DNA of 58,513 nt, filler included, from Sphacelaria rigidula (taxonomy: Eukaryota): the NCBI GenBank assembly GCA_964200075.2. It is 8 parts of 8 records of this genome, joined end to end, with 100 filler letters (N's around TTAATTAATTAA, not from the genome) between each part and the next. Parts side by side here need not be neighbours in the genome. Positions count along the whole stretch, not along the records: positions 29,310 to 36,535 come from CAXNAA020015867.1; 7 more parts are not named here. One strand, written 5' to 3'. Made by a program: the position numbers and the translations under genes. Positions 1 to 58,513 of this stretch are shown one piece after another; the first letter of the stretch is position 1, and each line of letters starts with the position of its first letter. A model generated the notes under the pieces. It was given only the letters and a program-made list of their open reading frames with translations. It ran no database searches and was not told where the DNA came from.

Positions 1-3000
1 AAAAAAGACAGTGAAATTCGTGAAATGGTACATGGTCACTCGTGTACAGCACGGACAGTCTTCACTGTCTGCAGTGCTTGCAAGCAGTGTCTTGAGTGCG
101 GGTGTGCGTGTTTCGTACAGTAGGATATAACAACGTGCAGTGCAGACAGCCCAGGACTATCAGTTCTATCTGCTTACAATGCGACGTGAAAAGGACTTCA
201 ACAACGTTCAGCTTTGTACTGCCTGCACTGTCCATGAGCGTGCACGCGACTCGGTTGCCTGCTGCACCACGCAATTCCGTAGCCAATCACTACCATGAAA
301 GAAGATGCGCAAGTTTTCGCCAGCAAAAGATAAACAGAGTATACCCAACTACTGCAGTGTATCTATCTATCACTGTGCTTATCTCGTGCTCTATGCTGTA
401 GGGTTGCGGTGGTAGCTGAGAATGAGTTGGATGGGGTTTCCATGGTTCTGTGAACGGGTGTTGTCTGGCGTGGCGGTCTGTAAGATAGGAGTCAAGTGCC
501 GTTTCGTGCGTTTCGACCGCATGTTTTCGATCAAAAATTATTATTCTTTGTGGGAAATTTCTCCGCCCCCCGCTAATTATAAGTTTGAGTTGAACCCTTC
601 TAGGAACATAAATGCGGTGGACGTATCAGATCGACGATAAAAAAACGACCGCACTCTTTCGATTGAAAAAAAAAGTGCTGAGACACGCGCCAAGATGGGA
701 AAGAACGCCATCCGAAACTCTCTTATAAACGCAGAGGAATAATCAACACATCAGTAGGTGGTCGCACCTGTGCCGAGGCCTAACGGACAGAACACACGCT
801 TCGTCACTTATTACATTGGTGTAGTGTAGGATAGCTCTAGCCCTTGAGATCGCGCGGTACTCGACACAGGAAGCAAGCCGGCCCACGACACTCCACAGCC
901 CCCGGCATACACACAACAGCTACGAAATGTGGTTACACGTTTTGCTCAAGTCGCGACAGCGAACCAGAAAAGCCCCCTCAAAGCTGAAAACATAGAGTTA
1001 AGAAGCTGGTTTGGCTGACCAGTTACAGTTATCAATTCAAACTGGATAACTGGCGGCGAAGCCGCCCTGCGACTTCGCCAGCGTTGCCCAGCAAAGTAAC
1101 GCGGCGGAGTCACGTAAACGCCCCCCCCCGGCTGGTGAGGGAGCCCCGCCGGAGGCAAAAAAATTACGCCATTTCGCTTTACATCTCTTTAAAATCGCGG
1201 TAAATTCTAGCCGCCTAGTGCCAGTAGTTCGAGTACGCGATCGGTGCACAAAAATATGTATGTATGGAAGAAAAGTAAGCATCACTGAGCTTTGCGACGT
1301 GAATTGAAAAACGACACCGTCAGACGGTAGTACAACATACATAGCGTTCCGCGTGTACCACTCAAGTGCCAGGAACTACTATTAGTGGTGGTACGACAAC
1401 TTGGTAACTTTGTTGAGTGTGACTCCAACAGCTAGGAAAGTTTGAGAGAAAGTTCGACTCTTCCTCATGCTTCGGTATCATTGACCAGCCACCACTGAAC
1501 GCTTAGCGCATGATGCCGACATAATAAACCAAAGCACTCACAACAACGCTATGAAACGCGATCTTGCTTCACATTTCAGATCCGCTCAAAAACAACTGTC
1601 CGTGCGCAATCTCTATTTTTTTAAACACTAGAATAACTTTTCTGCAATGTTCGTGTCTACGTCTAGGTGTGTGCGCTGTGCAGTCATATACTCGCCTCTG
1701 TAACAGCGTCCCCACGTTCATTCTAGGACGACAATACTTCAGGAATGTTGAGTATGATACATGTGTACACAAAACACTTTGGAGTATGACACATATGTCG
1801 GGGTGAAATGACTGGTTTAACTGGTTACAAGACCGATCAGTTAACCAGTCGTACCAGTTAACTGTAACTGGTCGGTTAAACTGGCAGCCAGTTCACAGCT
1901 CTACGAACAAACCATATTTTTATATATTTGGGTATGTTGCGGCTTAGGATTTCGCGCAAACGCAACAAAGTAACTCGGGGACCTAGCTTGCGTGTGTGGG
2001 AAGCGCACGCAAAAAACCGCGGTCCCATCGTCCGCTTCGTTGCCGAGATCTGAGCGTTGCGCGATCGGCACAACAACATACTTACTGCAACAAGAAGGGC
2101 GTAACAACAACAACACGAGCAGCAGTTTCTACCCTCCTGTTGTTGTGACCCCGTGTACAACGCACAGAAACGTCAGTCACAGGTTTGTTGTAGAATGTAC
2201 TATAATAATGGTACATTTTGTGTGAGCGTGGTCGTCATTTCGAAGTGGCGCGTGTATTTGTGATTGATACGATTCGTCCGATTACGATCCAGTCCTTACG
2301 CATACAGAGATCGGGGCGGAGTTTCCCGAAATATAGTACCCCCAATCGGCTCACGTCCCGACCCATCACAGAAATTGGGGACATGTTTTTACAGGGCAAA
2401 AATGACATGGACTCCATCCGATTTCGGGCGCCCTTGCGGACAACTTTACTGCCGCGATGTATTGACAAAAAACACAAGAAAATAGGCAGGATGGTTCTTA
2501 GCGTAGCTGTACGGTTGCGGGCGGTCTTTCACAGCTGGTATGTACCTTGAGCTGGCCCAAGGCGGAAACATATACTCGTTCGCTTCTACTACCCATGCAC
2601 GTGAGGTACTGGTTACAAGTTGCGTATTCTGGACACTTTCGTACGTCTTCCGGGGCACTGGTTCACTATTTGTTGGATAAGGAGACGTGCATGCTCGGAG
2701 TTCATCTGCACGTGTTCAGTCTCGCTGGCCACTGATACCTTGAGGTGACGAGTAATCACAAGCTATTCCAAAACGACTGCGCCGGAAGGGGCTGCGAGAT
2801 GGGCGAGAGTGGGCGAAAGAACAAAACTCGGCGAACGTCGACGGGCTGGGGGAGTGTTGATGGCCATGATTCAATGCTCTTTGGTTATTCTTGAGGCGGT
2901 ACCGCTTGGTTGGTCCCCCGAGGCGATGGACTCGTCCCGACGGAGATGGGCGAAATCTCGGAGGTTGAACGTGTGACGGCGTATGACGCGAGGAAAAGAT

Positions 3001-3191
3001 AACGAAAAATGTACCCTTCACACGCGCAGCCATCTTCCGCCCCATTTCCCGGTGTTTTCTTCGCTCGTCTTCGATATTTTATTCTTGTTCTGACGCTGTT
3101 GTTATTGTCAACCATGACACGTGACTGCCATTTTTCATTTCCGTAACGGTTCGATCACAGAAAGTCTCTTGACTGCGTATTTTGCGCTCCG

Positions 3192-3194
<3 letters not shown>

Positions 3195-3231
<37 letters not shown>
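3195..3231. repeat. (GT)n microsatellite
   Basis: Uninterrupted GT run of about 18 units. Confidence 0.95.
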
Positions 3232-3232
<1 letters not shown>

Positions 3233-3338
3233 CGTGTTTTCCTTTGTTTACTGCCGTCCGCTTGTCCACTTTGTTTTCATGCTCATTTCACCCTTTGTGC
3301 GTGCTGGTGTGCCATGTGTCTGTGCGGGTATTCTGCAG

Positions 3339-4797
3339 AATGCTCGATATCCCGGCTGACGCCCGTAAGCTGCCGACCTCGCGTGAAATACCGCCATCGA
3401 CGAATGAGAAGATTGCCGTCGCCACCGCTACTCACCCCTCCCGCATCCACGTCGACGTCACGGTCTTCGGATGACTTGTCGGCGTCTACCTGCACAGGAG
3501 TTTCGTTAGCCGTAAAGTCGAATGGCGGGGTCGGTGGTGGTGACAGAGACGGCATAGAGGGATGGCTTCGCAGCATATGCCAAGGAGTATCATCTACGAT
3601 ATTGACAAGGTATTCTGCGCAACGCTGCGCAACGCTGCGCTACGCTGTCGGTTGAAGAAATCTCAAGAACTGTTCCTTTTTTGACAAGCATTCGTGAACG
3701 AATTAACTCTTGACATACCATCTTGCTCAGTAGAGATCATTCTCAAAGCGGTTCCCACATCTTTTGACGAGGATGCACCGGGCAAACTCTTCTCAAATGC
3801 TTGGCATGATGGACGTCCCCTTCTCTCTCTCTTTCTCTCTCTTATCTATACGCTGAGATAGTGAACATAACTGGTGGGAGGTGGGGGCGTTGTGGGACGG
3901 ATGACATAGCTGGATTGCTCTGACCCGCGGTATGCTGCAGGATCTTGCTACATTAGTTCATGTGGAGCACCGTTGAGCACATTCTTGGGCTAGCTTTTTC
4001 GTTGCGTCATCTGGATTCTGCGGTTGGAGGCCGCGCATGAAACAAGGAGCCGTGCTGTACGGAATTGGAGGCGTCGCAACGCCCCCCCTTTTCCCCCCGC
4101 CCCTCACCCCCACCCCTTCAGCTGCGTTGCACCTCTTGCCTCGTTTCTTCTCTTCCCTGTCTCCTTCTTTTGTCAAGCACCGAGATAATAAACCTACCGA
4201 TCTCTGCGTTTTTCTCGTTTTCGTCCCTGAACACTGAGTCACACGTCTCACCCTTACGTTATGTCTCCTGTTTTTTCTCTTGTTCTGTTCTTGTGCGTTC
4301 TCGCCGTCCCCGCCGTCGTGGTGGACCAATGATTCTTGTCTTGTAGGGAGCTGACTGGTGTCTTCGGTGGAGAGGGGGAGCAGGAGTATGAGAGGAGGGA
4401 GAGACTCAAACCGAGAGCCGCAGGACATCCCGCGGGTTCCAGGAGGTGATTGGTTTACTCGATCTGGTTCGATTCATCAACCGTATTTTCTTCTCTTGAG
4501 GCTGACGTCCTTCGTTGGGCGACTGACTTGGTCTGTTTTGGTCCGTTCACTGATCGTTTGGGCCTTTTTTTTTCGCATGGGTATTTAGAGAACAGTACGG
4601 GAGGGGAGCGTTCAGTTGATACCCCACGCGTCGTGGGATACTCGGCACTGCAACTACCTCGAGAAAATGTCGGGTGCCTGAGGTACTGTACCCTACACTG
4701 ACCACTCTCGATTTTGTGTTGCTTGTCATCATTTTCCTTGCTTTTTACGTACTCCAGGGTGCAGGTAGGTGGCGGTAATGGACGATGGCGGTGGTGA
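3339..4797 (+). CDS. Possible spliced hypothetical gene fragment (exons about 3339-3609, 4347-4445, 4758-4797)
   Basis: Pyrimidine-rich tracts ending in CAG/TAG acceptors, with AG|GT donors. The phases join (phase 2, phase 2) into ...GIEGWLRSICQGVSSTILTR-ELTGVFGGEGEQEYERRERLKP...-VQVGGGNGRWRW*. No recognisable domain. Confidence 0.3.
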
Positions 4798-7228
4798 CGG
4801 TGATTTTGGAACAGATTCGAAGCCTTAAGGATGCGACGGCGAATTTTTGCTGTGTGTACTGACGGTTTTGTGTCGGACGTCTAGGGTAGCGTTGTTTGGA
4901 ATAGTCGACCACTTTTGTTTGGATAAAGTTCATTTGTACTGAAATAGGTAACTTACTGGTTTTTAGTGCTGTCCATGAATAACCTGTGTATGTACATATG
5001 TGTATATATGTAAATATATATGATCGTACAGGCAAAGTCGAAGAGAGCGTCGAATCAAGAGGCGTGGATAAAGGGGTACGTGGTGAATCTGATGAAATGA
5101 TCCCTTGCTGTGAAGGAAGTTCAGGAGGCGAGGGCTGAGCAACTCGCATGCGCAGACACTAGCGGTAAGTCTCGATGCGAAATATATTGGATGGCTGTTC
5201 GGTCGACTACTTGATTGATCGGTTGAGTGATTGGGTTATGAGTAAGTGATCCTGCCGACTTCAGTCGTAGTGTTGTTGCAAAAACGTGTTTGCAGTCGCG
5301 TTTTGGTCGGTAGATTAACCGCGTTCAATGTTGTAACCGAGCCGTGGGCCGCGGTCGAGAGAGAGAGAGGGCAGATACGTAGTCGAGGCGAATGAAGCAA
5401 AGCACACCGCTGAAGAAAACACGGGTGCGGTATTGCTCGCACGGTACCGTACAGTAACATATTTCGCTATACTGCCCTACTTTATCCTCTGCAGTTACTG
5501 TGCTTTGTAGTACGACGTACGGCAGCACTAGGTGGTACATTACCCTGTACCGTGCAGCACTGTGCTAAGTTACAACGTCAACGTTTCGCACTCCCACAGG
5601 ATATTCCTTGCACACGCACGGCCTACTTATTCATCACGTGACTCCACACAGCATGCGAGTGCCTGTCACGAGCACGAATTGCAATACATGACACGATTGC
5701 ACATCATCAACATGGAAGCATGAAAACATGAAAACACGGATACGGCGAAACCTGCCGCATGTGAACCTCTCCCCCACAAGCCGCTGCCAGGACTAGACAG
5801 GTTCACAGTATCAGGTCACCAACAAGGCACCTCAGTAATTGAATAACTGGCCGATAGCACGGTTCTCCCTCTCGGAAGCTAGCTTGCACTACTGACACTG
5901 CACGGACCGGGCGTCAACTCTTCGCGTTCCGTTCACGTATTCTTTCCATCTGTTGTAGTAATGACAATGTGCTTCCTCTTGATGAGCCCGTGGGCTGGAG
6001 CCATCAATCAACGCATCTCTGCCCGTGTACATGTAACCCTAATCCTAAGGTATATGACATGGGGTGCAGACGCACGCATAAAAAAGCCTGCCCGTCGCCC
6101 CACCCTGTCTGTCGAAGGAGAGGTGGGTAGATGGATTGATCGTCGAGACGGCGTGCTCGTCCCGACGAAGGCGGCGGAGAGGCCAGCTCTTTGAGCGCCC
6201 GCTGATTGACACCTGAATCTGACAGCCATTTTCAAAAGCCACTTTCCAGAGTAAGTTCGGCGTTGATTCATCAGATGGGTATCTCCGGGCGGTGAAGGGA
6301 ATAGACCAGAACTATCACAGAGTAAAGGAAGGAAAATGCAGCAACTGATGCCCCCCCTACCCCCGCCCCTTACGCCCGCCGCCCTATCGTGTCATCAGTC
6401 GGTGTTCAGCTCGGTGCTGGAGGCCGCCCGGGAGGTGCCTCTTCTCCCAAGTAGTGCAAAATGATGCCAGCAGCTCTACCGGCCGCCGCGGCGGACGTGC
6501 ATGTTTCATAGGTTGCGGCATGCACCGTCTGGGTCGAACAGGTGGACTGTTGGGGTATAGGTCGCTGGTGGTGGGCGTCCCACCTCGTGTCGGTCGGTTT
6601 GTGGCGTGGTCGTAGAGCATGAAACGGAACAAGTCTTGCAAGACGATTTGGTATAGACTACATGTATCGGACCGCATCTTTCAGCAGTCGGCAGCTTCGA
6701 GTTGGGAAAGGTTTGGGGGTTTGGCTGCATGGTGAAGATTGATAGGCATCGGGTCAGTTGATGATGTGATACTGATACATGGACGGTCTAGAGCAATATG
6801 CGACCCCTGAACACACAACATGCACGAGCGTGAACATACACACGATTGAGAAGCTTCGTGCCGTCACGCGGACAACGTAGCGTTGCTTGCGTGGAACCTC
6901 GCTTGGTTGACCTGCGGACGAGGAAACAAGCCGGAACGGTAGCTGGAAATGGGATCTTTGGGCGGCGGGAGAGCTTGCCTGTAGAGGAAATCGAGGTTGT
7001 TCAGACTTGCTGCCTTCGTGGGTGATATACGTATTGTAGATCACCCAGGGTACTCCTCGAGGGAGGCGGGATTTACGTAGTAGAGGGGGAGAAGAAGGCT
7101 TGCTTCGGGCTTGGGATTTGTCGTCGCCATGGGTGATAATCTCGGTACATGACGCACAATATGCCTTGTGGCGGGCGGTTTTCACGTAGGCGGGGGGGGG
7201 GGGGGGGGGGAGCAAGGGAAGGGCTGTC

Positions 7229-7328
7229 NNNNNNNNNNNNNNNNNNNNNNNNNNNNNNNNNNNNNNNNNNNNTTAATTAATTAANNNNNNNNNNNNNNNN
7301 NNNNNNNNNNNNNNNNNNNNNNNNNNNN
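7229..7328. other. Artificial contig linker (N44-TTAATTAATTAA-N44). Others at 14556-14655, 21883-21982, 29210-29309, 36536-36635, 43862-43961 and 51188-51287
   Basis: Identical 100-bp spacer with stops in all six frames, recurring about every 7.33 kb. Confidence 0.98.
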
Positions 7329-7874
7329 ATAGAATAATCTATTGTATTATTGGACAGTGCCTAGACTGAGTTGACCCTATGACTGGGGGATCAGATGCTG
7401 AGTGAGAGAGTGAGGGCTCATGGCAGCTCGGCAGCTGTAATGAGCGGGATACTGTAGTCACACACACTCGACTGCCAGTACCCGCACATCCGCATAATTA
7501 TATCCGCAGGTGTGCATGTTCACTCAGTGTACCTGTTCACATGAACATTCTCAGCAGTGAGCGGCATTGTCCCACGGTTGGAATGCGGACCGTCTCTCGC
7601 ACGAGGAAGAACAGCAGCAGCAGCTGTATACGGCTCGGGGTGGGCTGAATCAGCCGGTCCGGTGCCGATACTCCTACTACTACTACTGACTGTGCTGTTG
7701 TAAGGAGATAAATGAGGCTTCAGATACCGGAGCAACAACGCGCGACAAGACAAGCTAGGGGAGGTTTCAACAGACAAAAAAAAATCGGTTGTTGGTGTTT
7801 TGCTACACTTTTCCGGGGAGCATGTGAATTTGTGGAAGTTGGCTTCAGTTCCGTTTGAGAGTTCAACCCCATTC

Positions 7875-8327
7875 AACAGCCGATCATTGAAATTGAGGAT
7901 GGAGCTTTTCACTGAGGATGAGAACGTCCGGAGGATTAAAATCCTCGTATTCACACCAAATGTTCTAAATATGGGTCCCTTCCTTGACCTACTGGTAGCT
8001 ATTAACAACTGCTACACGCCATGCAAACTTGGATTTCGATAAGCGAAATAAATTTTGAGGTCCTCGGTGAAGAAAAAATTTCGGGAATTCAAGTAATCCG
8101 GTCGGATCGCCAAAATACCCCGAAATCGGTTCTTGACCTAGGACCCCAACATTTCGGTTATCGAAATCCAGATTTGTATGACGTGTAATACCTGTCAATA
8201 GCTACCAGTAGATGAAGGAATGGAACTATATTTCGAACACATATATGGTGTGGATACGAATATTTCAATCCTCCGGGTTCTCATCCTCAATGAAAAGCTC
8301 CATCCTCAATTTCGATGATGGGCTGTT
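7875..8327. mobile_element. Fold-back/MITE-like palindromic element, family A, copy 1
   Basis: The whole ~450 bp is an imperfect inverted repeat (AACAGCC...GAGGATGAGAAC / GTTCTCATCCTC...GGCTGTT). A homologous copy lies at 30826-31259. Confidence 0.8.
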
Positions 8328-8379
8328 ATTTCCCGGCATCCTCTCTTAACCGCGCATTCTCAAAACTAGGGTCGAACAA

Positions 8380-8590
8380 AAAAGAACGAGGTTCAACTCA
8401 AAAGCAGTGCTTTCCCTGACCTATATTCATGAAAACTGACTTTTATATGGACGACCTCATCCCTCCCGACCTCCCCAACACTACAGTTGTATTTCGGGGG
8501 ATTCCTAGCCTTCCGTTACCCCGAAGGGTATGTGCGAAACACGATTTTTGGGCCATGGAGCGTCCTTTTTTTCACCCCGAAATCGAGGGT
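8380..8590 (+). repeat. Dispersed repeat, similar to about 37480-37690
   Basis: Shared blocks CAGTGCTTTCCC, TATGGACGAC and GTATGTGCG in the same order in both places. Confidence 0.55.
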
Positions 8591-10118
8591 GGAAAAATTA
8601 AGAAAAAAAGACCTCCTGTCATGAGGAAGATAGAGAGGCGTTATTTGTTCTTTCAGACAGTTTTGGGGCAGGTTGGCTCACAGACCACTCGATTCAGCCA
8701 TGGGGATGTTCCCATAGTTCTGGGGAAGGTTGATGTACAGGCTACGTTCTAGGGAAGATTGATGCACAGGCTGGCTTATCCTAGCTGGGGAAGATTAGTG
8801 TGCAGGGTGACATGCCCTGGCCCCGAGGAGGCAAACGCCTTCTCGGGCTGAGTTCAGATAGGCTGCGTTGCATGTACCTCATGCACCCCCGCCCACTCTT
8901 GAGCTACCCTTCGAGCCGGACCATCTGCTCCTACTGTTTATCTTTGGTGAGAACATGACGACTTCAGTGTCTTCATACTTTTTCGGTGTGACCATTGCGT
9001 AGTCACAACTGCCGCCGCAGAGGTGTGGTAGTAGCGACCGCCGCTCCAGCGTGCAGAGTACTGTAGGGTACACTACTTGTTCTTCCGCGCGATAATCTGC
9101 ACCAACCCAATTGATACATTCGGTGCTGTACGTCTCTCATCGCACCTCTCATCAGGTTTCTATCACACCTCCGCGCCGCGACTACAGTTTTCGCTGGGTG
9201 AGCACTACGTGGTCAACTTTTCACTTTGGGGTCGTGCAATCCCCGACGCGCTTTTCATCTTTTGTGCGTGTACTGGTGAAAACGTTTTTTTTTTCTATCT
9301 TTCGCGCGGGTACTACATACACGGTTTCTTTATCTTTTTGGCCTTGCACGGCGTGTTCCACTTTTTCCTCTTTGGTGCTTCACTACCTGGATCGCTTTAC
9401 GATTCCCTGATTTCTTGTTCAAAATTTCGTATCCCCCTGTAGTCTTTCCAGCTTGGCGCCTGACCTGCACCAACAATTAGTGTTTCAGTCGACTGCTGCA
9501 GCTGTCTTCTCTTGGACCCCTGCACTTGAGTTCACTGCTTCGCACCCTCGTTTCCGCCCTTCTGATTCTCTTTCTCTCTTGAATTTCACAGATATTTACA
9601 CATCGCCTCCCTTTTGGCAACGTATTCCACACTAGTATTGGTGCCTCCTTCCGCGGTCTCGACTGGTGTTTTTCTACACCTCCTGTGTGCGGTATTTTAC
9701 TTGCACCACTGCAATACCCTTGTCCAACGTGTGCCTGGCCACTACGTATCCCTGTCATATTTACCGTGCACAGCGCGCCCGTCGGACATCTGCCCGGGTG
9801 TCTGTCTCCTTTCACAGTCGCCTCATTGTTAGGTTTTACTCTTGCACCAAGCCTCTCGTGCGACAGCTGTTGGTGGTGTCTTATTTCCGCCGCAAATCCT
9901 CTCTTTTCGGCGTTTCATAATACCCACCTTTTTGCTCTGCTGTCTGCCTTTTGGTACTCGGAATTGCCGAGATTACGCTGATTGTTATTATCACAGAAGT
10001 CTACTCTAGTTTGGTGTAACTCTGTTTATAAAATTCTGTAGTTTTTACTGCTATTTTTTTTCGGTACTTACAACCTCCTGCCGAGTCTACACTACCTGCT
10101 ATTATTATACCAGGACCC

Positions 10119-12077
10119 TTGTACTCTGATGTCTGGCGTCCATTTCTACTTCTTCAATTTAACATGGCGCAACCGCAGAAAATAATTTTCCCCTCGGGCC
10201 TGCCTACTTGCAAATCTTTACGCCGTCAGCGTTTGCTTTCATCAATCCATTCAAAACCAAAACCCTTCACTATTACTTCTCCTGTACACGAAGAAGTGAA
10301 ATCCGACAGAGCTTCGACCTGCAACTCTGGCGATTACACGTCTCAAGACTTGGCTGCTACTGGTGACCACGACCGCCATCTGCCCAAGACTTCCAACATT
10401 ATCGACGAGACGCTCCGCGCTCGCTCTGTTGCGAACCGCACACCGTTCAAGACTCCCGACATTATTGACGAGTCGCTACGCGCTCGCTCTGTCGTGGACC
10501 GTTCACTGTCCAAGACTCCCGGCATTATCGATGAGTCGCTCCGCGCTCGCTCTGTCGCGGATCGTACACTGTCCAAGACTTCCAACATAGTCGACGAGTC
10601 GCTACGCGCTCGCTCTGTTGTGCAACGGGCTCAGTCTCGGGGTTCCCACATATCTGATGAGTCGCCACGCGTCGCCACTGTTGTGGAACGCAAACCGCTT
10701 CAGGCTCCTCCCGCGGTTATTGACTCATCCCGCGCTTGCGGTGTTGAGGGTTACGACGCCTCCCAGCGCCAGCGCCGACATGACATGTATCGTGAGGACA
10801 CTTCTGTTCACCGCACCTCGCGCCGAACATCCTCCTCGCGTTGGCCGCTCCGAAGCGCCTTCCACAGAGCACTTGCCTTTAGTAACGGCTCTTGAGCACT
10901 TGCTTCGTTCATCACCGACTGACATTTCTGATGGTCCGGCGACAACTGCCCTTTCACAAGCGCTTGCGGCCGCGTTTCACACAGCCGTTGAACATTCCAT
11001 GTCTTCTGATCATGTTCACTTTGACAGTAATACGAACCATCGAGCCTTTGCACCACTGGCTGCAGACCCTGATGATGTACGTTCAACCTCAGATGTTGCT
11101 TCTGATTCGATTTGGATCATGACGACCTTGTTCACCACGGTGATACCACTACTCATGCCCATGATGTCCGTGCTCTGTTATCGGGACTATCTCCAACCAC
11201 GGGATCCTCACGGCCTAAATCTGTCGGTCAGACACATGTGAGCTCACGACTGCCCGTTGATGCTTCGTTGGCTAATATTCACGTACCTTTGCGCAGCGGA
11301 CGCAGCACTCACCGTGCCCTTCCGCCCCATCCTGATGCTGCCACTGTGCATGCTGTCGAACAACAAATTGCAGATCTTCGTCGCTACTTACGCTGCGCTG
11401 CAACTATGGCCAATGCTCCTGCACCTTTGACTACTGCACCCATCGCAGCCCCTGCCCCTTCTATGGCAGCCGACATTGATACGGATGCCGAGAGCGCCCG
11501 TGTCACGCCCCCCGCTCCCCGCGCGGCGGCCCCAGTGGATTCCGCCACGGTAGATCAGGGTCACACCCCTGTCACGGCCGCCTCGGCGAGATGGGCCCCT
11601 TCGCCGCCAAATTCTGCTGCCGCGGGCTCGGCTCCGGCGCCTGCCCCCGAGCCTGACACGGACGATCGCCCCCTGCTGGGCGTCGAGCATTGCCCGTCGG
11701 GCCTTCCGCTCCGGCTCTGGTTTCGTGGCGCCCGAGCAGACCAGGAACACATTCTGGCTGAATATCAGCCTTTCAAACCGGCCACGGCCCCGGCGCCACC
11801 TTCACCCCGACAACCGGCAGACAATGCTGCTCCCCGTCTCCTTCAGGATGACCTCGCGGAACGACTGGCGCGCCAACGCCAGGTCGTTGATTCGGCATCC
11901 AGCCGCCAGCGGGCGGCTCAACGTACCCTCAATGAACGCCTCGCTGCGCTCGGCCAGATGCAGGATTCCCTACGACGCAATGAACACCGCTTGCGTCAGT
12001 GCGAGACCGCGACAGAAACTGCGACCACGGCCCTACGTTCCTTGGAACACGGGCAACATCTCATTCACCTTATCTGA
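10119..12077 (+). pseudogene. Gag-position ORFs of the Gypsy element (broken; tandem-repeat, Pro/Ala-rich and coiled-coil segments)
   Basis: ORFs 10119-10895, 10618-11241 and 11112-12077 lie upstream of the protease. The C-terminal part is heptad-like (LAERLARQRQ...LRSLE). No CCHC knuckle is visible. Confidence 0.55.
10386..10700 (+). repeat. 63-bp coding tandem repeat, 5 copies (KTSNIIDESLRARSVxDRxLS)
   Basis: Units start at 10386, 10449, 10512, 10575 and 10638. The last is diverged. Confidence 0.92.
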
Positions 12078-14555
12078 ACATGGCCCTGACCTTGTTGGTG
12101 GTAAGGTGTCCGTTGATCCTGCCACCTTCACTATCCGCGTAGCATTACACTGCGGCCCTTACGCCACCGCGCGTGACAAGTGCGTCTCGTTGTTAGACAG
12201 CGGAAGTCCACAGACATTCATCACAGAATCCATGTGGAATCATATGAAGCAGACTAGCGCTGCTTCCGATGTCTGCGAAATCGCCACCCAACCTCGCGTT
12301 TGGGGCGGTTTCGGTGACTCCAATTCACCCTTGACGACACGAAAATCTGTTCGTCTTAGTGTGCAATTTTCCCACCCGATACACGTTCGGCTAGTCTCGC
12401 AGTCTGGGCTTACATCGTCCCTGACAGCACAGTGCATCATGCTCTCCTCCTTAGCAGAGACAGTTACATGCGGTTCGACCAACGCACATACTGCACCCTT
12501 CCACCATTATCGCCTAAGTCGGCGCCTCGTGGAGAACTCCAACTGGAACACTTTGGTACTTTCAATGGTGCCTTAGCCTACAAAAAGAATGAGCAGGCTA
12601 CCGGAGCGGCTTACCACCTTCGGTACACTGGCAGTTCTTGTGTCACCCTTTCCGATGAGCCTCAACTCTTAGAAGTTTCGCTTGTTCGCCGCAACGTTAT
12701 GCCTGCCCTCACCGGCCACTACCTTGCGGAATTACTGCCTAAAGTCGGTGCGCCCGCTGGCACTGAGCATTTTGTCTCGGACGGCGGCCAACTCCTGCCT
12801 CTCACAGGCCATGCTAATTTGGAACCTGGCGATGTCTTGGGCATCGCCGCGGCTCCTCTTATGCACATTCCTCTGGAAACTTGTGTAGCCGATCCTCCGG
12901 CGTCTGATCTCACGCCGCCGACTGCTGGTTTTGTTCAATGCGTCGATGATCCATACTTCAATCTCTCCGCCTCATCCCCGACTCAGATTTTTGCGGTGGA
13001 ACCCGACCGACCCCCTGCTGAACCCCCTGATGAAGTGCTTCAACATTTATCAGTCGATTCTCGAGAACATTTCTTGCAAATGTGGCACCAACTTCCACCT
13101 CATTTGCGTGCTGTCCATTTTGACCTACACGGTCCGGGCTGGGAGCCCGCCATCATTCAAGAGCTACAAGATGTTCTCCTGGAATATCAGGACAGATTTT
13201 CACGATCCAAGACGGATCTCGGGCATTGTAAAACATTGCCATTCGAGATAACACTGCAAGCTGGCGTTTCGCCAATCTCATCTCGACCATATCGCACGAA
13301 TCCCCTCCTCACCAAAAAAGTCAATGCTATTTTGGATGCCTACTTAGGAGCTGGTCTGATTCAACACTCGTCCTCGCCATGGGCCTCACCCCTCGTGGTC
13401 GTCCCCAAGAAAGATGGCAACATCTGCATCACCGCGACCTACAAACGGCTGAACCGCGTCACTGTCGTGGGAAAACTTCTCATACCTCGCATCGACGAAG
13501 TCTTCGACTCTTTCGGCGAAGGAAAAGTATTCAGCACTTTCGATCTGGCATCTGGATTTTTTCAAAATGCATTTCACCCCGATACAGTTCCCTTGACAGC
13601 GTTCTGTACATCTTCAGGGCTTTTTGAATGGCTTCGTATGCCGCAAGGCGCTGCCACCGCACCTGGCTGCTTTCAACGCTTCATGCAACGCGTTACTGAC
13701 GGTCTCGAGCATGTTATCATATATCTAGACGATGCTATCGCTTTTGATGCCTCCCCCAAGGCGCATGTTTGCACTCTACGGGAATTCCTCTCCCGCTTGC
13801 GTGCACACGACTTGAAATTGTCTCCATCCAAAGCTCGACTCGGAGCCACTGAACTGGATTTCTTGGGACACTCCATCTCTCCTGCTGGATTGCACCCAGA
13901 CACGAACAAGGTCAAAGCTATGACTGATATGCCCATGCCCACCAATATTTCGCAGCTTCGCTCGCTGTTAGGTGGACATTCATACTATCGCAAATGTTAG
14001 CCCAACTTGTCCAAGCGGATCCGGCCCATCACAGATTTACTGAAGAAAAGCGTCCCGCTTGTCTTCACTAAAGACATGGGAGCCACCGTCCGCGAACTGC
14101 TCAAAACACTGACCGAAAAACCGGTTCATTGATTTCCGGATTGGGATGCGGTACAAGACGGCTCACGTACTTTCCAACTACACACCGATGCTAGCACATT
14201 TGGGTTCGGCGCCGTTTTGAATCAGCCTCAACTGGATGGCTCTGTCCGACCTATTTTGTACATCAGCCGCGCAACCCTCCCAAACGAGGCAAACTGGAGT
14301 CCACTCGAACTCGAAGGTGGAGTCATAACTTGGGCTATTAAACGCCTTCGACAGTACTTGTTCCACGTGCCTTTCCACATCTATACAGATCACGGAGCTC
14401 TTGAACAACTCGCTAAGGTTGGAGAACGTAACCCCCGCGTACAACGGTGGCTGAAGTTCTTGACTGCCTACCAGTACACTGTTAAACACCGTCCGGGCAA
14501 AACCAACGGCAATGCTGACCTTTTTTTGCGATTGCCTCTACCTCCTACAGCGGTA
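12078..14555 (+). pseudogene. pol: pol (aspartic protease, reverse transcriptase, RNase H) with a frameshift and stops
   Basis: The DSG motif and the 'LLLSRD' protease C-terminal motif are in different frames (shift near 12375). There is an in-frame TAG at 13998-14000 and a TGA near 14130. The reading frame continues into RNase H (IYTDHGAL, RVQRWLKFLTAYQYTVKHRPGKTNGNAD). Confidence 0.9.
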
Positions 14556-15129
14556 NNNNNNNNNNNNNNNNNNNNNNNNNNNNNNNNNNNNNNNNNNNNT
14601 TAATTAATTAANNNNNNNNNNNNNNNNNNNNNNNNNNNNNNNNNNNNNNNNNNNNATTTGCCCTCATCCAACGATTTTCACCGTTTTTCGCGGAGGCGTT
14701 TAAAAGACTATTAAAAAAAAAAAAATCCCCCGGCGAAACACTGGCTTGTGGACAGAACGAATACCACGGTTTGCGTCCGTTGTCCCAATCATTACTTTCT
14801 TGCCAATCTGGCGGACGACCTGTACCGACTCTTAAGACCGAACTTCGAATTTGGAGTTGTTCCCCGCTCAGCGCCGGCTGCGCTCGAAGGTGTTGGCGGT
14901 TTTAGCGCAACCAGCATGATGAGTTTACAATGGGCCCACATGACCAAACGGTGTCCCGGAGTAGTGTAACTCACTGCGGCTATGGAGTCATGCCATCTTG
15001 AAGACTTTGGTCATTCACTTATCTGAGCACAGGAAAGCGCAAGGGATGGCGAGTTATACAAGGATGAAAGGTAGGTGGTGGTCCGCGTGACCTTGAGCAC
15101 CTACTACAGATCGGCTGAAAAGCAACAGG

Positions 15130-15285
15130 CGGCCGTTCGGCTGCCCTCGAGGATCCTCAAGGGAATTTTCCAAACGCCACCCTCCCTGCCGCCCGTTTTG
15201 AAACTCCCCACTAGAGGATCTTGGGCATTCGCAATCCTCTAGAGGATTTTCAACATTGAGGTCTCTCTGGAAGGTTTGTGTCAAT
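15130..15285 (+). repeat. Dispersed repeat, second copy at about 16150-16365
   Basis: GGCCRTTCGGCTRCCCTCGA...GAAACTCC.CACTAGAGGAT...GCAATCCTCTAGAGG is shared. Confidence 0.75.
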
Positions 15286-15740
15286 ATCGAAATCCTCTCA
15301 ATTGTTTCTGATGGCACTCGTGCTGAGGAAATCCTATACTGTACGAGTATTTGTTACAGCATATTTCAAATTTGTAAGGCAGAGGCTGTTCGAAGTAAAT
15401 CCTCGTTTAGCCCAATTTTGATTTTCCAAAATGGGCAAAACTAGGATTTATTTACAACAGTCTCTACTGTACCAATCCCATATACTGGCAGATGGGACTT
15501 GAATAGTAAAGGGTGCTCGAAAGTCCTCATTTTGTCCGCCAATTTATCCTGAAATAGGGCGAAAGGAGGAGTCGCGAGCAGCCTCTGCTGTTCAAATCGC
15601 GCATACCGTACCGTAGTGAGCGTATGGAATTCGAACGGCAGTGATTGTTCAAAATTCGTCGTCTCACCCCCAATTCATATCAGTTAGGTAAGACGAGAAT
15701 ATTTGAATAGCCTCTGCTGTATACAAATCCCCTACACTGA
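15285..15740. repeat. Degenerate satellite-like array of palindromic subunits, related to 17880-18330
   Basis: Recurring AAATCCTCGT...GGGCAAAA and CTCTGCTGT..AAATCCC..ACACTG motifs in both regions. Confidence 0.6.
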
Positions 15741-16742
15741 TTTGCCAGTAAATGTCCACACGGCCATTCTATGAAGCTTCAGCTGGTGGTGCTGAATTTA
15801 CGCCGAAACGTGCGCATGTCGCCTTCGACACAAAGAATCAAGCTCCAGTGCTACACAAGTATTTGTTCCTCTCACACGACGTAACTCACGCTTAGTGTCA
15901 AGTTATGGCGTTTTGACTGACCTCGTAGTGACTAGAATCTCTCACGTGTGCTCACACGGGTACACACTCACTTGACTAGACGCTAGACATTTCTTCTCAA
16001 TCTTACAATTTTTTGTGTGAGTACTCATATGATGGGCTCGGATTCGCTATGTTTTGCAGTGCAATTGGCTCTGTCCCATGCTGTGCAGGACCTCACCGTA
16101 TGTGCGCTACATGGTGGGAAAGCTGAGCATTGTTAGAGGCGTACACACGTGGCCATTCGGCTACCCTCGAAAATCTCCTAGTGGATTTTCCACACGTCTC
16201 CCAACATGCCGTCCGTGTGGAAACTCCTCACTAGAGGATATCAGGTATTTGCAATCCTCTAGAGGTTTTTCAACATCGGCGTCTCCCTCTAGAAGGTTTT
16301 CAACATCAGGGCCTCCCTCGTGGAGGGTTTTCAACACTGGGGTCTCCCTTGAGGGTTTGTGTCGAAGGAGAGTGTGGAAACAAAAAACCGACCGGGAAAA
16401 CTCGAGGTCACGATTTAGAAGTTGGGATGTAAGGCCAGGATATGACGAATTCCCCTACTTAAATCCTGAAAACTGAACCCTGAGAAGAGACGTGCGCAGC
16501 AACTCAGGATTAATCTGAAAATTTCAAATAAATCCTGAGTTGCTAAACACCCCAAAGCGTTGGTGCCCAACTCAGGGTTAGGAAACGGAACTACACACCG
16601 TGCCCCATAACGACCAAGGTTACAGAACACAGCCGTACGACAAATATCGTGAGTGGGGCGATGGTGGTGGCCGTGAATGCCCGCGACAGCGCTGGTGATA
16701 GCAGCTCGTTTACGAGGGTGGCCCAAGACTAGGAAGAAGACA

Positions 16743-17008
16743 TGGAGGCGAACGGGGGAGCCAAGACACCAGTCGAGCTGGCTTATGATAACGCGAAAGA
16801 GCGGGAGTCGGCCTGTCAAGCAGCCGCAACGAGGACTTGACAAAGTCACCACCCAACGTGGATCTTGCGTCAGCTCGCGCAGGTACACCACCATTGGGTG
16901 GCCATTTTGTCGAAGTCCTCGTAGCGGCTGCATGAGTAGCCCACTTCCGCCCTTTCGCGTCATCTCTAGCCAGGTCAACAGGTGTCTCTGTTCCCCCGTT
17001 CGCCTCCA
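16743..17008. repeat. GC-rich imperfect inverted repeat (~120-bp arms, short loop)
   Basis: TGGAGGCGAACGGGGGA...ACGAGGACTT..CCACCCAA on + matches the same sequence read on - from 17008. Confidence 0.85.
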
Positions 17009-17879
17009 CGCAGTTAGGATCACTGCGCAGTGAACCTTTATCGAGAATGACTGTACTTCCTCAAAATATGCACACGCACACACACAGGCATGTGCACACT
17101 TGTACTACAAGCAGTTCAGGACAGGACACTTACTACATACACAGTAGTATACAGAACTGTCTACAGACAGTGCAACAGTACAACTCTCAACTCTCACAAC
17201 TTGTACTAGTGCTGTACCACACACCGACAGGTGCAAGACTTGTGAATGACTAGCGGGCGCCGAGGTGCACTGCCTGTGTGCCCAACGCTGTGGACTGTGC
17301 CGCGTTCGTACCCGGAGGCTGTGTTGACGATACTGCTGTCACGTATTCAACGGTACGGGGGCAGCACAAACAACTATAGTCAAGCTACGATAGGACGGGG
17401 GGTATTTTGGGCCGTTGCTTCCACGACATTCAACTTCAAATCATCGTTGTAATCAGCAACGATCGTCCGAACGCGCGTGTTACCGACACATAACGCTCAT
17501 TCATAGTGCTTGACGCCGTTTTACCCTAAGATATGCGCACGGCGAGTGTGTCAGGTTGTCCGAAACACCAATGGGTCTTTTTTCCTGGAAGCAAACACCC
17601 AACCTATCGTAGCACGGCTCTGTACATGCTCGTCCGCGCTGTACGGGTAGCACCGCATGGGTGAGTGCAGAGTACAAACGCAGAACAGCTCGGCGCGACT
17701 TTTACCTCTTCAACTCATTACACCGACCACGTGGCATTCGGAACAGAAAATACCAAACCCTGAAACGTCAGCCACGGTCCACACCTACCTGGTAAAAAAA
17801 TAAAACAAACCTGGGGTGTAAACAATCCATTCGTTTTTCGCTCATCTCTAGGTTGAGATTTTTCTTCCCGAATCTCTCT

Positions 17880-18330
17880 AATATCGAAATCCTCTACATT
17901 GTTTCGGACTGCACTTGTGCTGTGGAAATCCCACACTGATTACAGTATGTATCGGATTTGTACACCAGAGGCTTTTCGAGAATCTTTGTTTTGCTGGATT
18001 GAAAACAAATTTGGAAAAACAAGAATTTTCGAACAGACTCTGCTGTAAAAATCCCACACTGGTTACAGTATATGGGATTTGTACTGCTGAGGCTGTTCGA
18101 AAATCCTCGTTTTGCCAACCAGTTTATACTGAAATTGGGCAAAACGAGGATTTTCGAGAAACCTCAGCTCTACATATCCTATATACACTGTACTGTTGTC
18201 AGTTTTTGGGATTTCTATAGCAGAGATTGTTTGAAAATCCTCGTTTCGTCCGCTAATTTATTTGAAATGGGCAAAAGAGTTCTCCATCATCCTCTGCCGT
18301 AGAAATTCCATGTACTGGCTGCCTGTATAA
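17880..18330. repeat. Degenerate satellite-like array (family of 15285-15740)
   Basis: About 120-bp subunits with internal palindromes (AAATCCCACACTG...CAGTATATGGGATTT). Confidence 0.6.
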
Positions 18331-18837
18331 ATACACACCACCATATACTATGAAGCAATAGCCAGAGATCCTTGATTTCCAGCGAGGACGCTCGACTTTT
18401 ATATACTCGCCTCCGAAAACTTCGTAGTCCACATGGCACCATCTAACAAATCCTGGCTCTGATACACAACAAAGCAACTTAAAGCTAAGTCGGAACAAAA
18501 GGGTTGTGATAATGGTGGGGGATCACAGATTGCAATGCAGTATATAGAGTTAACGCGACTTTAAGTGAAGTCGGGCTAACAGGGTCTTAGAAACGGTGAG
18601 GGACCACAGCTTGCAATGATATACAGCACAGTACAATGGACATTTGAAACACGTTGTCCTCTCTGGGTTGTACGGAGTTATTTTTCAAGCGGTATCTATG
18701 AGGCTGCAGCCTGCATGGAGGGAAATCGTTACCTCTGGCGATTGCTTTGTAGTATCGCAGCGTACACATATTATTATGAAGCCCCCATGAAATGTCGCAT
18801 CGTTTCTTAGGGGAATTCAGTCATTGTTGGCGCACAA

Positions 18838-19205
18838 AGGACACAAGTGTCCTTCAGAGGCTTCATGTAGTACGTTCTCCGGAGGTGAGCTTACACATTG
18901 GAGGATATTGCACCGCTATTCCCTCTGGAGTCGCAAAAGTGCCAGAGAAGTGTTGGATAGTTCGCCTGTTGAGGACACAAGTGCCCTTCAGTGGCTTCAT
19001 GTGGTACGTACTCCGGAGATGAAGTTACACACTACTAGAGGATGTTGCACTGCTGTTCCTTCTGGAGTCAAAAGTGCCAGAGAAGTGTTGGATAGTTCGC
19101 CTGTTGAGGACACAAATGCCCTTCAGTGGCTTCATGTGGTACGTACTCCGGAGATAAATTTACACACTACTAGAGGATGTTGCACTGCTGTTCCCTCTGG
19201 AGTCG
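18838..19205 (+). repeat. About 135-bp tandem repeat, ~2.7 copies
   Basis: AAAAGTGCCAGAGAAGTGTTGGATAG occurs at 18935 and 19070, with a partial unit upstream. Confidence 0.9.
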
Positions 19206-21982
19206 GAAAAATGCCCCAGAGATCATTAGCGGTGGATCCTCGAGAGGATTTTTGTCCAGTTTTTCCCAGAGGCACCCTCAGTAAAATTACGTGCTCCAGA
19301 GCACCATTTTCTTGTTCCTCTAGAGAGATTCAGATCTCATGGGTTACTGGAGCATCAAGTGTCCTCTAGAGGATTCGTGTACTGTCCAGTAGAGGGTATT
19401 TTATCCTCAGAGGGTCATTTGCCCTCGAGAGGGCAAAAAAGGCGGTAGAGGGATTTCAGGGAGGAGCCGATTGACCGCGCGTGTATGTGCCAAGCAAAAG
19501 GAAGAAGAATAAGTTCGTGTACATTGGCCTTTCTCCTGTGTGACCCCGGCTGATGCGCCCACATATACCGGAAGGTGTAGACTGGCGTCCAGAATAGATG
19601 GGACGACATCACACACATAAGTGTCAGCCGAAGTCCTTGTTTTGTTGCCTCTAAGAATGTTCTGATAGCCCGTGGTTGGGCAAGTGCCAATGTTTTTTTT
19701 TTCTATAATCGATCCACTGAGAAACAAATATGTTCACCATAATAGTTTTCGCCCCATGTTTGTAGACGTCCTGCGGTCCCCGCGGCCTCGTCATTGGCTG
19801 CTTTGACACACGCTGTCTGTGGCTCTCAGTGGCCCGGCGGTCGATGCACCTTGGAACGTCGCACAACGATTTTGTAGTCGCCCCAAAGCCAGCGTTCAAA
19901 AACCCTTCGAATCTAAGACCCATGACGACCGAAATAGTTAAACATATCCTACAAGCAGGCGGCCATGGCTAGGCGTTTTGCGTGTATCCTAGCGCCACGG
20001 GTCGTGAGACCGTTCTCCGACACACAGCGGGCACACGTGGGAGGAGCAAATTGGCTGATCCTCACGCGGGTGACCCCTGGCATATTTGACCCGCATTTTG
20101 AAGCGTCCCTAGGATTTGGTACGTAATGAATGATTTGAGCGGCGTACATACAGCGCGAATCAGGTTGTGGTTGCACCCGCTTTCGCATCGTGGACCAGTT
20201 GCAAACCCGCCTATACTCTGGAACATCTGTTTTGCCGCCCGGTTCACGCTCTAAGCCTGTTGTTCGACGTGCCGGTAACCTGGCGACGTTCCACAAAACG
20301 GATATGGTGTACCAGCCGCTATTCGTTCAAACAAGCTGATGCAACCCGCATGTTTTGTTTCCATTTTTTCTGCTCCTTCATTTTCTTGAAGGAGTCTGTC
20401 AGTTTTGGTTTTCTTGGGTACGTCTATCACGCGACCACGGCTGGACCCATGGGTGGTCAGTTAAAGTGCGACAATCAATCAATCAATCGATCGATCCATT
20501 AGCAAGTGGGTCGGACTGCCCGAATCGCCCTTCCTGCTCTCGGTCTCTAGCAAGGATCTCCCCTCCCCCGTAGAAGTAACTGTATTTCGCAACGGCTATG
20601 CTTGTGTAATGTTTGTCGGTGAAGTGCGCGTACGCCGCGCTTACGCCAACAGGTACCCCCTGCATTCTGACAGCTGTCCGATCAGGGTAATACCTGCTGT
20701 TTTGCTGCCTGACGTAAAATTGGTCCGTGAAAATGATCGTAAAAGTTGTTGAAAGGTTTGATATCGACTTGGTTCGGGCCAAAATTCATTATTTGATTGA
20801 TTTGACTCACTGATTGATTGTCGCACGAAAGGTCAACACGGGAGTTTTTTTTTCCCTTTTTTTGTACGTCCATAGTACTCCACCTTCCTTCTGCGGTGCT
20901 TGCCTTTTTTTTTAATCGCTAGAGGGGTTCGGCAGTTCCTCTCTCTCGTCGACCATTGAGTCGAATTTTATGCCAGGTGCTATTTCACCGTTAGCATTTT
21001 GTCCACAATCAGCCACGTACACGCTGGATGCGCCAGACGCTAGTGGCTGCCTCTTAGCCGTCAATACTTTAGTCTTTCCGACGTACGGGCACAAGATATC
21101 GTCACCGTCCTGGAAATTTCGGCTCTGCATCAGCACCAATGTGACAAACCGCTGCAAATTTTTCAACCATCGCTCGTACCCAATGTAAATTAGCCCCCAG
21201 GTCGGACACATAGAAGTATGCAAGTTTGAACTTCCGCATCATTATTCTTTATGGGCACACCTACACTACCATAACCTGCTATCGTCACCGACCGATCGGC
21301 TGCCTCCATAACTACACCAGTGCCGTACTTCTGATAGCACGTGCTCTCCTCCTGACGGTGTCCTGTCTGTGGTGGCTCCACTGTACTGTCCAACCCTCGT
21401 TATCCCCAGCTACCGGTGCTGGGCCTCTCTATCTATATTAACATACAAGAAGCGTATGCCTTTCCCTCTGTTATGCTGTTCAGTGCGACGTATCTGGGCC
21501 ATGTTTCCCAGGCTATTAGCTAAATTCAAACAGTATACTTATTTTCACTGCGCCCGTTTTTTACACACATTTCTGGCACACTCGTTTTGGGTACTTGGCA
21601 GCCATATGGCCGAACTCGTTACACGTGGAAACACTGGTCACCATCAGACCCTGTACCTTATTTCCGAGCCCAGTTGCAGTGGTTGCCGAACCTCCAACTG
21701 ACCTATCCGAGTCTGTACAGTTCCCGATGCCCGCGCCCCTCCTTGGGGGCGGATTTTCAACATTAACTACGAGGGCACGCGGTTGTGATCCGCTCCCATC
21801 CCCCATTCCCCCCCCCCCGTCTTGAAAGGGATACGTGGTCAATGGTCAAACAACTAAGGCAAGCAACACATGAGTACGCCCCNNNNNNNNNNNNNNNNNN
21901 NNNNNNNNNNNNNNNNNNNNNNNNNNTTAATTAATTAANNNNNNNNNNNNNNNNNNNNNNNNNNNNNNNNNNNNNNNNNNNN

Positions 21983-22210
21983 CTTCTCCCACCAAATCTG
22001 TCCTCCTTCTTTCCAACATCACCGTCACTCTTCGTAACATTTCTCACCAGTCTCAACGTCATGAGACTACAGTACACCAAAGGACGCGGGGGCCTCCTGC
22101 CAAGTCTGTTCTCCTTCTTTCCAACATCACCGTCACTCTTGGTAGCATTCCTCATAAGTCTAAACGTCATGGCACCACAGTACACCGAAGGACGAGGGGG
22201 CCGTAGGCCC
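21983..22210 (-). repeat. 108-bp tandem repeat, at least 2 copies, truncated by the contig start; open as 36-aa repeats
   Basis: CTCCTTCTTTCCAACATCACCGTCACTCTT occurs at 22003 and 22111. Confidence 0.85.
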
Positions 22211-22384
22211 CCGCGTCCGAAGCCCTTGTACGATACTAAAGAAGAAGCTGTTACGTTGAGAGCCGCCACCGCTCGCACAACGACAGCAACAGCCCGCGGG
22301 GAATCCGAACCGAAAATAATAGAGAGAGTGGCCCGCTGTGTGCATGATCAGGGATTGGCTAAAAACGAGGAGAGGAAAGGTGTA

Positions 22385-23075
22385 GGCCGCTCCTTATAAG
22401 AGACAAAAATAAAAATCTGGAAAAGTGCATTTTTGGAGCTTTTACATCGTTTACGCCCGCAAAGGAGAGCTAGGCGCAGTTTGACACCTTGGAATGACTT
22501 GTTCTACTAGTTGAGGCGGTTCTAGGACCTCTTCCCGTTTGCTGGTGGCCGCAGTTTTCATTTTGGTCAAACGAGAATTTTTCAAGGGCAGGTCGAGTAG
22601 AGTATACTCAATTGCGAGGTATTTTGAAAGACGTATTTGAGGTATTCAAACTAGGGTAGAGTCTTAATAGTCGTACCCAAAAAATGACTGGAAAGCGATC
22701 CCTAAAACCCTACTCCCAATTTGTGTACTTCGAGTACGGCTTTCAAAATACCCCACAATTGAGTATACTCTACTCGACCTGCCCGTGGAGTTTTTGCTCA
22801 AGAACGGTAGGAAACAGCCAAGTCCAGAGAAAAGTGGCGGTTTTTACAGATTTGACTGTTTTTTATCGTTCTTGGACAAAAGTTCTTGTTTGGCCGAAAT
22901 AAAAACTGCGGCCACCGGAAAACGGGAAGAGGTCCTGGAACCGTCGCAATTAGTAGACCAAGTCATTCCAAGGTGTCAAACTCCGCCTAGCTCTCTTTAG
23001 GGGCGTAAAACGACGTAAAAGCTCCGAGAAAGCACTTTTCTAGAATTTTATTCTTGTCTGTAATAAGACGCGGCC
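22385..23075. mobile_element. Long-TIR MITE (PIF/Harbinger-like ends) carrying a nested MITE at 22586-22784
   Basis: About 200-bp inverted arms starting GGCCGC / GCGGCC, flanked by GTA and TTA. The inner element has a perfect 29-bp TIR, GGGCAGGTCGAGTAGAGTATACTCAATTG. Confidence 0.85.
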
Positions 23076-24084
23076 TTAGCACGGAAACTGATGCTGCTGC
23101 CTTATCCTACTGGCTGTTGTTGGCTCAAAATCTCACTTGATTTAATTTGAGTACGAACTGTGCATGGGCAACTACGTTCTGGACACTGCTGTGCTGGTAC
23201 CAAATGTAAAACCTACCGCGCTACGTAGTCCATTGGACCAACAAAGATATGCACGTGATCTACACATCATGAGAGTTCAACTGCGAAAGAGTTGCGGGAT
23301 TTTATCCATGCCGTGATTTAAGCAATGCGACAAAAGCCAAATAACTTCACATCCAGCATAGAGTTGCGATACATCTGTGACTAGTCACCGAGCTCCTACT
23401 GAGATAAATCATTTTAGTCTGTCCAGTAAGACGCACGCATGCCAGTACACCAAGTCCTGATAGAATGTGATACACCGTTGCCGGAAATGAAAAGGTCAAG
23501 GTAATCACGAATGACAAGCAAAAATCGCACTATTGTGGGAGGCTATGAACACTCTTGGCCTTGAAGGATGGCCCGGTAGCAAGCCTTACTCGTGTGTATA
23601 GTGACACTATATGTGAGGCAGTACAGCGTGCATTCTGTGGGATCGAGTTTCAGGTGGCAGAATAGAAAACGACTATCAACAACGTTTTCGTAAGATTGAG
23701 AGTAGAGTGCTGATTGAGAGTGGCTTTGATCATTCGCTTTAACTCGGCCAATTTTTCATTCCGTGTGTTATTCTCTTTGCCTGCATCACTGGCGTGTGCT
23801 TACAGCTACACGTCGATATCGTACCCAGGGATATCATGGGCCTCAGTGGTGAGCTATACCACAAAAAAGTATATTGGACGTGTCGGAGGGGAATTTCGGA
23901 ATAGAAAATATTCATTCACTAATTGGCTGCTTTTCACTCTCAATCGTATCCTCTGCTCTCAATCTCACGGAAACATTGTTTTTCTGGTCATTTTTCGTAC
24001 CTTCCTTGGGCGAAACACGAGAAGGTACACCTTTTCTAGGCCATTGCCCTTGGAACTATTATATACAACGTACAGTAACTGATC

Positions 24085-24202
24085 GGTTAACACTTTTGGA
24101 ACCCATTGGCGATTTTGTTCTTGTGAATCGGCATAATTTTCAGTCAAGATGATGCCGATTCACAAGAACAAAAATCGCCAATGTTCTCCCGAAGGGTTGA
24201 CC
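24085..24202. repeat. About 120-nt hairpin
   Basis: CATTGGCGATTTTGTTCTTGTGAATCGGCAT pairs with ATGCCGATTCACAAGAACAAAAATCGCCAATG, with a looser basal stem. Confidence 0.85.
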
Positions 24203-27200
24203 TTTTTGGGACCGACCCCCAACTGACACGGGGTTGACCATGTGTTCGTATAAATAATAAAATATAGGTCAGGGAGAGACCTGCACAATCACGGCGAGGC
24301 GAAATGTATCGACCAGACCCGAACGACCAGCGCGGCGATTGTTACCGAATTTGATGTTAGTGCCAAGATCATGTGGGGACCCTGTCCCAGGCCCAGATAG
24401 AACGCCTTCCCAGGTATGCAAAGCCGGGATGCTTGGGGAACGATATATCGTTTTCCTTGCATTAAGTATAGCGCTCCCGTGATTCCCCGGATGTATGTTT
24501 GGGTCGCCAGCCTGTACTAAGACGTGGCCTCTCTGCCATTGGATGAAGATGGTATTTTTTTACCCAAGGCAAATGTGACAACCTCCCTTCTTGTCTTTTT
24601 ATGACGAGTTTTACCATTTTTTTTTGCCTGGGGTACATCTATCTCGAAGACAATGGCAGGATCCCTCGGGGATGAGTCAATGTGCCACGAGCAATCAACC
24701 GAAGTTTTCATTTGAAGGCGATCTTCTGCGCTGGCTGTTTTGTTGTGGCTCCTCATTAACATTGTTCACCTCGGGACGGAAATACCACTACGAAACGAAA
24801 AAAGGTCGCAGCACAGTACACATGTAGCGCGAAATGCAAGGTTGATGATGGTGTTATGGTCAGCTTTTCGTGCTGTGTACGTATTTCGTGCAAATACTAA
24901 CTAGCTTGTGCCTGCTCGCATACGCGGCCACCGAACTCACCCATTGTGTGGTCGTTACCGTGGATTAGGGAAATGGAGCTGGTAGAACTGTCGCAGTTGC
25001 CATGGGGCTATCAGACCGAGGACAACACCGAAAACCGTTGGCGATTTTGTGAGGGGTCAAGTAGTACAGGGCTTCGGATGATGCTCTGCAGCTCAACGTT
25101 AAAGGGAGAGGCCGTTGAAGAGTGGAAATAACCGCATACCTGAGGTGGTTGACGGGTCGCTGGACTTTGCCACTCCCAGTGACTAAGCCGGTACTCTCGG
25201 CCCAGTTCACTTCACCTCAGGCAGCGGCGTGTCCGGCGCTCAAGCTGCGGCACGCGGTGGGTAGGCCCGTGTCGAGGATGCGGTAGGCGGTAGTTCGGTC
25301 GGCGGTGGCTCAGGAGGTGTGATGTGTTGTTGACCATGCGGGGTCCCGCGCTGAAAGTGCTTCCCGCGACTTCATCGACTACACGGTGCAGTCTCAAAAT
25401 CGACAGCAAAAAATGGAACCGGTGCTAGAGAACCGACCTGGTTCCCCATAATCTCTCGGCGATTGTCGTGCACGGTCCCGTGGGGTCCAGCTACGCACGA
25501 TAATTTCGACCAATGCCCATGACCGGTTCAAACGCACAGAAATTTCAAGCATAACATACAACCGGTCCCCGGAACTGCAAAGGCGTGCGTGAGTCTAAAG
25601 ACAGCGCTGACCCAACCAACAGCGGCGTAGTCAGTAGCGTGCGGGGCATCAAGCGCCTGAACAACCAAGGGCGAGTCGCTTGGACGGCGCAGCACTTGTG
25701 TCAGTGCCAAGGCGCGGAAACGGCAGTAGGTAGCGAAAAGGGCGTTAAGGAGGCACTCGCGCAATGGGCGAGGACCTTTGACTGCATGCGGAGGGCTGCG
25801 GCTCCCAGCGAGTGACTGGCTGCAGAAGTCACCGTTGAGCACAACGTAGTCGAATAGATTCCGTACTACCCTCTACACCTGTGATAGTCAGTGCTCCATC
25901 TTGCACGCCAATATCATTTTTATCGAGCAAGGTGCATGAAGGGCGAAGCGCAACGGTTTGAGGACCAGTGGCTGGCTGGCGATACTTTCGCCCGCAGTAC
26001 TGGAGGATGAGCATCCCACGCTGGTACCCGTCTTTGGCGTGAGAAATACTACCACAGTCCGTGTCGCCGCGGTGCCTAGCGTAAAGGGCGCAGGGGTTGC
26101 CTAAGGCACCGTCCCTTGAGTGTAACCTCAGACAACCCCGGGGTACGGCGGAGTTTGCAAAATGTTGCAGGTTTTGAATAGAGCCAGTCCTGCGGGGTAG
26201 GTACTGGCAGATCTCGTGCGTTGGAGAGAAAAGGAGCAGTGACGACAGAGGGCGCGAAATGGGTGTCGTTCGCCATTGAAGGAGAAAACACTGGACAGAC
26301 GGATACCTTGAGGTGCATTTTGCAGTGTTGCATGCTTTGATGGGGTTGTCAACGTTGACGTGTACACGACGTCCTAGGTTGATACCCTTGGCCAGGGCGT
26401 GCACAAACTTTGCAATCCTCTGTACCTGTACCCCAACAACGTCACCAAGCATGGAACGTTTCAATATGCCCCTCAATGAAAGTACCGCTCCGACCGTCGA
26501 TGCGTTCGATGGATGGCACCGAATGCTGTTGGGCATCGCGCGCTGCACGGCACGACCTCGAGCGTGCTTTGGCTGGGCTAAACTCGCTCTTGGCACCCAC
26601 TGGCGTGGTGTTTGTACTTGTGGTAACGTTTCGTTTATGTGAACGTTGTGACTTCGTGTACATGGTGGTGATTTTTTCTCATATATCTTGGCTAACCAGT
26701 TACATTAGTGTACGCTATCGTTCTGTTTTGGTTGTTGTCTTTTCGCGTTTGGCAAGGCTCATGCCTTGAGGGGGGGCGAGTCACGCATCTTCCGCGGGCA
26801 AACAGGGTAGTGTTTGAAATGGCAACGGGAGAACTGACCGTGGTCATTCGCTTGCACTATTGACCACACCGATAATTCTAGTTGACGATGAGATTCCCAG
26901 GTGCCTGCCTTCGTGAATTGACCAGTCAAGGTTGACCAGTTGTGTCTATATTTTACAATCCGCACTGCAACATTGACGATCGCTGGAGCGCACTGCAACA
27001 CTGACTATCACTGAAGGAAAAGACTGTCACACGCAACGAAGGCCTGCTAGCTATACACACGACGATGTATTGATCACACAGCCCTTGGGCCCTGTTGGAG
27101 GCTCGAAAAGGACAATCGAATAGTAGAATAACGTTGGAATAACGACATGCCACTTTTGCGGGTGCGTGTGCCCTGCAGTAGCGAAGTGTCGAGAGCCCCA

Positions 27201-27527
27201 CTTCCCCACTCCCGCTCAGATAAGTGAGACACGTACAAGAGTGAGCCCAGATATCACGTGGTCGAATCCGGTTGACGACGTATGCAAGAGAGATGGCGAT
27301 AGCGCGCGACCCTAATAGCGAGAGGGCAGCCATGAGCAAATAACCCATGTAATGATGACGATGCTGCTCCCTGACCTCCGAGAAACAAGAACGGAATTCG
27401 GCTGCAACGAAGCAATCGTCACATCCACATCGGTAGGGGAAACATACGCACGAAAGACAAAGGACAGTTTCGGGGGGAGGGGGAAACGGACCTAGGAATT
27501 GGGTTTGAAGGATGAACATGACAATCA

Positions 27528-27775
27528 CCAGGGAGGGGCCTACGTGTTTTACGTGTCACAACGTTACGCGTTACGTTCACGTTACATTTTGGCCGAATCG
27601 TAACGTGAACGTTAGTTTTTTTCACGTGCCAAACTAAACGTAACGTCAACGTCAAATTATCCAAACGTTCAGAACACGTAATATGAAACGTTTCATGGGA
27701 CTTGAAACGTCTATTACACGTTACACGTGCATTAGACGTTTCACGTTACATAAAACGTCAAAAACACGTTACCTG
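27528..27775. repeat. ACGT-dense tract, probably a hAT-like subterminal region
   Basis: 21 ACGT motifs in about 230 bp, starting just after CAGGGAGGGGCC. Confidence 0.6.
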
Positions 27776-29139
27776 AAACGGTGTACACTTCAAGTTTGCA
27801 ATGAATTTTAAAATCCTAGAAGACAAGGTAACTACTGTATACAACGGTACAAGCACAGGCCGTGCATTTTGCTAACAGTACGAGGTTCCAATTTCACGAA
27901 GTGAAAATGGTTTCTGCTCCGGGTAAATAAATGGACCAACGGGTTTTTGCGACTCGTTTTTTGCTAGATTTTCCCACTCTGAAACCCCTATTGTTTTCGG
28001 TTTAGGGGGAAAAACTTTGTCAAACAGAAACCAAACGCATCCTGCTCCAAGGGGCACCCGGACACACAGCAGTTGCTGCTGCCTACCTAGTACCATCCTC
28101 TAAATCGAAGTCTTGAGTGAAAACGCCCAGCGTGAACCTACTTCACACGACCACCGCTTTTTGCGACGGACCCTTCCCCACGTACCCGACAAGGGGGCAA
28201 CATCCCCCGTACAGATAGTAGCAATGCTAGCGGATCCTCGGTCCTGACAGTCTGGCAGCGGGCAAGGTGGTTATGGTATTGTCCTTCTAGCGATATCAAC
28301 TTACAGTGCACTGAAGCAGAGTTTGCCGGTGAATATTTCGCGATTGCCTCACCTGCAGTTCGCCCAGATGTTGCGGATTTTTCTCACGGTCTTACTAGGT
28401 GAACCTTACATACAAATACATGTGGAAATGTACCAGACCCTAGACAAAGATTTCTACAGTCAGTACGAACACGATGTTGAAAGTTAACTGCACACAGTGG
28501 GTTGTGTTGTTGTCGTCCCATCTATTCTGGACGCCGGTCTCCACCTTTCGGTATATGTAGGCGCACCAGCCACGACTGTGTTACCATGCAGCTTCGCCCC
28601 AAGATACAGGCAGCGATTACAGCGGCGGAGGCGTCCTCCGACTCCTGCGTGCGCCACCTGGGGCGAACGCTCGCTGTAGCTGCAACACGAACAGCTATAC
28701 AAAATGTGGCGTAGCGATACAGTGCGTAGCGAGGGATGATATCCCGCGTACACGTTGGCCGCAGGTACAAGCGGCTGCGTTCATGATGTGGCGAACTGCA
28801 TGGGACAACGCGAAATCAATGCTGGACAGGGATAGGCTGAGGATGTGACGTCCTGCGGTGTGCTTTGTCACCCTGCACGATGCCACTGTGCAGTGAGCAG
28901 GTAGTACCGCTGAAGGCGTCACGCTGCGGTTGGTACATAGTGTCGAACACAGCAGCAATCAGCATATTTTATGTACCGTACATCGATGTGTGCACTTAAA
29001 GATCGAGGGGGCACACAGCAACTACTATCGCCATTATCCATCGATCAGGGGGGTACCCCCTCCTCGGGGTCCCCCCCCTCTCCCGTCAATGGTCTGATGA
29101 CTATGGCATGCATGATCATGTATACCCCCCCCACCCCCC

Positions 29140-29209
29140 TCCCTCCGTCTCGAAAGGGATGCGTGGTCAATGGTCACACGACTAAGGCAAGCAACAAATG
29201 AGTACGCCC
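29140..29209 (+). repeat. Dispersed repeat bounded by poly-C tracts (also 21815-21882, 58445-58513 on -, diverged at 39685-39780)
   Basis: TCAATGGTCAMACRACTAAGGCAAGCAACAMATGAGTACGCCC is shared. Three contigs end in it. Confidence 0.85.
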
Positions 29210-29309
29210 NNNNNNNNNNNNNNNNNNNNNNNNNNNNNNNNNNNNNNNNNNNNTTAATTAATTAANNNNNNNNNNNNNNNNNNNNNNNNNNNNNNNNNNN
29301 NNNNNNNNN

Positions 29310-29404
29310 AAAATTCCCAGATCGCTCCGAGAATCGAACCCCACAACTCAACCATCATAACACGGTTACGAGGTTACCAACTGAGCCACCGGGGCGACCG
29401 GCTA
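29310..29404 (-). mobile_element. tRNA-derived SINE family 1, head fragment
   Basis: The minus strand reads CCGGTCGCCCCGGTGGCTCAGTTGG...GGTTCGATTCTCGG (A and B boxes) and matches the 42028 copy. Confidence 0.75.
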
Positions 29405-30825
29405 CCGCGTAGACAGTAAATTACTACCTGGTATGTAGCGGGAAATGTCAGAGTTTGTCGAGTTCAGTCCCCCAATGAGTATACGAGCAGCAGGATGACA
29501 CCTGCTGAAAGTAACAGGTAAAGGACTTGTACACACGATGGTGATATATACCCATGGTCATGAGAGGTCTGTGTGTTTACCTACCATTAACAGCCTGGAC
29601 TAGTTCTTGAGGTTCAAGATTTGGGTGAGGTTCAACTGACCATCGTTTTCACACCACTCTTCCCGGAGCAGAACTTCAATCGCTTCAACTTTCTGGGGTT
29701 TTTTTCCCTTGGCATCCCGCGCAATGTTGCGTGCATCGATATGAATGTCAAGTCGAAAATTCAGCGCCCGACTTCTTGAAATACCCACAGCCGCGCCCGC
29801 GAACATGAAAATATCAGTTAGCTGGCTTAGCTCGTAGCGTTTGCGTATCGAGCCCCCGGCCCCTCTCGAGTTGCCCAGGATTAATAACAATCGCAGTCTC
29901 CTTCGAAAGTACGTGGCGGCGGCTCGATGATAGCCCTGCGCCTGGTTGGCGAGGTGACGGAATATTAGGGGTCTCCGTTGTGATTCTGATGGTCATGTGG
30001 GGCTCAATTGAGACATTTAATAATTACTCTCGAAACTATACCTCAACAGGCTTCAATAGTCCCAAGACAAAAAGCCCCAAAGTCCAAAATTGGGTGTATC
30101 TCGACTTATTCTCGTGTAGAATACAATTCACCTGTTTTTGCACTAGGATCACCTGCGCTCCCACTTTTTTAACAAACCCGACAATGGCGTCATCACTGAA
30201 ACCGTTACACCCAAACAGACACCCGTAATCATGCAGACGTACAGGGCAGCGGAAGTATTCATTTTTGCGTTTCAACCTCAAGATAGCGGACAAAATGTTA
30301 GATATGATGTGAATTACGTCGTGTTTTGTTGGTTGTGTTATCACTGCACAGTCACGTGGCTGCACTCGATTTGTGTCAGTGGATGTTCATGGAACAGGTT
30401 TGCAACTTCTTGTTCATATGTATTAATGGGAAAGCGGTATTTCTCGAGGTAGTCGTCGTCGTCAGGCCGAGGGCCTGAACACGCAGATTCAGCCAGCTCT
30501 CACGACCATGAGAAACAATTGTGCGGTTACTGCATTCCTGCACGGCGACGAGCCGAAAGCAGCTGGGAAACTAGATACATCATGCAAATCAGGCTAGAAA
30601 ACACTAGAAAACACGACGAAAAAAACATGTTGCAAAATACCAATATGTTGCCGGAGGCCAAACTCAAGACACTCCGTCATGACACGATGATCCACACACA
30701 CAATTTGGCGGTCTACACCTTCCCTAGCTACCCTTTGAACGAAGCAGAGCAAGACAATCTAGGAAACACTAAGCTGGTTTCTACCGCAGAGATTCGTACG
30801 AGATATATCGAAACCCTATCACTAC

Positions 30826-31259
30826 CGGGTTTTACAAATTGGGGATGGATATTTTTTTGAGGATGAGAACCCGGAGAATTGATATCTTCGCATCCACACT
30901 GAATCTTCTAATTATAGTTCAACTTCTTCACCTACTGGTAGCTATTGATCAGTACTGCACGCCACAAAAATTTGGATCCTGATAACCCACATTTTTGGGG
31001 TCCTAGGTGAAGAAACAATTTCGGGGAATTTAGAAAATCCGATCAGATCATCCAAATTCCCCGAATTTTGTTCTTCACTAAGAGCCTCAACATGTCGGTT
31101 ATCAGGATCCAAATTTGTATGGCGTGCAGTAGTTGTCAATTGCTACCAGTAGGTGAAGAAATGGGACTATAATTAGAATATGCTGTGTGGATGCGAAGAT
31201 ATCAATTCTCCGGGTTCTCATCCTCGATGAAAAATTCATCCCCAATGTGTAACATCCCG
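30826..31259. mobile_element. Fold-back/MITE-like palindromic element, family A, copy 2
   Basis: Full-length imperfect palindrome homologous to 7875-8327. Confidence 0.8.
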
Positions 31260-31315
31260 TGTTTATCCGCAAATATCAGCCGGCAAAAAAGGCGTGCATG
31301 GATCCCCTCATCAAG

Positions 31316-33388
31316 CTACCTCTCTTGCTGGTGAGATGAGACCGCGGACATGAAACGATAAGGAGCTGTTACACCCAATTCTAACTTTACGTGGGCTTTC
31401 TCTTCTGCAGACATCACATCATTTCCCGCTGCCACATCGAAAACCGGTTCAACAGGCACCATCCTACGTGGCCGCTTTGTGTTCCTTCCACTGCTAATGC
31501 TGCTATCAATGGTGCAGCTCCTGTTACTGGTGTTGCTGGAGCCACTAATGCCCATGCTGTCACAACTGCTGGATTGCGCAGCAGCCACTCCCCTGCTTGT
31601 TCTCGTCTCATGAAAAACATGGGCTGGGGCAAGAGTCGTCTCCATTTCCATTTTCATGCGCGTCTCTACCCCACCTAGAGAAACCTCATGGGCTGCCGCT
31701 GGGATGGCGGGATGTCCCGCAGCGGGGAGGGTGACCGTACAACTCGCGCCCCGTTGTCCAGGACGCATGGCACCCGACATGCAACGAGAATCAGCGTTAC
31801 GACCAATATCTCTCGTGTTGGCACTGGTATCCGATGGATGGCTGTCTTTCCTGCAACCTTTAGCGATACCGCCACTAGTCTCTGCAACGGCCCAGTGACT
31901 CTTCAGGTAGACGTGTCTTGCTGCGTCTGACGCCAGAGTAGGGTGATGTGCATCGTGATGGCAGACATGCTCGTGCTCCCGCACCCGCTTGGCACAACGC
32001 TGCGAGGTGGATTCATCGAGCGTCATGAAGGTCATCCCTGCGCCGGCGTGTTTGGCACAGAACTCCGCCTTCATACTACCGGTTGCACCGATCGATGCTT
32101 GTTTGGAGCAACCCCGCTTCTCGCACTGGTTGTTTACCGCGTCCACCATGGCCGCGCGGGCGTGCGTGGCGCAGAACTCCGCCTTCCTGCCACCGGTCGC
32201 ACCAAGCGAGGGTTGTTTAGAGCAGCCCCCCTTGCCGCACTGGTTGTGTATCACATCATCCATGCCCGCCCCGGCGTTTGTCGCGCGGAACTCGGTCTTC
32301 TTGCCGCCGGCTGCACCGAACGACGGCTGTTTGGAGCTGCCGTCCCTCCCGCATTGCTTGCTCTCCATATCGACCATACCCACGAGGGCGCGTGTTGCGC
32401 AGAACTCTGCCTTTCGTCCACCGACTGCACCGAAAGATGCTAGTGTGGAGCAGCCCTCCTTGCCGCATCGCTTGCTTGTAACATTGACCATGCCTGCCCG
32501 GGTGTGTTTGGCGCAGAACTCTGCCTTTCTACCATCGCCTGCACCAAACGATGCTCGTGTCGAGCAGCCGTTCTTGCCGCACGAGTCATTTCTCACGTCG
32601 ACCATACCTGTCGGGGCGTGTTTGGCGCAGAACTCCGCCCTCCTACCACCGGCTGCACCGAACGATGCTAGTCTGGAGCAGCCCTCATTGCCGCATCGCT
32701 TACGTGCATTGACCACGCCCGCCGGGGCGTGTTCGGCGCAGAACTCCGCCTTCCTACCACTAGCTGCGCCGAACGATGCTAGCGTGGAGCAACCCTCCTT
32801 GCCGCATCGCTTGCTTGTAACATTGACCATGCCTGCTGGGGCGTGTTTGACGCAGAACTCCCTCTTCCGTCCACCGACTGCACCGAAAGATGCTACTGTG
32901 GAGCAGCCCTCCTTGCCGCATCGCTTGCTTGCAACATTGACCATGCTTGCCCGGGCGTGTTTGGCGCAGAACTCCGCCTTTCTACCATCGGCAGCACCAA
33001 ACGATGCTCGTGTCGAGCAGCTATCCTTGCCGCATCGCTTGCTTGCAACATTGACCATGCCTGCCCGGGCGTGTTTGGCGCAGAACTCCGCCTTTCTACC
33101 ACCGACTGCACCGAACGATGCTAGTGTGGAGCAGCCCTCATTGCCGCATCGCTTGTGTGATACATTGACCATGCCTACCGGGGAGTGTTTGGCGCAGAAC
33201 TCCCTCTTCCGTCCACCGGCTGGACCGAACGCTGCTCGTGTGAAGCAGCCCTCCTTGCCGCATCGCTTGCTTGCAACGTTGATCATGCCCGCCGGGGCGT
33301 GTTTGGCGCAGAACTCCACCTTGCTGTTACCCGCTACGCCATATGATGCTCTCGTGTTGCAGCCCGTGTGTGTGCATCCAAAAGGCAT
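31316..33388 (-). CDS. EsV-1-7 cysteine-rich repeat protein (12 x ~38-aa C-x4-C-x16-C-x2-H units plus low-complexity C-terminus)
   Basis: Long ORF, open to 33532, with a probable ATG at 33388 (MPFGCTHTGC...). Repeats such as CGKEGCSTLASFGAVGGRKAEFCAKHARAGMVNVASKR match the EsV-1-7 motif known from brown algae (e.g. IMMEDIATE UPRIGHT) and Ectocarpus virus EsV-1. Confidence 0.92.
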   Translation of the reverse strand: MPFGCTHTGCNTRASYGVAGNSKVEFCAKHAPAGMINVASKRCGKEGCFTRAAFGPAGGRKREFCAKHSPVGMVNVSHKRCGNEGCSTLASFGAVGGRKAEFCAKHARAGMVNVASKRCGKDSCSTRASFGAADGRKAEFCAKHARASMVNVASKRCGKEGCSTVASFGAVGGRKREFCVKHAPAGMVNVTSKRCGKEGCSTLASFGAASGRKAEFCAEHAPAGVVNARKRCGNEGCSRLASFGAAGGRRAEFCAKHAPTGMVDVRNDSCGKNGCSTRASFGAGDGRKAEFCAKHTRAGMVNVTSKRCGKEGCSTLASFGAVGGRKAEFCATRALVGMVDMESKQCGRDGSSKQPSFGAAGGKKTEFRATNAGAGMDDVIHNQCGKGGCSKQPSLGATGGRKAEFCATHARAAMVDAVNNQCEKRGCSKQASIGATGSMKAEFCAKHAGAGMTFMTLDESTSQRCAKRVREHEHVCHHDAHHPTLASDAARHVYLKSHWAVAETSGGIAKGCRKDSHPSDTSANTRDIGRNADSRCMSGAMRPGQRGASCTVTLPAAGHPAIPAAAHEVSLGGVETRMKMEMETTLAPAHVFHETRTSRGVAAAQSSSCDSMGISGSSNTSNRSCTIDSSISSGRNTKRPRRMVPVEPVFDVAAGNDVMSAEEKAHVKLELGVTAPYRFMSAVSSHQQER

Positions 33389-34292
33389 ACTCCTCACGAC
33401 TGTCGTGGAGAAATGGGTCGAGGCCGCGGAAGTCCCGCTGCCGCTATTCCACTCGGCGACGCCACCCACCCGTGCCCTGGAACCAGCTGACCAATCCAGG
33501 AGCAGCCTGCACCAAACAAAACGCAAAGGCAACCCAAGGCCCTTCTCAAGTAAAAGATGGATGAATCATTATAGAATTTGGGCGCAATTAGGGACGTGGA
33601 TAGGAGTGGACTGACAGATTAATGTAGAGTCAACAGAGGAAAGGGATAGCTAATGCAGCATGGCTACAGGGGGGATGCCATTTTCTCTGTAAGAAGCATA
33701 TACTGACATTGCTACACGGTGGCGAATGAGCAAAGGGAGGTGGGGATGTTGATATTGGAGATTCCCAAAAAACATTAGCGCCGAGGTCTTCCGCATGATT
33801 CCCTTGCCCATGGTATGAGTTCAACTCTTGGACAACACGCGACAGGGGTTTTCGGCGAGTGATACGGAAAGTGAACGTGCGGCGCTGTGCGTGTACAGGG
33901 ACTACGATAGTTTGGTCCATGCGTTCATTTTCCATGTGGCTCACTCGAGAAGCACAGCGCTTAGTATACATGGAAACGGAACTCCCCAGGGACCGCAGTG
34001 GTGAAGTATGGATGCACAAGACACGACAGGCCTGGCCATCTATTCGCCGGTGAGGATGGACATACCCTGGCGTCAGCACAATCGAGCGCGCGATTTTGCA
34101 AGGAGTGTACATGGTGGAAGTGCGAGCAATCGACGCCCTTCCTATCTGGGAGACAGCTGAGGTGACAGTCAGGGTTACATAATTTCAACCGAAAATGAGT
34201 ACATAGCGTTTCCAGGCCTGAGAGTGAATAAGTGCGAGAGGGAACCAAACTCGTAGGGCTAAGCGACGACGTATTGGACATTGTATGCCGCC

Positions 34293-34590
34293 GCGCCCCG
34301 GTGGTGTAATGGTCCGACTGCTGCCATTAGGGTGGAGAGAACGAGGGTTCGACTCCTGATGCGTTGGGTTTTTCTTCTAGTATTTGATTTCCACCGTGGA
34401 GAGCGTGAGAACGTGAGTAAACAAAGTAGTCGACTGGGTTCGTTTGACGTGAGTTGACGCGGTGCGGGAGTGGTGATCCAATACACGAGACCGAAATGCA
34501 AGGCGTGTACCGGGGGAGGGATGGGTTGATCCCTTGAGACCAAGGCTCATCTCGAGGAAGGGGAAGGGTTCAAAGTGCGCCAAAATGAAC
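34293..34590 (+). mobile_element. tRNA-derived SINE family 2, second copy at 50712-51010
   Basis: Head GCCCCGGTGGTGTAATGG...GGGTTCGACTCC (A and B boxes). The ~230-bp body ending GAGGAAGGGGARGGGTTCAAAGTGCG is shared by both copies. Confidence 0.75.
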
Positions 34591-35394
34591 AACATGATAA
34601 TAACATCTCACTGCAGACATGACCTCAGCACCATTTGCAACCTCTGGGACTGCTGAAATGTCAAGCAGGAGAATGTGCAAAATGATAGGTTATATTGCTT
34701 GCCAGACAGACCCGATACAGCGATCACGAGGAGACTGGACGGAGAGAAAAAAGCGTCATAACAAAACGAGTCGAGCTGCGATGAGAAAAATGCACGCGTA
34801 AGTTGATACTGTGAGAAGGAGGCAAGCGATGAATATATGTGAAAAACACTTCGCGTCCGAAGGTGAACTTCGAAAAAAAACTATAGAAATAAGGAAGCAT
34901 CGACATCACGCCGCAAACGGCACAACATACACCATGGTGTATATACAAGGATAGCTCGTAGGTACTTAAATGGCAGGTTGAATGGGGGGTAGACGGAGAG
35001 TTTCAGCAAGAGAATACAAACCAAATAGGGCTTTCGCTCCTCGGAATTTCTCCCTTGGTTCCGCATAAAGGTGCGCATTCTAGTAACTTGCTGTACAGTA
35101 CCGCCGAACTGCAAGATCTTGAGTCCCATTCATCATTAAAACCGTAGAGCTCATCTTTGGAACCGTACCACGCTGGGTCGTACCGTGCCACAGACTGCAT
35201 AGCGCATACCACGTCATTCCGCGTAGTGGTAACAAATATCGTATAATCGAAATAACATGAAACTCCGGTTCCCGACCACGACAACAGCACAAAAATATGT
35301 GGCAAATGAATTATGTGTGGCGCAAAGGTGTAAATGACACATCGAGACGTGCTTCGATTTCTTCCAACAGTCATCACTTGTTTTCCTTCAATAG

Positions 35395-35627
35395 TTTTTG
35401 TCATCGAAATTGCTTACATTTGGTGCGATGACTCTGGGAGAGGCTCCGACAGGGACGTTCTCCCGACAATTATTCTCGACGAGACTCTTTCCAAAACCAT
35501 TTTACATGACCCCGAAAAATGCTTGAGTAGTTTACAGCAAGACGGGGGGCTCTCGCCCGACGTGATGCTTGCCGTCAGTAACTTCGTGTACGAAACCGCC
35601 GACCCCTGTCCTGTCTGCTGCCTAGAT
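35395..35627 (+). CDS. Possible isolated exon ending in a RING-like start (CPVCCLD)
   Basis: TAG acceptor, an open frame with natural composition, and a GAT|GTATGC donor. Partner exons were not found. Confidence 0.3.
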
Positions 35628-36265
35628 GTATGCACTGCCAATAGTGTCCTAACCCGTGTGCATGTACCATTCAGTGTCCCATATACATACGGCTGTACCG
35701 CATTTGTATGTGTGTATGTAATATTTGTATGTATAATTGTCGCATACTGAGTGATCCGCGAGGGATCCAGTCGTAGTCACGAGATAGACATACTCAACGT
35801 AAACGACGCGCGACAGAAAACTCAGCGAATAGCGGAAACAAAGGTAAGAGAGGTGGGATGAAACAAACAAAGTGAACTGAGCGATAAACGAGAGACGAAC
35901 GGAACGCAAACACAAAAAGGGGGGAAGAGAGGATATCAGAGAAGACCCAAAGAGTCGGCTCTGATGAAAGTGATGGAAAACCGATCACAAAAAAGATGAC
36001 ATGCAGAATGTGTGTATAAGAATACAGCTAGGAACGTCGTTAAGGTATCAAGTCCAGGAAAGGAGTAGATAGCCGATAACAGAGAACAGAGGTATGTAAG
36101 CTTTTTCATACCCCCGCATCTCCTACTCACTCCTAGTCGAGTATGAAGCGAGCTATTATACTCTCTCGACCCATTTCCATCCTGGATTCCTCGCGAGCCG
36201 TTGTACGTTGCACTGCACTGTTGCTGCATCATACCTCCTATGCTGTCTGTACTCTAGCGTGTGCA

Positions 36266-36282
36266 CAACAATAACAACGACG

Positions 36283-36322
<40 letters not shown>

Positions 36323-36328
36323 CGACAA
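36266..36328. repeat. (ACA)n microsatellite
   Basis: About 20 ACA/ACG units. Confidence 0.95.
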
Positions 36329-38349
36329 ATTCGCCTTATTGGGTGTCGAGCATTAAAAAGAGAATGAGAACCCAGAAAAACGGCAACATTCATCCATTCG
36401 TCGACTGATGTCTTCTAGGAGTACTTCCCCGAGCTAGTCGAGGGGTGGCTAGAGTGGAAGCTCTTCGCCGTCTACTCATAATCATGCATGCCATAGTCAC
36501 AAGAACATTTACTTCGCATCCCTACAAAGACGGGANNNNNNNNNNNNNNNNNNNNNNNNNNNNNNNNNNNNNNNNNNNNTTAATTAATTAANNNNNNNNN
36601 NNNNNNNNNNNNNNNNNNNNNNNNNNNNNNNNNNNCAAAAGGGGTGGGTGGCCTATAGTTAAACGAATAAGCACCCCAAAAAAAAATTCCCCCCCCCCCC
36701 CCCCCCAAAAAAAAAGCCCAAAAGTGTCACGAAAAAAAATGTTCATACAGCGCCTGATGATCTTTGGGTTCAGGCTGCATGAAGCGCCTTATATTGGCGA
36801 CATTGGCGAGAATGAACCCAAGCGTGAGAATTCCCAGCCGCTGGTTGTGCTCGGCTTCTTCCATTTCGATTTACGTGAAGGTTTTGCCTCCCCAAACCAG
36901 ACACCTCGGACGGGAACATGAATGAATGCTATCCCGTTGACGGGGCATATGTGAAGGCTTGACGGACAACCCATCGCAATCAGACGTGAACCTGAGGATC
37001 GCATTGCCCTGCGAACCAAAGGCATACAAGTCGCTTTATAGCTTCTCCCATCAGCTAAACACGATGATGTGCGTGATCTTCCTCAAACATGTTGAGAATT
37101 AAGTGAGATATGATGATGTTATTGCGTGAGACACTCGCACGGTACACGCACACGAACGGTCAGCGACGGCACGTTTCAGGTTGTGATTTCACACGCATGC
37201 GACCGCCTCTCCTCCATCTTTGGACGGATTTCCACCGTATAAAGGCCTTCATGAGCTAATAGTAGTTCTGTAAGTTCTATATGCTTCCCATACCGGTACC
37301 CGATAGTCAAGTGAGATCTATACGAAGTGTTCACCCTCACAGTATATGAATCAGGATTCGAAAGGCACATGCGTACATATGTCGCAGTGCATGTACCGCG
37401 CAGATTCTGGGGATCATATATACATATATATATATAATCAAAAAGAGTCTAATATAGAAAATGAGGTTGAACATTAACGTGGGGTTAACTTCGAAACAGT
37501 GCTTTCCCCGAGCCGAAGTCACGATAAATGGCCTCGTATGGACGACGTCATACCCCTCGACCCCCCTGAGACTATTCTTGAGTGTTTCCGGTCGTTCATT
37601 CCTCCAAAAGAATGTATGTGCGCAAAAGCGCCTTTTTGCTTCAATTTCGGGGTGACATAACAAGGGACGCGTTTCAGCCCGAAAATGGTGCTTGAGCACG
37701 TCCGTGCCCCTTGCAATCTCACGTACAGCCTCCTGATCACTTAATCCAAAAGAGAAGGTCGCATATACGCTGTATTATTGAGCTCATGACCTCGGACCCA
37801 ATGTATGTGCTGGCCGTAGCTCACACTAGAAGGAATGTAATGCGTAGTACTTACTCTACACGTTTCTAAAATCTGAAACGTGCTGGCATGATCTCAGATT
37901 TCTACACATCACGTGTATCCTTTCCGACGTCAGCTGGTACTACCAGCACATTGGGGCTTGGGGGCCGGTATGATGCGCCCAGGAAAAATTATGTGCGAGA
38001 GGTCTGGAATTAACAAATGGGAATATATTTTGTGAAGTTGACAAATTGGGGTATATTTTGTGGAACTCACGCATGGGAGTATAATTTTGGAATTGACAAT
38101 TTGGGGGTGGGGTATATTTTCGCCAGCGCTCCACTGTCAGGTCACCGATGAAGGGATGATTCCACAGTCAAAATCCCGGCAGAATTCACAGTAAAACGGT
38201 CCACAGTTTGAACGTTCAAAAATTTGTTCCGGGATTTTGTCTGCTGACGGTGCCGCGAGTTTTCTGGCGGATGGTTTTGGTAGGCGTAGGCGGACGCTGG
38301 AAGGGCATGATCAGCGCTCGGAACAGCTTTTTAAATAGCAAACGAGGGT

Positions 38350-38853
38350 TTTGTCGGTTGAAAGTTCCCCTAGCTTGCCTTGTCGCGCATTATTGCTCCA
38401 GTGTCTGACGCCATATGTATCTCGTTCTGCACATTCGAATCGGCTCTCACCAGGTGAGGGACACCGCTTTCATCGGATTCCCTCAGCTTTCGAGAACATG
38501 ATGCCGGAAGTATTTCAAGCCCTAGGAAAATTAGTAAGGAGCCGGGAGTTCCCCACCTATGAAATTTCCCACTTCATACATCTGTGAAACGTTTCCACAA
38601 CATAATTTCTTTTCCAAAGCACCAACGACGGCACTTTACTTCTCATGAAAATACTCCCTCTATTATCAATTGAAGACACGTTCGAAAAAAACAGGAACAA
38701 TTTTGTATGACACGCGAGGGAAGCCGACGAAAAATCCTCCTCTCACCTGGTGAGAGTCGCTTCGAGTGTACGAAAGGAGACGCATACAACGTGAGAGAAC
38801 GGAGCAGCAGCAAAACGCGACAAGGCAAGCTAGGGAAACGTTCAACAGACAAA
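38350..38853. mobile_element. Fold-back element with ~110-bp inverted arms; one arm is also present at about 7725-7870
   Basis: CCCTAGCTTGCCTTGTCGCG...CTCTCACCAGGTGAG versus CTCACCTGGTGAGAG...CGCGACAAGGCAAGCTAGGG. Confidence 0.7.
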
Positions 38854-39539
38854 TATAAATTCTCAATTGGTTGTTTTTGGAATTCTTTTCCGGGGGAAAT
38901 GTGAAGTTTCGGAAGGGGGGTTCAGCTTCATTCGAAAATTCAACTTCTTTTTCCAAGATTTCGTGTTGTTTCTTGAAAAAGAAAGTCGAGGTCGAAATTT
39001 TCATCAACACTCGAGGCTGTTACGATTGATCGCCTACGGCATGCACGGGTACCGCGCGCAGTGCCGACAGCGGTAGGGATTAGAACGCCACTCCGAGTAT
39101 AACTGTTGCCAGCGCAGATCCGTGAACGTTTTACTGCGACGCTTCCTGTTACTTGACCAATCGATCGACACTAACGCCCCTGTTGCCATGCTCAACGATG
39201 CTCAACGATGCTCAACGATGCTCAACGGAGGAAAATGCCTGGTGTTTACGCGCTCATGCGTCATGGTGCTGTGTTTACAAACATCCACCTACACGCACAG
39301 TCACGTGCACAGCCAGCACAACCATCACTGCCGTTCAGCCGTACTAAAACGGCAAAATGCTGCTGGCCACGACCTATGCACGACTTACTATCTATCACGC
39401 ATGGCATATTCGTGGCGATGGTCTTTTCTATTCGGGCGTTTTCTCTTCAAATACACCTATTCTTGAGCCCCCCCGTCCCCCCCGTCCCCCCCACTCCCGC
39501 CCCCCCCACCCCCACCCCCGACTCTCACTCCCAGTAAAA

Positions 39540-40610
39540 TCAATGTGCACTATTATTTGTACGCTTTGGGTCGAACAATCCTTGTGGGACACAGCTCACC
39601 CTTCATGCATGTCGCGTAAAACATCATGGCGAGTGCGAGGTCGATGGTCTTATGACAACAACATGAAGAATCATGAGTACACCTACCCCCCCCCCGTTTT
39701 CCCCCGCAGTACCCCTTCTCGAAGGCGATACGTGGTCAAAGGTGAAACGACTAAGGAAAACAACAAATTATTACGCCCCCCCTCCCCTGGCCCGGCGAGA
39801 ACCCGGCGTGCTCCGTCCCGGCTTTGTAGGGGCGGACCCCCGATGTGCTTGGCGTCGGCTGGCGAGGACCCTGTAAAACTCGCCACTCACTGCGTAAGCT
39901 AGGCTACCAGGTTACCGATTTTTTTGCGCGCTCGCGTTTTTTTTGCGGTAACCATGATGGTAGTCGAGCTAGATCATGTTGTGCGTAGTGGGATAACCTC
40001 AACTCCGCACAATGGAGATGATCGAACAACGTAGTGTTTACATGGTGAGACACCAATGAGGTAGTGTAAAAGCCGTGGCTGTCTCTGGAGGTGGCGATAC
40101 CAGAAAATCAAGCAACTCATTGTAGGCTGTCATCGAAATGCAAGATAATCAGTAGGCTTCGTGCCGAACAATCTCAGCAGGATGCAGCTCACCCTTCATG
40201 CGACTCGCCGAAATACTACGGCGCTTCGCGCTTGGTGATTGGTTGCGAACCTGGTTCGGGGAAAACCCGGCGTGCTCCGGCCCGGCTTTGTAGGGATGCG
40301 AGGTCAATGATCTTATGACTATAGCATGCATGATCATGAGTACCCCCCCCCTGCGCGCGCGCCCAGTAATCCAAATGCAAGATAATCAGTACGATTTGGG
40401 CAGAACAACCTCAGCAGAATACAGCTCACACTTCGTGTAACTCGCCGAACACATCGCGGCGCTAAGCGCTTGGCTCTTGCTTGCGAGCCTGATCCAGCGA
40501 AAATCAGACGTGATCCGTCCCGGATCTGCCGGGATGCAGAGTCAATGGTCATATGATTGCGGCATGCAAGGTCATGAGTACTCCCCCTCCCCTCCCCTCC
40601 CTTCCCCCCC
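39540..40610 (+). repeat. Cluster of diverged copies of a poly-C-punctuated repeat family (also 41325-41395, and 36470-36535 on -)
   Basis: Recurring CGGCGTGCTCCG.CCCGGCTTTGTAGGG and GCATG..NNTCATGAGTAC-poly-C blocks. Confidence 0.7.
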
Positions 40611-40652
40611 TCAGTTGAAGTCTGTCGCCCAGTCGAAGGTCGAGGCGCCCAA

Positions 40653-43341
40653 ATGTCTAATGATTTTGTTCCGAAACGTACTGACAAGACGGCAGTTGCA
40701 GTTCCGTGTTCCAGGTGTCAAGTTTCGTCCGTACGCCCTCTTTGTTGTCTCCGAACCGTCGAACGTCAGGCATCCCAGACATCGGAGCTCGCGGAACTCT
40801 TCCGCAAGGCCTTCGTGGAGTTCAACAAGTCTTTGACTACCAACGCGCATATTCATGTCGTACGCGAAGAGTTCGGAGATCCCGCTCTGTCGGCTACCTT
40901 CACGACCAGGCAAGGCGTTCCCTGTATTTGCGCCCTCCACTATTGCATGTTGTACTGCTTGCTATACTGTTCCTACGCTATTTCATGCTGTGGAACACAT
41001 TGATGTGCTGTGTCTGATCATCGTAGCACGTGGTATCACGCCAAGCCTCTGTGAGGTCTGTACTAAACTTACCTGTACTGCACTGTACTGTACTTGCGAT
41101 AGCTTGTGCATTCGTGCATTATTTTCCCGTATCACTGGTACACGCGAAGCTGCTGTCTGCGCGGCTATGCATGCACTCTGGCAAGCGACATGGCTACGCA
41201 CTGAAGCACCAAGAAGATCTGCGTTTTGTCGCCGACCCCCCCTCTTCAGGTCAAGTTGTTTATGAAGTCAACTCCACGAGTGCCCCTCTCCTTGTCCCTC
41301 CCCTCCCCCCACATCCCCTGTAGCGCCTGGCCCGGGGGAAACACGGCGTGCTCTGTCCCGGCTTTGTAGGGATGCGAGGTAAATGGTCATATGACGGACC
41401 AACGCTACGATGGGGGTGCACTTTTAGTGCAAAATATTGTCTAGTTCAGGGGCTCCTGACAATTCTAGATGCATAAGGATGTGGGTCAGGGCATCCCGGT
41501 TTGCAAATCCATCCGGGATATCCCTAGCCCATTGGAACAGTAATCCTGACGTACTTTCACATATTTCATAACTCATGTTTTGGATGAGATAAAGGACTTT
41601 TAACAATTCTAACCTCAGAAAATATTCGTGCACCCCTACCGTAGCATCACACAACGAGGGCATGCAAGGTCATGGAACACGCCACACCCCTTGTAGACCT
41701 CAATCCAACTGATATCCTACTTGCATGTTGGATGTCATACAGTATCGTGAAGGGCAGTGAAGGTTTTGCCGTGTTAGATGGGAAGGACGGCAAGATCATC
41801 GGCGCCACTTTCGTGGATGTGAATGCCAAAGGACCAAACAAGGTCGCCGCTCTTGGTCCCGTCGCGTCCATTACTGGGGGCTGCGGGCGAAAAACGTTCG
41901 AAGCCGCCTGTCAGCATGCGGAGAGCCTTGGCTTTAAAACATTGGTGAGTGTACAATGGCGGGGCGAGATCCCGACACAACTTGACTGTAGATACCTCGT
42001 AGCCGGCTGCTTTTCTCCGCCTTAAGGCACCGGCTGCCCCGGTGGCTCAGTTGATAAACTCGAATCCTTTTGACGGTTGGGTCGTGGGTTCGAATCTCGG
42101 CGAGTCACATGATCTAGGATTTTTCTCGCACAATACCCAACAGTGGAGAGCGACTATGTCGTGGGTACACAAAATTCGACTTCACAGTCGACGAGGAAAA
42201 GGAAGTGCTGAACCCTTCTCGCGACGAAAAGTGAGGCAATCACCGCAGGAGGAAGGTGGAGAACTAAAATATAAGAAAAAGAGAAAAAAATTCTTGTGTC
42301 GGCCTTCCTCCCTGTGTGACCGCGGCTGGTGCGCCCACATATACCGAGAGGTGTAATCTGGCGTCGAGGATAGATGGGATGACAGCGCAACACGAAACTC
42401 TCCAGCGAATTTGTGGGTAAGGATCAATCAGTTGGCTTGCGGCATCGCAGCAACAAGGCACTGCTGCAGCAATTTTACGTGGTAGGCCTCGGCTAACCTG
42501 CGGCGCGAATCGGCGCGTAGGTCCGTATGTTTCACGCATAGAGGATCGATCTTGCCTGTGCTTCCACCCGCCCCTCAGGTTCTGTCTCCTTCCTAGCAAA
42601 TGGACGAAGTACCCTCACTGTCCCAACGCGTTGGAATGGACCGGTTAGCTCCTCACTGCGATGTTCCTCCTTACCCCCCTATAATGTACCCTTATAATGT
42701 TTCGCTTATGTGGATGTCGCAGGTGCTGCAGCAAGTAGCGGCCAACACCAGGTCGTTTTCGCTCTACGCCAAGGTCGGATTCGAAGTGAGGGTCTCCAGA
42801 TATCTGTATCCGTTTCCCGCCACTGTCGTCGATCTCGATCTCGTCGCTGTGCCCATTTTCGAATTCTAGTATTTGTACAGCTAGCCACTCTGAGTCGTGC
42901 GTGGTGCGACAGTATGAACTGTATTTATGTATCTTAACTCTGCAGTAAATGGGATAGCGCTCAACCTAGCCCTCAACGGCCAATCCATACTCTCCATATC
43001 CAAGCTAAAACCCGACAACGAACCGCCAGGGTCAAGAGCACATCCCTACTTCCCCCTCACCCCCTCACCCCCTCTCCGCTTCCTCGGGACTCAATTGCGG
43101 CTCAACGTTTATCGGGCTTTCAAATTCAGGCGAAGCACGCATGCCACTACTTCGGTGGGTTTATTTATTCGGACAGCGGCAACGGTGGGGTCAGCAACGG
43201 CGCATCTTGTACTGTTTCGACAATGGCCGAGAAAGACGTGGACGAGTGTGGCGTCCTGTATGCCCAGGCGCACGGCGACACTTTATGGGATCGTCGTCAT
43301 TCAATTGCCGGCGCCTTGGCAGAAGAGTCGCCCTTTCCAAT
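40653..43341 (+). CDS. GNAT-family N-acetyltransferase, tandem-domain type, multi-exon (40653 or 40770-40909, 41743-41944, 42723-42785, 43130-~43341; both ends uncertain)
   Basis: The spliced product reads ELAELFRKAFVEFN...TTS|IVKGSEGFAVLDGKDGKIIGATFVD...LGPVASITGGCGRKTFEAACQHAESLGFKTL|VLQQVAANTRSFSLYAKVGFE|AKHACHYF...TMAEKDVDECGVLYAQAHG. It has a GNAT motif A-like GCGRK and motif B N..S..LY.K.GF. Exon phases are consistent. Confidence 0.85.
41408..41641. mobile_element. Tc1/mariner-type MITE in a GNAT intron
   Basis: TIR CGATGGGGGTGCAC / GTGCACCCCTACCG, flanked by TA on both sides. Confidence 0.7.
42028..42392 (+). mobile_element. tRNA-derived SINE family 1, near full length, in a GNAT intron
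   Basis: A box TGGCTCAGTTG and B box GGTTCGAATC. Body and tail fragments recur at 19526-19617 (+), 20874-20970 (-), 28503-28571 (-) and 53777-53957 (+). Confidence 0.8.
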
Positions 43342-43998
43342 GTACGTCGTGCGGCCTTGCCACTTTGGTGCCCGCTCGAACAATAAAGAGTTAAACAAAT
43401 ATTGCCTCCAACAGTCCACTATGGGTTTTATCGTGAGCTTTTTCGAGTACACGGGTGATGTAAAAGCGGACAAATGACGTCGAGCTGCATCGCGTTGTAC
43501 TGTTGTGTCGTGTCGTGTTGACCCGCACTGAATAGCAGAAGTCGTCGTTAACCAGGTTATCAAGTCGAGATCAAAAGTGTTCTCCAAAGTGATGCCGCGG
43601 TAGCCTCCCCTTCAAACCAGCCCCAAAGCTTTCACGATGAAAATGGCCATATACCCCTATGATATCTGGTTTTAGACTGCATGAAGCGCCTCATATGGGC
43701 GACATTGATTGGCGAAAACAATCCCAAGCGTGGGAGTCCTCAGCTGCTCGGTATGCTCGACCTTTGTCGTTTTGATTCACACGTAGATATTGCCTTAACT
43801 CTGCTATTTTTCGAGGGGGAGGCGGGGGGGGGGGGGGGTATACGGTTTTTTTTTTATTTTGNNNNNNNNNNNNNNNNNNNNNNNNNNNNNNNNNNNNNNN
43901 NNNNNTTAATTAATTAANNNNNNNNNNNNNNNNNNNNNNNNNNNNNNNNNNNNNNNNNNNNATAGCACCGACAGTGTGACGGAGGGGGGCGGGGGGGG

Positions 43999-44032
<34 letters not shown>

Positions 44033-44288
44033 CGGGGGGGGGGCAACACAACGGACGACGTACTTGGATGTCGTGCTGCATAGTTCCGCACTTCCTATTT
44101 GTGTTGACTTCCACACTTCGATAATTATCTGACGAGTATTACAGAAGTTTCGGAACCTTTCCTGCTTGCAGGCACACTTTGTGAAACCCGAGAAGCAGAA
44201 AACGCCCGCAGTGGAAGTACGCGAGACGAAAAATCGAAACACCTTCGCGAATAGAGGGTCGATGCCTCACACCGACGCTTCTGCGTAC

Positions 44289-46681
44289 CTCGTCTTGTGC
44301 GTCCTCAGGAAGACCGTAAACTTGCACAGCATAATCGGCCGGAGTGACATTTTCGCAGTCCGCTCGCTCCTCGAGGATGGCTATGTCTTTGATCAACCTC
44401 CAGTAAATCAGCAGTAACACGAAGCAGCAAAGCATATCGCAGACCTGCCAGGGCGTTTTCGATGAAGCCAAGTAACGACAGGAGCACCATCAACAACGCC
44501 GCCGCCGCCGACGACGACGACTAGAATGATGACGACGATGTCGACTACAACCAGAGGGGTTGGAGTGGCCAGTGTTTTTTCCGGGGTTGGTAAGGAGCAT
44601 GGCAAGCTCGAACCAGCGCTCGCATCGTGTGAGAGTGCAGCTTCTGTTTGGAGGGTCTCGTTTGTCGCCAACCGTGAACCGACCCTCTCAAAAATCCGAT
44701 TTTCGATAGACTGAGGGTTGACTACCTTCGCCGAACTCTCCGATCAATATTGAGGACGTTGGGGTCCGTAGTCTGTTTTCAAATAGGAATCGAGAGGCAA
44801 GACGCAAAACTCCACACGATTGGAAGTAGGACCCCCTATCTACTGAGCGAACACGATGATGCGGGGGTTTTTTTTCACAGACCACATCGTTTTTAATATC
44901 CTCACAGAAGGAAAAGATAACACAAACAAAAAACAAAAACAAAAACACGTCGCCATCTCTTCAACAGTTGTATCGAAAACGGGCACATCATGACTACCCA
45001 CCATTATCAAGTAGGACCCCTCTTTCGCAGTAAGGACGACCTCCGGGCTGTGGAAAAATTTCATAAAGTGGTCGTCGCAAGTCGCCTCGCTGGAAAACAG
45101 CGTCTCTACAGTTGAGTTCCCCCCTCCAGGGCAGGGATGAAACCCCGTAGAGGAAGAGTCCGTTATGTTAACCTCTCTGAATGCAATGCGCGGGCGCGAT
45201 GTTGAGGCGTGGGCAGCGGTCACATCGACGGTAGCGTGCATTGTGTTCTGTCGGCGGTACCCCGGTCGATCGGTTCATGGACGTCACTGTGCGTTTGTTC
45301 GGCACCGACAAGTAGAGAACCTGTGCACAACTTACATTGCTTAGGTACCAAGCACTGGGAGGACGATTCTTGCCAACGAAGCAGTGATGATTGAGATACG
45401 CTATACATTCCGTGGAAGCGAAGAATAGACAACACTCATAAGGTTGACGGGAAGGCCCGGTTGATTTTTGGACGTTTCACCAGCGGACTTGCAAAAACCC
45501 ACGGTTTATTCGCAGTACAATGACGCAGGGAAGGAACGAAAAACTCCGAGCACTCTTAAATGAAGGCATGAAGGGGAGGGAACTGAGAACTCCCAGCACC
45601 ATCGAAGAAGGCATAAAAATCTTGAGCACGTCTGACAAAAGTCTTACATACTGGGACAGATACCTGTCGGGCGTTAGCTTGCCTGTGGTTTCCAGCAGTG
45701 AATACCAGCAGTCTCAACGGATCGAGTTCCGCTCGAGTGAGACTCCTCCCAAAGAAGCATATCAGCAAGTGCGGGAGAGTTAAAGCAGTAGAAAAAATGG
45801 CAAACCACAACATCCGACGGACGTAGACGAAGTACAAGCCCACTCCTGTTTTGACCAGCATGCAAAAGAGAAGATAAAGGAGCGGGTTATCGGGTACCCA
45901 GCAAAAAGGGGTCGGTAGAAGGTGAGGGGAGAGCAGCTATGAGGTGGGGGCAATCGTACGTAGAGGGGCAGGCGGTCGTATGAGGTAGTGGCGCAGTAAA
46001 AGCAGTGTTGGGGTAGTCAGTCATTATGCCGCCGTCTCTTTCGTCATGACCGCTGCTTACGTAGCGAACGGTCTAGAATGAAGAACGAGCAACAAAAATG
46101 CAAAGCCTCGAACACTCGTAGCATATACGACCAACCTTTAAAAAATATGTACTGAAAAGCGTGCCTATTTTCGTATGGACGTCGCAGCTAACGAGACGGG
46201 ACAGCACAGCACACCGCAGTTAACCGGTCCAGCTCCCCATCGATCTGTCTCCCAAACAGCATTTGTGGGAGCGAACTCGAGGAGATATCCTGTGTCAGGG
46301 AGGTTGTGCAGGCTGCTGTTGTGCTTCGGGTCAGCTTGGAGACAACGCTGGTTTTGTTTGTAACAACGTCACTCTAGAATTAAGAACATCACGTTCAACA
46401 GCGGAAATTATGAAGAAGATTATTTCATACGTAGGGAAGAAGGACGACGGGACAACAAGTGGCGACGGACCCCCCCCTCCACCCCCCCCGAGCCTGATGA
46501 TCGCACACAGGCGATAGCACTCAATACCCACCACAACCATAGTGCAGTATCGCATACCGAACACTGTTGTCAGTTTGTGACAGACCTTCTCCCATTTGGA
46601 ACAAGCTCATGTCGAACGTCTCCCATACCCGGCCTCGCCCCCCGAGGTACATCGTCGCCTCACGGTACTCCCGTGCACACT
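44289..46681 (-). CDS. TMC/OSCA(TMEM63)-like multi-pass channel, 5' exons only (46681-46586, 45845-45683, 45176-45002, 44444-44289)
   Basis: The spliced product reads FDMSLFQMGE|GVGLYFVYVRRMLWFAIFSTALTLPHLLICFFG...FTAGNHR|EVNIT...YLIM|VCDMLCCFVLLLIYWRL...ADCENVTPADYAVQVYGLPEDAQDE. It has a TMC-like G.GV.LYF motif, TM helices and an OSCA-like DY.V.V.GLP motif. Phases are consistent. Confidence 0.8.
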
Positions 46682-49600
46682 CTGTCGACCATCACAAAGA
46701 ATTGAGCGGGAGATGTAGCATCGTTCGGTCGATCGCCCAACCCAGTCCATGAGTTGGTGCGGCACCATACTTGTAATCATGATTGAATCCACCATGCTAA
46801 TAAGTTGTCATCTTTAACACGAGCGAGGAGCGATCCAACACAAAAGATAAAATGAAGGTGAGTGCAAACCGAGCGACGCCAGAGCCGGATGAGAAACACC
46901 TTCGATCAGAACGCAACTCGTCAGACTGATGAAGCACAACAAATAGAGTCCCAGTGCTTTTCGAAGACTTTCTTCGAAGGTCGCGACGTGGAAATGGAAA
47001 AGACCGGATATACGTGCGCGTGCTGAGACTCAACGTTGGGAAGTTGCCTTTAACGCTTAATCCCGAAAAATATCGAATTCCCTTGGAAACACAGGAAAAT
47101 AGTACTTCAAAGATACTACACTGCCTCTCACGGAAACTTACACTGTCATACCGTTGAATCACATACACCAGCGCGAATCGACCGACATGTTGAAATACGG
47201 TGAAAGTGGTACGTTTTTCATCTCAACCTCTGCTCTACTGATTTTTTTCTCTGTTCTCCCTTGTATTTTCTATTTCTAAGCCGTTGTATTGTTTTGTGTC
47301 TCACCCCTGCATAACTGGAGGGTGAAATCTCCTCCCCAAAGAGAACCGTTCAAATACGGTCGAGTCGCACTCTGCTTCCACGTCAATGCCTTCTCTATGA
47401 CCTCCCTCCCTGAAGCCGTGGAAGGGGTCGATCGGGGGTTTCTCCGGACCGGTACTAGATCTTTGCCAGGCATATTATTCTGCTTCTTCCACTAGTTTAC
47501 ACCCTTACTTATTTCCTATTCTCTCTTTCCCCTCCTTTGTTCTCCTCTCGAGTCCTTTTTTCCCTTCGTCCCCCCTGTCTCGAGTTTCCCTCAGCAAATA
47601 TGTTGATTTAGCCGCCTCGAATGCCTATATATCCAGTCACCACGGCTGAATTTGTAGTAGATCAGTTAGTGTGCGACAATCGATCAATCTATACATCGAC
47701 AAAAACAGGCGAATGCGTCTCGGCTTCTATTCTCCGTGACACACGCCAACCCGACACTTGCTGCTTCTGTAGCAACAAGGTACCCGAAGCAACAATTCGC
47801 TGCTACCGTTCACTAACTAGAAGAGAACCCAAACGTCCTGAAAATACCTAAAACATAATAATGTATCTCTTGAAAGGATATCTACGTCATACAGTAGTAG
47901 AAATCCACATCTCGCGGCACCTCTCGTGGCCGGAGCGGTTATACCCGAACACAAAACTCGTAGTCTTATTTGTTCAGCGCAATACTGACTGATGCTATCT
48001 GCTGCATAACATATCAACGCGCCACCTCGGTGATCCAAATTACACTGCTTTTACCTCGCAACGTGAATTTTTCAAACTATTAATGGGCAACACCTTGCTA
48101 CGGCAATTCCCTCCACTCTAGTTTTATGAGCTGTTTACTTGAACACCAATTAGTGCTAATGAAGAATTTTCTTCCCTTCCCTTCCCTTCATTTCTCTTTT
48201 TTGTTTTTGTTTTCTTGTCTTTTCTATTTTGCTCTTAATTCCTTTGTCATCTCCTTTCTTCTCCACATCTTCCTTTTCTCGAGTTTCCTGGAGCGAGTCT
48301 TTTCGTTCTTTCCTTGGACACGTCTATCTTGTGATAACGGGTGTAGTCGTAGCGGATCACTTAATGTGTGACAATCAGTTGACCGATCGATCGAATGGGG
48401 GGGGGGGGGGGGGGCACGTAGGGAATACGTACGCTTTGTACGCGCATGTTCGCGAAACGAGTTGCGTAGATATCCCATCCTGACTTGTCTTCTCGTAAAA
48501 CAGGTATTGAACGAAGTCTCTTCGGCATTGTACTGGCTGGGTCGAAGTACTCAGCGTTGCTGTAATGTGCTGCAGCAGCATGATACTCGGTATAAGGTTG
48601 TGCTCGGGGATAACAGATGACTTCACAACTCAAGAGTCAAAAGAAGAACCACGCTCCAGAATCGTTTCGACGACCTGTTTTCATGTCATAGATATGTTGC
48701 ACGGGCGGAATACGCGCTGGTCAGGCATACCGCTCCATGCTGTGTTGATTGAGCATGACCGCCCAGCATCTTTCTCAGCAATCGTCGTGATAAAGTCCTA
48801 CGGTTTGAAGATTAGCTTCTGCTTGGTTTTCACCCATGAATCCTCTCATTTGTTGTTCATATCCTCCTTGACGGCATTGCAGCCGTACCAGTCGACCTCG
48901 GAGTCCTCAAGCTCTTGGATCTAGTCCGGGTTGTTCCTTTCCTAAGTGATGACCATATAACCATAATATTCGTGATATTGATCGTCCGCCCGGATTCATG
49001 CAGGTGATAGCTATTTCCACCAGCGGAGGCGTTCGTTGACCGCTCCGAATGTGGATACCGATGTATTTTCCCGGAGTGTGCTTCCAGGCTGGTTCAGCGC
49101 CACGTGCGGTGTTCCCTTCAGGGCGCCTGATTCATCTCTAACGGGAAGTAAATCGACGATTGCCGAAGCGCTCGACGATATCACACCCAGATTTTGATGA
49201 CCCTGCCGTTTCTTGTCCATCGCGGGTATCAAGTTAGTGTGTGCTGGCCCACCACATACGCGTCTGCTTTTGGTAATGACTCCATCCATTTCGCCGTTTT
49301 CGTAGCGTTGACCCTGGCTATTTGCCCGTGAGTCTTAGGAGAAGGCTCGACCTCGGGCGCCTGGCTCGGTTAAATTTCCGCAGATAAAGGTGCGCATATC
49401 TCACGTATCTATCCGGGATCTTTAGGCGAAGGCGTTATCTCACGCCCCTGGCTCGCGTTGCCGACCGATGATGGCGTGTTGTCATGGAGCGTCTGTTCGT
49501 GGTAATCAGACATTCCTGTCTCCGTCACGTGATGGGGCTGTTTGGACAGTCCGCACAGTGTTTTGCGTCAACCTATCTGTCGTTGGTCCGGCGCTGGAGA

Positions 49601-49749
49601 TATTAATCGGTGCTTTCCCCTTAGCGCTCTCAGGCTGTGACGACCCAGTCGCCGCCCGATGCCTGATGGCTTGTTCAGGATCCCTTGACGGCAGATCCAG
49701 CGCCAGAAGTTGACCGTGTTCACGTGGCGAGATATTTACGTCCGATGAC

Positions 49750-50060
49750 TCAATTTATGGCGAGCCCGATATGCTCGTGGAGAATCCCTTCGCAGTTGCC
49801 ATCACACAAGAGAACAAATGTTGATCAATGCCTGGTTCAATAGTGGCATCGAGCGATACAGGGAGGAGGTTGCCAACGCTGTCCGTCACGGGCACTTGTA
49901 GGACTCCCGGAGCTATCACATGTATCCATGTAATTTTCAGAACCTTGATCAGCACTGTTCGTCATTTAGCCTCGCGGGCAAGGGACGAGGTCACGGTCCA
50001 GGTAGTGGCCACTTGTCCCGCTGCCCACCACCATGTAGCGTGCATCGTCTTTTTTATCGT
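49750..50060 (-). pseudogene. Ty1/copia-like protease-region remnant; decayed element sequence probably spans about 48500-50640
   Basis: MVVGSGTSGHYLD resembles the copia protease xxDSGASxHx motif with D to G. It is followed by ...IEPGIDQHLFSCVMATAKGF, similar to VPGL..NLFSV. Many stops. Confidence 0.5.
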
Positions 50061-51089
50061 ACGCACAATGCGTCGGCCGCCGCAACACTAGTGCCGAACG
50101 TAGTTCAGCAGTGCCTTCATCAATGGTGATGATGGCCTGTAGTATTTGAAATGGATAAAGGAGCTGCTATTCTACAGCTTCGGAGTGATGGCGCCCTAAG
50201 ATGTCGTGTTGCTCGCATCTTGGCCGAAAATGGTGCCGACGCTGCTTCGAGTCTGCCCCGTGGGGACTACCTACGTCCTGCGCATTACGCGTCTCTTCGC
50301 AGCTGTTTTGTTGCTTGACTTTCGCTCGGTGGTCAGCATCTGAGCGTGTCGTGGAGGGGTGAAATGGGCGCCATTTGGACTTCTCGCCCGTGTTCTGGGC
50401 TCCCTACGATCCCTCGAAAAGCGGTCAGTCTTGCCGCAGCGATGATGAGTTGACGTCGATCTCGATGAAACTATACACGAACATCCATCAGAATTTTCTG
50501 ACCGATCTGCTCAGACAGGTTGCTCTTGCGCTATACATGTTTTGCGTCATTGTTCTACTGCTCAAAGCTCAGAATAGGGCTGTCAAATGTTGATGTAGTC
50601 TCCGCTTCGGAGGAGGCCGTCAAGGCAGACATTTGATTGTACTCAGAGGATTACTTGCAATACTGCAAATGTCACGTGATATCTTGTGTGGCATTCTTCA
50701 AAACGCATTTTGCCCCGGTTGTCTGATGGTTTGACTGTCACTATAAGGGTGGAAGGAACGTGGGTTTGATTCCCGATGCGTTGATTTTTTCTTCGAAGTA
50801 TCTGACGTCCACCCTCAAAAGCACGGTACGTGGGTAAACGAAAAGTAGTTGATTTAGTTTGTTCAACGAGAGTTGACGTGGTGCGGGAGTGCTGGCCCCA
50901 ACCCTCGAGACCAGAATGCAAAGACGTGTACCGCGGGAAGATGAGTTGATGTTTTCGGGCCATGGACCCGTCCCGAGGAAGGGGAGGGGTTCAAAGTGCG
51001 ACAATAAAAATAAAAATGTGGAGAGAGTGCGAACTTCTAGCGGTGCGTGCAAGCTGGCGAGGTCTCGAATACAGGCTGAGAATAAGGCC

Positions 51090-51179
51090 TGTGACGGTTT
51101 AAGAGACTACCAACTAGACTACTGACAAGTCAGCGCTGACTCGTCAGTAGTCTAGTTGGTAGTCTCTTAAACCGTCACA
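51090..51179. repeat. 90-bp near-perfect loopless palindrome
   Basis: TGTGACGGTTTAAGAGACTACCAACTAGACTACTGAC.AGTCAGC and its reverse complement, with one mismatch. Confidence 0.92.
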
Positions 51180-51504
51180 AAAGTTAGNNNNNNNNNNNNN
51201 NNNNNNNNNNNNNNNNNNNNNNNNNNNNNNNTTAATTAATTAANNNNNNNNNNNNNNNNNNNNNNNNNNNNNNNNNNNNNNNNNNNNAAAGGGATTATCC
51301 CCTTCGTTAAGACAGGTCCTTATGGGGGTGGATGAAGGCCTTTCCGACCAAAGCTCCGTTCACCACAAAAATTGAAATGAACGCGGAGGGATATTGAAGA
51401 CGTGTTGAAGGCGTCCTGGACTGTTCGGACTTCTGCCGAACCTCTGCCGAGCATGACACATGCTCCATCCCAAGTTATATGGGTTTAGTATGCTACAGCT
51501 GTAC

Positions 51505-51586
51505 AATAATAATAATAATGATGATAATAATGATGATAATAATAATAATGATAATAATGATAATAATGATAATAATGATAATAATG

Positions 51587-51651
<65 letters not shown>
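51505..51651. repeat. (AAT/GAT)n microsatellite
   Basis: About 49 trinucleotide units. Confidence 0.97.
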
Positions 51652-53322
51652 CTATTTACTTACCGCGCAGTTCTCGAGACAGGAAGCAAATCGGCCTGTG
51701 GCCCTACACAGACCCCCGTACACACACTAGATCTGTTCAGCGTGGCGGCGTAGTTGCTCAATTCGCCACAGCGGATCCGAAAAAGCCCCAAAACGTTGTA
51801 GGAAACGCGTTTTTAGCACGTTTCGCGTATGGTTTGTGTTTGTGTTTGGTGCAGTGGTTTGCAAAGTGCTGCGGCCTCCGCGGCACGCTTTACGGAAACC
51901 TGAAAACACTTGATAGTTTTGGTGTGTGGGAAGCGCATGCATCAAACCGCAGTCCAATCCTTTGCTTCATTACCGAGAAAATAGAGTTGAAATATAAGCA
52001 CATCAACATACTGCAACAAGACGGGCACAACAACACGAGCAAGAGCTTCTATCCTGTGGTTGTTCCTTCCAAATACATTCAGGTGATCTGGCATTCCAAT
52101 CGTTGCCCAATATTTGGCAATGGCCGGCCAAAACTTAGGTCATATTTGGGCGGAGGAGGGGGAGCACCACTTTCGTGTTGCGTAGAGCTCCTTGGGGCTG
52201 TTGGTAGCGGTGGACATTGTCGAGTGGGTGTCAATTTTTGGGGGCTGGGTATTGTGTGCACTGTCAATGGTTGGACCGCGGGTGCTTCCTACCGATCTTT
52301 ATGAATTCCAGATTTGCACCATTTTTTGGAGCGATTAACTTGCGACCACGACGTAGGTACAACGGGTTGATATGCTCAACTCAGTCAACTACTCATGCAA
52401 ATAGTGCTGAGGAGTTGGGGCAGCGTGCTATCGATGGGATGTACTCTTACTCCGTGTCTACAGGCGTGCTGCGTTGGTACTTCTATCCTCACCAAGTAGT
52501 GTAGGACCCCCGGGCCAAGTCGAGTTGTTCCAGCGATGCCCACCGACCTGTTGCGCGGGTCAGTGAACGAAGATGCGACGCAACGAGCACTTCGTCGGCC
52601 GTGCTTGATACAAAAAGCTTTTCGATCGGCCCCTCCGCTGAGCAGCAGGGCCAGCACTCACAGCCAAACCTCGGCACTCGTATCGCATGTTCCTCCTCCC
52701 GCCCCCCTCGCTCCCACCCTCACTATTCCTTGACTGTATTCCTCACCAACCCCAATTGCTGAATTTTTGATTTTTTTAAATATCAAAATTGGGTTTGCTG
52801 GGTCGTTGGTATAGTCGGCGGGTTCAACTCCCGTTGCCCTTGCACCTGCCGCGGTGGTTGCTGTTACCCCTGTTGCACCGGCGTGAGTGACATCGCGTCA
52901 TGGAAACCGTTTTCTCGTGTCTCGCGGGTAGCGCAGCTCAGCCTGTTGAGGGTGGCTGTTGAGACGCCGATCCCAACTCTCTCTTGTGAGGTGCTGTCTT
53001 TGCCTTGGTGTTCGCACAGCTTTTGCCATGTTGTGTTGTACCCAAATTGATTCAAACACGTTCGAAAATCACTACTTGTACTGTACTCGACTGTCTTGCA
53101 CCTGTGGCTGTTCGTTGCCTTGCTCACTATTGGCGAGCGCGGAGTGCTTTTTGGGCTTGGGAACTGGACATAACTGAGCGAGGGTGGGTGGATGTGTATC
53201 TTGTTCTCACAGTGACCCCTACCACCCTGTTGTGTCGTTATCCGCCACTCCGTGACCTGATCCTATAATTCGTTATCCGCCAACAAAAACCTCAGATTTC
53301 TTCGAAATCCTACCAATTGTTT

Positions 53323-54215
53323 CACGACACGTTGGTTTCTAGCATAATAAGAGGCCCGTTGACCATTACAGCAGTAGACCTGATGAAGTGTTCGTACAAC
53401 AATGGTTGACAGGGATGACTACTCGATTTTAGACTTGATAAAATTAAAAAAAAAAAGGTTTGGGGTATGTGAGCAGTGGAGCCAGCTCGTCCAGAACGTG
53501 TAATGTCGAAATCGGAGCCTGCCACGACCAGTCGAAGTCTGCCAATGCACACTTTGCCCAGGGGAAACTATGCACCCTCCTCGCCCGCGGGTCTCGTGCG
53601 CCTTGGGTCGGGGTTAGTGTTAGTGTGAGTCTATAACATTCAATGGTGTTCCTCATCAAATATTATCTACGAACATTTCTTCACGTTTTTTTTCGATAGA
53701 CCTCGAGGGTAGGTCACCTGGTGAATCGGCATCAATTTTCACTTGAAGAAAGTGTCCGTGGTCCAAATGGACTACGGTTCAAATCTCGGAGCGATCTGAG
53801 ATTTTGTCTCACACCATGGCCAACAGTGGATAGCGACTATATCGTGGGTTTTTCATAAATCGACTTGATGGTCGATGAGGGAAAAGGACTGCTGAACCCC
53901 TCTCGCGATAAAAAAGGAAAGGCAAGCGCCGCAGAAGGAAGATGGAGTACCAAAAACAAATGGGACGATAGTTTCCCCTAGGCAAAGTGTGCGTTGGCAG
54001 ACTTCGACTGGTCGTGGCAGGCTCCGATTTCGACAAAAACACGTTCTGGACGAGCTGGCTCCACTGCTCACATGCCCCAAACCACTTTTTTGAATCTTAT
54101 CAAGTCTAAAATCGAGTAGTCATCCCTGTCAACCATTCTTGTGCGAACATTTCATCAGGTCTACTGCTGTGAGGGTCAATGGGCCTCTCATTATGCTAGA
54201 AGCCAACGTGTCGTG
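53323..54215. repeat. Long inverted repeat (~250-bp arms, 53323-53571 and 53968-54215) with a SINE fragment in the spacer
   Basis: The arms are clearly reverse-complementary at high identity. Confidence 0.9.
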
Positions 54216-54357
54216 TAACAATCTAAACGGTGGATGTCACGCTGGTTGGGAAAATATGTCAATCTCTTTTGGATATTCAATTATCAATTTCACGAAAACA
54301 TTGTTATATGCAGAAGATGTGCTTTGATCATCTACGTGCAGTAGTGCTCAGCATTCC

Positions 54358-55000
54358 GTAGGAGGAGGTGTGCCGGAGAGACACGGCTCCATCTGTCCCG
54401 CCACTGGGTTGGCGAGCCTACCGTCTGCGAAACCTCCCTAAAATGCAGTACTGGTCAGTGTATGCTCAGAGCCAATTGTACGTTTCTTCGAAATAATCTC
54501 TCCTCCTAGGTCCCAAAGGGGGTCTGAACTGCCGAGCGAAAGTGCTGGCACACTCCTCTCGGATATGGTATGTGACAACTGTGGGAGTACTTGGGGAACA
54601 TCGCTTGAAATGAAACATGTAGAATAGCACTCAGGGGTACGGTGGTACATCTTTCCGTCTTCAGAATCGAAATTTCCTTGCTCGAACGGTTTATACCCGT
54701 TATAATGGACGACTGCTTCCCAACAAAACCATCGGCGTCACTTCAAAATTCCTCTGTGCGCTAACCCTAACCCCCACAGTTGTCACATATCATCTCCGAA
54801 AGAAGTGTGCCAGTACTTTCGCTCGGCAGTTCAGACCCCCTTTGGGACCTAGGAGGAGAGATTGTTTCGAAGAAACGTACAATTGACCATGAGCATACAC
54901 TGTACAGTACTGCATTTTACGAGAGTTTCGAAGATGGTAGGCTCGCCACCCCAGTGGCGGGGCAGATGGAGCCGTGTCTCTCCGGCACACCTCCTCCTAC
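54358..55000. repeat. Long inverted repeat (~230-bp arms, 54358-54585 and 54773-55000)
   Basis: GTAGGAGGAGGTGTGCCGGAGAGACACGG... versus ...CCGTGTCTCTCCGGCACACCTCCTCCTAC. Confidence 0.9.
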
Positions 55001-55254
55001 GACACTTTCTACGATAGCCCCCCCCCCCCAAAACCAGCTAAAAGTGTCACGAAATAAATGGTCATATAGTACCTGATGTGCGGATTCAGGCTGCATGAAG
55101 CGCCGCATATTGGCGACATTGGCTAGAACAAACCCAAACGTGGGAATTCCCAGCTTCTCCTTGTGCTCGGCTTTTCCCATTTCGAATTACGTGAAGATTT
55201 TGCCTCCCAAAACCATGCCCTTTTTTCGGGGGGGGCTATCGTAGAAAGTGTCGT
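54999..55254. mobile_element. MITE with a 26-bp TIR; internal sequence shared with about 36720-36900 and 43645-43800
   Basis: TIR ACGACACTTTCTACGATAGCCCCCCC / GGGGGGGCTATCGTAGAAAGTGTCGT. The core CTGCATGAAGCGCC...GGCGACATTG occurs in three contigs. Confidence 0.8.
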
Positions 55255-56035
55255 TATGTGAAGTTGTTTCGATTTCAAGAGATCAAACCCAACCATGTAC
55301 TTCTAGCTTACATTTCGACTGTGAATACGTGGGTGGGTGTTTCCAGGTGCACTGCTGAACATGCCATAATTTGATTAATAATACCTGCAGCGGTGGATCA
55401 CAGGACTGCATGAGGCCTGCAACAGTTGCTCGTCAACAATTATTGTTAGTGCCCCCCTGCCAATTTTTATATAGCTACTCATGACTGCGATAAACAACCC
55501 AGATCCACAACGATCGAGCGGCTATGAGTGAAGCTGCAGGCTAATGTGTTTGCAAGAGGCACCAGACGGATGCTCCGTCAGTTCCCGTTGATCGTCTGTA
55601 CTCGTGCACGCCCCGACAATCAATTCATAGATGACCGTCTAGTTGTGCACGCTCTGGCAATCCATTCGAAGATGACCGTCTAAATATGCGTGCTCCGTCA
55701 ATCAAATAGAAGATGATCGTCTACCTGTGCGCGCTATGACCGTCCCCGGAGCAGGTCTACGTTTTTCTGGTCTTGAGAGTCCATGGGTTCCACACATTCC
55801 TTTGCCGAGATTTATACCGGAAATGATCTGATGAAAGTTGTTGGCTTGTAATGAACGACTCGTGTGTTTATCGCGAAGACTATGCAAGTTGCTAACGTAC
55901 AAGCCGGACATCGAATGGGTGAACGAGAAAGTTGTATGAACCATATACATATGTATGCTGGCACCATACAGGGAACAAGCAGGATTTGATTGCATACAGG
56001 AAAATGGGCGAGGACGAAGGCTCAAGATGTCAAGA

Positions 56036-56378
56036 CCATGCTTGTTCGAACAGGTTGACAGGGGAGCCAGGATTTTCCCATGCGTTCTCGAACAGGTTGA
56101 CAGGGGGGCAGGATTTTCCCATGCGTGTCCGAACAGGTTGCCATACATCCAGGATTTCCCATGTGTTTTCGAACAGGTTGACAGGGGGCCAGGAGCTTTC
56201 TATACGTGTTCGAACATGTTGCCATGGATCCAGAATTTTCCATGCGTTTTCGAACAGGTTGACAAGGGGGGCAGGATTTTCCCATGCTTGTTCGAGCAGG
56301 TTGACAGGAATCCAGGAATTCCCATGCTGTCCGAATAGATTGACAGGTGGCCAGGATTTTCCCATGTGTCTTCGAACA
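56036..56378. repeat. About 41-bp minisatellite, ~8 copies
   Basis: Consensus CCATGCGTGTTCGAACAGGTTGACAGGGGGCCAGGATTTTC. Confidence 0.92.
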
Positions 56379-57029
56379 AAGTGACATGGAGCAAGAAGTC
56401 CCTGAAGAGCCCATGAATATATCCCTGGCTGTCCCCGACACGTGATACCCTGGCCAAATGCACACGCGTGAAGCTGTTTTGTCCAGTTATACCGCTGTTC
56501 CCTTCGTTCTCCTTCCGCTTTGATTTTTGTTCGCTATTGTTATACTGGTAAAGCGCTGCTATCCATGTTACTGGATTCATCATTTTTCACGCCGTTGATG
56601 ATTGAGAATGTTTCCGCCAGACACCACCCCGGCGAATATCGACGCCATGCCATGGATGGCGGCAAATTTCGTTCACCCATGGATGATGAAGGTGGTTCTA
56701 TCAAATGAAAGCGGAAGGTTTGTTGAGCCTGACTCATATCCAGGGTGAGGATGAGGATTTGAGCACGCTCGCTACGATGTGGCCTCGTGACGAAGCAGAG
56801 TTACCAGAGGCTTGGGGAGCCGCTATAACTCGTTCGTCGGTTCAAGAGGCAGAGCGGAAGTCAGACCAAGACCCTGGTAGGGGGTAGGCTTCAACGTAGG
56901 AGCCACGGATACCAGGTGGTGATACCAGGTCTCAATCTTGAGGTCAAAATGCAGAAAGGGGCTCACTTGCGCGGTAGATTCCCCGAGGTACCAAGATCCG
57001 CAAACGGTTTGCGGACAGCCCAGAGTGGT

Positions 57030-57290
57030 CAACAGGAACAAGAGCTTCTCCGGACGGGATGGGATCGTTTCTGTACGGTGTTTAAATTCCCTACGTGGTC
57101 TAACCCGGTAGAGCGGTCAACAAGATCAAGGACTTCGCCGGACTGGATGTGATCGTTTCTGTACGGTGTTTAGATTCGCTACGTGGTCTAACCCGGCAGA
57201 GAGATCTGCAAGAGCAGGAGTTGCTGAGACTGTTCGAGATTTTTCTGAACGGTGTTTAAGTCCCCTATGTGGTCTACCCCGGCAGAACGG
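57030..57290 (+). repeat. About 88-bp tandem repeat, 3 copies, in the 3' internal region of an LTR element
   Basis: GATCGTTTCTGTACGGTGTTTA occurs at 57063 and 57151, and diverged at 57238. Confidence 0.8.
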
Positions 57291-57404
57291 TTATCAAGAT
57301 CGCCGGCTACACCAAGACGCCGAGTACTCGGGAAGAGGGACACGGTAACGCGGCGATCCATCGTGTGAACCACGTTCAATCCCAGGGTTTTTCAACTCTA
57401 GGAC

Positions 57405-58031
57405 TGAGGGGGGGTGTTACGGATCGCGGCGTGGCGTGGTGGATGAGGGTAGTACGATTATGGGGCGTCAATTCAAGACGACACTACGCGCCCGGAGGGC
57501 TGATTGCGGGAACTAGCTAGTACCGCAGTCAGGGGTGAGGATGTGATGTAATCCGGCAAGAGACGGAATACATAAACATGCCTGTTTACATCTGGTTGGA
57601 TCCGGTTCTTTCCAAGGACCGGCTGAACCGGGTGTCACCCTGGTGTCCACTTCTCTCGAAGTGCAAGGTTTGACGCCACCAAAATGAAAGAGAAATTGAA
57701 TCGGCCTGAAGCTGTGATTAAGAGTATCCTGACGTTCGGCGTGTATCGTCCTGCGTTGAACTTTCCCCACGTGCTGTGAGCTTACGATTGTTTCAAGAAT
57801 AACGGTGAGACGGTAACGATGTTTGACTCAAGCATTGAGCAGATGTAGGAAGGTCGACATAATTGTAAAACGAGATTTGTGCACAAACGGAATGGTGGAA
57901 TGTGTAGTCATATAGTAAGAGTAAGTCGTATTTGCATGAGCTGGCGAAACTTCGTCACTTGCATGATCGAAATTATGTTGTTGCTTCGCTCTAGTACTCG
58001 GCTTGCACAGTAGAGATACGCAATGTTAACA
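57405..58031 (+). mobile_element. Polypurine tract and probable 3' LTR of an LTR retrotransposon
   Basis: GAGGGGGGG is immediately followed by TGTTAC (57415). A candidate LTR end ...TTAACA lies at 58031. The 3' boundary is tentative. Confidence 0.55.
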
Positions 58032-58513
58032 ACAACTGTGAACAACCCATTTCTGTTTGTATCAGAAAACAAGCCTCCGGAGGCCTTCAATCCCTCTGGA
58101 GGAAACCAAACTCTACCGACCCGGAGGGCCGCTCACCCCGCGGAGGAACTTAGGGGTGTACGCGGCCCTTCAGAGGCAAACATACGGCTCCGGGGGCGTT
58201 CAATCCCTCTGGAGGAAAGCAAAAAATCTCCTCCGGAGGGCCGCGCACCCCTCTGGAGGCGTTTAATTCCTCGTGAGGCTCGAAACGTTTTCCCACCCGG
58301 AGGAATTTCGGAGGTAGCAAAATGTCCGCGTGTGTACTTCCCCCACACACATCAAGGGAGGGTACCCTACCTCCGACGCTGCCTGATATTGCATATAATT
58401 TAGTATGCGATCGATTTTATGGGAGACTATACGGCGTTTGGAGGGGGGGTGGGGGTAGGGGGTAGGGGGGGGGCGTACTCATTTGTTGCTTGCCTTAGTC
58501 GTTTGACCATTGA

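Follow-up and report, generated by a model that had tools for sequence, protein, structure and literature searches.

Does a tandem array of EsV-1-7 units in the brown alga Sphacelaria rigidula read nucleic acid unit by unit, with a few variable residues setting the preference of each unit? The question was raised by one gene in a window of 58,513 nucleotides (the whole stretch of DNA analysed, eight parts of assembly GCA_964200075.2 joined end to end; all coordinates count along it), for which the original prediction was a programmable, TALE- or zinc-finger-like recognition code. We know of no ligand for EsV-1-7 proteins.

An intact gene for an EsV-1-7 protein

The gene and its repeat region have the following layout.
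31316..33388, minus strand: EsV-1-7 gene in a single uninterrupted frame (ATG 33386-33388, 690 codons, TAG stop 31316-31318)
32015..33376, minus strand: EsV-1-7 array of 12 units, each a C-x4-C-x16-C-x2-H core followed by a conserved A-x-x-G-M-V-N/D-V-x-x-K-R linker
32240..32467, minus strand: units 9 and 10, whose zinc ligands are lost (from the unit listing)

The open reading frame (31319-33388, minus strand, 690 aa by ORF list and translation) lies in a stop-to-stop frame of 31316-33565; its first ATG is at 33388, and no in-frame ATG was found upstream of it in the open frame reaching 33565. Twelve tandem CCCH zinc-type units begin at residue 5 of the product and are followed by a tail of ~225 aa, and homologues align with it over repeats and tail alike. 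The locus is an intact, single-frame brown-alga gene for a 690-aa EsV-1-7 family protein. Pfam PF19114 (EsV_1_7_cys) matches the whole protein at E 2.7e-146 (475.5 bits against a cut-off of 25, 11 stretches) and the repeat region alone at E 1.3e-148 (482.9 bits, 12 stretches). There are 147 homologues at E<=1e-3, the best being S. rigidula proteins of ~50% identity, and an Ectocarpus protein named EsV-1-7 is among them; structure matches include EsV-1-7 (Q8QNQ2) and EsV-1-115 of the Ectocarpus virus. No identical protein was found among the matches in the protein collection searched. The Pfam, homologue and structure matches support the family identity as originally proposed, and the PF19114 match together with the Tandem Repeats Finder result (period 114, 11.3 copies, 79% matches, 32033-33322) confirms a tandem array of 12 units of ~38 aa. 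An additional higher period of 453 nt was reported in the array. Unit coordinates were taken from a profile built on the array's own units; 11 of the 12 are 38 aa long and unit 6 is 37 aa, and no further EsV-1-7 units were found elsewhere in the 58.5-kb window.

All 12 units had been described as C-x4-C-x16-C-x2-H. The full ligand set is intact in 10 of them, and the description fails in units 9 (H26 to R) and 10 (C6 to S, C23 to R and H26 to N), where ligands are substituted; in the family at large, C6, C23 and H26 are each 98% conserved (485 units).

To judge from these matches, the gene is one more paralog in a known, greatly expanded family. It shares with EsV-1-7 proteins (PF19114 / IPR043822; EsV-1 gene 7) the ligand spacing, the F/Y-G and E-F-C-x-x-H motifs and the G-M-V-N/D-V linker, as well as the tandem arrangement, the occurrence in brown algae and giant viruses and the lack of any other Pfam domain; a 2026 preprint reports the same features for Ectocarpus (10.64898/2026.04.27.720984). 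What sets it apart is the number of units, 12 starting at residue 5, and the conserved tail common to a mainly Sphacelaria subfamily. The EsV-1-7 family is one of the largest gene-family expansions of brown algae: 2018 proteins have been catalogued, up to 335 in one species (10.1101/2024.02.19.579948); these include the developmental regulator IMM (IMMEDIATE UPRIGHT), described there as an N-terminal unique domain with five repeats. We considered an IMM orthologue and rejected it: compared with IMM by description, the present protein has 12 units starting at residue 5 and its non-repeat part at the C terminus, and it is therefore a paralog.

The gene is flanked by high-copy repeats and lies close to an LTR retroelement. 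A provirus context was also considered and set aside, since only two of 24 long ORFs had a Pfam match, both to retroelement RT/RNase H. Contigs of runs X1-X3, guessed to be RNA, hold 33288-33508 exactly, a part of the tail (bin 31503-31669) and repeats; they have no cover at 30000-30667, 31336-31502, 31670-32003 and 33841-34174, and such contig holes prove nothing. Contigs of run X5 cover all 30 bins. Four runs carry the RNA label by guess only, so that the contig support for transcription is weak. We found no intron-like joints with credible ends inside the gene, and the joints that did appear fall between repeat units and look like repeat mis-joins.

Variable residues in the array and in the family

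The original prediction placed a two-residue code on a well-conserved scaffold. Pairwise identity between units is 39-84% in protein and 54-92% in DNA, four of the 38 positions are invariant and three or more residue types occur at 26, so the scaffold is not well conserved in the TALE sense; leaving out positions 8, 9, 15 and 16, its identity is 63% on average. M31 is kept in 11 of the 12 units, and units 10-12 are the most diverged. The dipeptide series before A/P-S-F had been read exactly for all 12 units (TR, TR, TL, TR, TV, TL, RL, TR, TL, KQ, KQ, KQ). Its codon states are single-nucleotide neighbours (CGA/CTA/GTA/CAA and ACA/AGA/AAA), and only the pairs 4/8 and 2/5 group with support in the unit tree; module shuffling, once suggested for the out-of-order recurrence of unit types, is thus unnecessary and we reject it. 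Positions 8 and 9 together hold 8.2% of the total entropy of the array, and position 8 ranks 15th of 38 in variability. The second variable site, G-A-[AVG]-[GDS]-G, is present in a slightly wider form, G-A-[AVGT]-[GDS]-G, as T is also found. Averaged over the 66 unit pairs, dN/dS is 0.44; in the closest unit pairs it is 0.6-1.3, values resting on few changes.

For the family we used 485 unique units from the 120 listed homologues, in which position 9 is the x after [KT] in C-x4-C-x-[KT]-x-[PA]-S-[FY]-G. Within the arrays of 75 homologous proteins, the mean pairwise difference at position 9 is 0.81, against at most 0.63 at other core positions (paired Wilcoxon p<=2e-6 against each of nine core positions, which is anti-conservative because the proteins are related); linker positions 35 and 36 are as variable (0.75 and 0.76). 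Acidic residues (D+E) occupy position 9 in 3 of the 485 units and the other ten high-entropy positions in 16-198, and R, K, H, Q, N or Y stands there in 314 (65%). In the near-identical units of the giant-virus locus L006, position 9 is again the most variable, at 2.13 bits. Position 8 behaves otherwise: it is K in 49% and T in 30% of units, its within-array divergence is 0.48 (19th) and its entropy ranks 20 of 38. The proposed hypervariable site finds support at position 9, which tops the core positions and all but excludes acidic residues, but not at position 8; and a two-residue code on a near-invariant scaffold is not supported, given the 26 variable positions of 38 and linker positions 35/36 that match position 9.

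Ten positions besides position 9 surpass 3 bits family-wide. We also took 22 pairs of closely related proteins and compared 60 positionally matched unit pairs, which are not independent of one another. The residue at position 9 differs in 28% of the unit pairs, position 28 in 33%, positions 3 and 5 in 30% and position 19 in 29%, with position 8 differing in just 8%. Since position 9 is neither unusually conserved nor unusually quick to change, a simple absence of constraint accounts for its variability equally well. Other parts of the linker are strongly conserved (M31 93%, G30 82% and V34 77% of the 485 units). In the main texts covered by our literature search we found no per-position signature of this kind for the EsV-1-7 repeat. 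From the alternation of conserved and variable residues along the strand, position 9 is probably exposed, and it is a plausible contact and specificity residue.

Tail, charge and predicted fold

The region behind the repeats holds four features.
31319..32014, minus strand: non-repeat C-terminal tail, conserved in a subfamily (phmmer and alignment)
31646..31657, minus strand: MKME, a psi-K-x-E motif, with R-M-K-x-E-x-E as majority consensus of the tail alignment
31463..31480, minus strand: basic patch TKRPRR, which fits the monopartite NLS consensus K-[KR]-x-[KR]
31379..31390, minus strand: VKLE, a psi-K-x-E motif inside a conserved D-V-K-L-E-L-x-V-S block, with K202 at least 90% conserved

With the final 224 aa as query and 1.84 billion representatives as target, phmmer returned 27 proteins at E<=1e-3, 17 of them at E<=1e-10; the better matches are 40-57% identical, and six of the ten checked by species are S. 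rigidula proteins. By these matches the conserved tail marks a lineage-specific subfamily that consists mostly of S. rigidula proteins. It had no Pfam match at E<=10 and no usable match in the ESM Atlas. The KRxRR patch and both psi-KxE motifs are conserved among the 27 relatives, and in an alignment of 20 tail sequences (19 of the 27 relatives included) every sequence has R175, and K172 and R173 are each kept in at least 90%. Two psi-K-x-E motifs were observed in the tail against 0.089 expected (2000 shuffles, P 0.002). All three short motifs noted at the outset are found, conserved and not due to chance, and the K-R-P-R-R patch has the classical NLS pattern, which makes the protein a candidate nuclear protein.

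The repeat region is very basic (net charge +40, pI 9.6), and family units carry a mean charge of +2.65, positive in 87% of 485. Some relatives keep company with DNA enzymes. An Ectocarpus Tc1/mariner transposase bears an N-terminal EsV-1-7 domain (PMC12477816), and among 22 viral structure matches UniProt gives the name 'Endonuclease' to four and 'DNA primase' to one. Nine giant-virus array loci were found in viral contigs by a degenerate family motif (an alignment-based pattern scan of these contigs gave 76 matches, of which none was confirmed), and no enzyme domain was found in the six giant-virus arrays examined; the endonuclease and primase fusions thus rest on BFVD names only. Our search for longer fused forms of EsV-1-7 proteins found one protein, with EsV-1-7 alone. 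Considering the basic surface, the conserved KRxRR patch and the occurrence of the repeat beside DNA enzymes in related proteins, we regard a nuclear, nucleic-acid-binding role as plausible.

AlphaFold 2 modelled units 1-9 with pLDDT 80-90 and a two-unit model with 78.5; pLDDT falls below 50 at residues 345-353, 383-406 and 409-461, i.e., part of unit 10 and units 11-12. The array-level pTM is only 0.42, which leaves a fixed geometry between units as a prediction. The predicted module is mostly beta, with a helix of at most three residues, so any contact residue would lie on a strand and not on a recognition helix. With neither model did Foldseek find a PDB structure at E<=1e-3, and it listed rows at E>1 for the nsp13 zinc-binding domain, PZP, B-box and PHD; a wide VIA-align search gave a single row, a RING domain (Z 2.1), and a sequence search of solved structures gave only a chance S100 row (E 0.35). 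As solved structures show no resemblance to the unit, we infer its fold class from the ligand pattern and the DSSP strings only.

Comparison with known repeat systems is also informative. TALE units are helical and contain no metal, and apart from residues 12/13 they hardly differ from one another. The present array is like TALE repeats in its length, in the size of its tandem units (34-38 aa) and in a position that varies from unit to unit; it departs from them in its zinc-type units, in their 39-84% identity and 26 variable positions, and in that only one of the two flagged residues is prominent. In polydactyl C2H2 arrays the inter-module linker is highly conserved, and these arrays also share tandem zinc modules and a few variable positions favouring R/Q/H/K; they are the closest functional parallel to the way the array might work, although the ligands here are CCCH with C-x4-C-x16-C-x2-H spacing in a mostly beta module, and no C2H2 zinc finger was matched in sequence or structure. 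The zf-primase finger (PF09329, Mcm10/primase type) is a DNA-binding CCCH finger. The repeat region sums to 30.9 bits against its cut-off of 28.8 (profile positions 24-46), but with 0 significant stretches, and the whole protein scores 26.4 bits, under the cut-off; this similarity may be merely a shared Cys/His pattern. Some homologues and viral L006 also score over the same units with the 24-position model of plant Zf_WRKY19 (PF24906; L006 83 bits and homologue P0053 36 bits, summed), but all such matches have 0 significant stretches and the present protein has no match even at E<=10. A literature search found nothing on the function of the plant repeat.

Possible ligands and competing readings

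We consider the best explanation, with a probability of about 0.55, to be a nuclear polyanion-binding zinc-finger array, most likely for DNA, with a binding surface that includes position 9. Each intact unit would form a small knuckle-plus-hairpin module folded about a single zinc ion, adjacent units would be fixed to one another by the highly conserved linker G-M-V-N/D-V, and the conserved KRxRR patch would direct the protein to the nucleus, where the very basic array may bind its polyanion. The dipeptide pattern would have come from point mutation and a few unit duplications, and the C-terminal units are possibly decaying.

Three other explanations were weighed. An unlikely one is a protein-interaction scaffold, comparable to LIM, B-box, PHD and RING-type modules, whose partners would be acidic proteins or chromatin factors and whose variable positions would tune the choice of partner. 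Variation across many surface positions and the conserved short linear motifs of the tail are in its favour, as are the structure searches, whose rows are all for protein-binding or mixed zinc modules; none of these rows is significant, however. Also against it, the net positive charge per unit is strong, and the presence of the repeat on a transposase, as on viral proteins that bear the names endonuclease and primase, speaks for DNA rather than protein. The programmable code first proposed, under which every unit would recognise a single base or short step of DNA or RNA, with its specificity determined by the pair before A/P-S-F in the manner of TALE RVDs or C2H2 helix positions, is by analogy conceivable and in our judgement quite improbable. 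What survives of it is the variability of position 9, the most within-array-variable core residue in the 75 proteins and viral L006, its lack of D/E and preference for R, Q, H, K and Y, a linker conserved as in polydactyl C2H2 arrays, and a long, regular, very basic array. The TALE form itself is not supported: position 8 is not hypervariable, the dipeptide accounts for 8% of the entropy, units are 39-84% identical, three or more residue types occur at 26 of the 38 positions, entropy is above 3 bits at ten positions besides position 9, the dipeptide states are single-step codon neighbours, and matched units keep position 9 no better than other free sites.

The most doubtful is that the gene is a decaying or function-poor copy in a fast birth-and-death family, the whole array being nonfunctional and its variable residues drift in a redundant paralog. 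Zinc ligands are missing from two of the 12 units, compared with a loss of ~2% per ligand in family units, units 10-12 are both most diverged and poorly modelled, dN/dS in the closest unit pairs is 0.6-1.3 on few changes, and the setting among high-copy repeats near an LTR retroelement and the lack of an identical protein among the matches would also fit. Against it, the 690-codon frame is intact, the tail past the degenerate units retains near-invariant residues, the mean dN/dS is 0.44, and, weakly, stretches unique to the gene turn up in contigs of the three runs with the guessed RNA label.

A bolder form of nucleic-acid recognition, to which we give little credence, is that EsV-1-7 arrays are a beta-strand-based modular DNA/RNA reader with position 9 as the per-unit specificity residue. 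Position 9 would then act beside the conserved aromatic residue at position 22 (F/Y) and basic residues at 8, 18 and 19, the conserved linker would set a fixed register, and the present 12-unit protein would read a long composite site. If true, this would amount to a novel type of programmable zinc-finger scaffold and would offer a mechanism for IMM and ~2000 brown-alga paralogs. The signature, i.e., one core position most variable between units, no acidic residues, R/Q/H/K/Y favoured, a basic module and a fixed linker, sharpens the vague statement that the repeat 'may be a zinc finger' into a specific prediction, namely that position 9 sets nucleic-acid preference. It speaks against the DNA reading in particular that the basic charge and a probably exposed variable residue would be equally compatible with an acidic protein or RNA as ligand.

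The EsV-1-7 gene and its place in the family

The EsV-1-7 repeats lie in one long frame, which is laid out as follows:

33565 to 31316, minus strand: open frame, first ATG at 33388, 690 codons, TAG stop
33376 to 32015, minus strand: array of 12 EsV-1-7 units
32014 to 31319, minus strand: C-terminal tail

Tandem Repeats Finder detects a period of 114 nt (11.3 copies, 79% matches, at 32033-33322) and a higher period of 453 nt. In translation the array reads as 12 units with the pattern C-x4-C-x16-C-x2-H, all 38 aa long except a single one of 37 aa, and the full protein matches Pfam EsV_1_7_cys (PF19114) at E 2.7e-146 in 11 stretches, which become 12 when the query is the repeat region alone; the 12-unit array of the original prediction is borne out by both translation and PF19114. 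The translation also contains, as had been claimed, the dipeptide series TR, TR, TL, TR, TV, TL, RL, TR, TL, KQ, KQ, KQ before A/P-S-F (unit positions 8 and 9), the second variable site in G-A-x-x-G (positions 15/16), and the tail motifs TKRPRR, MKME, and VKLE. Ligand losses had been overlooked: unit 9 has no histidine and unit 10 lacks three of the four ligands. The scaffold, taken to be well conserved, is far from uniform, with pairwise identities between units of 39-84% in protein and 54-92% in DNA. No further EsV-1-7 units were found elsewhere in the 58.5-kb window.

Homology searching returned 147 proteins at E≤1e-3 among 7999 scored candidates, none of them identical. Unnamed proteins from Sphacelaria rigidula score best (46-55% identity), followed by proteins of Ectocarpus, Pylaiella, Scytosiphon, Ascophyllum, and Laminaria, one of which bears the name EsV-1-7. 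Publications already describe the family, its occurrence in tandem gene clusters, its link to viruses, and the member IMMEDIATE UPRIGHT (IMM), and 10.1101/2024.02.19.579948 puts the expansion at 2018 proteins. IMM, as described there, has a unique N-terminal domain followed by five repeats, whereas the present protein has 12 repeats from residue 5 and then a C-terminal tail. The gene is a new paralog and an ordinary member of the EsV-1-7 family.

Variation within the array and position 9 across the family

The dipeptide had been proposed as part of a possible programmable, TALE- or zinc-finger-like code on a well-conserved scaffold. A two-residue code of the TALE type is not supported by the array itself, in which positions 8 and 9 together hold 8.2% of the entropy, scaffold identity averages 63% when positions 8, 9, 15, and 16 are left out, and 26 of the 38 unit positions show at least three residue types, only four being invariant. 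The entropy ranking runs 35, 4, 36, 9, 28, 15, 38, and so on, placing position 9 fourth and position 8 fifteenth; non-synonymous differences are scattered across at least 12 codons, and the mean dN/dS between units is 0.44. The seemingly discrete states of the dipeptide arise because the codons at position 9 (CGA, CTA, GTA, CAA/CAG, AGA) and at position 8 (ACA/ACG, AGA, AAA) are all single-step neighbours. The unit tree supports only the pairs 4/8 (0.955) and 2/5 (0.915) plus, more weakly, the KQ trio, which has T25, D33, and Q38 in common as well; the three TL units scatter over different, weakly resolved clades. Point mutation and a few unit duplications are sufficient to account for the codons and the tree, and the module shuffling suggested earlier is therefore not needed.

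For the family we collected 693 unit matches from 120 listed homologs, of which 493 were near-complete and 485 unique. Over these 485 units entropy peaks at position 9 (3.58 bits), with ten further positions above 3.0 bits; position 8 (K 49%, T 30%) ranks 20th at 2.19 bits. Among units of the same protein (75 proteins with at least four units), the mean difference is 0.81 at position 9, 0.76 at 36, 0.75 at 35, and at most 0.63 at all others. Paired Wilcoxon comparisons of position 9 gave p≤2e-6 against each of nine variable core positions, 0.02 against 35, and 0.09 against 36, values which overstate significance since the proteins are related. Of the per-position variability claimed for the dipeptide, then, the half concerning position 9 stands, as the most variable core site between units family-wide, and the half concerning position 8 does not.

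At position 9, 314 of the 485 units carry R, K, H, Q, N, or Y and only three an acidic residue, compared with 16 to 198 acidic units at the other high-entropy positions. Against a functional code, position 9 changes between positionally matched units of closely related proteins (60 non-independent unit pairs from 22 protein pairs) at a rate of 28%, like the free sites 28 (33%), 3 and 5 (30%), and 19 (29%), with low values at positions 8 (8%), 35 (13%), and 36 (12%). Position 9 therefore behaves like a residue that is exposed and under weak constraint but at which acidic side chains are disallowed. The pattern fits a polyanion-facing contact residue, and it also fits a residue that sits on a basic surface and is simply unconstrained. 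We consider position 9 a real family-level signal and a candidate contact residue, deserving a bench test. No per-position signature or code for EsV-1-7 repeats was found in the main text of the papers searched.

Predicted structure, putative ligand, and tail

AlphaFold2 with 70 homologs gave a mean pLDDT of 73.1 and a pTM of 0.42, with pLDDT about 80-90 for units 1-9 and below 50 for most of units 10-12; a two-unit model scored 78.5. In the DSSP assignment, unit positions 9, 12-13, 22, and 32-33 form short strands or bridges, and a three-residue helix comes after C-x2-H. Conserved positions 8, 10, and 12 alternate with variable 7, 9, and 11, which suggests a putative strand exposed on one side. 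No PDB structure was matched by Foldseek at E≤1e-3 or by a wide VIA-align search (best Z only 2.1), and a sequence search of solved structures reached only E 0.35. Predicted viral structures gave 22 matches at E≤1e-3, including Ectocarpus virus EsV-1-7 and EsV-1-115; four are called 'Endonuclease' and one 'DNA primase', which are database names only.

The repeat region has a net charge of +40 and a pI of 9.6; family units average +2.65 and are positive in 87% of cases, with conserved basic residues at positions 8, 18, 19, 37, and 38 and a strongly conserved linker. A primase zinc finger model is reached at 30.9 bits summed (cut-off 28.8), with zero individually significant stretches. Because of this basic charge, the conserved basic positions and linker, and the weak primase-finger score, DNA is our leading guess for the putative ligand. 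A predicted nuclear DNA-binding role is plausible.

Searching the tail alone (last 224 aa) against 1.84 billion representatives returned 27 proteins at E≤1e-3, 17 of them at E≤1e-10; six of ten looked up are from Sphacelaria rigidula. An alignment of 20 sequences keeps the blocks R-M-K-x-E-x-E, S-I-x-S-G-R-N-T-K-R-L-R-R, V-E-P-V-F-D-V-A-A-G-D-D-V, and D-V-K-L-E-L-x-V-S-A-P-S, with R175 invariant and I165, K172, R173, and K202 at least 90% conserved. Two psi-KxE motifs are observed where shuffles give 0.089 (P 0.002). Since the alignment keeps these blocks, chance does not account for the NLS-like patch or for either psi-KxE motif, which are, as judged from sequence, conserved features of a subfamily.

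Giant-virus arrays and genomic surroundings

Giant-virus arrays, retrieved by a degenerate motif, form an independent set in which the variability of position 9 recurs. In L006, a giant-virus MAG contig, the array consists of near-identical units, and no site varies more than position 9 (K, Q, R, H, Q, Q, I; 2.13 bits); in the viral loci L005, L009, and L002 position 9 ranks second, about fourth, and seventh. Change in the L006 array (2782-4122, plus strand) is almost confined to position 9, making it the most TALE-like example found; its summed score on the plant Zf_WRKY19 model is 83 bits. The viral contig L009 carries at 2908-5154 (plus strand) a 749-aa ORF in which 14 EsV-1-7 units are spaced exactly 111 nt apart, so long arrays are not peculiar to the alga. 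None of the six viral arrays retrieved has an enzyme domain.

The gene forms an island of high GC: the 32001-34000 bin reaches 0.579, the neighbouring bins 0.476 and 0.480, and the sequence on either side is at about 0.48-0.50. Pfam matches only two of the window's 24 long ORFs, both of them remains of a retroelement at 12360-14603 (plus strand): an RVT_1 reverse transcriptase ORF at 12360-14000 (E 3.9e-22) and an RT-linked RNase H ORF at 14133-14603 (E 2.7e-29), with overlapping GC-rich ORFs upstream from about 10032. With these as the sole matches among the 24 ORFs, no sign of a giant-virus insert was seen. On either side of the gene, at about 30835-31335 and 34175-34675, reads and contigs reveal very high-copy repeats (summed contig depth in sequencing run X5 of about 22,000 and 298,000 vs about 28-50 in unique sequence), and loose contig ends are numerous at 34282-34288; these repeats are probably small transposable elements. 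An antisense stop-free frame (31959-33614, plus strand, 551 aa), itself repetitive, spans the whole array and is most simply explained as a side effect of the codon composition of the repeat rather than as a second gene. Fourteen runs of 44 N (616 N in total), in pairs 12 bases apart with a period of about 7,327 bases, lie at 7229-7328, 14556-14655, 21883-21982, 29210-29309, 36536-36635, 43862-43961, and 51188-51287; they leave the gene untouched, and their regular spacing looks like a masking or scaffolding artefact, not biology.
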